From: Sumerlaeia bacterium
GTDB taxonomy: Bacteria; Sumerlaeota; Sumerlaeia; SLMS01; JAHLLQ01
DNA length: 64,000 nucleotides
Direction of reading: 5' to 3'
Assembly (NCBI GenBank): GCA_040219255.1
Contig: JAVJSW010000033.1
Coordinates: 12,675-76,674 of the forward strand
Both the position numbers and the translations under genes were made by a program. Positions 1 to 64,000 of the stretch are shown here, piece after piece. Positions within the stretch are counted from its first letter, which is position 1, and each line of letters opens with the position of its first letter. The notes beneath the pieces were generated by a model. That model did no database searches. It was not told the DNA's origin and saw nothing but the letters and a program-made list of their open reading frames with translations.

Positions 1-232
1 CAGCATCCTGATCGCCCTGACGGATAAGGGTCAGGTGGTGTATGGCGGCCGCGAAATCGGTATCAGCGGCGTGCAGCCGCTGGTCAAGCGGATGCTCCAG
101 ACCGAGGACGTGCCGGTGATCGTCCAGGCTGACGTCGCCGCCGAGAGCGGGATGCTGGTGCGCATCATCGACGAAGCGAAGCTCGGCGGCGCGCAAAAAG
201 TCAGCGTGGCCACGCGCCAGACGCGAGGCTAA
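1..232 (+). CDS. exbD: ExbD/TolR biopolymer transport protein (5'-truncated by window edge)
   Basis: VPVIVQAD...GMLVRIIDEAKLGGAQKVSVAT is a typical ExbD C-terminus; lies directly upstream of tonB. Confidence 0.85.
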   Translation, partial: SILIALTDKGQVVYGGREIGISGVQPLVKRMLQTEDVPVIVQADVAAESGMLVRIIDEAKLGGAQKVSVATRQTRG

Positions 233-235
233 GCG

Positions 236-913
236 ATGAAGCGGGAAAATCGCCTTTGGGCCGCGATCCGGAACTCCTATCACCGCCTGGCGGTGGTGGG
301 CGGCGGCATCGGCATGACGCTGGCCCTGTTCCTGATTCTGCCCCTGATTCAGACAATCAGCAAACCGCCGTCCGCGGATCTGGGGCTGCAAGCGATGGAC
401 ACGACGACGCTCGAACCCCCGCCGCCGCCTCCGGAAGAAGAAGAGCCGGAGGAGGAAGAGGAACCGGAGGAAGAACCGCCGCCGGAGCTGACGGAGGAGA
501 CGCCGCCGCTGGATTTGTCCCAGCTCGAGCTGGCGCTGAATCCCGGCATGAGCGACGGCTGGCTGGGCGGCGATTTCGCCGTGAACCTGAACGCCGTGGC
601 CGGGGGCGACAAGAAGACCGACGAGCTGTTTTCGCTCGCCGATCTGGACCAGAAACCCCGCGCCCTCTATCAGCCCGGTCCGCGCATCACGCCGGAAATC
701 CGCAAAAACGCGCCGGGCACGGTGTACGTGATCTTTATCGTGAATCAGGAAGGCCGCGTCGAAGAACCGCGCGTCCAGAAGTCCACCGGTCCGATGTTCG
801 AGAAGTCGGCCCTGGACGCGATCGGCAAATGGAAATTCGAACCGGGTAAACGCGGCGGAAAACCTGTGCGTTTCCGCATGCGCGTGCCCATTACCTTCCC
901 GGAAGGAATCTAG
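236..913 (+). CDS. tonB: Energy transducer TonB
   Basis: N-terminal TM, Pro/Glu-rich linker, C-terminal TonB_C domain (GTVYVIFIVNQEGRV...KWKFEPGKRGGKPVRFRMRVPITF). Confidence 0.9.
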   Translation: MKRENRLWAAIRNSYHRLAVVGGGIGMTLALFLILPLIQTISKPPSADLGLQAMDTTTLEPPPPPPEEEEPEEEEEPEEEPPPELTEETPPLDLSQLELALNPGMSDGWLGGDFAVNLNAVAGGDKKTDELFSLADLDQKPRALYQPGPRITPEIRKNAPGTVYVIFIVNQEGRVEEPRVQKSTGPMFEKSALDAIGKWKFEPGKRGGKPVRFRMRVPITFPEGI

Positions 914-919
914 TCTGAG

Positions 920-2380
920 ATGAAAACGAGCCTGGAAATGATCCCCCAATCTGGTAGCACGGGCGTCCCGCCCGTGTCCCGCGGCGCCTTCGCGCGCATC
1001 GGCCGCTTCCTGTCCCGCTCGCGTGTGCTCGCCGCCGGCGCGGTGCTGGCGGGGTTGCTCGCCACGCAAGCCCCCGCCCAGGAAACCCCGGACCTCAACC
1101 TCTGGAACAGCCCCGCTTTCCGCCGCCAGGTGGTCGAAAGCTACATGGCCGAAACGGACATCGAACCCCGCGTGACGGAAGACGAGCGCGAGGCGATGCA
1201 GGAAATCCTCGAACTGATCGGCAACGAGCAGATGGACGAGGCCGCCGCCGCGATCCAGAAGGAAATCAAGCGCAACGCCGCCGCCAGCGCCGTTTTCGAT
1301 TTCACCCTGGCGAACATTTATTTCCAGCAGGACAAGTTGGACGATGCCACTGCGTACTACCAGAAAGCCGTCGAGAAGTACTCGAAATTCCGCCGCGCGT
1401 GGAAGAACATGGGCATCATCGCCGTGCGCCAGAACCGTTTCGCCGACGCCCTGCCGGCCCTGACCCGCGTCGTCGAACTGGGCGAGAACAACGCCATCAC
1501 CTACGGTCTGATGGGTTTCGCGTACTCGAACGAGGAAAACTTCCTCTCCGCCGAGTCCGCCTATCGTATGGCGATCCTGCTCGATCCGCAGACGATGGAC
1601 TGGAAGATGGGTCTGGCCCGCGCGTTCTTTAAGCAGGAGCGCTACGCCGAAGCCGTCGCCCTGACCGGCCAGCTTCTCAAGGACGAACCGGAGCGCACGG
1701 ACCTGTGGCTGCTCCAGGCGAACGCCTACCTAGGCAAGGGCGAGCCGAAGGAAGCCGCGGAAATCTACGAGCTGGTGGATTTGCTAGGCGGTTCGACCTT
1801 CGATAGCCTGAACATCCTCGGCGACATCTACGTCAATGAAGAGCTGTACGAGCTGGCCGCCAATTCGTACATCAAGGCGATCCAGATGGAATCCGACGGC
1901 AAGCAGGAGCGCGCCATCCGCGCCGCCAAGGTGCTGGCCGCCCGGGGCGCTTTCGACGAAACAAAGCGCATCGTCCAGACGGTGCAGACGACCTATGGCT
2001 CGGGCCTCGATCAGGACGCCCGCATCGACCTGCTGAAGCTCGAAGGCCGCCTCGCTGTGGCGGAAGGCGCCGGCGATGAGGAAGTGCGGGTGCTGAAGGA
2101 AATCGTCGAACTCGATCCCCTTGATGGCGAGGCGCTGCTCCTCCTGGGTCAGCACGCCGCCCGCAACGAGGACCCGGAGCAGGCGATTTTCTATTACGAA
2201 CGGGCCGCTAACCTCGAAGGCTTCGAGGCCGACGCCAAAGTCCGCCACGCCCAGCTTCTGGCCAGCCAGGAGAAGTACGACGAAGCCCTGCCCCTCTTGC
2301 GCCGTGCCCAGCAGGTCAACTACCGCGAAAACGTGCAGGAGTACCTGGAGCAGGTGGAACGGGTGGCGAAGCAGCGCTGA
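920..2380 (+). CDS. Exported tetratricopeptide-repeat protein of the exbD-tonB operon
   Basis: Signal-like segment ending APA-Q, then many TPR helices (LANIYFQQDKLDDATAYYQKAVE, etc.). Confidence 0.85.
   Translation: MKTSLEMIPQSGSTGVPPVSRGAFARIGRFLSRSRVLAAGAVLAGLLATQAPAQETPDLNLWNSPAFRRQVVESYMAETDIEPRVTEDEREAMQEILELIGNEQMDEAAAAIQKEIKRNAAASAVFDFTLANIYFQQDKLDDATAYYQKAVEKYSKFRRAWKNMGIIAVRQNRFADALPALTRVVELGENNAITYGLMGFAYSNEENFLSAESAYRMAILLDPQTMDWKMGLARAFFKQERYAEAVALTGQLLKDEPERTDLWLLQANAYLGKGEPKEAAEIYELVDLLGGSTFDSLNILGDIYVNEELYELAANSYIKAIQMESDGKQERAIRAAKVLAARGAFDETKRIVQTVQTTYGSGLDQDARIDLLKLEGRLAVAEGAGDEEVRVLKEIVELDPLDGEALLLLGQHAARNEDPEQAIFYYERAANLEGFEADAKVRHAQLLASQEKYDEALPLLRRAQQVNYRENVQEYLEQVERVAKQR
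954..976 (+). repeat. GTAG-type REP-like palindrome
   Basis: GTAG followed by the perfect hairpin CACGGGCG-TCC-CGCCCGTG. Confidence 0.6.
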
Positions 2381-2394
2381 CGTCAAACGTGCTC

Positions 2395-2414
2395 GTAGTC
2401 CCGCCTTCAGGCGG
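2395..2414 (+). repeat. GTAG-type REP-like palindrome
   Basis: Intergenic GTAGTC followed by the hairpin CCGCC-TTCA-GGCGG. Confidence 0.55.
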
Positions 2415-2454
2415 AAAAGCCACCCCACAACCCTTCTCCATCGCCAATTCGTCC

Positions 2455-3576
2455 ATGAAACACCGCCACATCGCTCTCCTGCTCGCCCTCGCGCTCACCG
2501 CCCCCGCCTTCCCCAATCCCACGGAAGACGCCTATGAGGCGTACCTGGAAGGCGACTACGCCGAAGCCCTGGAAGAGGCCCGCGACGGCGCGGAGGACGG
2601 ATCGGCGGCGGCCCAGTTCCTTCTGGGCCGCATGTATGCCGAAGGCGCGGGCGTGGAGGCCGATCTGGCTCAGGCGGCGGCCTGGTACGAAAAAGCGGCG
2701 GAGCAACAGTACGCCCCGGCGCAGCTCAACCTCGGGCTGCTGCTGGTGAAGGATGAAGGCGTCGCGCAGGGCGATGAGCGGGCGCGCCGGCTGTTCGCCT
2801 TCGCGGCGGAGGCGGATCTGCCAGAGGCGCAATACGCCTTGGCCCGGATGCTGCGCGAAGGGCGCGGCGGCGAGGCCGATCCGGACCGGGCGGCGAAGCT
2901 GTTTCGCCAGGCGGCGGATGGCGGGCTGCTCCTGGCGCAGATGGAAGTGGCCCGCATGTATGCCACAGGCGAGGGCGTGCAGCGCGATCCGAAGCGCGCC
3001 GCGAAGTACTATCGCCTCGCCGCCGCGCAGGGCGACGCCGAGGCCATGATGTCGCTGGGCCGCATGTTTCGCGGGGGTGGGGCTCTACCAACCGATCCCG
3101 AAGAAGCCGCCAAGTGGACCCGGCGGGCGGCCGAGCAAGGCCTTGTGGAAGCGAAGGCCGAGTACGGCCGGATGCTGATCGAAGGCGAAGGCGTCTTGCA
3201 GGATTACGCGGAAGCGGGTGTGTGGCTGAAGCAGGCGGCGGATGCGGGAGAGCCGCGCGCCCAGCACAATCTGGGGCTGATGGCGCTGAAGGGGCTGGGC
3301 CAGGAAAAGAAGCCCGCCGAGGCGGCCCAATGGTTCCGCCGCGCCGCGCATCAGGGACTGCCCGAGTCCCAGTTCTTCCTCGCCCGGTCGTACGAACTCG
3401 GCCACGGCGTCCCCGCCAGCCAAGTCATCGCGGCCCAGTGGTATATCATGGCCGCGGAGAAGGGTTCGGCGCCCGCGGCACAGGCTCGCGACCGTCTCTT
3501 CGCCGCAATGGCGCCTTCGGAAGTGGCCCAGGCCAAGCGCCTCGCGCGGGATTGGACGCCGCCGGCCGGGCCATAG
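2455..3576 (+). CDS. Secreted Sel1-like repeat protein
   Basis: Signal peptide MKHRHIALLLALAL; repeated AQxxLGxMYxxGxGV...A..WY..AA.QG motifs. Confidence 0.92.
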   Translation: MKHRHIALLLALALTAPAFPNPTEDAYEAYLEGDYAEALEEARDGAEDGSAAAQFLLGRMYAEGAGVEADLAQAAAWYEKAAEQQYAPAQLNLGLLLVKDEGVAQGDERARRLFAFAAEADLPEAQYALARMLREGRGGEADPDRAAKLFRQAADGGLLLAQMEVARMYATGEGVQRDPKRAAKYYRLAAAQGDAEAMMSLGRMFRGGGALPTDPEEAAKWTRRAAEQGLVEAKAEYGRMLIEGEGVLQDYAEAGVWLKQAADAGEPRAQHNLGLMALKGLGQEKKPAEAAQWFRRAAHQGLPESQFFLARSYELGHGVPASQVIAAQWYIMAAEKGSAPAAQARDRLFAAMAPSEVAQAKRLARDWTPPAGP

Positions 3577-3578
3577 TT

Positions 3579-4784
3579 TTATCGCTCCGCCATCGCCGGC
3601 AGGTCCGCGCTCCAGGGCTGGCCCTTGTCCATCAGCATTTTGACCCAGGGCACGTAGATTTCCTGAACGAGTTCCGGCGCTTCGACGATGACGCTGGCTT
3701 CATTGTTCATCTCAAGGGCGTGGAAGCTCCAGTTGGTCGAGCCGACGAGGACCTTCTCGTCGTCGATGACCAGCATCTTGGCGTGGATTTGTTCCGCCGG
3801 GTCGTCCACCAGGACCTCGATACCGGCGTCGGCGAGGCGCTTGGCGAACTCGGTTTTGCTGCTGCCCCAGCCAATCTGGAAGTCCTCTTGCCAGGTCAGA
3901 TCGAACAGTACACGCACCTTCACGCCGCGATCGTGGGCGGCGATCAACTCCCTGAGGATCAGGTTCGTTTCCGAAGGCTTGGCTGTGGGGCGATCGGGGT
4001 AAAGGTCGTAGACCTGCTCCGGCACGTCCTGATAGAACATGGCGTAGTTCTGCACCACATCGATGGAGGACTTGGCCTCGCGCAGCGCCCGTGCCAGCCG
4101 GACGTAGTAGTAGCGGTTGTTGAGGTAATCGACGTCCGCCGCCGGAAAGGCGCTCATGTTCAGCGTCTTCGGCGAGAGGGCGCCCTCGGCGGGGGCGGGC
4201 TGGATGCTCGGGTGGAGAAAGGGAATGCCGTCGGCCACGCGGGCGGCGATGTACTTGTGATAGCGAACGACGGCTTCGCGCGACCACAGGATCACGGCCG
4301 CTTCGCGATTTCTCGACAGCGAGAAGTGCGTCCAGTTGATCGAGGCCACCACAACGCAGGCGCGATCGAAGACGGCGATCTTCTGGTGACTCTGGATTTC
4401 GTCCGGGTCGATATAGACGAGGGCGCCGGATTTGGCGAGGCGCTCCGCCACGTCCATATTGCGCTCGTCGTGGCCGCCCTTGAAGGTCGATTGATCGATC
4501 ACAACGGTCACGACCACCCCTCGGGCCGAGGCTTTTTCGAGGGCGGCAATCATGTCGTTGCTGGCGCTGTCGGGGTATTCTGTGTAGAACTCGGCCTGGT
4601 AGAGGTTCAGTTCGATGGAGGACTGGGCGTTCTCGATCAGCTTCATCAGCGCCGGGTAATAATCGCGGTCGTTTATGGCGGTGACCTGGGCGGCGGGATC
4701 GTTCTGGGCGCCGATGCGCAGGGCCGGGCCGCAAAAGGCGGCGGCAAGAACGAGGGCGAAAACGCGGCGGAAAATATCGGACAT
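3579..4784 (-). CDS. Secreted phospholipase D superfamily protein (two HKD domains, Nuc-like)
   Basis: HQKIAVFD...ASINW and HAKMLVID...GSTNW motifs; N-terminal signal peptide. Confidence 0.88.
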   Translation of the reverse strand: MSDIFRRVFALVLAAAFCGPALRIGAQNDPAAQVTAINDRDYYPALMKLIENAQSSIELNLYQAEFYTEYPDSASNDMIAALEKASARGVVVTVVIDQSTFKGGHDERNMDVAERLAKSGALVYIDPDEIQSHQKIAVFDRACVVVASINWTHFSLSRNREAAVILWSREAVVRYHKYIAARVADGIPFLHPSIQPAPAEGALSPKTLNMSAFPAADVDYLNNRYYYVRLARALREAKSSIDVVQNYAMFYQDVPEQVYDLYPDRPTAKPSETNLILRELIAAHDRGVKVRVLFDLTWQEDFQIGWGSSKTEFAKRLADAGIEVLVDDPAEQIHAKMLVIDDEKVLVGSTNWSFHALEMNNEASVIVEAPELVQEIYVPWVKMLMDKGQPWSADLPAMAER

Positions 4785-4904
4785 GGCGGGCGTGGAAACT
4801 CCCCAATAAGACAGTGTCGGCCCAGAAGACCCGGCGCATCCAAGGGGACCGGAAAGAGGAAAGCAACGCTCTTTCGCACGGCTGCGTCATCGGACCAAGG
4901 GGGC

Positions 4905-4932
4905 TTGACACGGGCGGAGGGCTGTGTAGATT
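4905..4932 (+). promoter_or_regulatory. Putative sigma70 promoter for rpsU
   Basis: TTGACA (4905-4910), 16-bp spacer, TAGATT (4927-4932). Confidence 0.55.
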
Positions 4933-5006
4933 ACCCGACCGCTGCCATGGGGTGAATTGTGCCCCGGCGCAGCCAACGTTTAACCAGGAAGGTGGTGAAA
5001 ACCCTT

Positions 5007-5222
5007 TTGCCCACAGTCGTTTACGTCGATCAAGACGAACCCATCGAGAAGGCTTTGAAGCGCTTCAAGAAGGAATGTCAGAAGGCTGGTATTCCCGCGG
5101 AAATCCGCCGCCGGGAATTCTACGAAAAGCCCTCTGAGAAGAAGAAGCGTAAGCTGGAAGCGAGCATTCGCAAGCATCGCCGCCGCATCGCCAAGATGCG
5201 CCGCCGCGAGCAGAACATGTAA
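5007..5222 (+). CDS. rpsU: 30S ribosomal protein S21
   Basis: [12 protein letters not shown]...[18 protein letters not shown]; TTG start with a purine-rich SD upstream. Confidence 0.95.
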
Positions 5223-5254
5223 GCGCTCGCCTTCTCTTCGGCATTCACCACCGC

Positions 5255-5285
5255 ACCCCGCTCCGGTTCCGGAGCGGGGTGTTTT
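5255..5285 (+). terminator. Rho-independent terminator after rpsU
   Basis: ACCCCGCTCCGG-TT-CCGGAGCGGGGT followed by GTTTT. Confidence 0.75.
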
Positions 5286-5359
5286 CATTCCGGCCCCGTC
5301 CCCGGCTCCGCCGCCGCCTTCGGACGATCCCACCGCGCGGCAAGTCCCCCCCCCCCCGC

Positions 5360-6154
5360 TTATTCCGCCAACCCCACCGTCACATGCCCCGCCGGGCTGC
5401 GGCCCAGCCAAGTTTCCGCGCCGTACACCTCGCTCAGCAGCTCCTCGGTCAGAAGCTCGTCCGGCCGCCCCTGGGCCGCGACCCGCCCGCGCGACAGCAC
5501 CGCCATTTCTCCGCAGAGCGACGCCACCAGGTTCAAGTCGTGGCTGACCAGGACGCAGGTCTGGCCACAGTGTTGGCTGCGGCGCCCCACGATGCGGGCG
5601 ATGCGTTGGATGTGAGCCAGGTCCAGGCTCGCCGTCGGTTCGTCCAGCAGCAGCACCGGCGTGGCCTGCGCCAGCGCCCGCGCGATCAGCACCAGTTGGC
5701 GCTCGCCCCCCGACAATCGCGACACCGGCCGATCCGCCAAGTGCGCCACGTCCGCTTCCTCCAGAGCCGCCAGCGCCATGTCGCGGTCCGTCGCCGACTC
5801 GCCCCCCATCCATCCCGTGCGGTGCGGCGCCCGGCCCATCATCACGATTTCCAGCACCGTAAAGGCAAAGGCGCTGTCTTCGCTCTGGGGCACCACGGCC
5901 ACGCGGCGGGCGATGTCCCGGCGGGAAAGGGACGCCAGCGGCTCCTCGCGCAGGCGCACGCCGCCCGAGGTCGGCCGCAACCGCCCCGTCATCACCCCCA
6001 GCAGTGTGCTCTTGCCCGCGCCATTGGGCCCCACAATGCCAAAGAGGGAACCCTCGGGCACGGCAAGGTTCACCCCATCGAGAATAAACGGCCCCGCCGG
6101 GTCGTAGGTAAACGTCACATTGTCGAGGGTCAGGGCGGGGGCGGGCGGCGTCAT
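5360..6154 (-). CDS. ABC transporter ATP-binding subunit, iron-siderophore/heme/cobalamin (FepC/HmuV/BtuD-like)
   Basis: GPNGAGKST, LSGGERQLVLIARALAQ, LLLDEPT, VSHDLNL, 'EIVMMGRAPH'. Confidence 0.9.
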   Translation of the reverse strand: MTPPAPALTLDNVTFTYDPAGPFILDGVNLAVPEGSLFGIVGPNGAGKSTLLGVMTGRLRPTSGGVRLREEPLASLSRRDIARRVAVVPQSEDSAFAFTVLEIVMMGRAPHRTGWMGGESATDRDMALAALEEADVAHLADRPVSRLSGGERQLVLIARALAQATPVLLLDEPTASLDLAHIQRIARIVGRRSQHCGQTCVLVSHDLNLVASLCGEMAVLSRGRVAAQGRPDELLTEELLSEVYGAETWLGRSPAGHVTVGLAE

Positions 6155-6316
6155 GGCAGGCGCATCGTGCGGCGCGGACTCGCCGCCGCGCAAGCGGCCA
6201 ATGCGCCGCCACTGCACGACCGGCCATCTTTGCGCTCGCCCGCCTGGGGCACGATCGGTCACTCTCAACGCCAAACCCATCGCAATCCCGCACCCAAAGG
6301 ACCCCCGACCGCCGCC

Positions 6317-9142
6317 ATGTCCACGCCCCGCCGCCTGCCCCTGATCGTCCTCTGCCTCGCCCTCGCCGCCGTGGCGGGGGTTGGAGGGTGGGTGGTTTTC
6401 CAAAGCCTGACCACCCGCTCCCAGACCCCGCCCGCCGCGAAGCCGGAGGTTTCGACAGCCCAAAGCGTTGCACTTGATCGCGGGGCGGCGGGGGAGGCTG
6501 GGGAGATGGAGGCGGAGAGCGCCACCACGCCCGCTACCCCAGTGCAGGACAAGCCCCGGCTTGGTACCCTGCAAGAGATCATCGACCGCAACGGCGTGAC
6601 GACCTCGACGTTGCCACTTCATTTTTTCGAGCAGATTTATCGCCTGAGGCGTCGTACGGTGAACGCCATCTGCCCGGAATTCCGCGTTTCCGGGCGCGTT
6701 ACCGTACAAGGGACAGGAGAGCCCGTGCCCGGCGCTCGGGTGACCTGGTTTCCCTCCGGATATGGCCGCTTTGAGGGAGCCGTCTCCACCGTGACGGCAG
6801 AGGACGGAACGTACGAATGGCTGCTGGACGGCGCGGAGACGCATCTCGAGCGTACGGAGCTTTCCGTCTTCCCGCCACCCGGCTACTTCATCCCGGGAAT
6901 GCACGCGCGGCTGAGCCGAAAGATCGACATGGCGGATTGCGAGGGAACGGCCGACTTCGAACTCGCCCGAGGCAGCGGCGTGCGAGGCCGAGTCCTGGAG
7001 CCGGATGGGGTGACTGCGGCTCTGGATGCGGAGGTCCAAATCCGCTATCCGGGGGATGTGATGGAACGCTATGAGAGCGGCCGGACCGACGCCGAAGGCC
7101 GTTTCCAGTTTGGCTTACCGGCGGACGTTCCCGCTTACGTCAGCATTAAGCACGCGCTGGGGCATGAATCGCGCAAAATAAAGTCCCCGGCGCTGGACCA
7201 AGTTCCCGAGGAAGAGACTTTCATTCTCACTTCCGAGGCCGCCATCCGGGGGCGTGTCCTTGGGCTGGAGGGTCAGCCCGCGGCCAAGGTTTTTCTTCAG
7301 GCTCACAAGTTGACGGCAAGTGCGAGTGGAGCCGGACTTCGATACGTGGCCAGCGGGCGAAGCGATGAAGAAGGGGTCTTCTTTATCGAAGACTTGCCCG
7401 CGGAAACGCCTCTCGAAGTGCGCATCGCGTTCGCTTCTGTCCCGGAAGGATTGGGGAACGCGGCGGCTCCCGAACCGCTTTCTCTGATTTTGGAACCGGG
7501 TGAAGTACGCGAAGGACTTGTGATCCAAATGGTTGACGGCGACATCGCCACCGGCCGGGTCTTCGATGAAGAGAGCGGCGAGCCGATTGAAGGGGCCTCG
7601 GTCAATCTGAACATCAACAAATGGCCAGGCACCAACCGCGAGGTGAAGTCAGGTCCTGATGGGCGCTTTACGATCGGAAACCTGCCGGTAGGGCATACAT
7701 ACAAGGTCTCCGCCGGGCTCCAGGGCTACGACTCCACGCGTTATCTTTTCGATTGGTCCCCGCTCGCCGGGGAACTCGAACTGCCAATGCGGCGGGTCTT
7801 GTCGAAGGGGGTCCGCTTCCGCGTGGTCGATGAGCAGGGCGAGCCGGTCAAATACTTCTCGATGGGTTTTGGTGAGGACTTCGGCACTCAGGATCAAGGC
7901 AACGGCCGCAACATCGGCTTCTTCACTTGGGAACCAAAGAATGAAGCGGAAAGCAAAGAGCCCCGAACGATCTCGGTGCGGGCCCTGAACCCAGACGGCA
8001 CACCGGCCGGGCTCTATGGCTCGACGGAGGTGTTCTTCGACGACGTAAACGACAGCCCTTTCACCGTGGACACAACCGTGGTGGTCGAGCCGCGGGATCT
8101 GGGCACCGGGCGGATCCAGGGGCAAGTGCGCTTGCGGAAGAACTGGCGCGATCAAGATCTGGAACCGCTCGCCGGGGCCGAAGTGTTCTTCGTCCGCGGC
8201 CCCAATTCGGAGATTACGGGCAAACCCACGCCGCCACCGCTCTTCAATCCGCCCGCCGTGAAGGTCAAGAAAGACGAAACGGCCGAGGCGTCTCTCATCG
8301 TGCGCGAGCGGGTTTCCCTCTCGGGCCAGATCATCGGCGAGGACGGACGACCCGTGGCCAATGCCGGGGTCCTGGCCTGGTCGGACCTCGGCTCCAACAT
8401 TCCGTCCTACGACCCGCCCACGGCCCGCACCACAACGGACGGCGAGGGCCGCTATCGATTCGATAATCTGCCGCCGCAGAACGGCTACTTGCAGGTCGAT
8501 GCCCCTGGATTTGGGGACCAGCGCTTTGAATACAAGACCCGCGACGACAAACCGAACGTTCTCGACATCGACCTCTCGGGCCGGCGCCGGTTCGCGGGCC
8601 AATTGAGATTTACCGGCGACGCGGATCTTCTGGCGCGCCGCATCCACTTCGAGCGGCCCGACTGGCGCGAGAGGAACTACGATCAGAAAACACCCGTTGG
8701 GGTGGACGGTACCTTTGAGGTGGCGTTGACGCCCGGGACATACCGGCTACATCTCCAGGGCAACAATGGCATCAAGGTCTTCACCGGCAAGATGCTCGAA
8801 ATCGGTCCCGAGACCCCCGAACCGTTGGTCATCGAATGCCCGCTCTACCGGGCCACCGTCATCGGCCTGCCCCGCGCCGACGGTCAGATTCCCAGCGGGA
8901 CACTGGAGTTCCAGATGGAGGGTGCCGGGCGGGAGTGGGAGGACGGGTACTGGACCCGAGGCTTGCAGGGCGAACGCCTCGCGACCCTCGACGCCCTGCC
9001 CGCCGGCCGGGTGCGGTTGCGCCAGAGCGTTTACGAAGACGGGGAGCGACAAGGCGACATCACCTCCGGCTGGCAAACCGTCGGCCCCGGCGAAGAAAAC
9101 ACCTTCGTCCTCGACTTCGGCCAACCCCCTGCTAAGGACTGA
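6317..9142 (+). CDS. Large membrane-anchored protein with carboxypeptidase-regulatory-like beta-sandwich repeats (paralog A)
   Basis: N-terminal TM; repeated GRV...G.PV.GA.V...T..DG.F.. units. Confidence 0.8.
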   Translation: MSTPRRLPLIVLCLALAAVAGVGGWVVFQSLTTRSQTPPAAKPEVSTAQSVALDRGAAGEAGEMEAESATTPATPVQDKPRLGTLQEIIDRNGVTTSTLPLHFFEQIYRLRRRTVNAICPEFRVSGRVTVQGTGEPVPGARVTWFPSGYGRFEGAVSTVTAEDGTYEWLLDGAETHLERTELSVFPPPGYFIPGMHARLSRKIDMADCEGTADFELARGSGVRGRVLEPDGVTAALDAEVQIRYPGDVMERYESGRTDAEGRFQFGLPADVPAYVSIKHALGHESRKIKSPALDQVPEEETFILTSEAAIRGRVLGLEGQPAAKVFLQAHKLTASASGAGLRYVASGRSDEEGVFFIEDLPAETPLEVRIAFASVPEGLGNAAAPEPLSLILEPGEVREGLVIQMVDGDIATGRVFDEESGEPIEGASVNLNINKWPGTNREVKSGPDGRFTIGNLPVGHTYKVSAGLQGYDSTRYLFDWSPLAGELELPMRRVLSKGVRFRVVDEQGEPVKYFSMGFGEDFGTQDQGNGRNIGFFTWEPKNEAESKEPRTISVRALNPDGTPAGLYGSTEVFFDDVNDSPFTVDTTVVVEPRDLGTGRIQGQVRLRKNWRDQDLEPLAGAEVFFVRGPNSEITGKPTPPPLFNPPAVKVKKDETAEASLIVRERVSLSGQIIGEDGRPVANAGVLAWSDLGSNIPSYDPPTARTTTDGEGRYRFDNLPPQNGYLQVDAPGFGDQRFEYKTRDDKPNVLDIDLSGRRRFAGQLRFTGDADLLARRIHFERPDWRERNYDQKTPVGVDGTFEVALTPGTYRLHLQGNNGIKVFTGKMLEIGPETPEPLVIECPLYRATVIGLPRADGQIPSGTLEFQMEGAGREWEDGYWTRGLQGERLATLDALPAGRVRLRQSVYEDGERQGDITSGWQTVGPGEENTFVLDFGQPPAKD

Positions 9143-9145
9143 GCC

Positions 9146-12106
9146 ATGACATCACGCCGTTTCATTGCCGTGGGGGGAGGGATAGTGCTCCTGCTCGCTT
9201 TTGGTTTCCTGGGGTGGCGCGTTTCTGCTCCGCAGCCCAGCCCCCTCGCAGAAGAGCCCGCCTCCTCGGTACCGGTCCAGCTAAGCCCTGTCCAGACTGG
9301 CCTCGCAGAAGCCTCTCCGCGCGGCGCGACCGCCAACTTGGCAGAGGGTTCCGACTCGCACGCCACCACTCCCGCCACCCAAACCCCCATCCCCAGCTTC
9401 GGCAGCCTGCGCGACCGGGCGGATCGGTTGGGGGTGGGGCCGTTCACGGGGCCGTGGTGGATGGAGGGGGAGCTGAAGCGGGCCATGCGGGATTTCCGGG
9501 GGCTGGACTGCGAGGCCATGACGATCACCGGGCGCGTGGTGCTTCAGGGGTCGGGCGAGGGCGTGGCGGACGTGAAGGTGTCTCTGAGCCGGTACAGCCA
9601 GGCCCTGGACTTTGACGATCCAGCCAAGACCGCGATCACCGACGAGAACGGCCTGTTCGTCAAGGTCTTGGAGGGTATTCCCAAGGACTTCACGAGCATT
9701 TCCTACCAGATCCAGCCGCCCGCCGGTTACCTGCGTCCGAGTGTGCAATTTCGCACTCCAGGCAGGAATCCGTACAGCGTAAGCGTCGCCGATTGCGCGG
9801 GGGAGGTGACGATCGAGCTGTTGCCAACGGCGATTCTTCGGGGGCGAGTCCTCGAACCCGACGGCGTGACGCCTGCCGTGGGAGCGAATCTTGAGATCTT
9901 CACATCCCAGAACAACCACCGTTACCTTTTCTATGGGAACCAGATCACGTCGGATGCGGCGGGGCGGTTTGAGATTTCCTCGCCGCCCCACGACATCGTG
10001 CGGCTCAGCACGTCGCACGAGCTTGGCCATGCGTCCGCTTCGGTGACTGCTCCGGGCATCGGTGAACGTTCCGCCGAGGTGGAGATCGTCCTCGTTGCGG
10101 AGGCGGCCGTCCGGGGCCGGGTCATGACGCCGGACGGAGCGCCGATGGAGGGCGTTCGTCTCTACTCCAGTGCGCGCGTCCCCACGGTCAGTGGCTACAC
10201 GACTTCCAGCGAGGGCTCGGAGACATCGGATGAGAACGGCGAGTTCTTCCTGGAGGACCTTCCCGCCGGCCGGCTGATCGAAATCGGGGTTCGGCAATCC
10301 GATTTGCGAGGCACTGCCTCGTTGACGGCGCTCGCGCCGCCGGAGCCGATTCAACTGACCCTGGAACCCAGAGAAGTGCGCGAGGGCATTGAGCTCCGTT
10401 TCCAGGAGGGGGACATCATCCGGGGGGTTGTGCTGGATGCCTTGACCGACGAGCCGCTCGCGGGGGCCTATGTGACCATTGGGCCATCCACGACGAGCAC
10501 CGACACCGAAGGCCAGTTCGAAGTGGGCGGGCTGACGCCTGGACAGACGTGGGAGGCGTTTGTTCGCACGGACGGCTATGAAAGTTTGAGGCAGGAAAAC
10601 ATCACCTTCCTGGGCGGCCCGGTGACACTTCGCATGGAACCGCGCCGGGAGTTTCATCTGACGGTGGTGGACAGCGAGGGGCGCGCTATCGAGCGCTTTT
10701 TCTGCAAGCGCGCCGACACCCGGTGGTCTGGCGCCTTTGTTCAGTCAGAGGGCCCTTATCCCATCCCTTTGAGCCCGGCCTTAACAGCGCTGACCGTTTC
10801 CGTACAGAAGGTGAATGATCAGAACGTCCCCATCGGTCCGCTGGTGAAGAAAACCTTCGACCTGACCGCCATGCCCGAATGGCGCGGCGAAATCGTGATC
10901 GATGATTCGCAGCCCCTGCAAATGGGCCGCATCCAAGGCCATGTTATTGCGAATGAAGCGATATGGCCCACCGACGCCGTGGGAGTGGTGGGGGCCGAGG
11001 TGTTCTTCATCGCGGATAGTTCGAAGTTTCTCGAACCTCAGACGCGCGACCCCGGCTTCAACCCGCCGCCCGCCATCACGGGGCCGGAGGGCGAGTACGC
11101 CTTTGAGGACGTGCCGGTGGGGACGCATTACCTGATGGCGAGAAAGGACGGACGCGAGACGCTCAGCTACCTTGCGGTGGTCGTCGCTGAAGGCGAAACG
11201 GCGACACCCCAATGGCTGATCCTGGGGGAAGCGGCGGTTCTCTTTGGGCAAGTGATTCTGCCCGGTGGATCGCCCCTCGCGGACTCGCACCTCTCGCTTT
11301 GGTTGAGCTACGGCGGAAGCTATTCGCCCCGTCCGCCCAACAGAACCACCCGAACCGACGCCCAAGGGCGCTTCCGATTCGACAACCTCGCGGCGCCCAG
11401 CCACGGTCGCCTCGAAATCATCGACGACCGCATTCCCAACAACCAAGTCCGATTTTCGTTGGAGCTCGGCGAGGAGAAGGAATTGGATCTGGATTTCTCG
11501 GGCGGGGTCACGGTTTCTGGACGGGTTCAGTTCACCGGCGACAGCGACTATCGGCCTCGGAACTTTTCCTTCGATAGCCAGGATTCGAAGACCGATTCCC
11601 GGAAGGTGGACCTCAAGCGCGACGGCTCCTTCAAGACCGAGTTGCGGCCCGGGACCTACGATGTGCACTTTCGCGATGAAGCGTTTGGGCAATCGCATTC
11701 CGTCCACACGTTTCAGATTCGGGATGGTGAACCACAGACGGAACTCAACTTGGAGGTTGGTTACTTCGATGCGATTGCGCTGCTACTGCCGCCTCCGGGT
11801 GGCGAGACTCCCGGAGGCACAACCCAGTTCCAGTTCTTGGACCAAGGTACTTGGTACTGCCAGCGCAAAGTCTGCGATTTCGCTCCGGGAAGCACCGTCA
11901 TGGCGTTTCCAGGGCAAGTTTCAGGCGTGGTGATGAGGATTCGCCATCCGACCGATCCCGATAGGAGCGGGAGGGCCTATCTCGCCAGCGAATGGCTGGA
12001 CGTCGGTCCGGACCGGGAGAATGCGTTGATCCTGGATTTTGGCTCCGAGCCAGTCACTCACCAAGACTTGGAGGAGTCTCTGAGTCAGCGCCGCGCCGCC
12101 CAATAA
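9146..12106 (+). CDS. Large membrane-anchored protein with carboxypeptidase-regulatory-like repeats (paralog B)
   Basis: Collinear with paralog A (GRVLEPDGVT, EAA.RGRV, FF.EDLPA, LEP.EVREG, GRIQG, GAEVFF, FNPP, LDFG). Confidence 0.8.
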   Translation: MTSRRFIAVGGGIVLLLAFGFLGWRVSAPQPSPLAEEPASSVPVQLSPVQTGLAEASPRGATANLAEGSDSHATTPATQTPIPSFGSLRDRADRLGVGPFTGPWWMEGELKRAMRDFRGLDCEAMTITGRVVLQGSGEGVADVKVSLSRYSQALDFDDPAKTAITDENGLFVKVLEGIPKDFTSISYQIQPPAGYLRPSVQFRTPGRNPYSVSVADCAGEVTIELLPTAILRGRVLEPDGVTPAVGANLEIFTSQNNHRYLFYGNQITSDAAGRFEISSPPHDIVRLSTSHELGHASASVTAPGIGERSAEVEIVLVAEAAVRGRVMTPDGAPMEGVRLYSSARVPTVSGYTTSSEGSETSDENGEFFLEDLPAGRLIEIGVRQSDLRGTASLTALAPPEPIQLTLEPREVREGIELRFQEGDIIRGVVLDALTDEPLAGAYVTIGPSTTSTDTEGQFEVGGLTPGQTWEAFVRTDGYESLRQENITFLGGPVTLRMEPRREFHLTVVDSEGRAIERFFCKRADTRWSGAFVQSEGPYPIPLSPALTALTVSVQKVNDQNVPIGPLVKKTFDLTAMPEWRGEIVIDDSQPLQMGRIQGHVIANEAIWPTDAVGVVGAEVFFIADSSKFLEPQTRDPGFNPPPAITGPEGEYAFEDVPVGTHYLMARKDGRETLSYLAVVVAEGETATPQWLILGEAAVLFGQVILPGGSPLADSHLSLWLSYGGSYSPRPPNRTTRTDAQGRFRFDNLAAPSHGRLEIIDDRIPNNQVRFSLELGEEKELDLDFSGGVTVSGRVQFTGDSDYRPRNFSFDSQDSKTDSRKVDLKRDGSFKTELRPGTYDVHFRDEAFGQSHSVHTFQIRDGEPQTELNLEVGYFDAIALLLPPPGGETPGGTTQFQFLDQGTWYCQRKVCDFAPGSTVMAFPGQVSGVVMRIRHPTDPDRSGRAYLASEWLDVGPDRENALILDFGSEPVTHQDLEESLSQRRAAQ

Positions 12107-12968
12107 CCCCCCGCAACGCCTCCGCGTCCCGCGCCAGGTAGGGGCCGGGGATGAGCACGCGGCGGTCGGTGAGGAGTTCGAGGCGGCTGTCCCGCACGGC
12201 GGGGAGCATGGGGAGGCGGCTCCAGGCGCGGCGGAGTTCCTGGCGCGTCTCCGTCGTGTCGGCGTCGGCGATTTCGACGATGATGCCGGGACGCAGGCCG
12301 ATCAGGCCTTCGCGCGAATAGGTGGGCCAGAGGCCGTCGTCCGGGCCGGCGGCGTTGGTTCCGCCGGCGGCCTCGATCAGTTCGGCGATGTAGGTGCCCG
12401 ATCCGGCGGCGTAGAGGTTGCGTAGGCTGCCCCGGTCGCGGCCGACGACAAAGAGCACGCGGGGGCGTTCTTCGCCGGGGGCGTTGGCCGCGGCCATTTC
12501 GGCGAGGGCGGCGCGGTCGGCTTCCACCAGGGCGCGGGCCTGAACTTCGCGGCCGAGGGCGTCGCCAAGGGCCTGGATCGTCGCGTGGATTTCCGCGATG
12601 GTGTCGCAGCTTTCCAGCACCACGACCTGGGTGCCGGAGCGCCGTTGGAAGAACTCGATGACTTTGTGATTCGTCGGCGTGGCGACGACGGCGCTGGGCC
12701 GGGCGGCGAGCATCGCTTCCAGATTGGGCTCGAAGAGGTTGCCGTACTTCGGCTTGTTCTGGGCTTCGGGGGGGAACTGGCAGTACTCGGAAACGCCGAT
12801 GACTTGATCGCCAAGTCCCAGGGCGTAAAGCATCTGGGTGCCATTCGGGGCACAGGAGATGATGCGCAGCGTTTCGGTCGTCGCAGCCCGAGCGACAGTG
12901 GCGAGGCTGAGCCAGAGCACGGCTGCGACGGCGCTCCAGAAAATCCGGGATGCTTCGCGTTTACGCAT
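12054..12968 (-). CDS. ABC substrate-binding protein, helical-backbone metal receptor (BtuF-like)
   Basis: RIISCAPNGTQMLYALGLGDQVIGVSEYCQFP; signal peptide; IPGP motif near the C-terminus. Confidence 0.85.
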   Translation of the reverse strand: MRKREASRIFWSAVAAVLWLSLATVARAATTETLRIISCAPNGTQMLYALGLGDQVIGVSEYCQFPPEAQNKPKYGNLFEPNLEAMLAARPSAVVATPTNHKVIEFFQRRSGTQVVVLESCDTIAEIHATIQALGDALGREVQARALVEADRAALAEMAAANAPGEERPRVLFVVGRDRGSLRNLYAAGSGTYIAELIEAAGGTNAAGPDDGLWPTYSREGLIGLRPGIIVEIADADTTETRQELRRAWSRLPMLPAVRDSRLELLTDRRVLIPGPYLARDAEALRGVIGRRGADSETPPSLGE

Positions 12969-12985
12969 CGTTCGTCCTTTTCGGG

Positions 12986-14326
12986 TTACGTCACCGGCGG
13001 GTGTACCATCGAACCGGCATAGCGGGGATTTGCGATGGCGGTGTCGAGCAGCAAGCCAAGAAGGGCCTGGCTCTCGAAAAATCGCGTGAAGGTCGAGTGA
13101 TGGACGAAGTACTGTTCGACGTTGCGCACGGCTTCGCGGACGCATTCTTCGTCGGGGGCGTCGAGGCCCTTGTTGATCGCGTGGGCCACCAGGTACCACC
13201 GCACCAGCGCGAAATGCAGCAGCATGAACCGATGCGCCGCCCAGACGCTTTCGCTCAGCAGCAGGTCCTTACGGAACAGCACGTGGCGGAAGTACCGCGT
13301 CAGGAGCCGGTCGGCGTAGGTTCCGGGCGAGAGGTCGAGATGCACGCGGCGGAAGTCCCCGTAGCCGAAGCGGCCCTCGAGCGGTTGCAGCTTGATCTTA
13401 CCGAAGCGCGAGGCGTGGGCGGCGTAGCGCGTCAGGATGTACCAGAGAGCGCGGGCGCGGCTGGCATCGCGGCCCAGAGCCTGGCGGAACGTCGTCATCA
13501 GGCCGAGGAACGCGCGATGGAGCGACGGCGCGCTGCGCGCCCGGGCGCCAAGGGCGAAGCACTTCTCCCAACCGCTCGCGCCATAGCGTGCCACCAGAGC
13601 CTCGGCCAGCGCCTCGTCCGTGGCGCGGCGGGCGGCGTCGCGCTCGCCGATGTTCAGGGACGCCCCGGCGCGTTCGTCGCGGGCCGCTTCGAAGGCCCGC
13701 ACCACGATGTCGAGGAAGGCCGACTGGGCCAGCAGGCGCTCGGTCAGGGGGCGTTCGGCCACGGCCATGATGGCGTCCAGGGCGTCCTCGATCGCCGCGT
13801 AGGCGGCGAAGTCGATCGGCAACGGCCGCGTCAGGCGCGGGCGATCCATATCGCTGCGAACGTGGACACTGTCGCGGTAGTTGGCGGCCAGCTCGGCGCG
13901 GCGGTCGGCGCTGGCCACGGGGCGGCCTTCGTCCTGCAGGACCGCGGTACAGGCGAAACTGAGACCGACGTACACGCCGCTGGGGGTTTCGGAGTAGCGG
14001 AAGGGAAAGTCCAGGCAGTTCTGCGGTTTGGCCTCGGGCCCGTGCTTCGAGTGCAGCGCGCAAAGGCGGTCCTTGGTCAGGAAAACGCACTCGCATCCCT
14101 TGCGGCGGATCACCGTCTGGCCGGGGGTAAAGGGGCTGTCGGCAAAGGCCGGGCCCGGCGGGGCGTCTTCGGGCAGTGCGGCTTGCAGGTCAAAGGCCCG
14201 CAGGCGCTCGACGCTCGCGCCGTCCACGGGAACTTCCCAGAAATCCGTGCAGCCGCGGCCGCAGCGGACGCAGTCGTAGCGGAGGTTGGCTGGCAGATGA
14301 AAGTCCTGTGGCAAATCCCGATTCAT
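12986..14326 (-). CDS. YkgJ/FliB-like cysteine-cluster protein
   Basis: CVRCGRGC...CVFL...CALH...KPQNCLDFP...LSFAC pattern. Confidence 0.75.
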   Translation of the reverse strand: MNRDLPQDFHLPANLRYDCVRCGRGCTDFWEVPVDGASVERLRAFDLQAALPEDAPPGPAFADSPFTPGQTVIRRKGCECVFLTKDRLCALHSKHGPEAKPQNCLDFPFRYSETPSGVYVGLSFACTAVLQDEGRPVASADRRAELAANYRDSVHVRSDMDRPRLTRPLPIDFAAYAAIEDALDAIMAVAERPLTERLLAQSAFLDIVVRAFEAARDERAGASLNIGERDAARRATDEALAEALVARYGASGWEKCFALGARARSAPSLHRAFLGLMTTFRQALGRDASRARALWYILTRYAAHASRFGKIKLQPLEGRFGYGDFRRVHLDLSPGTYADRLLTRYFRHVLFRKDLLLSESVWAAHRFMLLHFALVRWYLVAHAINKGLDAPDEECVREAVRNVEQYFVHHSTFTRFFESQALLGLLLDTAIANPRYAGSMVHPPVT

Positions 14327-14392
14327 GACGCGGCGTCCTCCCCGCAGGGAAGTGAAGGGCGCGGGGCGCGGGCCGTCAACCGGTCAGGAAGA

Positions 14393-14476
14393 GCCGCAGA
14401 TGAATCGGATGAACAAGATATCGGGGCAGCGCGGCTGTCGCGGGACAAAATCCTATTTATCCCATTCATCTGCGGC
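14393..14476. repeat. 26-bp imperfect inverted repeat (intergenic stem-loop / MITE-like element)
   Basis: GCCGCAGATGAATCGGATGAACAAGA pairs with TCCTATTTATCCCATTCATCTGCGGC, with 4 mismatches. Confidence 0.7.
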
Positions 14477-14479
14477 CAA

Positions 14480-15583
14480 TTACTTCATCGCCATGGTTCG
14501 CGTCAGGACTTCGATGCCTTCCAGGACGCGGCCGGTGCCTTCGACGATGGCGGTTTCCGGGTTGGTGCAGAGGTACACGGGCAGGCGCGTTTCGCGGGCG
14601 ATGACTTCCGGCAGGCCGCGAAGCTGGCTCGAACCGCCGGCCATGCAGATGCCGCGCTCGACGATGTCGCCGGCGAGTTCCGGCGGGGTCTTCTCCAGCG
14701 TCAGCTTGACCGCGTTGATGATCGTGGAAATCGGCTCCCAGAGCGCGTCGCGCACTTCCTGGCTGTGGATGTCGATGATGCGCGGCAGACCCGTCATCAG
14801 ATCGCGGCCCTTGATTTCCATCAGCAGTTCCTCCACCAGAGGCTCCGCGCTGCCGATGTGGATTTTGATGTCCTCGGCCGTTCGCGGGCCGATCATCAGG
14901 TTGTATTTACGCTTCACGTGCTGGATGATGGCGTCGTCCATGGCGTCGCCGGCACACCGCACCGACTCGCTCTCCACGATGGCGCCCAGGCTGACCACCG
15001 CCACTTCCGTGGTGCCGCCACCGATGTCGATCACCATGCTGCCGATGGCTTCGTTGACATGCAGGCGCTTGTCCAGCCGGCGGCGGAGTTGCTTGCGGGT
15101 CTCCTCCGGCAGGTCCTCTTGCTTGGGCAGGCGGGCGCCGATGGCGGCGGCCATCGGCTCCTCGATCAGGATCACGCTGCGGGCGCCGGCCATCAGGGCG
15201 CTTTCCTTCACCGCGCGGCGCTCCACGGCGGTGATGCCGGTGGGGACGCTGACCACGACGCGGGGGCGGATGAAATGCCGGTGGCCGCGGCCTTCGAGGA
15301 CGCGGCGGATGAAGTAGGAGAGCATCTCCTGGGTGACGTCGAAATCGGCGATCACGCCGTCCTTCATGGGCCGGATGGCGGTGATGGAGCCGGGCGTGCG
15401 GCCGAGCATTTTCTTGGCCTCGGACCCGACGGCGACGACGTCGCCCGCTTCGTTGATGGCGACCACGGAGGGTTCGGTCAGGACGATGCCCTCGCCCTTC
15501 ACATAGACGAGGGAGTTGGCCGTACCGAGGTCGATACCGATATCGATGTGAAAATAATCAACGAGGTTCTGGAGGGCGAGCAT
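14480..15583 (-). CDS. mreB: Rod shape-determining protein MreB, with a 22-aa insertion
   Basis: IGIDLGTAN, IRPMKDGVIADF, EEPMAAAIGA, DIGGGTTEVA, LEKTPPELAGDI. Confidence 0.95.
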   Translation of the reverse strand: MLALQNLVDYFHIDIGIDLGTANSLVYVKGEGIVLTEPSVVAINEAGDVVAVGSEAKKMLGRTPGSITAIRPMKDGVIADFDVTQEMLSYFIRRVLEGRGHRHFIRPRVVVSVPTGITAVERRAVKESALMAGARSVILIEEPMAAAIGARLPKQEDLPEETRKQLRRRLDKRLHVNEAIGSMVIDIGGGTTEVAVVSLGAIVESESVRCAGDAMDDAIIQHVKRKYNLMIGPRTAEDIKIHIGSAEPLVEELLMEIKGRDLMTGLPRIIDIHSQEVRDALWEPISTIINAVKLTLEKTPPELAGDIVERGICMAGGSSQLRGLPEVIARETRLPVYLCTNPETAIVEGTGRVLEGIEVLTRTMAMK

Positions 15584-16058
15584 TTTGGGAGCGGTCCTGC
15601 GGGGCGGTTCTCGGGAGCGGAAGCATCAGGGCAACGGGAGCAGCGAAAAGGAACAGACGAGGGGACATTCAGCGCGGAACCGGCGGCTGGGAACTCGGGG
15701 AACTCATGGGAAGTGAGGGGGCGAGACCGGCGGAATTTCGATGAATTTCTCGTCTAGCGAACGAAGGCAGGCCTGGGGCAACACCGTCAAGATGAAATCG
15801 AGGGGATTTTCGGGATTTTGAAAATCTTGGAGCGTCCCCGGATTTCGAGGGGGCAACGATTCCGCGAAAACCAGGGCCCATCACCCACCACACAAATTCG
15901 CGGGGAATTCAGCAGGTGGGCCTCATTTTCTTCAGGTGGCTCGCGCTCAGTTCCTAGAGAGGCTCCCTGGCCTATGCCGCTTCGCCATGGGCGAGCGAGG
16001 ACGAGGAAGCGGATGCGATTTCCCTTCTTGATCGTCCAAGGCCCGAGTCCTCGGATCC

Positions 16059-16838
16059 TTAGTCATTGAGTCCGAACACGTCCTCCAGCTCCTTTTGGTC
16101 CGATTTTTCTCGCTCCTCTGGCGTCATCGCGTCGAGTATGTCCTGATCCACGCTCTCCTCTTCGGATGGTTCCATCTTGGGATCCAGGTTGAGTCGGCTG
16201 AAATCCACGAAACCCAGGCCGAAATCAGATGCGCTCTCAGCTTGAAGTGCCCTCATATACTTGGCGATGCAGCGCTGAGAGAGCACGTCGAAATCCACCA
16301 AACCAGATGCTTTGTCGAAGAAGCCTTGCCAGAAGCGGACTTGTTCGGCTGTCGAGTTGAAGCCGCTGGCGGCAGAGACGGATAAGGCACAGTCGGCCTT
16401 GATAAGCTCCTCAAGCAGTCGCTGTGGGATTGGCTCCAAGGAGGTCAGGAAAAGGCGCTCGCATTTCGCGGTAAACGGCTCGAGCAGCTCAGCAAAGGCT
16501 TTGAAGGTAAACCCAGTGCTTCCAACGCTCAAATAATCCCAGTCAACATCGTTGAGGTTGATGAAAAGGTAGGGGTACTGACTGGCCTTGTATTCGGCGA
16601 AGGCGTACTTGAGTCCCTTGGCGTAGTACACGGCCCGGAAGGGACGAAAGCGATCCCCCACGGAGTCGCATATCGTCTCTGCCACACAAAGCGCCTTAGG
16701 GCCGTCAGGGTTGAGTAGGTCGAAGAAGAAGGTGCGGGTCGAGTACAGGGACTCGTGTCCGGTCAGGGGGCAGAGCTTGTCTCTCTGCTCAGCCTGTTCT
16801 TGCAGCTCAGCGATAAGAGCCCAGTATTGAATGTTCAT
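16059..16838 (-). CDS. Hypothetical protein, lower GC, acidic C-terminus
   Basis: Open frame from MNIQYW with an AAGGAG SD upstream; no recognisable motif. Confidence 0.65.
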   Translation of the reverse strand: MNIQYWALIAELQEQAEQRDKLCPLTGHESLYSTRTFFFDLLNPDGPKALCVAETICDSVGDRFRPFRAVYYAKGLKYAFAEYKASQYPYLFINLNDVDWDYLSVGSTGFTFKAFAELLEPFTAKCERLFLTSLEPIPQRLLEELIKADCALSVSAASGFNSTAEQVRFWQGFFDKASGLVDFDVLSQRCIAKYMRALQAESASDFGLGFVDFSRLNLDPKMEPSEEESVDQDILDAMTPEEREKSDQKELEDVFGLND

Positions 16839-17194
16839 GGAACACTCCTTATGTGGTATGGTCCTTCGATGGGACTCGCCAGGAGTCCCACACGGAGGAT
16901 GCCATGTCAAGGAGGTAAACGTACTTTTCTGATGGGGTCGCATCGAAGTCCCGGAATTGTCGCCCTAGATCGAGTATAAGTCTAACAAAATCAACTATGG
17001 AAACCACGAACGAGGGCGCCATTCGAGTACTTCATCGAGTGGATTAGGTAATGCAAAGTTGTGATGAGATCCAAATACAAATAAACCGGATAAAGTTTTA
17101 GAAAATTGTGGTCAAGAAAAAGTCCTTGAAAAAGAATGTCTGGGAAAAAGGATTCAATCGCTGGCTTGAAAACTATAACGCCTTGAAAGAATCA

Positions 17195-17382
17195 AGCGGT
17201 TGGAGAATCCCTTCCAAAGTTCAAAAAGCTGAGATTTACCGCGCTCGTTCTGATCGTGCGTGACTCTTCAGCGGCAAAACTAAGAAATTTTGTCAGAACT
17301 TAGCGGTTGAAGAAACCCCTCCCAAATCCAAAATTCGTGAGTTTTCGGCGCTTTTTTAAACTTCGCGCGTAATTTTTCCGCG
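17195..17382. repeat. About 80-bp imperfect direct repeat, two copies 107 bp apart, in an AT-rich intergenic region
   Basis: AGCGGTTGGAGAATCCCTTCCAAAGTTCAAAA... at 17195 versus AGCGGTTGAAGAAACCCCTCCCAAATCCAAAA... at 17302. Confidence 0.65.
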
Positions 17383-17457
17383 ATTCCAAACTTTCCTGAG
17401 AAGAAAAAAATCTCCCAACTTTCCAGATTGGCGCCGTGGGGGGATGTGTCTTAGGGA

Positions 17458-18618
17458 TTGGAGCGTGGGCCGGTCAAAGGGCCCGGAACCTTGTCGCCCC
17501 GGTGGTTGAGCTTGTTCGTGCATCCGATTTTTTCGTTACCGTTTCGCGCCGTTTGTGTGGCGTTCCTCGTGGCGTTGTCCCTGGGGGCGGCGGGGGTCGG
17601 GGCGGCGACGTTGTCGCCTCGCGAGGCGCTGACCGGGGGGCTGCGGGTGACGGCGGTGGTGGATGTGTTCGATCCGGTGGCTTACGAGGCGCTGCTCGAT
17701 TCGTCGGGAGCCGAGGAGCCGGGGGGGCTGTTCGCTCTCCTGTCGGACCAGGAAAGCAGCCTTACCGAACCGCTGGCGGAAGCCCGCGTGCCGGTGATTT
17801 CTCAGTTCGAGGTGGAGGCTTATTTTCTAGACGGGCGGATCGTGGCCATCACGGGGACCGGCGACGATGGGGCGGAGGTGGTGACGCTGAACGAGAAGGC
17901 GCAAGTCCTGCGCACGGCGTCCACGTTGACGCCGGACGCCCCGTTCGCCCCGGCGGTGGCGAGCGAACACAGCGCCCGGGTGCTGGCGTCGCCGGGCCTG
18001 GGTCATCTGTGGGTCAAGTGGATGATGGACGAGGCGGCCACCACGGGGACCGAGCGCGCCGCCGCCGAGACGCCGGTAACGACGCCGGTGCCCGACGCCG
18101 GCGGGCGTCTGCCGGCGCTGCGCGAACCGCGCGGCCGCGACCGCGTCCAGCGCGTGCTCACGTTGGGAAAGGACGGCCTGCCGCGGCACCTGACGTATTC
18201 GGAAACGAGCGAGGAGGGAACGGTGCTGGCCCGCGAACTGGTGGCGTTCCTCGAACCGGACGAGGACGATTTTTTCGGGCTGCCTTATCAGGTTCAAACG
18301 ATCCGCCGCGAGCGCACGGAGGAAGGCCTTCAGACAGTCTTTGTGGCGCTGGCGACGATGGAAGTGATGGAAACGATCGATCCGCGGCTCGACCCCACCG
18401 CGCTCTTCGAGCGTCTCCGGACCCAGGGCGAACCAGACCTGGGGATGCAGTCGGCGTCGCCACTCTCGGGCGAAATCGCCCCTCGCGTGCTCCAGCCACC
18501 GGTGCTGATCCAGGACGATCCGCGCGGCAAAGGCGGCGTGACCAAGCTGGCCTTTATCATCGTGCTGTGCGTGGTGGTGCTGATCGTGGGGATCCGGGTG
18601 ATTCTGGCGGTGCGCTAA
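17458..18618 (+). CDS. Hypothetical exported protein with C-terminal membrane anchor (start uncertain)
   Basis: Hydrophobic N-terminal segment; C-terminal LAFIIVLCVVVLIVGIRVILAVR; host-like codon usage. Confidence 0.7.
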   Translation: MERGPVKGPGTLSPRWLSLFVHPIFSLPFRAVCVAFLVALSLGAAGVGAATLSPREALTGGLRVTAVVDVFDPVAYEALLDSSGAEEPGGLFALLSDQESSLTEPLAEARVPVISQFEVEAYFLDGRIVAITGTGDDGAEVVTLNEKAQVLRTASTLTPDAPFAPAVASEHSARVLASPGLGHLWVKWMMDEAATTGTERAAAETPVTTPVPDAGGRLPALREPRGRDRVQRVLTLGKDGLPRHLTYSETSEEGTVLARELVAFLEPDEDDFFGLPYQVQTIRRERTEEGLQTVFVALATMEVMETIDPRLDPTALFERLRTQGEPDLGMQSASPLSGEIAPRVLQPPVLIQDDPRGKGGVTKLAFIIVLCVVVLIVGIRVILAVR

Positions 18619-19550
18619 TCCCGCAGCGTCTTCCCCGTCAGCTTCAGGAAAACCGTTTCCAGATTCGCCTCGCTCAGCTCCAGGTGGGCGACTTTCAGGC
18701 CAAGTTCGTCCACGGCCCGCAGCACCGACGCGAGGCCTTGCTGAGGGCGTTCGCTCTCGATGCGGATCAGGCCGTCGCCGGCGGCTTCCATGGTGGCGGG
18801 TGACGCGATGGACTCGCGCAGGCGGGCCGCAAGGTCTTCGGCCCCCTCCTCGACGCGCAGTTCCAAGTGACCCCGGCCGTGGGCGGCGATCAGCTCGGCT
18901 GGCGTTCCCACCGCCACCAACTGCCCCGCGTCCATAATCCCCACCCGGTCACAGAGCGACTGCGCTTCCTCCATGTAATGCGTGGTGTAGAGCACCGTCA
19001 TGCCGTGCTCGCGGTTCAGGCGGCGCACATTCTCGAAGATGCGGTTTCGCGATTGAGGGTCCACGCCGACGGTGGGCTCGTCGAGCAGCAGCAGGCGGGG
19101 GCGATGGAGCAGCCCCGCGGCGAGATTGAGGCGGCGCTTCATGCCGCCGCTGAAGGCGGAAACGCGGTCGCGGGCGCGTTCTTCCAGTCCGGCGAGGCGG
19201 AGCGCTTCCCCGGCGCGGGCTTTCAATTCGGAGCCCCCCAGGCCGTACAGCCGGCCGAAGTACAGCAGGTTGTCGCGGGCGCTGAGGCTGGGGTACAGGG
19301 CGAGGTCTTGCGGAACGACGCCGACGAGGCGCTTGACGGCGTCGCGGTTGGGGGTGAGGTCCATGCCGGCGATGCGCACTTGGCCGCCGTCGGCTTCGCG
19401 CAGGCAGGACAGGACGCTGAAGGTGCTGGTCTTGCCCGCGCCGTTGGGGCCGAGAAGACCGAAGATTTCGCCCTCCGCCACGGAGAAGGTGGCGCCGTTG
19501 ACCGCCGCGAAGCCGCCATAGCGCACCAGCAGGGCGCGGACGTCGATCAT
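18615..19550 (-). CDS. ABC-2 type exporter ATP-binding subunit
   Basis: GPNGAGKTS, FSGGMKRRLNLA, LDEPTVGVDPQSR, TTHYMEEA, LETVFLKLTGKTLRD. Confidence 0.92.
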   Translation of the reverse strand: MIDVRALLVRYGGFAAVNGATFSVAEGEIFGLLGPNGAGKTSTFSVLSCLREADGGQVRIAGMDLTPNRDAVKRLVGVVPQDLALYPSLSARDNLLYFGRLYGLGGSELKARAGEALRLAGLEERARDRVSAFSGGMKRRLNLAAGLLHRPRLLLLDEPTVGVDPQSRNRIFENVRRLNREHGMTVLYTTHYMEEAQSLCDRVGIMDAGQLVAVGTPAELIAAHGRGHLELRVEEGAEDLAARLRESIASPATMEAAGDGLIRIESERPQQGLASVLRAVDELGLKVAHLELSEANLETVFLKLTGKTLRD

Positions 19551-19758
19551 CGGGTGCGGAGAGGCGGGTGCGGAGGGTCTCATCGGCGCGAGCATTCGCG
19601 CCCGGCGCGCCGGGCGCCAAGCCGTTTTCGAGGCTCCCGTCCGGGGTCCGGTGGAAACTTTCGCGCCCGGATCGTGGCCTGCCCTTGCGGAACGCTGGTC
19701 TCCAGCGCTACGAACCATGACCGGTGGCTTCCGGGCCACGAGGGAGGAAAAGAACGCC

Positions 19759-22700
19759 ATGACCGACCCCCAGGCTTTGTGGGAGCAACTGCAAGAGGAG
19801 CGCGCGCGCCGCAAAGCGCTCGAAGAGGTGCTGCGTAAGCGCGTCCTCTACGAACGCTACCTGACCGATTTCGCCTCGCAGTTTCTCCACAGCGGGCCCC
19901 ACGAACTCGATGCGACCCTCGCGCGGGTGATGACCATGATCGGCTCTCTGGCACAGGCCGACCGGGCTTACCTGGTGCTCTGGAATGGCGAGACGGGCCG
20001 CCCCGCCGTGCGGGCGCAATGGCGCCAGGAAGGAAAGAAAGCGATCCAGCCGGAGAACATGGGCGGCGACGCGTTTTTCCGCAACTACCTGGAGCGCGTC
20101 CGCCAGGGACAATTGGCCCTGCTTGGCATCGAGCCCGATCCCTGGGAGTCCGATTTCGGCATCTCCCTCGCCAGCCAAACCGCCGTCCCGATGGTCGGCC
20201 CGCTGGCCTGGGTCCCGATTCAGCAGGGTCCCAAAGTGGTCGGTTTTCTCGGCGCCGACAGCGTCAGCCAACGCACGATCCGATGGTCCGTCGATTTTGT
20301 GTCCTTTCTGCGTCTGGTCAGCGAAATGATGCTGACGGCGATTCAGCGCCAGGCTGCGGAGCGCGGTCTCCAGGGGCACCGGCGTTTCCTCCGCGGGGTC
20401 ATCGACGCCCTGCCCACGCCCATCGCCGTGATGGACCGCGGCGGCCAGTATCTCCTGGTAAACGAAGCCAAAGCCGCGCTCTTCGGCATGACGCGGGAAG
20501 ACATCGAAGGGCAGCGGGAAGCCTTTCTCGAGAGCCGTTACGAGGAGCCGGAGCGCCGCCGCGAACTCGCCCGCCGCGTCTTCGAAACGGGAAGGGAGCA
20601 CACCTTCACCGAACGCTTGACCAACGCCGCCGGCGAGCAGCGCTGGTTCGACACGGTGTTGCGGAGCCTCGATTCGCCCGGCGGCGACGAAGCCTACACG
20701 TTGACCGTGATGACGGACCTGACGGACCGCCGCGGCATGGAGCAGGATCTGCGCGAAAGCGAGGCGGCCATCCGCACACTCTACGAAATCGGCTCGAACG
20801 CCACCATGACGTTCCAGGAAAAAATCCAGTTCCTACTGGGCTTTGGCTGCGGCCGCTTCGATGTCGAGCACGGGTTCCTGGCGCGCATGGATCAGGAAGA
20901 AAACGTCTTTGACGTGCAGGAAGCGATCGGGCCGGAGCACGGCCGCATCCCCAAGGGCTACCGTTGCGGGTTGGAGGATACCTACTGCCGCCGGCTGTAC
21001 TCCGAGGACTCGCCGATCATCGTCGAGAACGCCGGCGAGGACGCGGGCTGGAAGGATTACGTTCCCTATCGGATGCGGCGGCTCGAGACGTATCTCGGCA
21101 CGCGGGTCATGATCGGCGGGCGGCTCTGGGGCTCGTTCTGCTTTTTCAGCATGAAGCCCCATCGCAGAAGCTACACGACCCTCGACCGGGAATTGCTGAA
21201 CCTGATGGCTCAGATGGTCGCCGGCGAGATCGAACGCCGCGAGCGCGAGAGCGAGCTGCGGCTGATGGAATTCGCCGTCAACCGCGCTGGCGAGTCCGTT
21301 TTCTGGTACGACGAAAGAGGCGCCATCGCCTACGCGAACGATGCGGCCTGCCGCAACCTGGGCTACAGCCGCGAGGAACTGCTGAAGAAGGCCTGCTGGG
21401 AAATCGTCAAGGACTGCGAGGAGTCGCACTTCTTGGAGCGCTGGGGCGAAATCCAGCAAGGCCAGGCGGCCATCTTCGAGTGCGAGCACATCCGCCGAGA
21501 CGGCACCCTGATGTCCGTCGAATCCAGCCTCAACAAGGTGCGTTTCGAGGGGCGCGAATACATCTGCGCGTTCGTCCGCGACATCTCCAGCCGCAAGGAA
21601 GCGGAGGCGCACCTGCTGAAGAGCATGGAAAAAGCTGAGGCCGCCACGAAGGCCAAGAGCATGTTCCTGGCGAACATGAGCCACGAAATCCGCACGCCCC
21701 TCAACGGTGTCATCGGCATGACGGGGCTGCTGCTGGACACGAAGCTGGACAACGAGCAGCGCGAGTGGGGCGAAGCGATCCGCCGCTCCGGCGAGGCCCT
21801 GCTTTCGGTGGTCAACGACGTCCTCGACTTCTCGAAAATCGAGGCGGGCAAGCTGGAACTGGAAGAAACGCCCTTCGATCCGTTTCTGGCGGCCGAAGAA
21901 ATCGCCGACCTTCTGGCCCCCAAGGCGCACGACAAAGGCATCGAGCTGTCCTACCTGGTATCGCCCGGTCTGCCCCGCTACCTGATCGGCGACCCGGGGC
22001 GGATCCGCCAAGTTCTGCTGAACCTGACGGGCAACGCCATCAAGTTCACGGAAAAGGGCGGCGTGGAACTGATCATCGGCGGGCACGACGAATCGGACGA
22101 CGAAGTCACCGTGCGCTTCGAAGTCCGCGATACCGGCATCGGCATTCCCGTGGAGCGCCTGAATCGGCTGTTCCAGCCCTTCAGCCAAGTGGACGCCTCC
22201 ATGACGCGGCGCTACGGAGGAACGGGGCTCGGTCTGGCGATTTGCCGCGAACTGGCGGAATTGATGGGCGGCGAAGTGGGCGCGGAAAGCGAGCAAGGCA
22301 AGGGCTCGAACTTCTGGTTCACGGCCCGCCTGCGAAAAGAGGGCGACGCGGCCACCCACAGCCAGCGCCGCGCCAGCCGCAACCGCCTCCGCGGGCTGCG
22401 CATGCTCGTGATCGACGCCAACGACACCCACCGCGAGAACCTGATGCAGCAGGTCTCCCTCTGGGGCGTGGAATGCTCCGAAGCCTGCGGCGGCCTCGAG
22501 GGGCTCGCCCGGCTGCGGCACGGGGCGGACTCCAGATGCCCCTTCGATCTGGTGCTCCTGGACACGATGCTGACCGATCTCGAGCCCTCCGCCTTCGTCA
22601 AGCGCACCCGCGCCGATCGCCGCTTCGCCGACACCCGCACCGTTCTGATGGTGCCCCGCTCGAAACGAAGCGAGGAAACCAGTCGCGCCGTCGAGGGCGT

Positions 22701-23649
22701 CTCCGCCGTTCTCCCCAAACCGGTCAAGCAATCGCAGCTCTACGACTGCCTCGTCGCCTTGATCGACGCGGACGAAACGGGGCTGGAGGCGAGCGCTTCG
22801 CCTATCAAGGCGGCACCGGCCCTGCCCCCCGAGCGCACCTTCAACATGCGCGTCCTGGTCGCCGAGGACAACGCCATCAACCAGAAGGTCGCGATGCGCA
22901 TGCTCGAACGGCTCGGGTGCCGCTGCGATGTCGCGGGCAATGGCCTGGAGGCCCTCAACGCCGCCAAGAGCCTGCCCTACGACATGATCTTCATGGACTG
23001 TCAGATGCCCGAGATGGACGGCTTCCAGGCCACCGCCGCCATCCGCGCGCTCAAGACCGCCGCGGCCCACACTCCCGTCGTCGCCATGACCGCCAATGCC
23101 CTGCGGGGCGACCGCGACCGCTGTCTGGCGGCGGGAATGGACGATTACGTGGCTAAACCGGTGAACCGCGACGTGCTGATCGAAGTCCTCGCCCGATGGG
23201 AACAGCGCCGTTCTCAAGCGCGCCAGCCCAGCCCCGACGCCTCCCTGGAGGACGTGACGCCGGAAGATACGCAGGAACCAGGTTCCCGTCTGGCCACGGG
23301 AACCCTGACACTCGACATCAGCCGGCTCCTGCAAATCGCCGACGGCGATCACGATTTCGTGCAGGAGTTGCTCCGAAGCTTCTGCGACGAGTCCGAAAAG
23401 CGCATCGGCGATTTGGGCCAGGCGATTGCGGACTGTGACTGGCCGAAAGCCTACCGCGCAGCCCATTCGATCAAGGGCGGGGCCTCCAATGTGGGGGCCA
23501 ACCGCCTGAGCCGCGCCGCCAAACGCATCGAGGACCTGACGCGCGAACCGGGCGAGATCGACCTCCAGGGGATTCGCCGGCTCTTTGAAACAGTGGATGT
23601 GGAATTCCGAAGGGCCGCCGCCGCAATGCTCAGCAAATCCAGCGACTGA
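19759..23649 (+). CDS. Cytoplasmic hybrid histidine kinase (GAF-PAS-GAF-PAS-HisKA-HATPase-REC-REC-HPt)
   Basis: FLANMSHEIRTPLNG, NLTGNAIKFT, GGTGLGLAI, FMDCQMPEMDG, AHSIKGG. Confidence 0.95.
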   Translation: MTDPQALWEQLQEERARRKALEEVLRKRVLYERYLTDFASQFLHSGPHELDATLARVMTMIGSLAQADRAYLVLWNGETGRPAVRAQWRQEGKKAIQPENMGGDAFFRNYLERVRQGQLALLGIEPDPWESDFGISLASQTAVPMVGPLAWVPIQQGPKVVGFLGADSVSQRTIRWSVDFVSFLRLVSEMMLTAIQRQAAERGLQGHRRFLRGVIDALPTPIAVMDRGGQYLLVNEAKAALFGMTREDIEGQREAFLESRYEEPERRRELARRVFETGREHTFTERLTNAAGEQRWFDTVLRSLDSPGGDEAYTLTVMTDLTDRRGMEQDLRESEAAIRTLYEIGSNATMTFQEKIQFLLGFGCGRFDVEHGFLARMDQEENVFDVQEAIGPEHGRIPKGYRCGLEDTYCRRLYSEDSPIIVENAGEDAGWKDYVPYRMRRLETYLGTRVMIGGRLWGSFCFFSMKPHRRSYTTLDRELLNLMAQMVAGEIERRERESELRLMEFAVNRAGESVFWYDERGAIAYANDAACRNLGYSREELLKKACWEIVKDCEESHFLERWGEIQQGQAAIFECEHIRRDGTLMSVESSLNKVRFEGREYICAFVRDISSRKEAEAHLLKSMEKAEAATKAKSMFLANMSHEIRTPLNGVIGMTGLLLDTKLDNEQREWGEAIRRSGEALLSVVNDVLDFSKIEAGKLELEETPFDPFLAAEEIADLLAPKAHDKGIELSYLVSPGLPRYLIGDPGRIRQVLLNLTGNAIKFTEKGGVELIIGGHDESDDEVTVRFEVRDTGIGIPVERLNRLFQPFSQVDASMTRRYGGTGLGLAICRELAELMGGEVGAESEQGKGSNFWFTARLRKEGDAATHSQRRASRNRLRGLRMLVIDANDTHRENLMQQVSLWGVECSEACGGLEGLARLRHGADSRCPFDLVLLDTMLTDLEPSAFVKRTRADRRFADTRTVLMVPRSKRSEETSRAVEGVSAVLPKPVKQSQLYDCLVALIDADETGLEASASPIKAAPALPPERTFNMRVLVAEDNAINQKVAMRMLERLGCRCDVAGNGLEALNAAKSLPYDMIFMDCQMPEMDGFQATAAIRALKTAAAHTPVVAMTANALRGDRDRCLAAGMDDYVAKPVNRDVLIEVLARWEQRRSQARQPSPDASLEDVTPEDTQEPGSRLATGTLTLDISRLLQIADGDHDFVQELLRSFCDESEKRIGDLGQAIADCDWPKAYRAAHSIKGGASNVGANRLSRAAKRIEDLTREPGEIDLQGIRRLFETVDVEFRRAAAAMLSKSSD

Positions 23650-23990
23650 CCGCCCCGAAATCCTTCAACCACTGAGTCAAAGCGGACACAGTGGGGGAGC
23701 GATTTTGTGGGAGTTGGCTGGCGCCTGAGCGGGGAATCTCCAGCGGCTCGATGTTCGCCTCAGGCGTTATGGAAGAAGGGACGCGTCAATTTGGAGAGGA
23801 AAAGAAAGAATCCAAAGTGAAGGACAAAACTTTGATTTTGAAAGTAGTGACATTCCACCCGACGATGCCAATTTCTCCGTGAAGACTCCGTCCTCCGTGA
23901 AATCCACGGGTTGAACGGGTTGAACGCTCGCCCGCAATTCCCGTTGCATCGCGGGGTTGACTCCCGTTCCGTGCCTCACGGAAACGTAAC

Positions 23991-25019
23991 GTGTCATCGC
24001 CATCCCCACGATTGCCCCGGAGAGACGATCCCCTGAAATCCGCCCCCCCATTGACCGAAGCCGAAATATCCGAAGGCGGTCCTCATCCCGAGGAGCGGGC
24101 CACTCTCCCCCGCGAGACGTGGCGCACCCGCTATCCGGAGCTGGCCCGCTTCGCCCGCAGCTATGTGGCGGTGGCGTCTCTGCTGGCCATTATCGCGCTG
24201 ATTTTGCTCGCGATTTTCGGCCCCATGCTTTGGCCTTACGAGCCGAACGAGATGGACCCGGTGCTGATCGGTTCGCCCCAGCCCCCGTCCCTCAAGCACC
24301 CTGCCGGCACAGATTACCTGGGCCGCGACATGTTCGCCCGGCTCCTGGTCGGCGCACGCATCAGCCTCGCCGTCGGCGTCGTTTCCATGCTCATCACGCT
24401 CTTCATCGGCGTCAGCATCGGCTCCGCGGCGGCCTGGTTCGGGGGGTGGGTGGACAGCGTCCTGATGCGTCTGGTGGACGCGCTCTACAGTATTCCCCTA
24501 CTGCTGATCGTGATCATCCTCCAGGTCTTCCTGAAACCCAACCTGCAGGCCATGATTCCGCCGGGGACCGATGTGCCCCTGCTCCTGTCGCCGGACATGG
24601 CCAGCATCTACATCGCGCTCGGCTTCGCGAACTGGCTGACGATGGCGCGCCTCTCGCGCGCCGAGGTCATGAACCAGCGCAAGAAGGATTACGTGTCCGC
24701 AACGGTGGCGCTCGGCGCCAAGCCCAGGCGCACGCTTTTCCGCCACATCCTGCCGAACACGGTGGGGCCGCTGATGGTTGCGGCGACGCTGGCCATCCCC
24801 GAAGCCATCTTCATCGAGAGCTTCCTGGCCTTCATCGGTATCGGCGTCTCCGCCCCCGAGGCCTCCTGGGGCACGCTCGCCTCCGACGCGGTCAAGAGCC
24901 TGGGCACGTCTCCCCACTTGCTTCTCTTCCCGGCCCTCGCCATCAGTATCACCATGCTGGCGTTCAACCTGTTCGGTGATGGGTTGCGCGACGCGCTGGA
25001 CCCGCGCGGCAAGAAGTAA
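23991..25019 (+). CDS. Oligopeptide/dipeptide ABC permease (OppC/DppC)
   Basis: HPAGTDYLGRD, GARISL, RHILPN, AFNLFGDGLRDALDPR. Confidence 0.92.
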   Translation: MSSPSPRLPRRDDPLKSAPPLTEAEISEGGPHPEERATLPRETWRTRYPELARFARSYVAVASLLAIIALILLAIFGPMLWPYEPNEMDPVLIGSPQPPSLKHPAGTDYLGRDMFARLLVGARISLAVGVVSMLITLFIGVSIGSAAAWFGGWVDSVLMRLVDALYSIPLLLIVIILQVFLKPNLQAMIPPGTDVPLLLSPDMASIYIALGFANWLTMARLSRAEVMNQRKKDYVSATVALGAKPRRTLFRHILPNTVGPLMVAATLAIPEAIFIESFLAFIGIGVSAPEASWGTLASDAVKSLGTSPHLLLFPALAISITMLAFNLFGDGLRDALDPRGKK

Positions 25020-25083
25020 AGCCGCCCGGCCAGCCACCGGTCTATCCCCGTTCCACCAGCCAAACCTTCCCTCGGAGTCTCCC

Positions 25084-26832
25084 TTGTCGTCCGGCACTCC
25101 CTTCCCGTGGAAATCCCTCTTCCTCCTCCTTCCGCTCTCCATCCTGATCAGCGGCTACAACCTCTACTTCTCCAACCAGGACATCCAGATCCCGCTGATC
25201 CTGTGGCTCAACGACCCGTCGCTCTTTCCGGGCGATCCGTTCGCCGCCACGCTCGGCGGGTACTCCTCGCTTCTGTGGCCCATCGTGGCCGTCATCAGCC
25301 GCGTCGTGCCCTGGCAGGTTGTCTTTTTCGCGGGCTTCGTCCTGACGCGAGGCTTGATGCTGCTGGCGGGCGGGCGCCTCGCCTCGGCCCTCTTCCCCCA
25401 AAGCCGCCTCGCCCCCGTGGCCGCCATGGCCGCTCTGGCGATGGGGCCCCAGCCCTTCCTCGGCGGCGGAACCATCATCGAAGTCTATTTCGAGCACACG
25501 GCCCTGTCCGTCGCGTTCGCGCTGCTGGCCTTCGGCGAGCTCCTCCGTGGCCGCACGATTCTCTGCGCCGCACTGGCGGGATTGACCTTCTTCCTCAACG
25601 CGCTCTACGGAGTCTTCGCCTGCACCTATCTCTTCGCGGCCTGGCTCCACATGGGGCGCTGGCGCCAGGACGGGCCTGGCCGCATCGCCCTGGGCCTGCT
25701 GGCCTTCGCCGCGCTGGCCGCCCCAGCCTTCCTGGCCTCGCTCCACGCGGTGGGAGAAACCAAGACCTCCGACCCCATTTTCTGGCACGAAGCCGTCCTG
25801 CAGCGCTTCCCGCATCACTTCTGGCCCGGCGCCTGGTCCGCCGCCAGCTACTTCTTCCACTTCGCATCGAGCCTCGCCGTGGCCTGCATCCTCTTCAGGC
25901 GCCGCCCCGCCGAACCCGGCAACGAACGCTTTGGCCTCGCGATGTTCGTGGTCAGCTTGCTTTGGTTCTTTTTCGCGCTCGATGCCGCGTACTTCCTCAC
26001 CGAACCGACGGGAGTGATTCTCCACCCGGCTCGCGGCATGGACCTCTGGATCGCGTTCGTGGCCATTTATCTCGCCGCGCTCTGCGGCCACATGTTCGAG
26101 CACCGTTCCGGCCAGGCCACCTGGTCCTGGCTGCCGCTGGCGGGCTTCGCGGCCCTGCTGGCCTTCTGGCCCCTGGGCGCAGCCGGCCTCCTCGTGGGGC
26201 TCGCCGTCGCCGCAGCCATCGCCTTCGCCGGCCGCTTCAAGTCCACCCGCTGGCTCTCCGCCCGTCCCCTGACGGCGGCCATCGCGATCATCGCCTTCGT
26301 GGTGCTGGTGGCCCGGGTGGAAGAACGCAACGAACATCAAGACTCCTGGTTCGCCTTTCCCAGGGGCGAACAGCTCGAACTCGCCCTCTGGGCCCGCGAC
26401 CACACCGAGCCCTCCGCCACCTTCCTCATCGATCCGAGCTGGAAGTCCTTTCGTCCCCTCTCGCGCCGCCCCGTCTTCACCACCTGGAAGGACGGCTCGG
26501 CGATCCTCTGGCACACCCGCTTTGTCGAGGAATGGAACCGCCGCCTCGAATTGCTCGGCGCCCCCCTCTTCCTCAACGACGAACCCGACGATTGGGAAGA
26601 ACGCCTCGAGGACGAATACCACGACCTCTCCGAATTCGAAGTCGCCCTGATCGCCGCGCAAGTCCCCATCGACTACTGGATTGTCACCGAGGCCCGTTGG
26701 GGCCGGACCGATTGGCCCGTGGCTTTTCAGACCGAGACCTATCGCGTGGTGCGCGTGCCCGAATCCCCGGCGCTGACCACCGCCGAGGACGGCGCCACAA
26801 CCGGCGTCTCCCCCGCCGGCAGCAGCGACTGA
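25084..26832 (+). CDS. Polytopic membrane protein, DUF6798-like / GT-C-like (start uncertain, TTG assumed)
   Basis: DPSLFPGDPF near the N-terminus, many TMs, RFPHH, C-terminal WARDHT...FLIDP...FR...RRPVFTTWKDG...EW..R. Confidence 0.7.
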   Translation: MSSGTPFPWKSLFLLLPLSILISGYNLYFSNQDIQIPLILWLNDPSLFPGDPFAATLGGYSSLLWPIVAVISRVVPWQVVFFAGFVLTRGLMLLAGGRLASALFPQSRLAPVAAMAALAMGPQPFLGGGTIIEVYFEHTALSVAFALLAFGELLRGRTILCAALAGLTFFLNALYGVFACTYLFAAWLHMGRWRQDGPGRIALGLLAFAALAAPAFLASLHAVGETKTSDPIFWHEAVLQRFPHHFWPGAWSAASYFFHFASSLAVACILFRRRPAEPGNERFGLAMFVVSLLWFFFALDAAYFLTEPTGVILHPARGMDLWIAFVAIYLAALCGHMFEHRSGQATWSWLPLAGFAALLAFWPLGAAGLLVGLAVAAAIAFAGRFKSTRWLSARPLTAAIAIIAFVVLVARVEERNEHQDSWFAFPRGEQLELALWARDHTEPSATFLIDPSWKSFRPLSRRPVFTTWKDGSAILWHTRFVEEWNRRLELLGAPLFLNDEPDDWEERLEDEYHDLSEFEVALIAAQVPIDYWIVTEARWGRTDWPVAFQTETYRVVRVPESPALTTAEDGATTGVSPAGSSD

Positions 26833-28190
26833 CCCACCACATAGCGCCCCACGGCCCGCCCCGACTCCAGCCCGGCCTTGCTCGCCGACGGATAGTGGAT
26901 GCCGCCGTAAATGCGGGATTTGCTCGCCTCCTCGGCGGCGGCGCGAAAGCTCGCGTACTGCCGCACGACGTAGCGGTCGCCGTGGTTGCGCTCTAGGTCG
27001 TCGCTCAAATCCTCGAACGCGAAGTCCTCGCCGAACCAGTGGGTGAGAACCGCCTCCGCCGCCCCGGAAAACGTGGAGTGGCCGCTGGGAAACTCGGGGA
27101 ATGGCGGCGTGGCGATGTAGGGCGTCCACCGCGAATCGGGCTCGCCCGTGGCCGCATTGCCGTCCTGATCCGCGAGCGCGATCGCCGTCACGGGCCGCCA
27201 ATAGTTGTAGTGGTACTTGGCCTCCCAGCAGGCGATGCCCGCGTCCGCCATGGCAAGGTTGAGCTGGGCGAAGAGCCGGGCCTGCTCCAGCGGCGTCAGC
27301 GGCTCGCCCGCCCCGGCCCGCAGCCGAACGGCCGTCTCGGCGATCTGATTCCAGTGCCCCGTGGGGGTGAAAGTGCCCTGGGCATCGGCCCAGAAGCAGG
27401 CGATTTTCTCCTGCTCGGCGGTGCGGGAATCGGAGAAATAGGCGCCGATGTCGCGCACCAGATTCAACTCCTCGGCGAACTGGGCGCTGGTGATGTCGGG
27501 CGGCGGCACGCAGCGAAACTGCTCCGGCGACTCCATCACGAACGGCTGGAGCGCCCGCCATTCCGGCAGCAGCGGCGGGCGGAAAGTCGGCCGCGTCGTG
27601 CGCCACTCCCCCGCCTTCGGCCGCGCCGGAGGACGCCACGGATCCGGCGTCTGCGAACCATCGTGGGCCCGGGCCTCGATCATGCGCGCCGCCGCCTCGC
27701 GCCCCGCCAGCAGGCTCGCCTCCCAGCACTTCGCCATCTCCGGCCCCGGTTGGTAAAGCGCCAGCGCTTCCTCATAACGAGAGGTCAGCTTCGGGAACAG
27801 GTGCTCCAGCACCTCGGCCATCGCCGCCGCCGCGGCCCATTCCGGCTCGGCTTCGGCGGGGCATTCGAAGGCGCCGAGGTAGGGCTGGTAGGGAAGGGCC
27901 GCCGATGTGGCTCCATCCCTCGAGGCCGCCAGCGCCGCGTCGTACCCGGCCCCGTGGACCATTGCCAACGCCCGCGCCGCCTGCGGAGGAAACACCCGCT
28001 GCTCGCGGAACGTCTGGCGGACGACACCGTTCCAGTGCAGCATCACGCTCGCCGACGTCAGCCCCTCGTCCGCGAGTGTATTGAAGCGGCGATGGAGGTC
28101 GGGGGGAGGGGATTCGGAGGCGTGGGCTGTAAGAGCCAAGCCGCAGAGAATCGACACGATGAAACTCGACAAGCGCAGCGGAAGGGCCAT
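26739..28190 (-). CDS. Secreted vanadium-dependent haloperoxidase / PAP2 superfamily protein
   Basis: KYHYNYWRP, PEFPSGHS, SRIYGGIHY motifs; signal peptide. Confidence 0.88.
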   Translation of the reverse strand: MALPLRLSSFIVSILCGLALTAHASESPPPDLHRRFNTLADEGLTSASVMLHWNGVVRQTFREQRVFPPQAARALAMVHGAGYDAALAASRDGATSAALPYQPYLGAFECPAEAEPEWAAAAAMAEVLEHLFPKLTSRYEEALALYQPGPEMAKCWEASLLAGREAAARMIEARAHDGSQTPDPWRPPARPKAGEWRTTRPTFRPPLLPEWRALQPFVMESPEQFRCVPPPDITSAQFAEELNLVRDIGAYFSDSRTAEQEKIACFWADAQGTFTPTGHWNQIAETAVRLRAGAGEPLTPLEQARLFAQLNLAMADAGIACWEAKYHYNYWRPVTAIALADQDGNAATGEPDSRWTPYIATPPFPEFPSGHSTFSGAAEAVLTHWFGEDFAFEDLSDDLERNHGDRYVVRQYASFRAAAEEASKSRIYGGIHYPSASKAGLESGRAVGRYVVGQSLLPAGETPVVAPSSAVVSAGDSGTRTTR

Positions 28191-28378
28191 GCGGAAACTC
28201 CGGGTGGAAGCGTCAACCGCCGCGGAACGATCGGCGAGAGAGACACCTCGAAATTCCAAGAAACACGGCGGATTGGAGCCCGACTTACCCCCCATCTGTA
28301 AAGGTCAAAACCAACCGTTGCTGTCCGCCATCCCCACCATCCGCCCCGCTATCCGTGTTCATCCGTGGCTCCAATCTC

Positions 28379-29722
28379 CTAATCCCCAACCCGCCGAACG
28401 CTCCACGTCGCCTTCGGCGCCATCACGCAATCGCCAAAGGGCAAATCCGTCCGCGTCTCCACGCTCAAGGCATCCTCGACCCGGTGCAGCACCACCGGCG
28501 GATTGCCGGTATCGAGGACGGCGGCGGTGAAGTGCACGTCGGCCTTGAGCAGCGGCCAATGGGGGACGTCGTAGGCGACCGGTTCGCCCGCGCGGCCGGG
28601 GGCGATGGGGGGGCTGGCTTCTTCGAAAAGCACCTGGCCATCGGGCCAGGACGCCGCGAACGCCAGGCGATAAGGCGCCTCGGCGCCTTCGTCGTCGATG
28701 TCGAAGAGCAGACGCAGCGGCTCGCCCGTCGTGATCGCGTCGATTTCCGAGCCCTCGGCATTCACCGCCCGCAGACCGAGCAGCCTCGGCACCCGCCGCC
28801 CGCGCCAGGCCCCCAGGCCGTGCGCCTCCAGAGCCTCGTCCGTGGCCTCCGCAACGGGGGCGTGGGCGTGGCTGAGGAAATGGCCGGGCAGGATCGACAG
28901 ATGAGCGAGGCTGCGCAGGTAGCGCTGGGAGACCTCGCGCGGGTCGCCCTGCTCGACCAGGCGCCCGTGATCGAGCCAGATCAGCCGGTCGCACAGATCG
29001 CGGGCCGTGGGCACCTCGTGCGTGACCAGGACGATGGTGACGCCGCGCTCGTGCAGTTCGAACACGCGCATCATGCCACGCTGCTGAAATTCCGCATCCC
29101 CCACCACCAGGATTTCGTCCACCAGGATGATTTCCGGGTCCAGGTGCATCGCCACGCTGCACGCCAGCCGGGCGTACATGCCGCTGCTGTAATGCTTCAC
29201 GGGCTCGAAGAGGAATTTGCGCAGGCCGCTGAATTCGATGATGGCTTCGAGGCGGGCGTGCGTTTCCTCGCGCGAGAGGCCCATGATGGCGCCGTTGTAG
29301 AAAATGTTCTCCATCCCAGAGAGTTCGGGGTGGAAACCCACGCCCAGCTCGAGCAGCGACGTCACGCGCCCCCGCACCGCGACGCGGCCGCTGGTGGGCT
29401 GGGTGATGCCGGCGGCCAGCTTGAGCACCGTGCTCTTGCCCGCGCCGTTGTGCCCCACGAAGCCCAGCATCTCGCCCTTCGCCACGCGGAAACTGACGTC
29501 GTGCAGGGCGTCGAAAGGCACGCGGCGCAGGTGCTCGAAGAGTTTGTTCACCACCCAGGCACCGAGGCGGGGCGTGGCGCGCTGCTGGATTTCGTAGGTC
29601 TTCGTGACGTTTTCAAAGACAATAGCGAGCTGACCCGGATCCGTGGCCACGCGCGCCCCGCGAGCGATGTCTTGCAGGGTGCGGTCTTCGGTGGCGGATG
29701 CGGCGGTCGAAAGGTCGGTCAT
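28379..29722 (-). CDS. Polysaccharide export ABC ATPase with C-terminal domain (Wzt/TagH-like)
   Basis: GHNGAGKST, LLELGVGFHPELSG.ENI, PVKHYSSGMYARL, VDEILVVGDAEFQ; Wzt_C-like tail. Confidence 0.9.
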   Translation of the reverse strand: MTDLSTAASATEDRTLQDIARGARVATDPGQLAIVFENVTKTYEIQQRATPRLGAWVVNKLFEHLRRVPFDALHDVSFRVAKGEMLGFVGHNGAGKSTVLKLAAGITQPTSGRVAVRGRVTSLLELGVGFHPELSGMENIFYNGAIMGLSREETHARLEAIIEFSGLRKFLFEPVKHYSSGMYARLACSVAMHLDPEIILVDEILVVGDAEFQQRGMMRVFELHERGVTIVLVTHEVPTARDLCDRLIWLDHGRLVEQGDPREVSQRYLRSLAHLSILPGHFLSHAHAPVAEATDEALEAHGLGAWRGRRVPRLLGLRAVNAEGSEIDAITTGEPLRLLFDIDDEGAEAPYRLAFAASWPDGQVLFEEASPPIAPGRAGEPVAYDVPHWPLLKADVHFTAAVLDTGNPPVVLHRVEDALSVETRTDLPFGDCVMAPKATWSVRRVGD

Positions 29723-30000
29723 GGCGTCTCCCGAAAGAGGGGTGGGACGCCGCGGGATGTGGGTCAACCGCTACGTCGTGTGGCGCCGTGCCGTTCCTCG
29801 ATCCAAATTCACGCGCGGAAAGGGCGGCGGGGCGACTTCGGCTCATCCTCCCTAAGAACCAGATGGAGAGACTGTTTGATGCCCCGTCAGCGCCGCGAAA
29901 TCCTCTGAATGGGCGGAGTCAAGAGGACTGGACGTGGCTTTCGCGTTGGGCCATGACCAGCCGACCGGATTCTGAGACTCGAAAATCGAGAAAAAAAGCG

Positions 30001-30054
30001 TTGACTCGCTCCATGTCGGGGGGCTATCCGATCCCATCCCCTACTTGGAAGGAA
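30001..30054 (+). promoter_or_regulatory. Possible promoter and SD for the 30062-33308 operon
   Basis: TTGACT at 30001; weak -10; GGAAGGA a few nt before the ATG at 30062. Confidence 0.35.
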
Positions 30055-30061
30055 GCATACC

Positions 30062-30358
30062 ATGAAGTCGCTTCAATCCCTTTTTGTAGCCGTCGCAATC
30101 CTGTTCGTCGCCAGTTTCGCACTCACCTCTTCCGCACCCACTGTCGCATCCGTCGCCGAGATGGAAGCCGTTGCCGGTGCCCTTTGTCCAGGCGATGCCT
30201 GTTCTGGCACTACCAACATCCGTTGCGCAGCAATTGATAGGACCTGTGCAGGAAATGCCGCGCGCTGCATCAACAACAATGGCAATGGAGAATGTACCAG
30301 CAACGGAGTCGGCGGTTGTTTTAACGGCTGTTCAGACCTGAATCAGACATGCGCATAG
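30062..30358 (+). CDS. Small secreted Cys-rich protein; putative peptide precursor with double-glycine-like leader
   Basis: Sec signal, then SVAEMEAVAG/A, then a core with 9 Cys rich in Gly/Asn; good SD. Confidence 0.8.
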   Translation: MKSLQSLFVAVAILFVASFALTSSAPTVASVAEMEAVAGALCPGDACSGTTNIRCAAIDRTCAGNAARCINNNGNGECTSNGVGGCFNGCSDLNQTCA

Positions 30359-30372
30359 CAAGACCTCGCACA

Positions 30373-31743
30373 ATGGGATCCAGCTGGAGTCTACGGATCT
30401 CCGTTCGAGTAGAGCTGCTTACTTCCTTCCTTATTCTGTTGGCCACTATTGTCGTTGCCGATGGTAGGGGAGTTGTAGGCGGCTCTCCTATGTTGGATCG
30501 CATAGAAAGAATTTACGCCTCGAGACCGAGCTTCTACTCCAAGGTACGCTTGGTCAAGCGAACCTGGCAATCTAACTCCCTCGAATCCGATTACCGTGAT
30601 GTAGATCCTGTCGTTCATAACTACGAAATGTTCGCGGACCATCCGAATTACGAATTGAAATACGAACCCGACCCGTCCTCAGGAGCCAACTTTACCACCA
30701 CAGCCAGGTCATTGGTTTTAGTGGGCGATGAATGGGTCAATTACGCGGAAGGTGTGTGGAAAGGAGAGAGTCATCGCGGCGTCCAATACGACAGGGGTGA
30801 AGACGCCCGTTGGCATTTTCTTGAAATCATGCGGCTTTTCCCCCCACTTCTCGCCGACAATGTGGGGGGGGCGGATGTTCCTTTTCTCCAGGTGCTGCGC
30901 GAATACCTGAAAGAGGGGGCCCAAGTCGAAACGACGGAGATTCGCGAGGACGGGCAATCTCTGCTGAAGTTGCAGGCGGATACTGAATACGGTGACTACG
31001 CCATTTATCTGGACCCGTCCCGTGGTTACCTGGTCAGGAAGGCGGTTGTGGAGCGGGGTCCCAGCGACTTATTCGTGAGAGGCTTGACTGTAACCCAAGA
31101 TTATTCGGATTTTCCAGACGATATTGGTTTACCCAAACCAGAGGTCGATGTCTACGCCCGCTACGAACTCACGGACGTCGAATTCGGTGAGGCCAACGGC
31201 GTCGCCTACATTAAGGAAGGAACCGCGACCTCCCTTTTTCAAAGTAAGAGCGGAAAAGTCAGTCATGTGAGATATGAGATGCAAGTCGAGGAGTTTTCGC
31301 CTCTAACCGAAGATATCATAACCGAATCCCGAGCTTTCGACCTAACCCGATTCCCAGAGCCGGATACTGTCGTGCATTTGGGGGCTTCCCACATCAGCTA
31401 TCGATTCGTGAATGGTATCATGGTGCCGCTTGTCCCGCCCGACCTGTATCGGGATATTCCCGCGCTTTCCGAAGCAGAAGCCCTCTCCGGGGAGGCATTG
31501 GTTCAGTCCCCCAGGGAAAACGCTCAAGGCAAGTCAGGAGTTAGCTCCGACGAAGCGGCGGCAGGGTCGTCGGGGGGACCGATGCCCTCAAATACCCCGG
31601 CCGCGTCACCGAATGGTCCGGCAGCCGAGTCGACCCGTTTCCTCATGCCCATCATGATGATCGTTGGCTTCGTCGCAGCGTTCTTTGTGCTTGCTGGTTC
31701 CATTCTGGCAATCGTCATTGCGAAAAAAAGCAGGAAAATCTAG
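30373..31743 (+). CDS. Hypothetical exported protein with C-terminal TM anchor (start 30349 or 30373)
   Basis: Hydrophobic N-terminal segment, beta-rich body (IYLDPSRGYLVRK), low-complexity linker, TM plus KKSRKI. Confidence 0.75.
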   Translation: MGSSWSLRISVRVELLTSFLILLATIVVADGRGVVGGSPMLDRIERIYASRPSFYSKVRLVKRTWQSNSLESDYRDVDPVVHNYEMFADHPNYELKYEPDPSSGANFTTTARSLVLVGDEWVNYAEGVWKGESHRGVQYDRGEDARWHFLEIMRLFPPLLADNVGGADVPFLQVLREYLKEGAQVETTEIREDGQSLLKLQADTEYGDYAIYLDPSRGYLVRKAVVERGPSDLFVRGLTVTQDYSDFPDDIGLPKPEVDVYARYELTDVEFGEANGVAYIKEGTATSLFQSKSGKVSHVRYEMQVEEFSPLTEDIITESRAFDLTRFPEPDTVVHLGASHISYRFVNGIMVPLVPPDLYRDIPALSEAEALSGEALVQSPRENAQGKSGVSSDEAAAGSSGGPMPSNTPAASPNGPAAESTRFLMPIMMIVGFVAAFFVLAGSILAIVIAKKSRKI

Positions 31744-32877
31744 TTGCTCCGTACCGTCTTCAATTGTGTTGTCAAGATTCTATTCGCGGCATTTCTTGCC
31801 GTCGGTTTCCCGATGTCAACTCAAGCGGCCGATTCAAGTGTGGTGGGTCCATATTGTGGGGTTATGTCACTTCACTATTGGGGGAACACTCACGATGTCG
31901 AATTCGACATTGTGAGCCTGATCTCTCCAGAGTACATCGGCTCACGGCGAGGAAGTACCTTGCTGGAATTGCAGGCCGCCGCCGAATCGCTTGGTCTCTA
32001 CAGCGAAGGGTTGAAAGGGTTGAAGCCTGATCATCTGGGAAAATGGGACAACGATGTTGGGATTATACTCCATATAGCTGCGGATCCCGAGACGTCCACA
32101 ACCTACAATCACTATGTGCTTTTCCTGGACGATGAAGGCGCCGATGTCTTGCTGTTCGACCCTTTCGAAGGAGTCGTCAGGTACTCGAAGGGCCAACTCT
32201 TGGCTCAGATGAGCGGTTTTGGTCTCATTGTCTCTAAGGAGCGAGGCTTACTTTCTTTCTCTCAGGGATTTGCCAGTCCCGCCGTCATTTTCGCAGTAAT
32301 GATTTTCTCTCTGTTCTTTGTCTCTAGGCGTTTCGCCCATGCCCGAATCGAAGACATGGGACACAATTTTGATCGGTGGATGGGTTTTGCTTTAGGCGGG
32401 GCCGTCTTTATAGTGTCGGTCGGAGCGATGGGAATGGCATCGTTGCTTTGGCACTCCATCTCTCCCGCTGGTTTTTTTCGTAACAGCGACGTGATCGCAA
32501 CCATACGTGAGAGAAACTTCTCTCACTTTTTGCCTGAATACTCGGCAAGCGAGGTGGCGGAGTTGCTACGGCAAGACAACAGGTTCGTTGTGATCGTCGA
32601 TGCCCGCTTCTCATTCGACTATGAGGCCGGTTCGCTCCCGGGAGCGATCAGTATTCCCGTGGATGCTTCGAACGCTCAGATCGAATCGGCGCTACGGGAC
32701 GTTGACAGGTCCGCCGAGGTGGTCGTTTTCTGCCAAAGTTCCGGCTGTCCCTTCGCCGAACGAATAGCCAAGAGATTGAAGAATGACTTCGGCATGAATA
32801 ATCTCGCACTGTTTTCCGGAGGATGGTTAGAATGGCTTTCCCACTCAAAGCAACACGTGGAACCGAACACCCTATAA
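31744..32877 (+). CDS. C39-like cysteine peptidase - 2 TM - rhodanese fusion
   Basis: GPYCGVMSL (catalytic Cys), GSTLLELQAAAESLGL, NHYVLF (His), LFDP (Asp); C-terminal IVDAR..DYEAGSLPGAISIP...VVFCQSSGC...LFSGGWLEW. Confidence 0.85.
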   Translation: MLRTVFNCVVKILFAAFLAVGFPMSTQAADSSVVGPYCGVMSLHYWGNTHDVEFDIVSLISPEYIGSRRGSTLLELQAAAESLGLYSEGLKGLKPDHLGKWDNDVGIILHIAADPETSTTYNHYVLFLDDEGADVLLFDPFEGVVRYSKGQLLAQMSGFGLIVSKERGLLSFSQGFASPAVIFAVMIFSLFFVSRRFAHARIEDMGHNFDRWMGFALGGAVFIVSVGAMGMASLLWHSISPAGFFRNSDVIATIRERNFSHFLPEYSASEVAELLRQDNRFVVIVDARFSFDYEAGSLPGAISIPVDASNAQIESALRDVDRSAEVVVFCQSSGCPFAERIAKRLKNDFGMNNLALFSGGWLEWLSHSKQHVEPNTL

Positions 32878-33308
32878 TCTCGCTGCTTCGCTTGGTCTTA
32901 TGTGTCACGTGGTTTCTCGCGGGATTTGTCAAGCTGCAGAACCCGTACTTGTTCCTGGATGACGTGATTCAATACAGGTTGGTGGGATTCGGGGTGGCAT
33001 TACTCATCGCGACCATTCTTCCAGTCATGGAAATTTCTTTGGCCGCCGCGATCGGAACCCGGTTCTGCCTGCCTTTTGCTGCAGGACTCAGCAGCCTCCT
33101 GCTCACGGTTTTTCTGGTAGCCCAATCGAGTGCCGTCATCAGGCAGCTCGACATATCTTGCGGATGCTTTTCCAGTTCAATAGGTGGCCAAGGTGGAGGA
33201 GTCGTCGACTACTTCACGCTCCTCAGGACGGGCGCCTTGCTGGCGATCAGCCTCTTCTTGACGATTCGGACCTTCAAGTCATATACCCGGTTACGCGACG
33301 TCATCTAG
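32823..33308 (+). CDS. MauE/DoxX family membrane protein (start 32823 or 32832)
   Basis: FLAGFVKLQNP..F...Y.L, LPVMEI, LDISCGCF. Confidence 0.85.
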   Translation: MVRMAFPLKATRGTEHPIISLLRLVLCVTWFLAGFVKLQNPYLFLDDVIQYRLVGFGVALLIATILPVMEISLAAAIGTRFCLPFAAGLSSLLLTVFLVAQSSAVIRQLDISCGCFSSSIGGQGGGVVDYFTLLRTGALLAISLFLTIRTFKSYTRLRDVI

Positions 33309-33323
33309 GCCTGATGTGCCCCT

Positions 33324-33521
33324 TCACCCTGCCATTTCCCCACCGGTTTTTTCTGCGGAGGCTGGGCGGGAAAGGCGGGGGCGATGGCGGACGGCGCCGC
33401 CGGAGCGGAGACGCAGTCGGTCGAGGGCGGAACGGGCGAGGGTGAGGGCGAGGTCGAGCTGCTCGTACGGGTCCATGTCCCATGAGAGGGAGTCTTCGAA
33501 GTCGTGGTGCTGGGCGATCAT
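33324..33521 (-). CDS. Small hypothetical protein
   Basis: GGAGG SD upstream of ATG (MIAQHHDF...); host-like GC. Confidence 0.4.
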   Translation of the reverse strand: MIAQHHDFEDSLSWDMDPYEQLDLALTLARSALDRLRLRSGGAVRHRPRLSRPASAEKTGGEMAG

Positions 33522-33704
33522 GGGCGGGGTGCCTCCGTGGGCGTTGAATGTGGAGGCAGTGTAGGGGAGAGGGCGGGGCGTGGCGCGTGACAAAGTGCGG
33601 TTAAACTTGTGGGTTTTAACGGTGTGGGGCAGCGCGGAGGGGCGCGGGTTTTCTGTTCTTAACGCAAAGTGGCAGAGCAGCGAAGGTGCAAAGGGGGGCG
33701 TTTG

Positions 33705-33890
33705 GTGGCGGCAAGGAGCACGAGGTGCCCTGTCACCATCTGCTGGCCGAGTACCTGGACGCCTACATCGAGGCGGCCGGGCTCGGGGGCCGGGCGAAGG
33801 TGGCGCTATTTCAGGGTGCGCCGGGGCGGGGTCTTGAGCGGGGTGCGGCTGACGCGCGGCAGCGCCTGGTCCATGGTGCGGCGCCGGTGC
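33705..33890 (+). pseudogene. Tyrosine recombinase/integrase fragment
   Basis: GGKEHEVPCHHLLAEYLDAYIEAAGL...ALF, then a frameshift to LTRGSAWSMVRRR; both ends of the gene are missing. Confidence 0.75.
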
Positions 33891-33986
33891 GCTGTTTTTC
33901 CAATTCCAGTCCAGAAAGCCGTTGCCATCCGCAGGGGCTTGGCATTATGCGTTTCCCCAAAGCGACCAGACCGTAATTAGACCCCG

Positions 33987-35372
33987 ATGACGATGCGCCT
34001 AGGCTTCCTCTTCCCAGCGGCTGTGACCACGGCTGCGCTGATTTCTTCCCAAGCGGACGCGGTCGAGTTCCGCCTTTCCGAGGAAGCCGCCCCTGGCGCC
34101 GCGCAGGTTTATCTGGCGGGAAGCTTCAACGGGTGGACATCCAACAGCCTCCCGCTCAACACCGATGCGAATGGCGATTGGTTCGCGTTCGTCCCGCTGG
34201 CGGATGGTCAGTACGCGTACAAGTTCGTGATAGAAGCGGGTGGGGGAGAAGTTTACTGGACCCCGGACCCGGCCAACAATGCCTACGCGCCCTCGGAAGC
34301 GGGATTCTACGATAGTCTGGTTGCCGTGGCCGACGATGCGACCACGGTTCCGGCGGGTGGCGTGGAAGTGTTCGAGTGGCGTGGCGAGGTGGAAAGCTTT
34401 GCCGGAGTGATCGGGGATTTCAACGGCTGGACCGTGGGCGGGTTTCCGATGTTGCAGGAAGGGGATGGTGTTTGGCGGGCGCGGATCGCTTTGCAGCGTC
34501 CGCTGACCTACAAGTTCTTTATCGACGACATTTGGAAGCCAGACCCGGCGGCGGAGAATTTCCCGGATGGCTTCGGGAGCTTGAACAGTATCCGCGAGGC
34601 GGACCTCATGGTGGCGGGCGATCCGGAGGACTGGACGGCGGAGGGCGACCAATCCAGCGGATTTGCCGCCCTGAGCACGAAAAGCAAGCTGTCTCCTGAA
34701 GAGGGCCGCAAGGAGGCCCAAAAACTGGCCGATAAAGGCAAGTACGGCAAAGCGGTGCGGACGCTGCGCCAGTCCGTTCGGAAAGGCTCCATCACCGATC
34801 AGCGGGCGGCACTCACGCTGGAAGCGGAGATTCACAAGCGCTTTGGCAAATCGAACCGGGCGGCCAAGTGCTGGGAGCAAATCCTAGCCCTGCCGGCCGA
34901 CAAGACGACTGGCCGCACCGGGTTTGACACGGGCGAGGGCTCGGCCGACGTGGATCAGATCATTCATGACCTCGCCAAGTACCGCCTGTTCATGGAAGAC
35001 GACGGCGCCGCGGCGCGCCTACTCTACGATCAACTGCTGCAAGCCGCGGGCGATGACCGTCAGGTGGCTTCGATCCTTTGAGACATTGGCTATTCCTACG
35101 GCGTTGAGAAGCGATGGGAAGAAGCCCTGCTGCTTCTCGAAGAAGCGATCACGGTGGCGCCGGCGGGGGAGGGCGGCGACAATCAGTGGCTGCACTTCCT
35201 GACGGAGCTTCACAACGCCCAAGGCACGGCGCTCTATCGTTTGGGACGTTTTGCCGACGCGAAAGCTTCCTTCGGAACCACGCTGGCGATCACTCCCTGG
35301 CCTCAAAACCAGAATTCCCAATATGCTCGCGGCTGGATCGAACGCTGCGACGCGCAATTGACGGCGGAATAA
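33987..35372 (+). CDS. Secreted protein with two CBM48/E-set (glycogen-binding-like) domains and TPRs; in-frame TGA at 35079-35081
   Basis: VYLAGSFNGW...YAYKFV...W..DP and VIGDFNGW...YKFFIDDIWKPDP; the TPR pattern continues in the same frame past the TGA to TAA at 35372. Confidence 0.75.
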
Positions 35373-35393
35373 GAGGCGATAAAAAACACCCTC

Positions 35394-36890
35394 ATGACCG
35401 CCCGCTTCCTGTCCGCTATTCTTCCGTGCCTGTTGGCGGGCCTGCTTTTTTTCGCGACGATGCCGCTTCTGGCGGGCGATCCGCCGCCGGACCCAACGCC
35501 GACATCCGCTCCTGGCCCCGATCCGGAGCCGACGCCGGAACCTTGCCACGACAAGTTTGGCAACGAGGTGCCGTGTCCCGAAGAAGACCCGGAACCAGCG
35601 CCCGAGCCCGAACCCGAACCTGAGCCGACGCCGGAGGAACCGACGCCGACGCCTCCCACGCCGACACCCACGCATGAGCCGTGTCATGATAGTGAGGGAA
35701 ATGAGATTCCCTGCCAGTATCCAGAAGAACCCACACCTGTCCCAAGTCCCACACCGGATCTTCCACCAACGCCGGAGCCGACTTCTCCTGATTCTGGTCA
35801 TTGCTACAATAGCGCGGGGGAGGTTGTGTCGTGTGACGCGACGCCAACGCCGGTTCCTCCACCGACAGAGCCGCCACCGCCGGACCCGAGTCCGACGCCA
35901 GATGATGATCCGCCGCCGGGAGGGGATGGTCCTCCGCCTCCAACGGATTCGCAGACGATAGATTGTGCGGGTTCAGATGTTACGTTCACGATAGAGATTC
36001 AGAAAGAACCCGATGATCCTATATGTGCAGGAAGTATTGTATGGGGGCAAGATGGCTTTGCGGCTATCAGGTCCGATCCATTGGAAGCATACCTACTTGT
36101 AACTAATATAGTCACCGAGCCTTTAAGCAACGAGCGACTATGCGACGTTGGCGAGCAAGTTATTTCTTGGAAGGGTGAAATGGAGTGTGGTACTGATGAG
36201 AATGGGAATGCAATTTTCGTAGATATATATCTTAGTTTAGAAGTGGTTTTTGAAGACTGCTGTGACCAGGCACAATGCCAGGAATTCGACACAGAATTGT
36301 GCTCATGTGTAGAAGATTGCACAGATTGTCAAAGACCTGAGCCAGTTACCTGCCATGTTGAGGATGAGGATGGCTGTGGCTATGTATTTGATCCATGTGC
36401 TCTTTGGGGTGGACCGTTTAATCCAGGACAAGTGGGAGGAATTGTTTGCTGTGGTGGCACAATGCATGTATGTGTAGAGGAAGGGGCTCATGGCGATTGC
36501 AAGAGCAACCCTGATTCTCCTGCGTGTAGAGAGATTTACGATTGCACGCGCGCACATGAGCAAGCAGAGGTCAATTGTGGGTTAGGAGAGTGCCCAGATC
36601 ATGACGGCAAAGATACTGGTATAGCAGGTCCTTCAGGCGACACCGATGAAGACAGAGAGCAGAATGAAGCCTGCTCTGATTGCGCAGGCTTGACAGCACA
36701 AATTGACTGTCTAAACAATAAATTGAACGATCTGAGCAATATATGTCCTAATCAGGTAGAGGATCCGGCTGGATTTCAGGAATGTCTAAACGCTTTGCTA
36801 AAAGAACTGGGCAATGCCGAGAATTACCGCTCTAGGAAGTGCAAGCGATGCTGCGATGCAATGAACTGTGACAAGCCTTGTCCCAACTAA
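35394..36890 (+). CDS. Secreted Pro-rich / Cys-rich protein
   Basis: Signal peptide; PT/PE linkers with three C-x-[DN]-x-x-G-x-x-[VI]-x-C repeats; about 30 Cys in the low-GC C-terminal region. Confidence 0.75.
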   Translation: MTARFLSAILPCLLAGLLFFATMPLLAGDPPPDPTPTSAPGPDPEPTPEPCHDKFGNEVPCPEEDPEPAPEPEPEPEPTPEEPTPTPPTPTPTHEPCHDSEGNEIPCQYPEEPTPVPSPTPDLPPTPEPTSPDSGHCYNSAGEVVSCDATPTPVPPPTEPPPPDPSPTPDDDPPPGGDGPPPPTDSQTIDCAGSDVTFTIEIQKEPDDPICAGSIVWGQDGFAAIRSDPLEAYLLVTNIVTEPLSNERLCDVGEQVISWKGEMECGTDENGNAIFVDIYLSLEVVFEDCCDQAQCQEFDTELCSCVEDCTDCQRPEPVTCHVEDEDGCGYVFDPCALWGGPFNPGQVGGIVCCGGTMHVCVEEGAHGDCKSNPDSPACREIYDCTRAHEQAEVNCGLGECPDHDGKDTGIAGPSGDTDEDREQNEACSDCAGLTAQIDCLNNKLNDLSNICPNQVEDPAGFQECLNALLKELGNAENYRSRKCKRCCDAMNCDKPCPN

Positions 36891-36915
36891 CAACTCAAAG
36901 AAGGCTGGAGAATAA

Positions 36916-37614
36916 GTGATTATGCGTAAAATTTTTGAGCTTGCATTAGCCGTGACCGGAGCCCTGGCGCTTTGTGGAAGTTTGTCTGCGAATACTTGTC
37001 CTTTTGACATATATTTGCCTGTGCTTCCTGCTAGCCATAGCACTATAGTAGTCCCTACATCTGAACCTGAATTTGCGATATATCAAAATACCAATCCGAC
37101 CCATGTGGTTTTTGCTCTATGGGGAAACGGGGTTGCTATCGTGTCAAGCCGCGCTCTTGGAAGCGCCGCTTTAGATGGCGCCTTGGTCATGACTGAAGCC
37201 GTTGATTTATCTACTACGTATGGGTTGGTTCAATTTGACACTGATAAGTATAGCGAATTTTTCGCAAGCCTTGATGCCGCAGAAATTTTCCAGGCGGAAC
37301 TATCTGATAGTATCTATAAAATGCCAAGTTTTCCAACAACCTTTATCAAATTTTGTGGAGATGGTAAATACTTTGGAATGACATCATATCACCAATATGC
37401 AGAATTTCGGGGCTTTGAGTTGCGGACGACGGGCATCTTTCCGGCTGGCATGGCAGATGTGGTTCCTGCTTTGACAGAGGAGGAAATTACATTCAGGGCA
37501 AAGTGGAGCTTAGTTGTCGATTTTGTAGATTCTATTTTCTTGCAGGAAATTGACACGGCTTTTGTCGGCGACATGGGGCCTGTCCATTGGGATATGAATG
37601 TTACTAATCAATAA
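36916..37614 (+). CDS. Hypothetical exported protein, low GC
   Basis: GGAG SD, signal peptide MRKIFELALAVTGALALCGSLSA, 232-aa open frame in AT-rich DNA. Confidence 0.7.
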   Translation: MIMRKIFELALAVTGALALCGSLSANTCPFDIYLPVLPASHSTIVVPTSEPEFAIYQNTNPTHVVFALWGNGVAIVSSRALGSAALDGALVMTEAVDLSTTYGLVQFDTDKYSEFFASLDAAEIFQAELSDSIYKMPSFPTTFIKFCGDGKYFGMTSYHQYAEFRGFELRTTGIFPAGMADVVPALTEEEITFRAKWSLVVDFVDSIFLQEIDTAFVGDMGPVHWDMNVTNQ

Positions 37615-37803
37615 GGGAGTGCCTGCGGCTTGTGGATTCCGCCTCCTGATTGAACTACACGCTCTAAAGTTGTCCGTATGCCAAGGCTTTGAGTTCGGCC
37701 GCGAATTTCCAATAGATTGGAAATGATATGAAATTTATAAATAATTGTGTACCCCTTGTCCATTCTTTTGCTTCAAACGATGGTTGGTTGGGCCAGAAGA
37801 CAA

Positions 37804-38931
37804 CTACTGAAAGAAGAACCGCCGCATAGCGATATTGAGCACCAGCCCCATGAGGATATAGCAGCTCAGCAAGAAGGAGCCGCCGTAGCTGAGGAAGGGG
37901 AGGGGGAGGCCGGTGACGGGGAGGAGGCCGATGGTCATGCCGATGTTGAGGGTGACGTGGCCGAGGAGGATGGCTCCGAGGCCGATGACGACGAGGCCTC
38001 CGAAGCGGTCGCGGGCGTTTTCGGCGGCGCGGAGGAAGCGCAGCAGAATGACGCCGTAGAGACCGATGATGACGATGGCTCCGGCGAGGCCGGTTTGCTC
38101 GACGGAGCTGGCGAAGATGAAGTCGGTGTGGGCTTCGGGGAGGTAGCGGAGGACGGCCTGGGTGCCTTCGCCCCAGCCGCGGCCGGTGAGGCCTCCGTTG
38201 CCGACGGCGATGAGGCTCTGGCGAACGTTGTAGCCCGAGCCGGTGGGGTCGCGGCCGGGATCGACGAAGGTGAGGAGGCGTTCTTTCTGGTAGTCTTTGA
38301 GGAAGGGGACGACGCTGGCGCAGGAGGCGATGCCTCCGAGAATGAGGGCGATGAGGATCCAGCGTTTGACCCCGGCCCAGTACATCATGCCGAAGAAGAG
38401 GATGATGAAGAGGGAGGCGGTGCCCAGGTCGGGTTGTTTGAGGATCAGCATCATGGGGATGGCGACGATGATGCCGGGGAGGATGAGGTCTTTGATGCCG
38501 CGGACGCCGTGGGGTCGGGTGGCCCAGTATTGGGCGAGGAGGAGGACGGTGACGACCTTCATGGTTTCGGAGGGCTGGAAGCTGACGGGGCCGAGGCGGA
38601 ACCAGGAGCGGGCGCCATTGACGGTGGTACCGGCGATGAGGACGAAGACGAGGAGGCCGAGGTTGGCGATGTAGGCCCAGGGGGCGAGGCGGCCGAGCCA
38701 GCGGTAGTCGAGCATGAGGGCTGCGGCGAGGCCGCAGAGGGCGATGCCGAACCATGTGATCTGGCGTCCGGCGGCGGCGACGAGGGCGTCGTTGCCCTGG
38801 ACGCAGCCGAAGAGGAGCCAGAGGCCGAGGACAGTGAGGAGGACGACAGAGCCGAGAAGGATCCAGTCCATGTAGCGGGCGGCGGCGAGGAAGGTGGCGA
38901 GGCGGAAGGGCGGGTCCTGGGTGTCCTCCAT
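37804..38931 (-). CDS. rodA: Rod shape-determining protein RodA (SEDS family)
   Basis: GARSWFRLG..SFQPSE, KQPDLGTA, YQKERL...DP..SGYNVRQS.IAVG.GG, LPEAHTDFIF, PVTGLPLPFLSYGGS. Confidence 0.93.
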   Translation of the reverse strand: MEDTQDPPFRLATFLAAARYMDWILLGSVVLLTVLGLWLLFGCVQGNDALVAAAGRQITWFGIALCGLAAALMLDYRWLGRLAPWAYIANLGLLVFVLIAGTTVNGARSWFRLGPVSFQPSETMKVVTVLLLAQYWATRPHGVRGIKDLILPGIIVAIPMMLILKQPDLGTASLFIILFFGMMYWAGVKRWILIALILGGIASCASVVPFLKDYQKERLLTFVDPGRDPTGSGYNVRQSLIAVGNGGLTGRGWGEGTQAVLRYLPEAHTDFIFASSVEQTGLAGAIVIIGLYGVILLRFLRAAENARDRFGGLVVIGLGAILLGHVTLNIGMTIGLLPVTGLPLPFLSYGGSFLLSCYILMGLVLNIAMRRFFFQ

Positions 38932-39151
38932 GAGGACCGGATGGAGGCCGGAGGAGGCTGCCCGGGGGCTGATGACAGAGTTTTTTTGTTGGCGGCGGAA
39001 AGCCAAGGGGCCCGTTCTCCCAGTCGGATAAGGGAGATACGTGAGGGGGAAGGGGCAAGAATGGCAAGGCGAGAGGGGCGGGGGGACTTGACGCCCGGTT
39101 TGGAGCGGGTCAATCTCGGCGGAAATCTTCTTTTTTTGAAGGACGACGGAA

Positions 39152-40906
39152 ATGATGCGCTTTCAGCTTTGCCTTGCCGCGCTGTGTGTCGCGGCGATTC
39201 AGACGATCGCTCCGGCCCAGGTGCTGGATCTGACGGGGACGTGGACTTACCGGGAAGACCCGGAGGAAATCGGTGAGGAGCAGGGTTGGCAGAAGCCCGG
39301 CGCCGACACGGCGGATTGGGGCGAGGCGGAGGTGCCTGGCGATATCGGCGATTACGATGGGGTGGTGTGGTACCGCAAGACGGTGGACGTGCCCGGGGAT
39401 GTGGCGTCCGATCCGGAGGCGCGGCTGTTTTTCGGTCAGGTGGACGACATCACGGAGTTGTACCTGAACGGCGAGAAGGTGTACCGCCATCCGTTCTGGA
39501 ACACGCCGTTCTTTGTGGAGATCGGCGATCATGTGCCGCGTGAGGGCGGCGAGCTGTCGATCGTGGCGAAGGTGACGGACGTCGGCGGGCCCGGGGGGAT
39601 CCTGGGGCCGGTGCGGATCGGGCCGCTGGAGGACTGGAAGTCGCTGCTGACGACGCCGGCGTATGAACTGTCGCCCCGGTCGACGCTGGCCGAGGTGGGC
39701 AATCTGGTGATGTATTCCGTGTACGTGCGGAATTTTTCCGAGGAGGGAACTTTCGAGGGGTTGCGCGAGCGCCTGCCGGAATTGAAGGGGCTTGGTGTGA
39801 ATTGCCTGTGGCTCCTGCCGATCCACCCGATCGGCGAGGTGGAGCGGAAAGGCCCGGACGGCAGTCCATACGCCATCGCGGATTACCTGGATGTGAACCC
39901 GGACCTGGGGACGAAGGCGGACTTCAAGGCTATGGTGGAAGACGCCCACGAGCACGGCATGCGGGTGATTATCGACTGTGTATTCAATCACACGGCGCAC
40001 GACAGCGTGCTGACGCGCGAGCACCCGGAGTGGTTCCTGCAGGATGAGGAGGGCAATCCGCGGCCGGACGTGGCGGCCTGGCAGGACGTGGTGGATTTCG
40101 CCTATGGCGATCCGGAGGTGGAAGCGGAGCTGTATCCGTACCTGTGGAATGTGCTGGATTACTGGGTGCGGGAGTTCGATATCGACGGCTACCGCTGCGA
40201 CGTGGCGGACCTGGTGCCGGCGGAGTTCTGGGCGGAGGCGCGGCAGCGGCTGGAGGCGATCAAGCCGGGCGGGATCATCATGCTGGCGGAGTCGCAATCG
40301 AGCCATCACCACCTGAATGGCTTTGACATCACTTACAACGAGGGGCTGCACGAGTTGGCCCGGATGGTCATGGAGGGCGAGGCGGAGCCGCTGTCGCTGA
40401 AGATCGATGTGCTGCGGCGTCAGTACAGTATGCCGAAAGGTGCGCCGGAATTGCTTTTTTCGGAAAACCATGACAAGCAACGGGCGGTCAACTTCTACGG
40501 AGGCCCGGAGAAGGCGAAATTGGCGGGGGCTTTGGTGGCCACTCTGCCCGGTGTGCCGTTGCTGTACACGGGAACGGAAGTGGGCGCCGATGCCGAGCGC
40601 AACGAAACGTTCTTCACGGTGTCTCCCGTGGATTTCTCCAGCGATCCGCATGGGATGCGGGCGTTCTGGACGTCGCTGCTGGCGATGCGGGCGGCGAGCC
40701 CTGCTTTGCAGACCGGAGCCTTTATTCCGGTGGAGGCCAGCCCGGAAGGCGCGATTTTCGCCTTCGAGCGCCGCACGCGGCACGACCGGGCGCTGGTGAT
40801 CGCCAATTTGAGCGGCGAAACCGTGACGGCGGAGTTGGACCACGATCTGTCACCGACGAAGGATGTGACCCTTGGAGCTTATCGATGGACGATTTTCCGG
40901 AACTGA
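39152..40906 (+). CDS. Secreted GH13 alpha-amylase-family protein with N-terminal GH2-type sugar-binding domain
   Basis: YDGVVWYRK domain; LWLLPIHP, DCVFNHT, DGYRCDVA, LAE, ENHD. Confidence 0.9.
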   Translation: MMRFQLCLAALCVAAIQTIAPAQVLDLTGTWTYREDPEEIGEEQGWQKPGADTADWGEAEVPGDIGDYDGVVWYRKTVDVPGDVASDPEARLFFGQVDDITELYLNGEKVYRHPFWNTPFFVEIGDHVPREGGELSIVAKVTDVGGPGGILGPVRIGPLEDWKSLLTTPAYELSPRSTLAEVGNLVMYSVYVRNFSEEGTFEGLRERLPELKGLGVNCLWLLPIHPIGEVERKGPDGSPYAIADYLDVNPDLGTKADFKAMVEDAHEHGMRVIIDCVFNHTAHDSVLTREHPEWFLQDEEGNPRPDVAAWQDVVDFAYGDPEVEAELYPYLWNVLDYWVREFDIDGYRCDVADLVPAEFWAEARQRLEAIKPGGIIMLAESQSSHHHLNGFDITYNEGLHELARMVMEGEAEPLSLKIDVLRRQYSMPKGAPELLFSENHDKQRAVNFYGGPEKAKLAGALVATLPGVPLLYTGTEVGADAERNETFFTVSPVDFSSDPHGMRAFWTSLLAMRAASPALQTGAFIPVEASPEGAIFAFERRTRHDRALVIANLSGETVTAELDHDLSPTKDVTLGAYRWTIFRN

Positions 40907-40955
40907 GGGGCGGGCCGCGGCGCGCGTCCTGAGGGTTCTGGCTTTGCTGGCGGCG

Positions 40956-41774
40956 ATGGTTTGCGCCTCGCCGCTCCTGGCCAGTCAGAAGAAACCGGTC
41001 ACGGTGATTTTCGAAACGCAGTCGGGGCGCCAGATGGAAGTCTGGGTCGATGGGCGGCGGCTGGGCTCGACGCCCCTGCGGCATGCCCTGATGCCTGGGA
41101 ACTACTACCTGAGCGCGGGGGGCGAAGGTGTGGTGCCGATTCTGCGGGAGTTCGTGGTGTTTTCCCATGGCGACAAGCAGACGCTCGGCATCAAGGACGA
41201 GCCGCTGACGTCGAAGAACTACTTCCCAGCGGTTGGCGTTCTGGCGGAAGCTCGGGGCGAGCGGCCGGACAATGTGCATCTGGAGGTGCTGGCGCTGTCG
41301 ATGGTGTTCGAGGAGGAGAAGTTCGACACGCTGCTGGGGCGGCTGCCGGAGAGTGTGCGGGAGGGCGATCCGATGGTGCTGTACCTGCGGGCGCGGCGTG
41401 AGCTGGAGGACAGGAAGGATCCAACGCAGGCGCTGCATTTGACGAATCGAGCGATCAAGGGGGATGAGACCTTCGCGCCCGCCTATCGGCTGAAGGCGAA
41501 GCTGATGCTGGAGATGGCGGGGCCGGAGGAAGCGCGGAAAGCGGCGGAACGGGCGGCGCTGCTGGACCCGCGAAATCCCGAGAGCTATGTGCTGCGGGGC
41601 AAGGCGAGCGTGGAGTTGGAGGAGGAGGCGTATGCGCGGCTGGATTTCGAGCATGCTTTGCGGCTGCGGCCTGGCTATGCGGAGGCCGAGGCGGCGCTGG
41701 AGGCTTTGGACGGCCGAGGGGCGGCGGCGGCGGACGAAGCGAGCAGCCGGACCCTGGAGGCGGGACGGCCATGA
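40956..41774 (+). CDS. PEGA-like plus TPR protein (start uncertain)
   Basis: EVWVDGRRLGSTPL...PG.Y, followed by TPRs (AALLDPRNPESYVLRG). Confidence 0.7.
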   Translation: MVCASPLLASQKKPVTVIFETQSGRQMEVWVDGRRLGSTPLRHALMPGNYYLSAGGEGVVPILREFVVFSHGDKQTLGIKDEPLTSKNYFPAVGVLAEARGERPDNVHLEVLALSMVFEEEKFDTLLGRLPESVREGDPMVLYLRARRELEDRKDPTQALHLTNRAIKGDETFAPAYRLKAKLMLEMAGPEEARKAAERAALLDPRNPESYVLRGKASVELEEEAYARLDFEHALRLRPGYAEAEAALEALDGRGAAAADEASSRTLEAGRP

Positions 41775-42478
41775 TGGCGATCTTTGTGGGAACTGCGGAG
41801 GAAGCGCGGCTGGCGGCGGAGGTGCTGGGCCTGACACGCCGGTCCGTGGACGGGCCGTTGACCTGCCACAGCGGCGTGCCGGCCGGGTGGGCGTGTGAAG
41901 TGCGGGTGTACTCAGAGGTGCGGGGGGCCGAGCTGGCTTGGGCGGCGGCGCGGCTGGCATGCCGGCGGGGTGCGGAGCGGATCGTTTGTCTTGGCGGCGC
42001 GGAGGCGTTGCCGGAGGTGGGGCCGGCGGGGGCGATTTTCGAGGTGGCTTCGGTGCGCGATGGGCGGGGGCTCGACACGGTGATTCGGCGGACGGCGGAC
42101 CTTTCGCTTGAGCTCATGGGCGATGCGGGGGATTTACCGGACGAAATTTTGCTTCCGGAACGAGAGGGTGGCCCGTGGCCGCGGAAAGCTCTGGCCACCA
42201 CCGGTCTTCCCTTGACGGTTTTAACTTTGGGGCGGAAGCTATGGAGTGAGTCGGGCGTCGCCTTGTTCGACCGCCGGGCTCTGGGCAGTGTGGAAGGGGC
42301 GCGGGAAGACGGTGTGGATGTGCGGGTGATTCGCTGGGTCGAGCGGACGGTTGGTCCTCTCGTTGCGACGGGTTCCGGTTCGGCCGGGAAACCTTTGCGG
42401 GACCGGGCGTTGAAGCGAATATTGAGAACCCTTCTTGCGTCCCCGGTTCGCTCTTCCTGTAGGCTTGCAGCACACTGA
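41771..42478 (+). CDS. Hypothetical protein, possibly a degenerate nucleoside-phosphorylase fold
   Basis: ATGA overlap with the upstream gene; IFVGTAEEA and IVCLGGAEAL resemble PNP/UDP-family strands. Confidence 0.45.
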   Translation: MMAIFVGTAEEARLAAEVLGLTRRSVDGPLTCHSGVPAGWACEVRVYSEVRGAELAWAAARLACRRGAERIVCLGGAEALPEVGPAGAIFEVASVRDGRGLDTVIRRTADLSLELMGDAGDLPDEILLPEREGGPWPRKALATTGLPLTVLTLGRKLWSESGVALFDRRALGSVEGAREDGVDVRVIRWVERTVGPLVATGSGSAGKPLRDRALKRILRTLLASPVRSSCRLAAH

Positions 42479-42514
42479 ACGCGGACCGCCACTCATGTAG
42501 GAAAGATCCTGAAC

Positions 42515-43579
42515 GTGTCATCACCGATCACCCCCGACCCGCACCAGGACCAGGAGTCCCCGGATTCCGAAAACCGGCTGGAGCACCGCACGTTCCATAG
42601 CTCGGAGACGCTGAGCGATGTGATCATGGGTGGTAAGTCGAAGATGGGCGGAGGGGTTTCGGGGGGAAGTCAACTGTCCGCCCGGCGGCTGCCGGTGCTG
42701 ATCACGCTGGACGGGGGGCGGGTCGGCGAGCGGTTTGTGCTTTCGAAGAAACGCAGTATTCTGGGCCGCGACTTTCAGGCGGACGTCCTGGTAAGCGATG
42801 GCGAAGTCTCGCGCCGGCATGCCGCCATCGAATGGGTCAATTTCGACGATAAGGTTGCGATTCCGGACTGTCTGCTGTTGGACATCAAGAGCACGAACGG
42901 GACCTTCGTGAACAACAGGGTGCTGCAGGGCTCGCGGACGCTGAACGATGGGGATCAGATTCGCCTGGGTAAGACGCTGCTGGGGTACTACGTCAAGGAC
43001 GAGCGGGTGCTGGAGTTGGACCGCGAGTTGCTGGACATGGCTTTGCGGGACGAATTGACGGGGGTTTACAAGCGGCGCTATTTCATCAACGAACTGCACC
43101 GGGAGTTCGATCGCAGCCGGCGCTATCGCCGGCCTTTCGGACTGCTGCTGCTCGACATCGATCACTTCAAGAACGTGAATGACGAACTGGGGCATCTGCG
43201 GGGCGACGAAGCGCTGAAGACCGTGGCCGATGTGATTCGCTCGACGTTGCGCGAGGGCGACATCTGTGGGCGTTACGGGGGCGAAGAGTTCGTCATCCTG
43301 CTGCCGGAGACCGACCGGGGCGGCGCCGTGATCGCGGCGGAGCGGATTCGTCAGGCGCTGGAGGCGACGAGTTTCAAGTTGGGGACCGAGACGCCGCGGC
43401 GGATCACCGCCAGCATCGGGATCGCGGCGCAGGACGGGACCTATCAGGACAAGATGGATGTGATCGAGGCGGCGGACACGGCTCTGTATTCTGCCAAGCG
43501 GCTGGGCCGGAACCGCTGCGAGGTGGCGGTGGGCGCCGATTCGTCGACCGACCCGACGGACGATCCGGCGCTGGCGTAA
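42515..43579 (+). CDS. FHA-domain diguanylate cyclase
   Basis: FHA motifs LGR, VSRRHA, STNGTFVN; DELTG, DIDHFKNVND, REGD I-site, RYGGEEF. Confidence 0.93.
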   Translation: MSSPITPDPHQDQESPDSENRLEHRTFHSSETLSDVIMGGKSKMGGGVSGGSQLSARRLPVLITLDGGRVGERFVLSKKRSILGRDFQADVLVSDGEVSRRHAAIEWVNFDDKVAIPDCLLLDIKSTNGTFVNNRVLQGSRTLNDGDQIRLGKTLLGYYVKDERVLELDRELLDMALRDELTGVYKRRYFINELHREFDRSRRYRRPFGLLLLDIDHFKNVNDELGHLRGDEALKTVADVIRSTLREGDICGRYGGEEFVILLPETDRGGAVIAAERIRQALEATSFKLGTETPRRITASIGIAAQDGTYQDKMDVIEAADTALYSAKRLGRNRCEVAVGADSSTDPTDDPALA

Positions 43580-43636
43580 CGAAATTTTCCGGTTCTTTTT
43601 TTCTTCCACTCCACCCAAAGTTTCAACCGACAGAAA

Positions 43637-44698
43637 GTGAAACCCGTGGCTTTCAACGATTCCCCCGCCCGTTGGGAAAATGAACGTGTCGCGATCCTGG
43701 GAGCGGGCTCCTGGGGCAGCGTTCTGGCCCATCTCCTCGCCTCCAAGGGCGTTCACACGACGCTTTGGGATCGTTCCTCGGAGGCCATCGCCAGGCTTGC
43801 GGAGAAGGGTCATCCTTTCGGCGTGCCAGAGCTGAAGCTGAGCAAGAAGGTGCGCCTGGACAGCGAGCTGGAAGCGGTGCTGCCGGGAGTGACGGTGCTG
43901 GTGTACGTGGTGCCTTCGCAGGCGGTGGGCGATCTGTCGCGGTCGCTGGCCGCCGCCATCGGGCGTCTGACCAATCCGCCGGCGCCGTTGATCGTGCTGG
44001 CGTCGAAGGGGATCGACATCGCGAACCGGACGACGTTGACGGAGATCGTCCGGCAGAACATGCCGGGGCTGGATGTGGCGGTGCTGTCTGGGCCATGCAT
44101 CGCGCGCGAGGTGGCGCAGGGCATGCCGACGTCTGTGGTGGTGTCGTGCGCGGACCCGGCGCAGAGCGACCGCCTGTGCGATTTGTTCCACTGTCCGGGG
44201 ATGCGGGTTTACACGCAGAACGACGTGACCGGTGTGGAGTTGGGCGGGGCGCTGAAGAACGTGATCGCGATCGCGGCGGGCATTGGGGATGGGCTGGGCT
44301 ATGGCAACAACACGAAGGCGACGGTGCTGTCGCGGGGTCTGGCGGAAATGTCGCGGCTGGCGAACGCGATGGGGGCGCGGCCAGAGACGATGTTCGGTCT
44401 CGCGGGGCTGGGGGATTTGGCGGTGACCTGCTTCAGTCCCTATAGCCGCAACCGGACCTTTGGGGAGCTGCTTGGGCAGGGTTTGAAGCCGGACGAAGCG
44501 CGCGCGAAGGTCAGCATGGTGGTGGAAGGGGAACCGACGGCGCAGGCGGCGTTGGCTCTGGCGGATCGTTACCAGATCGAAATGCCCATCACGGAAGCGG
44601 TGGTCCGCGTCTGCGAGGGCGAGCTGACGCCCCGGCAGGCGGTCGAGGCGCTGATGGCGCGGTCGGCCAAAGGCGAGTTCGACAGGGCGCCCTTCTGA
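43637..44698 (+). CDS. gpsA: NAD(P)H-dependent glycerol-3-phosphate dehydrogenase
   Basis: GAGSWG, SKGI, LSGP, GVELGGALKNVIAIAAG, GLGDL..TC.S..SRN. Confidence 0.95.
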   Translation: MKPVAFNDSPARWENERVAILGAGSWGSVLAHLLASKGVHTTLWDRSSEAIARLAEKGHPFGVPELKLSKKVRLDSELEAVLPGVTVLVYVVPSQAVGDLSRSLAAAIGRLTNPPAPLIVLASKGIDIANRTTLTEIVRQNMPGLDVAVLSGPCIAREVAQGMPTSVVVSCADPAQSDRLCDLFHCPGMRVYTQNDVTGVELGGALKNVIAIAAGIGDGLGYGNNTKATVLSRGLAEMSRLANAMGARPETMFGLAGLGDLAVTCFSPYSRNRTFGELLGQGLKPDEARAKVSMVVEGEPTAQAALALADRYQIEMPITEAVVRVCEGELTPRQAVEALMARSAKGEFDRAPF

Positions 44699-44815
44699 GA
44701 AATCGGATCACCGGCCGAGCACCCCACCCCCGCAAACCAAGCCCCTTTTTGATGGTCCTGATGGCTTGGAGTGTGCATGGTGGACTGTCACATTTTCCGA
44801 TAAGGCTACCCGACC

Positions 44816-45997
44816 ATGACCGTCGCAACCCTGCCCCTGACCGAGTCCGCGCGCGAGATCGCGCCGTGGATTATCGAACGCCGCCGCCACCTGCATCGCC
44901 ACCCCGAGCTGTCGTTCCACGAGGAGCAAACCGCCGCCTTTGTCGAGGCTGAGTTGCGTGCCTTGGGCTTCGAGGCGATCCGGACGCGCCTGGGCGGGAA
45001 CTATTCGCTGATCGCCGATCTGCCGGGCGCGGACCCAGGGCGGATCGTGGCGCTGCGGGCGGATATGGATGCGCTGCCGATTCAGGAAGCGACGGAGTGG
45101 GAATTCCAGAGCCAGAACCCCGGCGTCAGCCACATGTGCGGCCACGACAGCCACACGGCGATGCTGCTCGGGGCGGCGCGTTTGCTGATGGAGCGCCGCG
45201 CGGAATTGCCCCAGACGGTGCGTTTCATCTTTCAGGGCGCGGAGGAAAAATTCCCCGGCGGCGCCCGCGACGTGATCGCCGATGGCGGGCTGGATGGGGT
45301 CGAGCGCGTGTTTGGCCTGCACATCGATCCGCGCCACGACGTGGGGACGATCCGGTTCACCGACGGGCCGCAGATGGCCGGCGTGGACGAGTTCTCGATC
45401 ACGGTGCGCGGCGTCGGCGGCCACGCGGCCTTTCCCCACGTGACGCGCGATCCGATCCTGGCGGCGAGCCACATCGTCGTGGCGCTGCAGCAAATCGTCA
45501 GCCGCCGCACCGATCCGCTCGAAGCCGCCGTCGTTTCCGTCACCCAGTTCCATGGAGGTTCGGCCTTCAACGTGATCCCCGGCGAGGTGACGCTGAACGG
45601 CACGATCCGCAGTTTCCGCGACGCCATGCACCCGCACTTTCGCGCAATGATGGCCGAGGTGGCGGAAAACACGGCGCGGGCCTTTGGATGCGAGGCGGAC
45701 CTGCACCAGGATGAAGGCTATCCGCCGCTGGTGAACGACCCGGAGGCCAACGCCGCCTACCGCGCCGCCGCCCGCGAGGTCTTTGGCGAGGAAAACGTGC
45801 TGGTGATGGAGCCGGTGATGGGCGCGGAGGACTTCGCCCTCTACACCCGCGAACGCCCCTGCGCCTTCGCCTTCCTCGGCTGCTCCGCCCCCCACGACCG
45901 CGACCGCTTCATGGTGCACCACCCGCGGTTCTACCTGGACGAGGATTGCCTCTGGCGAGGGGCGGCGGTGCTGGCGGGGGTGGCATCGGGTGCCTGA
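44816..45997 (+). CDS. M20D family amidohydrolase
   Basis: HRHPELSF.E, LRADMDALP, HMCGHDSH, EE, GGHA, AEDF, HHPRF. Confidence 0.93.
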   Translation: MTVATLPLTESAREIAPWIIERRRHLHRHPELSFHEEQTAAFVEAELRALGFEAIRTRLGGNYSLIADLPGADPGRIVALRADMDALPIQEATEWEFQSQNPGVSHMCGHDSHTAMLLGAARLLMERRAELPQTVRFIFQGAEEKFPGGARDVIADGGLDGVERVFGLHIDPRHDVGTIRFTDGPQMAGVDEFSITVRGVGGHAAFPHVTRDPILAASHIVVALQQIVSRRTDPLEAAVVSVTQFHGGSAFNVIPGEVTLNGTIRSFRDAMHPHFRAMMAEVAENTARAFGCEADLHQDEGYPPLVNDPEANAAYRAAAREVFGEENVLVMEPVMGAEDFALYTRERPCAFAFLGCSAPHDRDRFMVHHPRFYLDEDCLWRGAAVLAGVASGA

Positions 45998-46571
45998 GGA
46001 GTCAAACTTATCACCCCTTGTCCAAGCCTCGCGCATCCTCGTCGTCGGCTGCTGCGGCGCGGGGAAATCCGTGTTTTCTCGCGAGTTGGGCATGGCGCTC
46101 AATCTCCCCGTCATCCACCTGGACCAGCATTATCACGGCCCCAATTGGCAGGAACCGCCGCCCGGCGTCTGGCAGGCGCGGCTGGACAAGCTGCTGGCGG
46201 GGGAACGCTGGATCATGGATGGGAATTATGCCGGGTCGCTGGATCGGCGTTTGCGGCGGGCGGACGCCGTGGTGTGGCTCGATTTCGGGCGAGCCGTCTG
46301 CCTGCCGCGCCTGATCCGCCGCAGCCTGACCTATTGGCGGCGGGAACGCCCCGACACCGCCCCCGGTTGCCGCGAGTCGTTTGGTTGGGGGTACTTGGAC
46401 TTTTTACGCTTTGCCTGGACATGGAATGACGAGGTTCGCCCGGGAATTCTGGCGGCTCTGGAACAGGGTGACACGCCAGTCTGGCGACTAAAGACGCCAA
46501 AGGAGGCTGCTGAGTTGACGAGGGAGACACAAGCCGCTGAGTCGCCTCGTCCCCAGAAGATCCGACCCTAA
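45990..46571 (+). CDS. Adenylate-kinase-like P-loop protein (topology modulation protein / FlaR family)
   Basis: GCCGAGKS, HLD, WIMDGNY, RPD.APGC.E. Confidence 0.85.
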   Translation: MPEESNLSPLVQASRILVVGCCGAGKSVFSRELGMALNLPVIHLDQHYHGPNWQEPPPGVWQARLDKLLAGERWIMDGNYAGSLDRRLRRADAVVWLDFGRAVCLPRLIRRSLTYWRRERPDTAPGCRESFGWGYLDFLRFAWTWNDEVRPGILAALEQGDTPVWRLKTPKEAAELTRETQAAESPRPQKIRP

Positions 46572-46729
46572 CCACCTCATCGCCCGGGGAAACCCCCGCC
46601 CCCTTCCCTCGCCTCCACCGCGGCTTGACCCTTGCGTGTCAGGGAGGGCATCGTCTTGGGTTCGCTGTGGGCCGGTGTCTTGGGCTCGGGGCGATGGGAC
46701 CCATCTGATTGGATTTTGGAAGATTGACT

Positions 46730-48160
46730 ATGCCCAAACGCCTCCTCCTTGCGCTTTTTCTCCTGACCTGTGCGTGCAGTTCCTCGGCGCAGCAGAGCAA
46801 GACTCCGCGCCCGGACACGTCGGGCATCGATGGGGCGGCGCTTTACCAACGCTATTGCGCGGGGTGTCACGGGTCGGAGCATCAGGGCGCTTCGGCCAGC
46901 AGTCTGGCCGATAACACATGGAAGTACGGGGCGGCGGCCGCCGATTTTTTCCGCAACACGAAGCGAGGCATCATCCAGGAAGGGATGCCGGCTTTTGGGG
47001 GCGGGTTGTCCGATGCGGAAATCTGGGCCATCGCGGAGTATGTGGAGCAGGTGGAACCGGCGCGGGAGGCGCCTCCAGAGACGCGACAGCTCGATAATCT
47101 CCGGACGCTCGACTACGTGGTCGGGGTCGAGGTCTGGGTCGATGGGGTGGACCAACCGTGGGGGATGACGTTTGTCAGCCCGACGCGCGCCCTTTTCACG
47201 GAAAAGGCCGGGCGGCTGCGCGTGGTGGAAAACGGCCGGCTCCTGCGCGAGCCCGTGGCGGACACGCCCCGCGTCGATTCCGGGGGCCAGGGAGGTCTGC
47301 TGGATGTGGCGGTCGATGCCAGCCATCACGAGAATGGCTGGGTGTATTTGGCCTATTCCCATGCGGCGGGATCCCGGGCGATGACCCGCATTGTGCGCGG
47401 CAAGATCGCCGACAATCGCTGGACCGGCGAGGAGGTTCTCTGGGAGGCGCGGGGCGATCATTACGTTCGGGGCGGGCGGCACTTTGGGTCGCGGATTGTC
47501 TTCGGGCCAGACGATGGCATGCTCTACTTCGCTGTCGGTGACCGGGGCCAGCGCCACGATGCGCAACGGCTCGACCGCCCCAACGGCAAGATCCACCGCA
47601 TCGCGCCCGATGGCTCGATTCCGCCGGATAATCCGTTTGTGGGTCAGGATGACGTGTACGAGTCGATCTGGAGCTATGGCCATCGCAACCCGCAGGGCCT
47701 GGACTTTCACCCTGCCACGGGCGATCTGTGGTCCGTGGAACACGGCCCCCGCGGTGGCGACGAGCTGAACAAGATCGAAAAGGCCGTGAATTATGGATGG
47801 CCGGTGATTACGTACGGAATTGAATACAGCGGAGGTCTCATCACCTCCGTGCGCGAGAAGGAAGGCTATGCGCAGCCGAATTGGTACTGGCGCCCTTCGC
47901 CCGCTCCCTGCGGGATGGCGTTCTATTCCGGCGAGCTGTTTCCCTATTGGAAAGGGCGGGCGATGGTGGCTCAACTGCGCGACGAAGATGTTCGCCTGAT
48001 GGACATCTACGAGGACCGCGTCCTGCACGAAGAGATTCTGCTGGACGGCCTGGCCCGCACCCGCGACGTCCAGATCGGCCCCGGAGGCGAAATCTACGTT
48101 CTCCAGGAGCAGCCAGGGCGGATTCTCAGACTGGTGCCGATTCGCGAGGAGCCGATTTAA
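46730..48160 (+). CDS. Cytochrome c fused to PQQ-dependent glucose/sorbosone dehydrogenase
   Basis: CAGCHG heme motif with distal MP; GQGGLLDV, HFGSRI, YGHRNPQG, EHGPRGGDELN, NYGWP. Confidence 0.92.
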   Translation: MPKRLLLALFLLTCACSSSAQQSKTPRPDTSGIDGAALYQRYCAGCHGSEHQGASASSLADNTWKYGAAAADFFRNTKRGIIQEGMPAFGGGLSDAEIWAIAEYVEQVEPAREAPPETRQLDNLRTLDYVVGVEVWVDGVDQPWGMTFVSPTRALFTEKAGRLRVVENGRLLREPVADTPRVDSGGQGGLLDVAVDASHHENGWVYLAYSHAAGSRAMTRIVRGKIADNRWTGEEVLWEARGDHYVRGGRHFGSRIVFGPDDGMLYFAVGDRGQRHDAQRLDRPNGKIHRIAPDGSIPPDNPFVGQDDVYESIWSYGHRNPQGLDFHPATGDLWSVEHGPRGGDELNKIEKAVNYGWPVITYGIEYSGGLITSVREKEGYAQPNWYWRPSPAPCGMAFYSGELFPYWKGRAMVAQLRDEDVRLMDIYEDRVLHEEILLDGLARTRDVQIGPGGEIYVLQEQPGRILRLVPIREEPI

Positions 48161-48577
48161 CCCCTCCCGCTCTCACACACCCCAAGAACAAGTCAGGTCC
48201 GTTGGGTGCTAACTTCATTGGCGCCAACCATCGAAGCCCATTTCGACGAGAGCTTGACCATGGCGCACCCTGCACAACCCACCTTCGCGTTTCAACCCCG
48301 GCGCCCTGTTCCTCGGGCAGTCTGACCGCGTGTATGATTTTCTCGTCCGCACCGGCGGCCGCTGTTTCACCGCCGGCCGCGATCCGTGCTTTGTCCAACA
48401 TTCGGTCGAGTCTCTCGTGCGCCCGCGATGTGGAGAAGGCGCGGCGGCGGTTCCATGGCCGCTTGGTGAAAACCCCTCCTTGCGGCTTTCCGCCGGGCGG
48501 CGCAGGGTTTGCTCTGAGGGGGCGGCTGGGGTGCTTTGGCCCCAATTCCCTCGTCGATTTCCCGGGTCCGCCGATTC

Positions 48578-50350
48578 ATGCGCCTTTCCATTCTCCGCCC
48601 CATCCAGGTGTTTTTCGCGCTGCTGCCGTTCGTGGTCAGTTTCCTGCGCGATTACCGGGGCTTTCTGGTGGCGGGGGCGCCGCGGAAATTGACCAAGCCT
48701 CAGCATCGGCGCCGGGCGCGCAAGCTGACCGATACGATGGGCAGCCTGGGGCCGGCGTTCATCAAGGGCATCCAGGTGCTGGCGACCCGCGAGGACGTGC
48801 TGCCGCCGGAGTATACCGACGAGTTCAAGACGCTGCAGGACCGCGTGCCGCCTTTTCCGACGAAGAAGGCGCTGGCGATTCTGGAGGAGGCGTGGGGGCG
48901 GGCTCCGCTGGCGGTGCTGGAAAGTTTCGACGAGGAGCCGTTGGCGGCGGCGAGCCTGGGGCAGGTGCACCGGGCGCACTACCGGGGCCAGGAAGTGGCC
49001 GTGAAAATCCTGAGGCCGGGGGTGCGCGAAATCGTCGACGTGGACCTGCGGACCGTGGTGCGGCTGGGGCGCCTGTTCCAGTTCTTCGTCGACACCCCAT
49101 ATATGGAGAGCTTCTGGAGCATCATGGCGGAATTCCGGCGCATGATTTTCCAGGAGATGGATTTCACGAACGAGGAAAAGCACGCGAATCGGCTGCGCGA
49201 GAACTTCCGCGACGAACCCCGCGTGATCATTCCGGCGATTTTCGGCGAGCTGACGACGCCGCAAACGGTGGTGATGGAGTTCATGCGCGGGTGCCGGGTG
49301 GACGATCCGGAGGCGCTGGAGCAGAGTCACAGCTCGGCCCGGGAAATCCTGGATCTGATGATCCGCACCTACCTGAAGATGACGGTGATCGATGGCTTCA
49401 TCCACGCCGACCCGCATCCGGGCAATCTGCTGGTCGACGATCAGGGGCGGCTGGTGATTCTGGATTATGGGATGGCGTTGGATTTCGGCGATCGGATCAA
49501 GAGCGAGTTGCTGGGTGGCTGCTTCGCGCTGGTGCGCGGCGATGTCGAGAGCCTGGTGGATTCCTTCTACCGCCTCAAGATGGTGTCGCCGGAGACGAAT
49601 CGAGCCGTCGTGCGCGACGCGGCGGAGGCGCTGCTGGAGATTCAACTGCGCGACGATTTCAACCCGCGCATGATCCAGGAAGTCATCGACGACATCCTGC
49701 ACACGTTCCACAGCTTCCCGCTGCGATTGCCCCAGCAGCTCGTCTATCTGTTCCGGGCGTCGGCGCTGGTCGAAGGCATCGGCATGCGCTACGACCCGCA
49801 TTTCAGCTCGATCCGCGAAGCGAAGCCGATCCTGCAGGAAATGATGAAGGACGTGGTGCTCGATTCGCGCCAGGGCTGGAAAGAGCAAGCCAAAGACACG
49901 GCGAACACGGCGCTGCGGACGTTGCGGTATGGGGCGCGGGTGGTGGCGCGGCTGGAGCGCGAGGAGTTGCGGGTGCGGGTGCACGGCGCGGACATGGACG
50001 CGCTCGAGGGGTTTTTCCGGTCGCTGCTCCGGCGGGGGCTGACGGGCCTGGCGTGCCTGGCGCTGACGATCGTGGGGGCGGTGGCCGCCATGGATGTGGA
50101 CCATTGGTGGCCGCTGGTGGCGCTGGTGCTGCCGGGGGTGATCGGCTTGCTGCTGGCGCTGGCGCTGCCGTTCCGGCGCAAGGCGACGTGGCTGCCGTGG
50201 GACGCGAGCGAGGACCCGTTCATGAAAATGCAGGTGGAGCGATTCCAGGAGCGGGTGGCCAAGGCGGCGCGGGAGGCGGGCTTTCCGGGGGATTCGGAAG
50301 ACGATGGGGCGGGTGGGAAAGAGCCCGGCGGGGAGAAAAGCTCGTCATAG
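48578..50350 (+). CDS. ABC1/UbiB/AarF family kinase-like protein
   Basis: LGPAFIK..Q, LQDRVPP, AAASLGQVHRA, VAVK, HADPHPGN, LDYGM. Confidence 0.92.
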   Translation: MRLSILRPIQVFFALLPFVVSFLRDYRGFLVAGAPRKLTKPQHRRRARKLTDTMGSLGPAFIKGIQVLATREDVLPPEYTDEFKTLQDRVPPFPTKKALAILEEAWGRAPLAVLESFDEEPLAAASLGQVHRAHYRGQEVAVKILRPGVREIVDVDLRTVVRLGRLFQFFVDTPYMESFWSIMAEFRRMIFQEMDFTNEEKHANRLRENFRDEPRVIIPAIFGELTTPQTVVMEFMRGCRVDDPEALEQSHSSAREILDLMIRTYLKMTVIDGFIHADPHPGNLLVDDQGRLVILDYGMALDFGDRIKSELLGGCFALVRGDVESLVDSFYRLKMVSPETNRAVVRDAAEALLEIQLRDDFNPRMIQEVIDDILHTFHSFPLRLPQQLVYLFRASALVEGIGMRYDPHFSSIREAKPILQEMMKDVVLDSRQGWKEQAKDTANTALRTLRYGARVVARLEREELRVRVHGADMDALEGFFRSLLRRGLTGLACLALTIVGAVAAMDVDHWWPLVALVLPGVIGLLLALALPFRRKATWLPWDASEDPFMKMQVERFQERVAKAAREAGFPGDSEDDGAGGKEPGGEKSSS

Positions 50351-50536
50351 TGGCGGGTGGAAAACCCGAGCGGAAAAGGCTTTGATCGGTCCAATCAGGA
50401 TTTTTAGGCGGAAAGACTCGGAAAATCCTTTGAGAAGCCGGGTGGCTTTTCGTAACTTCTTCTGCCCTTGCGTCGTCTTGCGTCCATCACCGCGGCCGGC
50501 GACTGGGAATCATACACCATTTGTGGGTAGGAAGAC

Positions 50537-53500
50537 ATGGCGCATCGCACCTTGCATGACGGCGGAATGCCGACCGCTCCCGGGGCTCAGGGCCTCTACG
50601 ATCCTCAGTTCGAGCACGACAACTGTGGCGTTGGCTTTGTCTGCCATATCAAAGGCAAGCCGAGCCACCAGATCATCGAGCAGGGTCTGGAGTTGTTGCA
50701 GAATCTGGACCACCGCGGCGCCCGCGGGTGCGATCCGTGCAGCGGCGACGGGGCCGGCATGCTCGTTTCCATGCCGGACAAGTTTTTCCGCCGCGCCTGC
50801 CTGGAGGAGATGGGCGTTTCCCTCCCCAAGCCCGGCGAATACGCCGTGGCCACCGTGTTCCTGCCCCGCAACAAGAGCCATCGGGCCCAGCACGAGCTGA
50901 TGCTCGAGAAGTTCATCAACGATTACGACATGCAGATCCTGGGCTGGCGCAACGTGCCGGTGAACAGCGACTGCCTCGGCGTTCTCTCGCGCGCCAGCGA
51001 ACCGGTCATCCGGCAGCTTTTCGTCGGCATGCGGCCCCAGTTCTACAACCGCCGCGATTTCGAGCGCCGTCTCTACCTGGTTCGTCAGCGCGCCGAAAAC
51101 CAGTCCGACCACCTGAACATGCCCGGCGCCGAGTCCTTCTACATCACGGCCTTCTCGACGAACCGCCTCGTGCTCAAGGGCATGCTGACGACCGATCAGC
51201 TGCGCGAGTATTTCCTCGATTTTTCCGCCCCCGATTTTGAAAGCCATCTGGCGCTCGTTCACTCGCGCTTCTCCACCAACACCTTCCCCGCGTGGAAGCT
51301 GGCACACCCCTACCGTTACCTGGCGCACAACGGCGAAATCAACGCCCTGCGCGGCAACCGCAACGCCATGCACGCGCGCTTTGGCGCGATGAAGTCCGAC
51401 GTGTTCGGCACCGAGTTCGAGAAACTCTTCCCGCTTTTCACCGAGAGCCTGTCCGACTCGGCGACGCTCGACGCGGCGCTCCAGTTCCTGACCGTGAACG
51501 GCCGCAGCCTGTGTCACTCGATGCTGATGCTGATCCCGGAAGCCTGGGCCCATAACGAACACATGGATCCGGACCTGAAAGCCTTCTACGAGTACCACGC
51601 CTGCTTCATGGAGCCCTGGGATGGCCCCGCGGCCATCGCCTTCACCGATGGCACCCGCATTGGCGCGGTGCTCGACCGCAACGGTCTGCGCCCCGCCCGC
51701 TATGTGGAAACGCACGACGACCTGATCATCATGGCTTCGGAAGTGGGCGTCATCGACGTGCCCCAGGAGCGCATCCGCCGCAAGTGGCGCCTCCAGCCGG
51801 GCCGCATCTTCCTGGTCGATACGGAGCTAGGCCGAATCGTGGACGACGAGGAGATCAAAGGCGATCTGCTGGACAAGCGTCCGTGGAAAGCCTGGGTCGA
51901 CAAGAACCTGAAGTATATCGGCGATCTGCCCCTGCCGGCCCAGATGCCCGAGCACAAGGAAGAGGATCTGCGCACTCGCCAACTGGCCTTCGGTTACACC
52001 GTCGAGGACCTGCGCCTGCTGCTGACCCCGATGGTGAACACGGGCAAGGAAGCGATCGGGTCGATGGGGCATGACGCGCCGCTGGCGTGTCTGTCCGAGC
52101 GGCCGCAGTTGCTCTACAACTACTTCAAGCAGCTCTTCGCCCAAGTGACCAACCCGCCGCTCGACGCGATCCGCGAGGAGATCGTGACGTCGCTGGTCAC
52201 GTATGTGGGCAACGAAGGCAACCTGCTGGAGGAAACCCCCAGCCATGCGCGCCTGATCCGCCTGGAGACGCCGGTTCTGACGAACCACCAAATCGAACGG
52301 CTGCGGGCCCAGCGGAGCGGTCAACATAAGGCCGTGACGCTGCCCATGCTGTATAACGTGGCGGACGGCGTGGCGGGTCTGCGGGAAGCGATCACGAGCC
52401 TTCGCCGCGGTGCCCAGCAGGCCATCAAGAACGGTGCCGCCGTGGTGATCCTGTCGGACCGGGGCGTGTGCCGCGAGAAAGCCCCCATCCCGAGCCTCTT
52501 GGCGACGGCGGCGGTGCATCACTATCTGATCAAGAAGGGCAGCCGCGCCCGCGCCGGTCTGGTGATCGAGAGCGCGGAAGCCCGCGAAGTGCACCATTTC
52601 TGTCTGTTGATCGGTTACGGCGCCCAGGCGGTGAACCCGTACCTGGTGTTCGATTCGATCGAAGCGCTCTATAACCGGGGCGAGTTCAAGGAAGGACTGT
52701 CGCTCGAGCAGGCGGAGGCGAACTTCGTCAATGCGATCGACAAGGGGCTGCTGAAGGTGGCCTCGAAGATGGGGATTTCGACGATCCAGAGCTATCGCGG
52801 GGCGCAAATCTTCGAAGCCATCGGCTTGAGCAAGTCGCTCGTGGACGAGTTTTTCATCGGCACGGCGTCGCGCATCAACGGCATCGGGCTGGAAGTGATC
52901 GCGGAGGAATGCCGCCGGCGTCATCGCCGCGCGTACCCGTTCTCCAGCGCCCGCGACGAAGTCCTCGACAGCGGGGGCAATTACCAGTGGCGCGCCGACG
53001 GCGAGTACCACCAATGGAATCCCGAATCCATCGCGAAGCTGCAGCACAGCACGAAGGTGAACGATTACGCGTCGTTCAAGGATTTCTCGCGCCTGATCAA
53101 CGAGGACAACGAGAAGCACTGCACGTTGCGTGGCCTGATGAAGTTCCGCAGCCGCGGTCCCATTTCCATCGATGAGGTGGAACCGGCGAAGACGATCGTG
53201 CGGCGTTTCACCACCGGCGCGATGTCGTTGGGGGCCATCGGTCCGGAGGCGCACGAAGCGCTGGCCATCGCCATGAATCAGTTGGGCGCCAAGTCCAACA
53301 CCGGCGAAGGCGGCGAAGACCCGGGCCGCTTCGTGGACAACCGGCGCTCGGCCATCAAGCAGGTGGCCTCGGGCCGCTTTGGCGTGACGACCGAGTACCT
53401 GGTGAACAGCGATCAGGTTCAGATCAAGATGGCGCAGGGCGCCAAGCCCGGCGAGGGCGGCCAGTTACCCGGCCATAAGGTCAACGAGATGATCGCCAAG

Positions 53501-55132
53501 CTGCGGCACTCGACGCCCGGTGTGGGCCTGATCAGTCCGCCGCCGCACCACGACATTTACTCCATCGAAGACCTGGCCCAACTGATTCACGACCTGAAGA
53601 ACGTGAATCCCAAGGCGCGCATCAGCGTGAAGCTGGTGAGCGAAGTGGGCGTGGGCACGGTGGCCGCCGGCGTGGCCAAGGCCAAGGCGGATCACATCCT
53701 GATCAGCGGCGACGGCGGCGGCACCGGCGCCAGCCCTCTGACGTCGATCAAGCACGCGGGCATTCCGTGGGAGCTGGGCCTGGCGGAAACGCAACAGGTG
53801 CTGGTGATGAACGACCTGCGCAGCCGCGTGATTATCGAGACCGACGGTCAGATCAAGACCGGCCGCGACGTCGCCATCGCCGCGCTCCTGGGCGCCGAGG
53901 AGTTCGGTTTCTCGACCGCTCCGCTGATCGTCGAGGGCTGCGTGATGATGCGCGTGTGCCACCTGAACACCTGCCCCGTGGGCGTGGCGACTCAGGACCC
54001 GGTGCTGCGCGCGAAGTTCGCCGGCGTGCCGGAGCACGTGGTGAACTATTTCTTCTTCGTGGCCGAAGAACTGCGCGAGCACATGGCGGAAATGGGTTTC
54101 CGCACGGTGGACGAGATGATCGGCCGCAGCGACATGATCGCGTTCACGCCGCCGGAAGGGCACTGGAAGGCGGCGAACCTGGATTTCTCGGCGATTCTCT
54201 TCCAGCCCGCGGAAGCGGAGCACGTTCCGGTGCGCTGGACCCAGAAGCAGGATCACGGGCTCTCGGGCGCGCTGGACAACCGGCTCCTCGAGTTGGCCGA
54301 ACCGGCGCTCGAGCGGGGCGAGAGGGTCAGCTTCCATGTTCCGATCCGCAACATCAACCGCTCTGTGGGCGCCATGCTGTCCGGCACCATTGCCAAGAAG
54401 CACGGTCTCGGCGGCATGCCCGACGGCACGATCGACGTGCGGATGAACGGCAGCGCGGGAAACAGCTTCGGCGCCTTCCTGGCCCACGGCGTGACGTTCT
54501 CTCTGGAGGGCGACGCGAACGATTACCTGGGCAAGGGCCTGTGCGGCGGTCGCGTCATCCTGCGCAAACCGGCGGAAGCCCCCATCAAGGCGGAGGAAAA
54601 CATCATCGCCGGCAACGTCATCTGCTACGGCGCCACGGCGGGCGAGGTCTACATCAACGGCGTGGTGGGCGAGCGCTTCTGCGTGCGGAACTCCGGCGCT
54701 CTGGCGGTGGTGGAAGGCGTGGGCGATCACGCCTGCGAGTACATGACCGGCGGCCGGGCGGTGATCCTGGGTCCGACAGGACGCAATCTGGCGGCGGGCA
54801 TGAGCGGCGGCATCGCCTATGTGCACGACCCGTTGGACCGGCTGAAGATCAACTGCAACATGGAGATGGTGGAGCTGGAGGAACTCGGCGACGAAGACGT
54901 CGTCGCTCTGCGCTCCCTCATCGAGAAACACGTGCAGTACACCGGCAGCGAAGTGGGCCGATATATCCTGGACAATTGGGACCAGGAATTGGCATTCTTC
55001 ACCAAGGTGATGCCGACCGACTACAAGCGGGTGCTTCAACAGCGCGATGCCCTGGCGGAAGGCGCCACGTTGGTCGAGGGGGGACAATCTCCCCAGCCAC
55101 CGAAAGCGCTGAAGCACCAGCCCAACCAATAA
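50537..55132 (+). CDS. gltB: Glutamate synthase large subunit
   Basis: [58 protein letters not shown]. Confidence 0.98.
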
Positions 55133-55184
55133 GGAGTCAGGCGGCGGACCCGGCAGACAACGACTCGAGGGAGTGAAGCCGGCC

Positions 55185-56630
55185 ATGGGTAAGCCAACGG
55201 GATTTCTGGAACAGCCACGGGAGGAACCGCCCTACCGGCCCGTGGAAGAACGCGTCAACGACTGGCGGGACGTCTATGCCGACGTCCCCGTCGAAACGGT
55301 GCGCAAGCAGGCGAGCCGCTGCATGGACTGCGGGATTCCGTTCTGCAATCAGGGATGTCCGCTCGGGAATCTGATTCCCGAGTGGAACGACCTGATTTAC
55401 CGCGATCTGTGGCGCGAAGCGCTGGACGCGCTTCTGAAAACGAACAACTTCCCCGAATTCACCGGAACCATTTGCCCCGCTCCATGCGAGTCCGCCTGCG
55501 TCCTGGCGATCAACGACGACCCCGTGACGATCAAGATGTCCGAGTGGAACATCATCAAGCGCGCTTGGGACGAGGGCTGGATGGTGCCCAATCCTCCCAC
55601 GCGGCGCACCGGCAAGCGGGTGGCGGTCATCGGCAGCGGGCCGGCGGGCCTGGCGGCCGCCGATCAGCTCAACAAAGCCGGCCATTACGTGACCGTTTTC
55701 GAGCGCTCGCAGCGTCCCGGGGGCCTGCTGACCTTCGGCATTCCGGACTTCAAACTGGAAAAACCGGTGGTGGAACGTCGCCTGAAGCTGATGGAGGACG
55801 AGGGCGTTATCTTCCGCTGCGGCGTGGGCGTCGGCGTGGACGTCGCGATGGTGGAAATCGAACGCAACTTCGACGCGGTGGTGCTCGCGCTGGGCTCCAC
55901 CAAGCCGCGGGACCTGCCGATTCCCGGGCGCGAACTGGTGGGGATTCATTACGCCATGGATTTCCTCACCGCCCAAAACGAGGTCATCTACGGGGATCTG
56001 CCAGAGGGAAAACCCCACATCGATGTGCGCGACAAGCACGTCGTCATCATCGGCGGCGGCGACACGGCGAGCGATTGCCTCGGCACGGCGAACCGGCAGG
56101 GCGCCAGATCGGTCACCGTGCTGGATTACAACCTCAAGCCGGGCGAGTCGCGCCCCGTGATGAACCCCTGGCCCGAATGGCCCATGACGTACTCCGAGTC
56201 CTCGAGCTTCAAGGAGGGTGGCCAGCGCAAGTTCGCCGTGCTGACCAAGGAGTTCCTCGGCGACGGCGAAGGGCACCTGCGAGCGATGCGGCTCTGCGAG
56301 GTGGATTGGGAATTCGGCCCCGACGGCCGGAAAACCCGAATGTTCGAACGGGAAGATTCGTCCTTTGAAATTCCCGCCGACCACGTGTTTCTGGCGATCG
56401 GCTATTTGCATCCGGAGAAGCGCGGGCCAATTTCGGAATGGGGGCTGGAGATCGACCGCCGCGGAAACGTGAAGACCGACGCCACCTATCGGACCTCGCG
56501 CGAGGGCGTCTTCGCCGCGGGCGATTGCCGCCGGGGTCAGAGCCTGGTGGTCTGGGCCATCGCGGAAGGCCGTAAAGCGGCCCGCGCCTGCGATCTGCAC
56601 CTGATGGGCGAGAGCGATCTGCGGGGGTGA
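55185..56630 (+). CDS. gltD: Glutamate synthase small subunit
   Basis: MGKPTGF, RCMDCGIPFC, GSGPAGLA, GDCRRGQSLVVWAI.EGR. Confidence 0.97.
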   Translation: MGKPTGFLEQPREEPPYRPVEERVNDWRDVYADVPVETVRKQASRCMDCGIPFCNQGCPLGNLIPEWNDLIYRDLWREALDALLKTNNFPEFTGTICPAPCESACVLAINDDPVTIKMSEWNIIKRAWDEGWMVPNPPTRRTGKRVAVIGSGPAGLAAADQLNKAGHYVTVFERSQRPGGLLTFGIPDFKLEKPVVERRLKLMEDEGVIFRCGVGVGVDVAMVEIERNFDAVVLALGSTKPRDLPIPGRELVGIHYAMDFLTAQNEVIYGDLPEGKPHIDVRDKHVVIIGGGDTASDCLGTANRQGARSVTVLDYNLKPGESRPVMNPWPEWPMTYSESSSFKEGGQRKFAVLTKEFLGDGEGHLRAMRLCEVDWEFGPDGRKTRMFEREDSSFEIPADHVFLAIGYLHPEKRGPISEWGLEIDRRGNVKTDATYRTSREGVFAAGDCRRGQSLVVWAIAEGRKAARACDLHLMGESDLRG

Positions 56631-56659
56631 GGCGGGACTCGCGCCCCTCTTCGCGAAAA

Positions 56660-56703
56660 TCCCCCGGCGAAAGCGCTTCTCGATGAAGCCCTTCGCCGGG
56701 GGA
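56660..56703. terminator. Hairpin between convergent gltD and GH66 genes
   Basis: TCCCCCGGCGAA...TTCGCCGGGGGA inverted repeat. Confidence 0.6.
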
Positions 56704-56737
56704 GCCTATGGTGCCGAGCTTCGCATGACGCGGGCGA

Positions 56738-58636
56738 TTAGAAATGCCGCTCCAGCCAAACCATGGTCCAGTACTTATACTGCGGCAGGGTGAACTTCAC
56801 GTACCACTTGCCTTCGTTCGAATCCCAGTGGCGGGTGTAGTTGGTGACTTCGACCGCCTTGCCGCTGTCGAAATCGGGCGAGGCGTACCAGACTTTCGAC
56901 GAACCCCAATCGTTGTCGTAGTACAGGCGCACTTCTTTGTTCGTCAACGTGGCGGGCGGGTTGAAATCGCCATAGGGGTCGCGCCAGGTTGTATGGTTGC
57001 AGCTTCGCAGATTGATGAAATGGGCGATGTCGTAATAGTTGACGCCATCGTAGCCATCGCGCCATTTGGCCAGTTTCCAGACACGATTCTTCGTGCCATC
57101 GTAACCGCTGGCCACACCGCCGAGATCGAAGTCCACTCGCTTATTGCCGTCGTACACGTTGTCGCGCAGGAGATTCTCGTAGGCGACGGCGAAATCGTAG
57201 TAGCGGCGCAGTTGGCTCTTGAGCGAACTGGACATGACCAGATTCTTGTTGGGAAAATATTCGTTCGAGAGCAGATGCTCTCCATCGCCGAGTTCGATGT
57301 GCCATCCGCCACAGGCGAAAATCACCGCGTCCGCCAGGAGAATGGACGCTTCCTTGAAGGTGCCGGGGCTGCCTCCGGAGTAGTTCTTCGACCGCTCGTA
57401 ATTCATGTAACCAGCGATGACCATATTCTTCGCGGTGCGGCCCTGGTTCGCGGTCAGGATTTGCTTCAGGTCGTAGAAGTCGTTCTCGTCGCCTTCGCCC
57501 CACAGCTCGGAATAGATGAAATCCACCTGGGCGTTCTGGGCCACCTGCGACTCACCGTAGTTCGAGACGGTGTTGACGACGTAGTCCTTGTCGTGTCCGA
57601 CTTGGTCCCGGATGTTGTTGATGAAGGCGGGGTACTCCTGGTCATAGTGCAAGGTGTTCTTGTTCCAGTCGTACAGCGTCCCCCGGCTTCCGAGCGTATC
57701 GATGTGCCAGCCGTCGAAATCGAAATTAGCGAAAACATGATTGAAATCGTCGGCCATCCAGTCACGCCATCCCTGGTGGCGGATGTTGAACAGATAGATC
57801 TTGTTCGTCTCCCAGCCGGGGATGTTCAGAGGGTGGTAGTCCTGGTCGGAGGGATCGTAGGTGCCGCTTTGCCAATGGGTAAAGGCGCCCCAAGACACCT
57901 GTACGCCATCGTTCCAGTATTCATCGTAGGCGCCAAACATCAATTGGTACGCCATGGCCGTCATATTGTAGGAGTGACCTTTCGAGATCAGTTCCTGGAT
58001 TTTGGCCTTCGAAACCCAAGGGTCGCGCCGGGCGATGTCCTGCCAGTACTGGAATCCGGGGAAGTACTGAATGTGATGCTCGTCGGCCCAGTCGTAGTAC
58101 TGGATACCGTTGATCTTGTACTTGCGCATCTTGCCGATCAGATCGTTGACGTTCACATTGTCGTGAAACTCTGTCAAGTATCCGTAACGGGGGAACTTCG
58201 TCCAGTCGTTGGAGACGTCGAAACTGGTGGATGAAACGTCGGTCGCGCCGCCGCTGTCCTTCCAGCACCACACCTCGGCCAGATAGCCGCGGTGGTTGGC
58301 CGATCCCATGCTGAAGTTGAAGGTCAGCGTCTTGGACGAACCGTTGCCGAAACTGACGTACTGGTGCTGATCTTTGTTCAGGTTCCGCCCCAGATGGCGG
58401 GGGTACACGCCGATGTTGCCGCTCCACCAGGAGCCGGTCGTGTTCTTCAGATGAACCTTCACCTGCACCGTTTCCCAGGTCTTGTACTGGGCCTTCACGG
58501 TGTAAACGTCGGTGATCAGTGGGGCGGCCGCCACCGAGGCGGTAAAGAGGAGGAGGAAAACGGTGGCGAGAAGCGTTGTCAGGAGAGGGCGCGAGCGCGC
58601 GAGTGAGCTGGTGAGACGAGTATTCATAAAGCTCAT
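56738..58636 (-). CDS. Secreted glycoside hydrolase family 66 (dextranase / cycloisomaltooligosaccharide glucanotransferase)
   Basis: DVSNDWTKFPRYGYL, INGIQYYDW, FDGWHIDTLG, YMNY, HIELG, NEYFPN, YYDFAVAYENLL, YASPD. Confidence 0.9.
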   Translation of the reverse strand: MSFMNTRLTSSLARSRPLLTTLLATVFLLLFTASVAAAPLITDVYTVKAQYKTWETVQVKVHLKNTTGSWWSGNIGVYPRHLGRNLNKDQHQYVSFGNGSSKTLTFNFSMGSANHRGYLAEVWCWKDSGGATDVSSTSFDVSNDWTKFPRYGYLTEFHDNVNVNDLIGKMRKYKINGIQYYDWADEHHIQYFPGFQYWQDIARRDPWVSKAKIQELISKGHSYNMTAMAYQLMFGAYDEYWNDGVQVSWGAFTHWQSGTYDPSDQDYHPLNIPGWETNKIYLFNIRHQGWRDWMADDFNHVFANFDFDGWHIDTLGSRGTLYDWNKNTLHYDQEYPAFINNIRDQVGHDKDYVVNTVSNYGESQVAQNAQVDFIYSELWGEGDENDFYDLKQILTANQGRTAKNMVIAGYMNYERSKNYSGGSPGTFKEASILLADAVIFACGGWHIELGDGEHLLSNEYFPNKNLVMSSSLKSQLRRYYDFAVAYENLLRDNVYDGNKRVDFDLGGVASGYDGTKNRVWKLAKWRDGYDGVNYYDIAHFINLRSCNHTTWRDPYGDFNPPATLTNKEVRLYYDNDWGSSKVWYASPDFDSGKAVEVTNYTRHWDSNEGKWYVKFTLPQYKYWTMVWLERHF

Positions 58637-58708
58637 GGAGCGTCATCCTTATTTGGGAATGAGGGTGGTGGGAGGATTCAATGACTGTAGCAATAGATTG
58701 GTGGCTTT

Positions 58709-58722
58709 GTCATAGCGCTTAC
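58709..58722. promoter_or_regulatory. LacI-family-like operator, copy 1 (upstream of GH66)
   Basis: GTCATAGCGCTTAC, identical to 60249-60262. Confidence 0.7.
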
Positions 58723-58843
58723 GCAAATCGAACAGGATCGCTCTTCGACGCGCGAGCTGGCTCCCGAATCCGGTTGGGACCGGGGCCGCGGCGTGGGGAC
58801 CGCAAGCCGTGATGAAAAAACGAGACGGACCGGGTGGGGCCGG

Positions 58844-60049
58844 CTATCTCGCTCCGCCGCTCGCCTGCGAGAAGGTGTGGCCTTCTCCCCGGTAGCGGTC
58901 GAGAAAGGCGAGAATGTCCGAGGTGCGCGAGGATTTGCTGATCATCAGCACCTTCCATTCGCCTCCTTTCTCCAGGAAAGCGAACGCCGGGACCCGGAAG
59001 ATGCCCAAGTCCCCAAAGCGGTCGCGAAAGTGATCGCCATCGACGTTGACATACAACGCCGGTTGCAGTGCGAAATACGGGATGGCGGAAGCGTTTTGCA
59101 GGAATCCGCTCTCGAAGGCGCGGCACAGATCGCTGTCCTTCATGCGGAAATAAACCAACACGCGGCCGTGCTCCTCCAAGAGACGGTCGCGCTCCACGCT
59201 GGTAAAGGGAGTCCACTGGCTCTGGACCGACGACACGCCGTTCATCTGGCGGGCCGTGGCGGTGCGCAAGGCGCCTAGGCTCAGGATCGAATTGTCCGAT
59301 TCGTCCTTCTTCGCCGCCCGCGGATCGGGCGTCCAGACGAACTCGCCCGAGGAAAGGCGCACCGCGTACTTATAGCGCGCTTCCTCCTCGGGCACGGCCA
59401 GGGTGCGATACCAGAGCCCATCGCCGGCCGGTAGCATCAGCGCGTTGCGATCCGTCACCACGCCGTCCTTGTTGTCGGCCCAGTTGTTGAAACTCCCCGC
59501 CAGGAACACATTCATCGCTTCGGGTGCGTAGTAGGTGAACAGGACGCGCCCCTCCTGGCCGAGGCGCACGGGAGCCATGGCGCGCGCCAGATGCACCCCG
59601 TACTCGCTCTCCAGCTCCGCGGGCGTCAGATCGCCCGGCATGTAGGAACCGCGGCTGATGATCGCGTCCTGGCTCTCCGCCATGAAGATGTCGCACTGGC
59701 CCAGCCACCCGTTGTCCGCCGCCGCGTCGTTGTCCGTCGCCCAATGGAACAGGATTCCCGGGTTGGACTGGACTACGGTGGCCACACCCCAGACGCCATC
59801 GTTCGCCGCGCCGTCCTGATGCTGTCCGTCGTCGAACATCGGGTACCGGGGAAAGCCGCCCCAGTCTTCCAGGTACTCGCCCGTGCGCGGGTCCCAATTG
59901 GCCGTGAAGAACACCGCCGGCGGAGGCGCCGGGTTGTGCGAGTCGTCATAGACGAGAACGACCGGGATCGCCTTGGCGGCGGCACCCGAGGCGGCCAACA
60001 GCGCAACAAGGGCCAGTGAAGTGAGGCGGAGGCGGAACTTTGGAGTCAT
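58844..60049 (-). CDS. Secreted protein with choice-of-anchor-X-like motif, CBM48/E-set domain and thioredoxin-like C-terminus
   Basis: Signal peptide; MFDDGQHQDGAANDGVW; VFLAGSFNNW...YKY...WTPDP; C-terminal VLVYF...C...GIFRVPAF. Confidence 0.72.
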   Translation of the reverse strand: MTPKFRLRLTSLALVALLAASGAAAKAIPVVLVYDDSHNPAPPPAVFFTANWDPRTGEYLEDWGGFPRYPMFDDGQHQDGAANDGVWGVATVVQSNPGILFHWATDNDAAADNGWLGQCDIFMAESQDAIISRGSYMPGDLTPAELESEYGVHLARAMAPVRLGQEGRVLFTYYAPEAMNVFLAGSFNNWADNKDGVVTDRNALMLPAGDGLWYRTLAVPEEEARYKYAVRLSSGEFVWTPDPRAAKKDESDNSILSLGALRTATARQMNGVSSVQSQWTPFTSVERDRLLEEHGRVLVYFRMKDSDLCRAFESGFLQNASAIPYFALQPALYVNVDGDHFRDRFGDLGIFRVPAFAFLEKGGEWKVLMISKSSRTSDILAFLDRYRGEGHTFSQASGGAR

Positions 60050-60129
60050 TGGCCGGGCCTTCCGATAGGGGAATGTGAATGGAGGGGTGCAAAAAAAATC
60101 AAACGGCGAAGCGACGGCAGGCGGAGTCT

Positions 60130-60143
60130 GTAAGCGCATTGAC
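60130..60143. promoter_or_regulatory. LacI-family-like operator, copy 2 (inverted)
   Basis: GTAAGCGCATTGAC matches the reverse complement of copies 1 and 3 at 12 of 14 positions. Confidence 0.6.
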
Positions 60144-60248
60144 AAAAGAAGGACTTTTCGCCTCTCTGGTCTCATCTCCAAGATATCGGTCTATGGATGG
60201 AGGTTTCGCCGAGAGAGGTGGGAGCCCGCAGGCGGAATGCAATCGCAC

Positions 60249-60289
60249 GTCATAGCGCTTACACTGCAATCAAGGGCTTGATCTGTCAA
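60249..60289 (-). promoter_or_regulatory. LacI-like operator copy 3, overlapping a putative minus-strand promoter
   Basis: GTCATAGCGCTTAC at 60249-60262; minus-strand TTGACA at 60289-60284, whose expected -10 position abuts the operator. Confidence 0.62.
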
Positions 60290-60459
60290 TGAAAAATCTA
60301 CCGCGCCCAAGGACGCGCCCGCGCTTTCTCAAGGATGCCCTGCGGATGCTTGAATCGAGTGGTTTTGTCTGTGGGAAGAGTGTGGCGGAGGGGGGTGGTA
60401 GAGGCGGGTGCGCAAGAATTCGCCCGCGTGTTTTCTGGACGATTTTCGAGGGGAGCCGT

Positions 60460-61047
60460 TTACGCCGGCGCGTTCGCCGCCTTTGGATCGTCGTGGTGGC
60501 CGTGCTCGTGATCGTGCTCATGCTCGGGCAGGCATTGCAATTCGCACTCGTGATTCTCGCACAGTTCGCAACTGGGCTTGCCGGGACAGGCGAAGCCGTG
60601 CTCGTGCAGCTTCTCCCGGAAGGCGGAGGCCACGGGGTCGTCGCTCAGGGCGAAGTGTAGGTAGTTGAGCAGTTTCTGCCGGGTTTCCGTGCTGACCAGA
60701 TGCTCCACTTTGCAGGAGTCGATTTCCGCCTGATCGAGGTCCACCCCCAACACATCGACCAGGAAGTGGACGAAGGAGCGGTTGGCGACGCGGACGCTGT
60801 GGGCGACGCGCTGGCCTTCCACCGTCAGGTTCAGGAAGCGGTTGTGGTCCTCGGCGACGAAGCCTTTGTCCTTCAGGGTACGGATACTGACGGAGGCGGA
60901 ACCGGGGGTGATCTCCAATTCCCGGGCCACGTCGGTGACGCGGGCGTAGCCTTGGCGCGTCAGGAGGTCGTGGATCGCCATCAGGTAATGGGCCATGCTG
61001 TGGGTGATGTTGTTGGCGTCGAACTGTTTCCAGACCTGAATGCTCAC
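60460..61047 (-). CDS. DtxR/MntR family metal-dependent regulator with Cys/His-rich tail
   Basis: HYLMAIHDL...ARVTDVARELEIT..S.S...LT.EG...FL.DVLGV....AEIDSCKVEH. Confidence 0.88.
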   Translation of the reverse strand: MSIQVWKQFDANNITHSMAHYLMAIHDLLTRQGYARVTDVARELEITPGSASVSIRTLKDKGFVAEDHNRFLNLTVEGQRVAHSVRVANRSFVHFLVDVLGVDLDQAEIDSCKVEHLVSTETRQKLLNYLHFALSDDPVASAFREKLHEHGFACPGKPSCELCENHECELQCLPEHEHDHEHGHHDDPKAANAPA

Positions 61048-61278
61048 GGTGTGGGCTCCTGTCGCGGCTTGCGGTGGGAAGGGCGGGCGCTGGAACGAAA
61101 AATTCGCGGGGCGCGCACCTGCCAACCGGTTTCACGGTGTCGGATTTGGCCGATCCAGGCAAGGAAAACGACACATGAGACCAGAGTAGCAACTTTTTCG
61201 CCTCTTGCGTCTGGCTCCGCCACCCGGCACGATCGATGCGCCTGAATGGGCCATTCTCTTGTCAGGAGGGCGCACGCC

Positions 61279-61662
61279 ATGAGTTTACTGTCCGGATTGA
61301 TGGGCAACGCCAGCGAGGTGAAGCTCGACCAAATCCAGGAGGAGTTCGCCCCCCTCCTGATTCCCGGCGAGGAGTTGCAGCGCGCCTACCGCGTCATGCG
61401 CGACATGATGGTTTTCTCGAACAAGCGCCTGATCCTGGTCGACAAGCAGGGTGTGACGGGCAAGAAGCGCGAGTACCTCTCCATCCCCTACGACTCGGTC
61501 ACCCGCTTTTCCAAGGAAAGCATGGGCCTGATGGACCTGGACGCGGAGCTGAAAATCTGGATCCGCGGCGAGTCCCTTCCGATCAGCAAGACCTTCAACA
61601 AAGACGGCAACGTCAACGAAGTCTACCAAGTCCTCGCCTACTACGTCCTGGGGGCGTCCTAA
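61279..61662 (+). CDS. Bacterial PH-domain protein (bPH_1)
   Basis: LMGNASEV, RDMMVFSNKRLILVDKQGVTGKK.EY.SIPY, DLDAELKIW; AGGAGG SD. Confidence 0.9.
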   Translation: MSLLSGLMGNASEVKLDQIQEEFAPLLIPGEELQRAYRVMRDMMVFSNKRLILVDKQGVTGKKREYLSIPYDSVTRFSKESMGLMDLDAELKIWIRGESLPISKTFNKDGNVNEVYQVLAYYVLGAS

Positions 61663-61697
61663 GACGAGGTCGCGCCCGCGGAGGGAGAACGGCGGCG

Positions 61698-62339
61698 GTG
61701 AACTATCTGGCTCATTTGGTCCTCTCCGATCATTCGCCCGAGAGCATGGTCGGGAACGTCCTGGCGGATTTTATCCGGGGCCGGGCGCCAATGGAATTGC
61801 TCGAGCCTCGCGTGCGCGTGGGCGTCCGGGTGCACCGGGCGGTGGACCGCTTCTGTGACGAACACGCGGAAGTGCGCGCCTGTGGCGCTCTGCTGAAACC
61901 GCGCTGGGGGCGGTACTCGGGCATCATCACGGACATCTACTTCGACTATGTCCTCGCCTCTGGATGGGACGATTTCGGCCCGCGCCACGCCAGCCTGCGA
62001 GCCTTCGCCGATCAGGCCTACACCGCTTTCGCGGCCTACCGCGACCGCATGCCGGATCGCATGCAGCGGGTGACCGATGGCCTGACGCGCGGCGATGGCC
62101 TCGTGCGCTACGGCACGCTCGATGGGATCGAGGACGCCCTCACGCGGGTCAGCCGGCGCTTCTCGCGGCCCATCGAACTGGCCGGAGCCATCGAGGATTT
62201 GATTGAGCACCGCGACGCCCTGGCGGCACACTTCGCGCTTTACTGGCCGCAGGCCCGCGCCCACGCCGCCCGCGAACGCGACCGTTTCCTGCGCGAAGCC
62301 GGCCTCGATCCCCTCTCCCTAGATTCCGCCCCCTCATGA
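61698..62339 (+). CDS. acpH: Acyl carrier protein phosphodiesterase
   Basis: MNYLAHL..S, GN.LADF.RG, G...HR.VD.F.D.H, DIYFDY. Confidence 0.85.
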   Translation: MNYLAHLVLSDHSPESMVGNVLADFIRGRAPMELLEPRVRVGVRVHRAVDRFCDEHAEVRACGALLKPRWGRYSGIITDIYFDYVLASGWDDFGPRHASLRAFADQAYTAFAAYRDRMPDRMQRVTDGLTRGDGLVRYGTLDGIEDALTRVSRRFSRPIELAGAIEDLIEHRDALAAHFALYWPQARAHAARERDRFLREAGLDPLSLDSAPS

Positions 62340-62605
62340 TTTTCATCGGCATCGTTTTCTTCGCCACCTTCCTCCTCTTCGGAGCCCTGGCCTTCTATGG
62401 TCTGCAAATGAGCAGCGAAGCGGACAAGAAGGGCGAAGGGCGCAAGCTCTCCAACAATCAATGGCGCGCCCTGGCTTGGGGCACGGTCATCTTCATGGGC
62501 ATCGTCATGGCCTTGATCGAGTACGCCATCCTGGTGAAAGACAACCCGGAAGGCCACATCCGCCACACGGATGAGTATCTGGCGCCGGCGGAGGGCGGGG
62601 AGTAG
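62336..62605 (+). CDS. Small two-TM membrane protein
   Basis: ATGA overlap with acpH; two hydrophobic segments; host-like codons. Confidence 0.7.
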   Translation: MIFIGIVFFATFLLFGALAFYGLQMSSEADKKGEGRKLSNNQWRALAWGTVIFMGIVMALIEYAILVKDNPEGHIRHTDEYLAPAEGGE

Positions 62606-63273
62606 AGGAGCGGCCTCGTTCGCCCTGCTCATTCTGCGCGGACACGATGCCAAGGGTCAGTTCGCTCACCTTGGGTTTGGATTGTTTTTGGGTAGGTCTG
62701 AAAAGGCCAATCAAAATCAAGAAAAAGGCGAATAACTGATATCAGAGAGTTGCCTCTTCTTTCCCGTGAGAAGTTTTTGCTAGCCATCGGTTTTTGCTTT
62801 GGTTTCGCGGCTTGGTCTAGCAAATGGCTTGGCGTCCGTCTGATAGATTTGGTTTTTGATCTGCGAAGGCGTATGCCGTAAACCGGCGGCTCGGGAAGCC
62901 GGTGATGTTCTCCGTTCGGTATCGAGGCCCGATGACCCTCGCCCCCGGCCACAATGCCGTTGACTCGCGGCCCTTCGCGTCGGCATAGGACGCGGCCAAC
63001 TTGGCTCATTTGCGGGCCGGTGGGTTGGCGTTTTCATGAATCTTCGAACAATCCCAAAAACGTTTCGCGGTGCCCCGGGGGCTTTGCGCCTGGGCGCCGG
63101 GGGGCGAACGCGCAGGCGCGCGATGACGGATTGATCGCGGCGCGGCGGATGGGGTCTCTTGGATAAAGGGCCCTCCGCCGCGCCGCGCGTTTCAGGCGAG
63201 ATTCCCGATTGCCCAACCGGCCGTTCCGCGCACGGTGCCGGTGACACTTGATCTCAAAAGGACACGCAACACC

Positions 63274-64000
63274 ATGGGCATGTGGATTGGACGCGGGCGT
63301 AAAGCGCGCCGCGCCTACGGCCTCGATGAAATCGCCCTCGTACCGGGCAACGTAACCCTCGACCCGGAGGACACCGATACGTCCTGGCAGGTGGGCCAGC
63401 ACAAGTTCGCCATTCCCATCCTGGCCGCCGCCATGGACGGTGTGGTGGACGTTCCCTTTGCTATCGAAATGGGCCGGTCGGGCGGCATCGGCATCCTGAA
63501 CCTGGAAGGCGTCCAGACCCGCTATGACGATCCGGCGGAGGTCTTGCAGGCCATCGCCACCGCCGACCCGGACAAGGCCACGCCGCTCCTGCAGAAGGTC
63601 TACACCGCGCCCATCAAGGAAGAGCTGATCGCCCGCCGCGTGGAAGAAATCAAGGCCGCCGGCGTCAAAGCCGTCGTCAGCTCGATCCCGAACAAAGCCC
63701 GCCGCTACGGAGCCATCGCCAAGGAAGCGGGCGTCGACATCTTCGTCGTTCAAAGCACCGTCACCACCGTGCGCTTTGTCAGCAGCCGCAGCGACACGCT
63801 CGACTTCAGGACCTTCATTCAAAAGGACATGGCTGGCGTGCCGGTCATCGTCGGCAACACCGTGACCAGCGAAGCCTGCCTCGAACTGATGGCCTGCGAA
63901 CCGGCCGCCGTCCTGGTTGGCGTCGGTCCCGGCGAAGCCTGCACCACCCGCGGCGTGCTGGGCCTCGGCGTACCCCAGGTCACCGCCACCGCGGACTGCG
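63274..64000 (+). CDS. GuaB3-family IMP dehydrogenase-related protein (3'-truncated by window edge; absent from the ORF track)
   Basis: Hand translation: MGMWIGRGRKARRAYGLDEIALVPG...AAMDGVVD...LNLEGVQTRY...VGVGPGEACTTRGVLG. Confidence 0.92.
   Translation, partial: MGMWIGRGRKARRAYGLDEIALVPGNVTLDPEDTDTSWQVGQHKFAIPILAAAMDGVVDVPFAIEMGRSGGIGILNLEGVQTRYDDPAEVLQAIATADPDKATPLLQKVYTAPIKEELIARRVEEIKAAGVKAVVSSIPNKARRYGAIAKEAGVDIFVVQSTVTTVRFVSSRSDTLDFRTFIQKDMAGVPVIVGNTVTSEACLELMACEPAAVLVGVGPGEACTTRGVLGLGVPQVTATADC

Follow-up and report, generated by a model that had tools for sequence, protein, structure and literature searches.

A recurrent four-gene cassette of a Sumerlaeia bacterium that may mature a small cysteine-rich protein outside the cytoplasm

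C39 peptidase domains are found in exporters of the PCAT/AMS type (ComA, LahT and PCAT1), canonically with an oxyanion-hole glutamine upstream of the catalytic cysteine. Class II bacteriocins (unmodified, with disulfides) and RiPP precursors, which are encoded beside a protease and exported by PCATs, have a removable amino-terminal part with a double-glycine-type site. A C39 peptidase without a transporter is described for the Pseudomonas Fap amyloid system: FapD is soluble, stand-alone, exported to the periplasm via Sec, dependent on its catalytic cysteine and encoded in an amyloid-secretion operon (as outlined in PMC5557850). In the DsbA-DsbB and VKOR-thioredoxin systems, clients are oxidised by an exported dithiol carrier, which a quinone-linked membrane oxidase returns to its oxidised state. 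MauE, which in the mau cluster is paired with the cysteine-rich exported client MauA, replaces DsbB in E. coli via its CXC motif, according to a preprint (bioRxiv 10.64898/2026.03.05.709764) that expects a thioredoxin-fold partner and contains neither the words rhodanese and C39 nor any word beginning with Planctomycet. In E. coli lacking DsbA, disulfides can form again with the help of the periplasmic rhodanese PspE (Chng 2012, cited in PMC5403849). PspE contains a single cysteine, and its effect requires both overproduction and DsbC. PspE also generates sulfane sulfur (reported in PMC10215317). Each part of the locus described here has such precedents, while a full-text literature search found no paper combining C39, rhodanese and MauE, in agreement with the earlier view that no characterised RiPP class is known to have this architecture.

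The locus is located in a 64,000-nucleotide stretch of DNA (the window; contig JAVJSW010000033.1 of assembly GCA_040219255.1) and consists of the genes g1 to g4 (Table 1). A preliminary description, made from the sequence of the window, had pictured four tightly packed, co-oriented genes in a lower-GC patch near an integrase remnant, and all of this was confirmed. The open reading frames are all present on the forward strand, with overlaps of 10 nucleotides between g1 and g2 and 55 nucleotides between g3 and g4, while g2 and g3 abut (0 nucleotides). A Shine-Dalgarno-like stretch, GGAAGGAAG, is located 7–15 nucleotides upstream of the ATG of g1. The GC range listed in Table 1 holds over positions 30000–33000, the higher range being that of the flanks, and GC at third codon positions is 0.58–0.65 for g2 to g4 against 0.75–0.86 for clear host genes. 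Residues 8–59 of the downstream recombinase fragment are 52–62% identical to annotated plasmid tyrosine recombinases (tblastn, best E-value 9e-8), so that around 50 residues of a full-length recombinase are recognisable; searches of Pfam and PHROGs gave no match for this reading frame.

Table 1. Coordinates of the cassette, its parts and its surroundings in the window.
Feature	Position	Strand	Description
g1	30062-30358	+	98-aa candidate Cys-rich precursor: hydrophobic helix, linker, double-glycine-type site, Cys-rich core
g1 helix, residues 7-25	30080-30136	+	Sec signal or signal-anchor; sole hydrophobic segment, hydropathy 2.25
g1 A38-G39-A40	30173-30181	+	Predicted C39 cleavage site, after G39 or A40
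g1 core, residues 41-98	30182-30355	+	9 Cys; conserved Cys columns in alignment A4
g2	30349-31743	+	464 aa, predicted exported, anchored at both ends; no Pfam/NCBIfam match
g3	31744-32877	+	377 aa, TTG start; signal/anchor, C39 peptidase, two TM, rhodanese fusion
g3 C39 domain, ~residues 35-166	31846-32241	+	C38/H123/D139; PF03412, 33.7 bits
g3 TM hairpin, residues 169-235	32248-32448	+	Basic cytoplasmic loop; hydropathy
g3 rhodanese, residues 268-366	32545-32841	+	Loop C330-Q-S-S-G-C335; PF00581, 52.3 bits
g4	32823-33308	+	161 aa; MauE, four TM
Low-GC island holding the cassette	29900-33350	.	GC 0.51-0.55 vs 0.63-0.73
Tyrosine-recombinase fragment	33686-33976	+	tblastn matches to plasmid recombinases

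The g1 protein contains the Sec-type hydrophobic segment, the double-glycine-type string and the nine cysteines (residues 42, 47, 55, 62, 69, 78, 86, 90 and 97) that had been ascribed to it. Neither Pfam nor NCBIfam contains a matching family, and in the AF2 model only the helix of residues 3–23 is confident, the core not being confidently modelled. The string before the first core cysteine ends in VAEMEAVAGA-L-C42, and its A-G aligns with G-G of the relatives (alignment A4). In 27 of 29 g1 proteins, G-[GAS] is present at most nine residues before the first core cysteine, where shuffled sequences would give 5.0, and GG itself in 15 of the 29, where they would give 2.0; the distance from the helix to the first cysteine is 14–22 residues in 27 of 29. 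These reading frames were chosen by position, size, at least four cysteines and an amino-terminal helix judged by eye. G-[GAS] was not a criterion, while the cysteine-richness of the set is partly selected, because a minimum of four was required. Six cysteine columns are conserved among 27 sequences (C42, C55 and C62 invariant; C78, C86 and C90 in at least 90%). The preliminary description expected recurrent upstream cysteine-rich reading frames with a signal and an E[ML]xx[VI]xG motif: helix, cysteines and G-[GAS] do recur, but the longer motif mostly does not, the linker resembling the canonical LSxxELxxIxGG leader loosely, with the E-M-x-x-V-x-G of the window as the best case and most relatives retaining only the hydrophobic residue at position −3. 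As in PCAT substrates, G-G, G-A or G-S would lie just upstream of the mature part, but a Sec-type helix, rather than a short soluble leader, precedes the site.

The g2 protein has, by hydropathy, an amino-terminal signal or anchor (residues 19–37) and a carboxy-terminal transmembrane segment (residues 438–456) followed by a basic tail. Foldseek matches of its AF2 model, which is of moderate confidence (pLDDT 63.8), are LolA3, LolB, 3bk5 and RseB (E-values 1.7e-5 to 4e-3, TM-scores 0.25–0.46), as well as the MucB fold; the LolA-type matches score above RseB. Its nearest Atlas neighbours are unnamed Planctomycetota clusters, and the nearest named clusters, TP_0789-like and LolA-like (score 0.80), are to be read as a lead only. 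A LolA/RseB-like fold is probable on the strength of this model, although g2 has roughly double the length of LolA, an anchor at either end and no sequence-family match, and the TM-scores are low. Divergence is slower for g3 than for g1 and g2: between L025 and L038, the closest pair of loci, identities are 82% for g3, 67% for g2 and 66% for g1.

In g3, the proposed C39-like triad, two transmembrane segments and rhodanese are all present, and the suggested profile searches returned Peptidase_C39 (residues 38–166, cut-off 22 bits) and Rhodanese (cut-off 22.2 bits) above the Pfam cut-offs, as they did MauE for g4 (PF07291, 69 bits, cut-off 27). All 32 sequences of alignment A2 have C38 and H123, and D139 is found in at least 90% of them. 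The family profile matches the double-glycine peptidase domains of ComA (PEP), LahT150 and PCAT1 with E-values of 9.6e-8 to 4.6e-6, and the histidine and aspartate motifs align to PCAT1. The oxyanion-hole glutamine has no conserved counterpart in alignment A2 and the Pfam match begins only at model position 13, so the activity of the domain could be weaker or different. Sulfur transfer is the textbook activity of rhodaneses; here, C330 aligns with the catalytic cysteine of the PDB matches, and both C330 and C335 of the C-x4-C loop are invariant (32/32). PspE lacks this cysteine pair as well as the membrane tether and the dedicated oxidase alongside.

Hydrophobic segments of g3 span residues 4–22, 169–187 and 217–235. 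A segment upstream of the C39 cysteine is present in 31 of 32 relatives, and exactly two between C39 and rhodanese in 28 of 32, all 28 connecting loops having more lysine and arginine than aspartate and glutamate; both domains are predicted from this to be outside the cytoplasm. Nine of the best 150 representatives are g2-g3 fusions of 710–816 amino acids, as are L012, L024 and L040. Some of them (P0090, L024, P0078 and P0123) have an amino-terminal signal, the g2 domain and C39 in series with no hydrophobic segment between, while others (P0032, P0126 and L012) retain the hairpin with its basic loop, and both forms place C39 on the exported side. Topology and fusions thus agree with the earlier placement of C39 outside the cytoplasm, and the recurrent fusions also back g2 as a partner. 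Unlike in PCATs, there is no ABC transporter in g3 or nearby. The idea that a Sec-exported C39 without transporter is unprecedented has to be given up in view of FapD (PMC5557850); the g3 domain differs from the FapD of that description in its membrane tether, its fusion to a rhodanese, its pairing with MauE and the candidate substrate encoded beside it.

[quoted passage not shown] As MauE is with MauA, g4 is paired with a candidate cysteine-rich exported client, g1. There are no mau genes at this locus, and the neighbour is a C-x4-C rhodanese instead of the thioredoxin-fold MauD or DsbA. A part for MauE in disulfide chemistry, as initially proposed, is in keeping with the replacement of DsbB by its homologues, but the tie to methylamine dehydrogenase is not, MauE being presented there as a general DsbB-like oxidase (bioRxiv 10.64898/2026.03.05.709764). 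No DsbB was found in the host genome (92% complete), which encodes a VKOR and another rhodanese-MauE pair; at this second locus, a transmembrane rhodanese (C-x4-C, loop CEGGDC) precedes MauE, without g1 or g2. A split relative in another genome (G040) consists of an exported C39-DUF1573 protein, a transmembrane rhodanese (loop CDTDEC) and MauE, with no g1-like or g2-like gene in 3.3 kb upstream and 0.5 kb downstream, and therefore the enzyme trio can occur without an adjacent precursor.

A chance arrangement can be set aside, given that 37 other genomes have this set of genes too. All 37 related loci contain g3, whose family has 1365 representatives at E ≤ 1e-30. Of these loci, 35 also encode MauE, starting at most 204 nucleotides downstream of g3 in 33, and the two loci without it stop at a contig end. 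Where flanking DNA is available, a g2 homologue was found in 33 of 35 loci and a reading frame of the same architecture in the other two. The upstream precursors foreseen by the preliminary description are there as well: 31 loci have a g1-like reading frame at the expected place (28 complete; 3 cut, masked or truncated), five have no readable DNA at the site, and one has none within its available 349 nucleotides. The order of the genes differs (g3-g1-g2-g2'-g4 in L017, g3-g4-g1-g2 in L027) but the set is retained, and C39 is fused to or adjoins the g1/g2 pair in every readable locus.

We consider it fairly probable, from sequence, that g1 leaves via Sec, that the exported C39 cuts it at the double-glycine-type site and that rhodanese and MauE oxidise it as a relay, g2 being a LolA-like partner; g1 to g4 would then act as one unit that matures a small disulfide-rich protein outside the cytoplasm. 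Sec would insert g1, the amino-terminal helix keeping it membrane-bound with the cysteine-rich part outside. The membrane-tethered C39 of g3 would cut after G-[GAS] (here G39 or A40), 14–22 residues past the helix, and free a core of about 58 residues. The rhodanese, on the same side of the membrane, would act with its C-x4-C loop as thiol-disulfide carrier in place of DsbA or MauD and be re-oxidised by the CGC loop of MauE, a DsbB-like and probably quinone-linked oxidase, and the core would gain at least three conserved disulfides. This is the logic of DsbA-DsbB and VKOR-thioredoxin with both partners of other folds, in a cassette that appears single-substrate and protease-coupled. The membrane-anchored g2, LolA/RseB-like, co-diverging with g1 and fused to g3 in several cases, may hold or present the precursor; a receptor or immunity factor is possible.

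The chemistry at the core might be of another kind, the rhodanese persulfide installing sulfane sulfur (trisulfide, persulfide or thio-links), in which case a new RiPP-like class of modified peptide would result and MauE would merely recycle the enzyme. The sulfurtransferase fold with its invariant catalytic cysteine, the sulfane sulfur made by PspE and the odd number of cysteines in the g1 core of the window are consistent with this. It is nevertheless unlikely: the second invariant cysteine would fit dithiol-disulfide exchange better than persulfide carriage, the partner MauE is reported to generate disulfides, six conserved g1 cysteines suggest three disulfides, and there is no conserved sulfur-donor gene among the 70 of 139 candidate flanking reading frames that were scanned. 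That g1 is oxidised in the same way but loses its leader to signal peptidase, with C39 acting on g2, on itself or on proteins encoded elsewhere, or only binding, is quite unlikely. C39-like domains without proteolysis are known in type 1 secretion (as mentioned in PMC5557850). The oxyanion glutamine that is not conserved in g3, the loosely canonical g1 leader, the split form with no nearby precursor and the still unclear substrate of FapD point the same way, while the triad kept over 32 diverged sequences argues for catalysis, and the more than five-fold enrichment of G-[GAS] at a fixed place in g1 and the proximity of C39 to the g1/g2 pair in every readable locus also speak against this reading.

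The RseB and MucB matches of g2, together with ECF sigma genes adjoining the cassette in 4 of 33 scanned loci (L003, L009, L024 and L034) and a FecR-type gene in L028, would fit a signalling system of the RseA/RseB/DegS type. In it, an RseB-like g2 would sense g1 as its tethered ligand, and through the C39 cut an ECF sigma factor would receive a signal from the envelope (redox). Neither the window nor the majority of loci has such regulator genes, hardly any of g1 is cytoplasmic and could bind a sigma factor, and the LolA-type matches outscore RseB, which makes signalling improbable. Hardly conceivable is that g1 is not a gene or is associated by accident: it is short, without family match and with an unmodelled core, but it is among the predictions of a public gene caller and has a Shine-Dalgarno-like stretch ahead of it, and the G-[GAS] enrichment and the cysteine columns and architecture conserved across loci of 39–63% GC already contradict this.

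The maturation unit favoured here would be foreign to its host. The cassette was not found in any of the ten same-family genomes searched, and of 75 genomes from the host phylum, 5 have it, this one included; a match spanning both g3 domains was found in only 1 of 40 relatives, and matches with E ≤ 1e-20 in 3 of 40. Planctomycetota names are borne by 35 of the 37 related loci, and the cassette is common in that phylum. Based on the low GC, the recombinase fragment, the rarity among relatives and these names, it would have come through horizontal transfer, a donor of the Planctomycetota type being the likeliest source. No immunity gene was identified, and "RiPP class", the label first given, is not the best one, because the conserved enzymes that could modify the product do not go beyond the protease and the oxidase. 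Judged by their sequences, the g1 products are a family of six-cysteine mini-proteins of 55–90 amino acids rather than a hypervariable peptide, and they would differ from class II bacteriocins in this scaffold and in having a Sec helix and periplasmic cleavage in place of PCAT export.

The four genes of the cassette encode a Cys-rich presumed precursor (g1), a doubly anchored protein (g2), a C39 peptidase joined to a rhodanese through two transmembrane segments (g3) and a MauE protein (g4). As outlined in the preliminary description, they are tightly packed open reading frames on the plus strand (see table), each abutting or overlapping its neighbour in the same orientation, and g1 is preceded by a purine-rich Shine-Dalgarno-like stretch. 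Judged from sequence, the four genes together are best described as a cut-and-oxidise unit dedicated to a secreted mini-protein with six cysteines. The maturation model first proposed for it, in which a precursor would be cut outside the cytoplasm and the rhodanese and MauE would handle its disulfide chemistry, is supported and sharpened by the comparative evidence.

Coordinates of the cassette genes in the window and of a second rhodanese/MauE pair in the host genome
Feature	Position	Strand	Description
g1	30062-30358	+	ORF, 98 aa
g2	30349-31743	+	ORF, 464 aa
g3	31744-32877	+	ORF, 377 aa
g4	32823-33308	+	ORF, 161 aa
Second rhodanese/MauE pair (locus L047)	2597-3298 and 2068-2886	minus	host genome

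Related loci were located by combined pattern and tblastn searches of one genome per species. Thirty-seven of the 72 candidate stretches encode a g3 relative; 35 of these loci belong to lineages that we take to be Planctomycetota, and the remaining two are one from Hydrogenedentales and one labelled Alcaligenaceae. MauE was found in 35 of the 37 loci by tblastn with the window's proteins. It starts at most 204 nt past the g3 match in 33 loci, comes after g1 and two g2 copies in L017, and lies upstream on the opposite strand in L024; at L025 and L036, the two loci without it, the contig ends. Nearly always, an open reading frame of 330-460 aa with a signal-like amino-terminus, a carboxy-terminal transmembrane segment and a basic tail is located upstream of g3. 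Of 35 such sequences, 32 fall in a single BLASTP cluster (E<=1e-3), among them the amino-terminal halves of two fusions, and a g2 HMM made from 30 sequences (the window and 28 loci) also matches L022, L024, L030, L012 and L027 (E 5.6e-25 to 2.2e-11). Flanking DNA is available at 35 loci, and 33 of these have a g2 homologue. In L029 and L032 a positional look-alike takes its place, and L004 and L023 have less than 70 nt of upstream DNA.

A small Cys-rich, g1-like reading frame adjoins g2. The preliminary description had named the recurrence of such frames at homologous loci as a check on its model, and they are complete in 28 of the 37 loci and partial in three: in L005 the frame is cut by the contig start, in L021 the core is masked, and in L036 a 58-aa remnant stands beside a truncated g3. 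No g1-like frame is seen in the 349 nt available at L014, and five loci have no readable DNA at the g1 place. Its position varies, being downstream of MauE in L027 and between g3 and g2 in L017; L022 has two g1 frames in tandem, and a g1-like frame is also present in L037. The tandem duplicates comprise the two g1 paralogues at L022 (3940-4708) and the two g2 paralogues at L017 (4069-6394), and, judged by record titles, several metagenome-assembled genomes carry two separate cassettes (L005 and L010, L008 and L014, L013 and L020, L007 and L036).

When 1.84 billion representatives were searched exhaustively in HMMER with a 32-sequence g3 profile, 1365 proteins were returned at E<=1e-30, each representing a cluster at 50% identity. 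This corrects a word-indexed protein search, which gave four relatives and understated the family. Among the best 150 of the 1365 representatives, all but two are matched in one stretch that spans almost the entire profile, and nine are 710-816 aa long. Two relatives (P0008 and P0025) have an additional amino-terminal extension of 130-140 aa ahead of the C39 domain.

By hydropathy, g1 contains one amino-terminal helix (residues 7-25) and nine cysteines; it has no family match in Pfam or NCBIfam. The g1 frames of other loci were selected by position, size, at least four cysteines and an amino-terminal helix, and the predicted double-glycine-type site, G-[GAS], was not a criterion. In 27 of 29 g1 proteins (28 from the loci and the one of the window) this dipeptide lies at most nine residues ahead of the first core cysteine, where 5.0 are expected from shuffling the post-helix residues, and in 15 it is GG, where 2.0 are expected. 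The two exceptions have a GG slightly farther upstream. The distance from the helix to the first core cysteine is 14-22 residues in 27 of the 29. When 27 g1 proteins are aligned with MAFFT, C42, C55 and C62 are invariant, C78, C86 and C90 are present in at least 90%, and a hydrophobic residue is usual at position -3 of the G-G. A38-G39 of the window's protein falls on the G-G of its relatives, so that cleavage may be predicted after either G39 or A40. Helix, site spacing and the six cysteine columns together describe g1 as a family of six-Cys domains of 55-90 aa behind a helix-linker-GG module. In an AlphaFold2 model made with 27 relatives, the amino-terminal helix alone is confident, and the core has a pLDDT below 50. 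An assignment of g1 as a lipoprotein was rejected for want of a consistent lipobox, and one as a prepilin-like protein because the candidate site follows the helix instead of preceding it.

Residues 38-166 of g3 match Peptidase_C39 (PF03412, 33.7 bits, cut-off 22), and the profile of the 32 aligned g3 sequences matches the double-glycine peptidase domains of ComA (9.6e-8), LahT150 (1.3e-6) and PCAT1 (4.6e-6). NCBIfam gives only sub-threshold rhodanese-type matches for g3 and no family for g4. In the alignment, whose members are 22-31% identical to the window's protein, C38, G39, G70, S71, H110 and H123 are invariant, as are D286, R288, C330, C335 and G360 further along the chain, while D139 is present in at least 90%. 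PCAT1 has its H-F-V and A-D-P motifs where g3 has H123 and D139, and the His and Asp of these motifs are presumably the catalytic residues of PCAT1. Of the Cys/His/Asp triad noticed earlier, the first two members are conserved in all 32 aligned sequences and the third in nearly all. In canonical C39 peptidases an oxyanion-hole Gln is expected a few residues before the Cys; in this alignment none is conserved ahead of C38, and the Pfam match starts at model position 13. As for the presumed substrates, 27 of the 29 g1 proteins carry a predicted cleavage dipeptide (GG, GA or GS).

The g3 chain runs from an amino-terminal helix through the C39 domain and two transmembrane segments with a basic loop to the rhodanese. 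A hydrophobic segment precedes the C39 Cys in 31 of 32 relatives. Exactly two segments separate the C39 domain from the rhodanese in 28 of the 32, and in every one of these the loop between the segments is richer in K+R (2-7) than in D+E (0-3). Positively charged loops are retained inside the cytoplasm (the positive-inside rule), so the basic hairpin loop would leave both the C39 domain and the rhodanese facing outward. Natural proteins in which g2 and g3 are fused bear independently on the same point. Four of them (P0090, L024, P0078 and P0123) consist of an amino-terminal signal, the g2 body, a hydrophilic linker and the C39 domain, with no hydrophobic segment in between, and three others (P0032, P0126 and L012) retain the g2 transmembrane segment, a basic loop and the first helix of g3. 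Not among the clear cases are P0047, in which no signal is visible, P0070, whose weak segment is ambiguous, and P0122. Every clear fusion puts the C39 domain, by predicted topology, on the side of the exported g2 body, and the existence of the fusions speaks for a physical collaboration between g2 and g3. A C39 peptidase free of a transporter and outside the cytoplasm, as had been suggested, therefore agrees with the loop charges, the fusions and the lack of an ABC domain in g3.

Hydropathy divides g2 into an amino-terminal helix, a 400-aa acidic body without cysteines, a carboxy-terminal transmembrane segment and a basic tail; no Pfam or NCBIfam family matches it. Its AlphaFold2 model, made with 30 relatives, has a pLDDT of 63.8. 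The best PDB matches of this model in Foldseek are P. gingivalis LolA3 and LolB, PDB entry 3bk5, a DUF1329 protein, RseB and MucB (E from 1.7e-5, probability up to 1.0, TM-scores 0.25-0.46). The LolA superfamily has an open beta-barrel with a helical plug. The nearest Atlas clusters are unnamed Planctomycetota proteins (score 0.95), and the nearest named ones are TP_0789-like/LolA-like (score 0.80), which is a lead only. Sequence divergence is faster in g1 and in g2 than in g3: where g3 pairs share 48-68% identity, g2 mostly shows 27-44% in local alignments, reaching 60% over short stretches, and g1 can often be aligned just locally. Between L025 and L038 the identities are 82% for g3, 67% for g2 and 66% for g1. 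The faster divergence of these two sequences fits g1 and g2 being a cognate binding pair.

Residues 268-366 of g3 form a rhodanese domain (PF00581, 52.3 bits, cut-off 22.2), in which the invariant C330 aligns with the catalytic Cys position of rhodaneses in the PDB; the g3 profile also matches many rhodaneses. All 32 members have a C-x4-C loop, which departs from the common rhodanese loops. A like loop, C-W-G-P-A-C, is found in the single-domain structural-genomics rhodanese BH2092 (PDB entries 3o3w and 3nhv), which could serve as a template for judging a disulfide between the two loop cysteines. The g4 protein belongs to MauE (PF07291, 69 bits, cut-off 27) and has four transmembrane segments, with C113-G-C115-F in the TM3-TM4 loop predicted outside. 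Both the rhodanese fusion and the MauE-like CGCF protein recognised beforehand are thereby placed in families above the cut-offs. In 32 MauE proteins of these loci the four CGCF residues and Y51 are invariant. The features used to recognise MauE (four transmembrane segments and CXC-F-G in an outside TM3-TM4 loop) were taken from a preprint (bioRxiv 10.64898/2026.03.05.709764). According to this preprint, MauE of two phyla can stand in for DsbB in E. coli, as seen in motility and PhoA assays, and either Cys of the CXC motif is needed for this; the motif, with F-G after it, is situated in the periplasmic TM3-TM4 loop. The preprint predicts quinone binding and expects a partner from the thioredoxin superfamily, and its text lacks the words rhodanese, C39 and Planctomycet*. 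In the cassette, the neighbour of MauE is always a rhodanese bearing two invariant cysteines and predicted to face the same side of the membrane. The periplasmic rhodanese PspE can drive disulfide formation (Chng 2012, as cited in PMC5403849).

The host genome contains a second MauE at L047 (G000:C4:91500-96000); the gene immediately before it encodes a one-TM rhodanese, the loop of which is C-E-G-G-D-C, and a protein with a prepilin-type N-methylation motif is encoded near this pair. From this arrangement, rhodanese(C-x4-C)/MauE would seem to be a two-gene module of general occurrence. The host also has VKOR, and DsbB was not found in its genome (92% complete). Given VKOR and the second rhodanese-MauE pair, the island MauE is an extra and probably dedicated copy. 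In a relative (G040:C52, loci L041/L048) g3 is split, and three adjacent genes encode an exported Peptidase_C39 (E 3.1e-16) fused to DUF1573 Ig-like domains, a TM-rhodanese with the loop C-D-T-D-E-C, and MauE. There is no g1-like or g2-like frame in the 3.3 kb upstream and 0.5 kb downstream available for this split form, and the enzyme trio may serve clients encoded elsewhere as well.

Several known systems share parts of the cassette. RiPPs combine a leader/core precursor with dedicated enzymes that modify the core beyond proteolysis and disulfides. The g1 proteins are leader/core-like, and MauE homologues occur in candidate Streptomyces RiPP clusters, as described in PMC7794033. No ABC exporter, radical-SAM or other tailoring enzyme is conserved among the 70 flanking ORFs scanned (the nearest of 139 candidates, from 33 loci). 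The cassette is therefore best not classed as a strict RiPP pathway. The PCAT/AMS exporters share the C39 domain and the double-glycine site, but in them C39 is fused to ABC transmembrane and ATPase domains and faces the cytoplasm; g3 has no ABC domain, none is conserved nearby, and its C39 domain is predicted outside. A mau (methylamine utilisation) cluster would hold methylamine dehydrogenase subunit genes and mauD; no such families turned up in the scanned ORFs of the window or in those flanking the related loci. FapD-type C39 proteins combine a Sec signal with a C39 domain that acts in the periplasm, and the amino-terminal hydrophobic segment of g3 (31 of 32) and its predicted outside location may point the same way. 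No fap genes lie among the same two sets of ORFs. FapD itself is an exported C39 protein with a required catalytic Cys and an unclear target (PMC5557850).

Three neighbours were rejected as core components, since DUF1559 occurs in just 8 of the 33 loci scanned, ECF sigma in four (FecR in one) and the PMT_2 glycosyltransferase in three; they are variable extras. Genes for DUF1559, a planctomycete pilin-like protein, adjoin the cassette in L006, L019, L021, L022, L025, L027, L035 and L038; four of these loci (L021, L025, L035 and L038) have the gene next to g1, on its upstream side. Since Planctomycetota carry very many DUF1559 genes, this adjacency may be due to chance. The divergent ABC ATPase gene upstream of the cassette (28379-29767, minus strand, high GC) was likewise discarded as a member of the system, being missing from related loci.

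The cassette island has a GC content of 0.51-0.55, against 0.63-0.73 outside, and GC3 is 0.58-0.65 in g2-g4, against 0.75-0.86 in clear host genes, so that the lower-GC patch seen earlier is borne out by both measures. The integrase remnant reported near the cassette corresponds to the ORF at 33686-33976, which is a tyrosine recombinase fragment by tblastn against plasmids and has no match in Pfam or PHROGs. A perfect 16-nt direct repeat, GGCGGGGCGTGGCGCG, flanks the island at 29566-29581 and 33572-33587, the left copy lying within the amino-terminal coding part of the ABC ATPase gene. It could be an integration scar; from a rough estimate, chance occurrence was judged unlikely. A tRNA scan found no tRNA genes at 20-45 kb of the window, hence no tRNA-linked integration site there. 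The g3 gene is absent from all ten same-family genomes searched (completeness 80-97%). A match spanning both g3 domains occurs in only one of 40 relatives, where it is a g2-g3 fusion, and within the host phylum g3 is present in 5 of 75 genomes, this one included (E<=1e-40). The shifted GC, the recombinase fragment and the patchy presence among relatives and in the phylum make horizontal gain of the cassette the simplest reading. The closest g3 relatives found are just 34-35% identical to the window's, which implies that the donor has not been sampled. In a search of sequencing runs, no RNA run was listed as containing this DNA, and one DNA metagenome run contains 0.27 of the sampled words.

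Downstream of the island, a 498-aa ORF (35394-36890) has a signal-like amino-terminus, Pro/Glu/Thr-rich repeats with paired cysteines and a very Cys-rich carboxy-terminal half, and no Pfam or NCBIfam match. It extends into a second low-GC patch (36000-38000, GC 0.44-0.51), which also holds an ORF at 36916-37614 without Pfam or NCBIfam match and one at 37664-39067 (minus strand) without Pfam match. The 498-aa protein may be a further envelope-oxidation client, or part of a second foreign insert. The surrounding host genes include a glucan-related set, made up of a CBM48/AMPK1_CBM and TPR protein (33987-35081), an alpha-amylase-family enzyme (39152-40906), a GH66 enzyme (56738-58636) and a second CBM48 protein (58844-60181), which appear unconnected with the cassette.

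A full-text literature search, with subscription journals outside its coverage, found no paper joining C39, rhodanese and MauE; within that coverage, this agrees with the earlier remark that no characterised RiPP class of this architecture was known. Tentatively, and with somewhat less than even confidence, the cassette may be a new kind of envelope machine dedicated to its substrate, in which a tethered exported C39 peptidase would replace signal peptidase for one client and the C-x4-C rhodanese, not a thioredoxin-fold protein, would be the natural disulfide carrier of MauE. Being small (3.2 kb, four genes), the cassette could be moved as it is into E. coli dsb mutants. If the reading is true, rhodanese(C-x4-C)/MauE would join DsbA/DsbB and Trx/VKOR as a third kind of couple that forms disulfides in bacteria, and a rhodanese acting as carrier would widen the folds known to catalyse disulfide formation. 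MauE, shown to be DsbB-like only in 2026, would gain a natural client and a natural partner, and exported C39 proteases, a class known from FapD, a clear substrate. In the g1 family there would be a new class of secreted mini-proteins, each with three disulfides and a LolA-like partner that co-evolves with it; the class would be widespread in Planctomycetota, where it would define a large unannotated family of secreted Cys-rich mini-proteins that could have a role in antagonism, signalling or surface biology.

Follow-up and report, generated by a model that had tools for sequence, protein, structure and literature searches.

A candidate disulfide-rich prepropeptide with a putative Sec-type signal and a double-glycine-type motif, encoded beside a C39 peptidase-rhodanese fusion in a Sumerlaeia bacterium

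Related systems and the layout of the cassette

Classical double-glycine leaders form the very N-terminus of their precursors, with no Sec signal ahead of them, and an ABC exporter removes them in the cytoplasm by means of its C39 domain; hydrophobic residues at positions -7 and -4 belong to their consensus, as does an acidic one around position -8. ABC-linked C39 domains furthermore carry an oxyanion-hole Gln about six residues ahead of the catalytic Cys. Conotoxins and similar animal prepropeptide toxins are built from a signal, a pro-region and a mature peptide that is hypervariable around a constant framework of Cys. A C39 peptidase that is active in the periplasm is found in FapD of the Pseudomonas Fap amyloid system, a stand-alone enzyme with a Sec signal and an essential catalytic Cys that belongs to an amyloid-secretion operon; the available text of its paper states that the Fap proteins are without canonical C39 sequences and that the target of the enzyme remains unclear (PMC5557850). 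As regards disulfide formation, MauE is described in the accessible part of a preprint as replacing DsbB by way of a CXC site, and its hallmark is given as a four-TM protein with a CXC-then-Phe motif between helices 3 and 4 (bioRxiv 10.64898/2026.03.05.709764). As the partner of MauE the same text envisages a protein of the thioredoxin fold, DsbA or MauD, and the term rhodanese does not occur in it. The periplasmic rhodanese PspE can on the other hand take the place of DsbA (Chng et al. 2012, as cited in the available text of PMC5403849).

Here we describe a cassette found in a window of 64,000 nucleotides from a Sumerlaeia bacterium (assembly GCA_040219255.1, contig JAVJSW010000033.1). Four genes lie head to tail on the + strand, overlapping or gapless, and encode in this order a small precursor, a 464-aa protein, a 377-aa protein and a 161-aa protein (Table 1). 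The island holding them has a GC content well below that of the flanking windows, for which reason the cassette looks acquired. Small frames just past the cassette (33669-33977) were considered as an integrase remnant and dropped, as they gave no Pfam match at E<=0.1.

Table 1. Positions in the window of the cassette, its genes and the segments of their products
Feature	Position	Strand	Remarks
Low-GC island holding the four genes	30000..33400	.	51-56% GC vs 61-71% in flanking windows
Shine-Dalgarno-like GGAAGGAAG	30047..30055	+	6 nt upstream of the precursor ATG; read from the sequence
Precursor ORF	30062..30358	+	98 aa; the ATG is the first possible start codon
Precursor residues 1-25, putative Sec-type signal peptide or signal anchor	30062..30136	+	K2, hydrophobic core, T-S-S-A
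Precursor residues 26-40, pro-segment PTVASVAEMEAVAGA	30137..30181	+	ends in double-glycine-type G39-A40 (30176-30181)
Precursor residues 41-98 and stop, 58-aa core	30182..30358	+	9 Cys
464-aa LolA/LolB/RseB-like half-barrel protein	30349..31743	+	start overlaps the precursor stop by 10 nt
377-aa fusion: signal peptide, Peptidase_C39, two TM helices, rhodanese	31744..32877	+	
Peptidase_C39 domain of the 377-aa protein	residues 38-166, DNA 31855-32241	+	
TM helices of the 377-aa protein	residues 177-193, 219-235		
Rhodanese domain of the 377-aa protein	residues 268-366, DNA 32545-32841	+	C330-QSSG-C335
161-aa MauE	32823..33308	+	Pfam MauE E 6.1e-19

With the double-glycine leaders processed by PCAT1, ComA or LahT, which are those of class II bacteriocins and some lanthipeptides, the precursor shares a G-[G/A/S] pair right before the core and a peptidase of the same family. 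It differs, however, from leaders of ABC-processed peptides by the Sec-type signal ahead of the double-glycine segment, and the C39 domain of the 377-aa protein differs from PCAT-type peptidases in being fused, behind a signal peptide, to two TM helices and a rhodanese domain instead of to an ABC transporter, of which none was found in the cassette. The feature that marks the classical leaders as a class, that is cleavage in the cytoplasm by an ABC-fused domain with no Sec signal involved, is therefore not seen in this precursor. FapD and the 377-aa protein both combine a C39 domain with a Sec signal, but unlike in the FapD system a candidate substrate with a double-glycine-type site is encoded next to the peptidase, which is moreover fused to a redox domain.

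In the maturation of the methylamine dehydrogenase small subunit by MauE and MauD, as treated in the accessible part of the MauE preprint (bioRxiv 10.64898/2026.03.05.709764), MauE is likewise found by a Cys-rich exported substrate, whereas the conserved neighbour of MauE is here a CX4C rhodanese; mau genes are not present. PspE and the rhodanese domain of the cassette are both exported rhodaneses in the role of thiol oxidants, a role that is predicted in the present case, but PspE has a single Cys and needed overexpression as well as DsbC according to the available text (PMC5403849), whereas the rhodanese described here has a Cys pair, a membrane tether and its own MauE. The resemblance to conotoxins lies in the three-part logic of the precursor and in the hypervariable loops; here, however, the peptide is bacterial, there is no sequence relationship or demonstrated fold relationship, and the pro-region is predicted to be removed at a double-glycine-type site by a C39 peptidase and not by a furin-type protease as in the animal toxins. 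The cassette would thus be double glycine leader-like at the cleavage step and DsbA/DsbB-like at the oxidation step. Every domain in it belongs to a known family; the novelty lies in how they are combined, in the family of precursors and in the rhodanese that is implied as a partner of MauE. No description of such a system was found in a literature survey of largely non-subscription sources, and no curated family corresponds to it.

In the genome collection 39 loci are related to the 377-aa protein. Planctomycetota MAGs contribute 31 of these, the peptidase part is matched further by one locus each of Hydrogenedentales and Sumerlaeota, and the remaining six (Omnitrophota, Rhodothermales, Opitutae and relatives) match the rhodanese part only. 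MauE was detected by tblastn in 32 of the 39, and the LolA-like gene is kept between the precursor and peptidase genes in related loci. A near-full-length C39-rhodanese gene is present at 27 loci, and at 21 of them one or two precursor-type ORFs adjoin it. These ORFs encode about 100-140 aa, one being truncated by the end of its contig, and follow a common plan in which a hydrophobic N-terminus is joined by a short linker to G-[G/A/S] and a Cys-rich core; two loci (L035 and L038) carry tandem copies. Among the six loci where no precursor was found, three (L019, L023 and L032) lack DNA where the gene would be expected and one (L034) has a masked run there, while at L031 and L040 the upstream DNA is readable and no precursor ORF was seen. 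When 40 relatives of the host genome were compared, the peptidase gene was present at full length in only one, and in the host genome itself, which is 92% complete, the 377-aa protein is the sole match to PF03412.

The precursor and its family

Rereading of the sequence gave exactly the precursor translation of the original prediction, and likewise its nine cysteines, all located past A38-G39-A40 (positions 42, 47, 55, 62, 69, 78, 86, 90 and 97). The N-terminal part resembles a Sec-type signal peptide or signal anchor, with K2 before a hydrophobic core covering residues 6-22, where the Kyte-Doolittle mean is 2.46, and T-S-S-A after it, with S-S-A25 or T-V-A29 as small-residue sites. Judged by eye, a signal peptidase would cut either at A25|P26 or at A29|S30. 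The Pro at +1 counts against a cut at the former site, since Pro in this position is a block to signal peptidase I. Relative to the G39-A40 site, V37, M34 and E33 are at positions -4, -7 and -8, where the classical double-glycine consensus has its hydrophobic and acidic residues. It should also be mentioned that the precursor was considered as a lipoprotein. A lipobox has the consensus [LVI][ASTVI][GAS]C directly past the h-region, and the idea was rejected because G-A-L-C42 is a misfit to this consensus and lies 20 residues beyond the hydrophobic core. The sequence V-A-G-C is present in some relatives of the precursor, at an equal distance from the h-region.

Neither Pfam nor NCBIfam gave a match to the precursor, and single-sequence searches with the 98-aa protein returned only the protein itself, both from a collection of 5.8 billion proteins (1/8 candidates) and from its own genome. 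Twenty members of the precursor family were likewise without a Pfam or NCBIfam match above the curated cut-off, even when E values up to 1 were allowed. The family surfaced via the neighbouring genes only. Fourteen precursors found by synteny align with invariant or near-invariant Cys and a GG pair, and the profile made from them matches 168 proteins at E<=1e-3 and nine at E<=1e-10 among 1.84 billion representatives; as each match represents a cluster at 50% identity, the family comprises at least 168 such clusters. The 150 matches listed are 88-180 aa long, and most of them align across nearly the whole profile. The one family member whose source name was looked up is labelled 'hypothetical protein'. 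When a profile was made from 149 family members with the window left out, the precursor frame was recovered at E 3.5e-10 (35.8 bits), a match that needs the HMMER filters off and is removed by the default composition-bias filter, and the next best of the 807 six-frame segments of the window came at E 0.58. Because of this difference the precursor ORF stands above chance, and we can conclude that it is confirmed, at the level of sequence comparison, as a real gene of an undescribed and widespread peptide family.

The arrangement that the original prediction had found odd in a single protein, a signal followed by a double-glycine segment and a Cys-rich core, is kept throughout the family. The column of G39 has G in 141 of the 150 rows of the family alignment, and that of A40 has G in 112, A in 21 and S in 12, that is G/A/S in 145. 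N-terminal hydrophobic segments recur throughout as well, and the G-[G/A/S] pair falls 0-6 residues ahead of the first core Cys in most members. It should be kept in mind that the 150 rows were picked by a profile already holding the GG and Cys columns, which makes such motif and Cys counts partly circular; the synteny-found precursors were however chosen by size and Cys content only and are a more independent set, and among these the G-[G/A/S] motif is present in all 22 that are full-length. The proposed EMxxVxG motif survives in part, since its Gly pair is conserved across the 150 rows but the 'EM' is not. The two positions preceding the pair, -3 and -4, are mostly V, I or L, whereas positions -7 and -8 are occupied by G, S, A or T, so that only the last few positions of the leader resemble the classical consensus and its acidic and hydrophobic positions further upstream are unconserved in the family. 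Otherwise the sole position to stand out upstream is a Pro some 11 residues ahead of the pair, found in 62/150 rows. In addition to being conserved, the tandem layout of the precursor is physically linked to a C39 double-glycine peptidase that is predicted to be periplasmic.

A hypervariable core behind a conserved leader had been expected in homologues, and the alignment bears this out, the mean column identity being as low as 11% over 150 rows with eight near-invariant Cys. By this measure the family is a fixed Cys scaffold with hypervariable loops. The odd number of Cys is likewise no peculiarity of the window, but recurs in the family, where the core has eight Cys in 63 rows, nine in 67, 10-12 in 15 and 6-7 in five. 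The first Cys is separated from the second by 0-4 residues in 66/67 nine-Cys members, as opposed to 6-15 residues in 63/63 eight-Cys members, and the extra Cys is therefore seen as an insertion beside Cys1, which is C47 in the window (codon 30200-30202), with residues 42, 55, 62, 69, 78, 86, 90 and 97 making up the scaffold. As far as can be read from the alignment, the ninth Cys is the hallmark of a subfamily that includes the window precursor. The fold of the core is less well defined. AlphaFold2 gave residues 26-98 a mean pLDDT of 51 from the 150-sequence alignment and modelled a single hairpin. The protein atlas yielded no usable feature match, and its structure matches were all below TM 0.5. 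As regards known Cys-rich folds such as knottin, defensin or ShK, the curated matches for 20 members stayed below their cut-offs, ShK at E 0.58 being one example.

The proteins encoded downstream

The 464-aa protein has no Pfam or NCBIfam match. Its hydrophobic segments are found at residues 21-37 and 441-457, the latter being a TM anchor at the C-terminal end, where the tail is basic. The AlphaFold2 model has a mean pLDDT of 71, and its best Foldseek match is LolA3 (9tp6, E 3.1e-7, target-normalised TM 0.50), the other structural neighbours being LolA/LolB proteins, RseB/MucB and LprG. A profile of 15 genes in the same position at other loci furthermore matches the 464-aa protein at E 2.2e-16. 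In one relative the LolA-like gene is fused to the next gene.

The 377-aa protein matches Pfam Peptidase_C39 (PF03412) at E 3.8e-8 with 33.7 bits, the cut-off being 22, and Pfam Rhodanese at E 8.1e-14. The profile of its family recognises the solved double-glycine proteases, with LahT (6mpz) at E 1.3e-7, ComA (5xe8/3k8u) at about 6e-7 and PCAT1 (4ry2) at 2.4e-6. Of 25 family sequences, 24 retain the catalytic Cys (Cys38 in the 377-aa protein), 24 the His and 22 the Asp, whereas no oxyanion Gln is conserved within residues 28-37 in these sequences, the commonest residue at position 30 being Asn (9/25). Both Cys of the CX4C loop in the rhodanese domain, C330 and C335, are kept in all 25. Of the 25 family members, 22 have a hydrophobic segment at the N-terminus and two TM helices that separate the domains, and since K+R outnumber D+E in the loop joining these helices in 22/22, the peptidase and rhodanese domains are both predicted, from the positive-inside rule, to face the periplasm. 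A complex of the C39 domain with the precursor was predicted with a score of 0.45 as compared to 0.17 for the best control. This score is reached by 116 of 157 solved complexes and by two of 215 mismatched pairs, but scores <= 0.60 mislead more often than not where the pairing is not already likely; three runs agreed in at least 46% of the contacts with a partner pLDDT of at least 41. The modelling thus lends weak support to the notion that the C39 domain binds the precursor.

The 161-aa protein has the four hydrophobic segments of a MauE and between the third and fourth of them C113-G-C115-F116. The 92%-complete host genome has one VKOR, and DsbB was not found in it; it does hold a second MauE, and the gene ahead of this one encodes an exported rhodanese whose loop reads C-E-G-G-D-C. 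Exported rhodaneses that stand alone in other phyla have a C-x4-C loop in 6/6 cases, and in three of these MauE follows directly after. No gene for a sulfur donor and no outer-membrane export route is encoded in the cassette.

A possible maturation route and competing readings

We regard it as probable, if well short of certain, that the precursor is an undescribed disulfide-rich prepropeptide which is matured outside the cytoplasm by the products of the three genes downstream. Maturation in the periplasm is the simplest reading since each of the four products has a signal for export or membrane insertion and an ABC transporter is not among them. The N-terminal hydrophobic signal would take the precursor through Sec, whereupon the C39 domain, which a signal peptide of its own and two TM helices would keep on the periplasmic side, would cleave after G39-A40 and free the 58-aa core from L41 onwards. 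MauE, by way of its CXC site, would act as a DsbB-like quinone-linked oxidase that re-oxidises the CX4C rhodanese, and the rhodanese domain would in turn put four disulfides into the eight scaffold Cys, with the ninth, C47, being left as a free or otherwise engaged thiol. The membrane-anchored LolA-like protein may finally hold, escort or neutralise the peptide. It should also be mentioned that a cysteine protease and a rhodanese thiol in an oxidising compartment are unusual, which speaks against the scheme. More tentatively, and with somewhat greater doubt than trust in the whole of it, the cassette may be taken as an ABC-independent periplasmic pathway, in which Sec export is combined with cleavage by an outward-facing C39 domain that is fused to a MauE-recharged CX4C rhodanese as a new substitute for DsbA, and in which the LolA-like protein is an escort or immunity factor; the precursors would then constitute a large conotoxin-like family of Planctomycetota that has moved horizontally into other phyla, and nine-Cys members would, by their extra thiol close to the new N-terminus, carry an intrinsic reactive group forming a dimer, a persulfide or a metal site.

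The number of cuts is one point on which the proposed route may be wrong. It is conceivable, but on the whole unlikely, that the hydrophobic segment is not cut by signal peptidase I at all and instead tethers the precursor as a signal anchor, so that the C39 cut at G39-A40 is the single release step. The location of P26 directly after the best small-residue site, T-S-S-A25, would fit such an arrangement, as would the membrane tether of the peptidase itself and the fact that a signal-peptidase cut leaves a pro-segment of merely 11-15 aa; the alternative site T-V-A29|S30 however conforms to the -3/-1 rule, and the family consensus of small residues followed by T-P suits signal peptidase I. A more radical departure, which we consider improbable, is that G-[G/A/S] is not a cleavage site, that the peptide is only exported and oxidised, and that the C39 domain either acts elsewhere, for instance on the LolA-like protein or on itself, or is a non-catalytic binding domain. 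The missing conservation of the oxyanion Gln and the departure of the upstream leader consensus from the classical one agree with this notion, as do the weak binding prediction and the unclear target of the periplasmic precedent FapD in the available text of its paper (PMC5557850). The catalytic triad has nonetheless been kept almost throughout the family, precursor and peptidase are syntenic in 21/27 loci, and it is difficult to account in another way for a near-invariant Gly followed by G/A/S so shortly ahead of the first core Cys.

A sulfur-modified RiPP is less probable still. The rhodanese would then be a sulfurtransferase that modifies the peptide, with a persulfide or trisulfide on the ninth Cys or with a thioether, and it can be said for this view that the domain is by Pfam a rhodanese (E 8.1e-14) and that nine Cys are so frequent among the 150 members. 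No family of dedicated RiPP modifying enzymes, beyond proteolysis and disulfide formation, was found in the cassette, although the rhodanese could be one. Its active-site loop is however C-x4-C and not of the single-Cys type, the cassette is devoid of a sulfur-donor gene, and the evidence favours a redox role over RiPP modification. Persulfidation of the ninth Cys by the rhodanese, as had been suggested, is accordingly not favoured, because the same CX4C rhodanese, with both Cys in 25/25 sequences, accompanies precursors of six, eight and nine Cys and because the stand-alone copies pair with MauE even where there is no peptide gene. That the precursor ORF is a chance open frame may practically be dismissed. 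The failure of single-sequence searches to find a homologue is what one would then expect, but such a frame would have to account for the leave-window-out match, for the Shine-Dalgarno-like site upstream and the overlap with the next gene, and for a position in the cassette that is conserved across loci.

The proposed route, if correct, would break with the textbook either/or of Sec signals and double-glycine leaders, provide the poorly understood periplasmic C39 peptidases with a defined class of substrates, and give the recently proposed MauE disulfide pathway a partner outside the thioredoxin fold in the form of a CX4C rhodanese. It would furthermore bring to light a peptide family of considerable size in bacteria, so far unannotated, in which eight Cys form a fixed scaffold and whose at least 168 clusters lie outside Pfam and NCBIfam. 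These peptides might become a source of stable bioactive molecules, and the four-gene cassette is small enough for a direct test in a heterologous host. As to what the peptide does, the ninth Cys may possibly serve as a free thiol, in a dimer or as a metal site, and the hypervariable loops on a fixed scaffold, together with the tandem copies at two loci, suggest a role in competition or defence, which is a guess. Finally, when RNA and DNA read datasets were consulted for the cassette, no RNA dataset was listed, and one DNA metagenome study contained a fraction of 0.27 of the sampled words.

Rhodanese-MauE pairs outside the peptide cassette

The host genome carries a second pair of this kind (L055), in which an exported rhodanese with the loop C-E-G-G-D-C lies directly upstream of a MauE/DoxX protein, and neither a peptidase nor a peptide gene is found alongside it; this pair suggests that a CX4C rhodanese together with MauE forms a general module. 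Stand-alone exported rhodaneses are furthermore found in Omnitrophota, Rhodothermales and Opitutae MAGs (L048 and L050-L054), where the loop reads C-[QS]-S-[SD]-S-C in all of them, and in L052-L054 the rhodanese is directly followed by MauE. A search for DsbB (PF02600) in the 92%-complete assembly of the host found none, and the sole VKOR match of that assembly lies within a 717-aa open frame.

Among the related genomes that belong to the class of the host, the cassette occurs in a single one (L003), where the LolA-like and C39-rhodanese parts are fused into one open frame that carries Arg in place of the peptidase His. The approximately 770 nt of DNA upstream of this frame showed no precursor.

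Features near the cassette and in related loci (window coordinates unless a locus is named)
Feature	Location	Strand	Remarks
518-aa exported protein	26739-28295	-	PAP2 domain; weak vanadium chloroperoxidase domain matches
Wzt/TagH-like ABC ATPase	28379-29767	-	
Several short overlapping frames	33316-33980		Between cassette and next gene
498-aa ORF	35394-36890	+	Signal-like N-terminal segment, long Pro/Thr/Glu-rich stretch, very Cys-rich C-terminal half
LolA-like + C39-rhodanese	L003, 112-2508	+	One 798-aa open frame
Cys-rich ORF, Schlesneria	L032, 4096-4467	-	
Cys-rich ORF, Schlesneria	L033, 12693-13055	-	
Second rhodanese-MauE pair, host	L055, contig C4, 1393-2623	-	233-aa exported rhodanese, then 272-aa MauE/DoxX

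Immediate surroundings of the cassette

The PAP2 protein gene, which sits upstream of the ABC ATPase gene, shares with it the GC content of the host, and the two proteins are unrelated to the cassette. Downstream of the cassette the GC content is back up to 64% across the short overlapping frames, one of which was considered as an integrase fragment, a reading that was rejected as no Pfam match was obtained at E<=0.1.

Further cysteine-rich frames

Neither Pfam nor NCBIfam gave a match to the 498-aa ORF. GC falls to 43-48% at 36000-37800 of the window, which gives the stretch around 36000-37600 the look of a second compositional island. In two loci of Schlesneria (L032 and L033), Cys-rich ORFs of 120-123 aa are found a few kb away from the cassette on the opposite strand; they have a signal-like N-terminus and 22-23 Cys arranged in CxC/CxxC runs, which are metallothionein-like in appearance.
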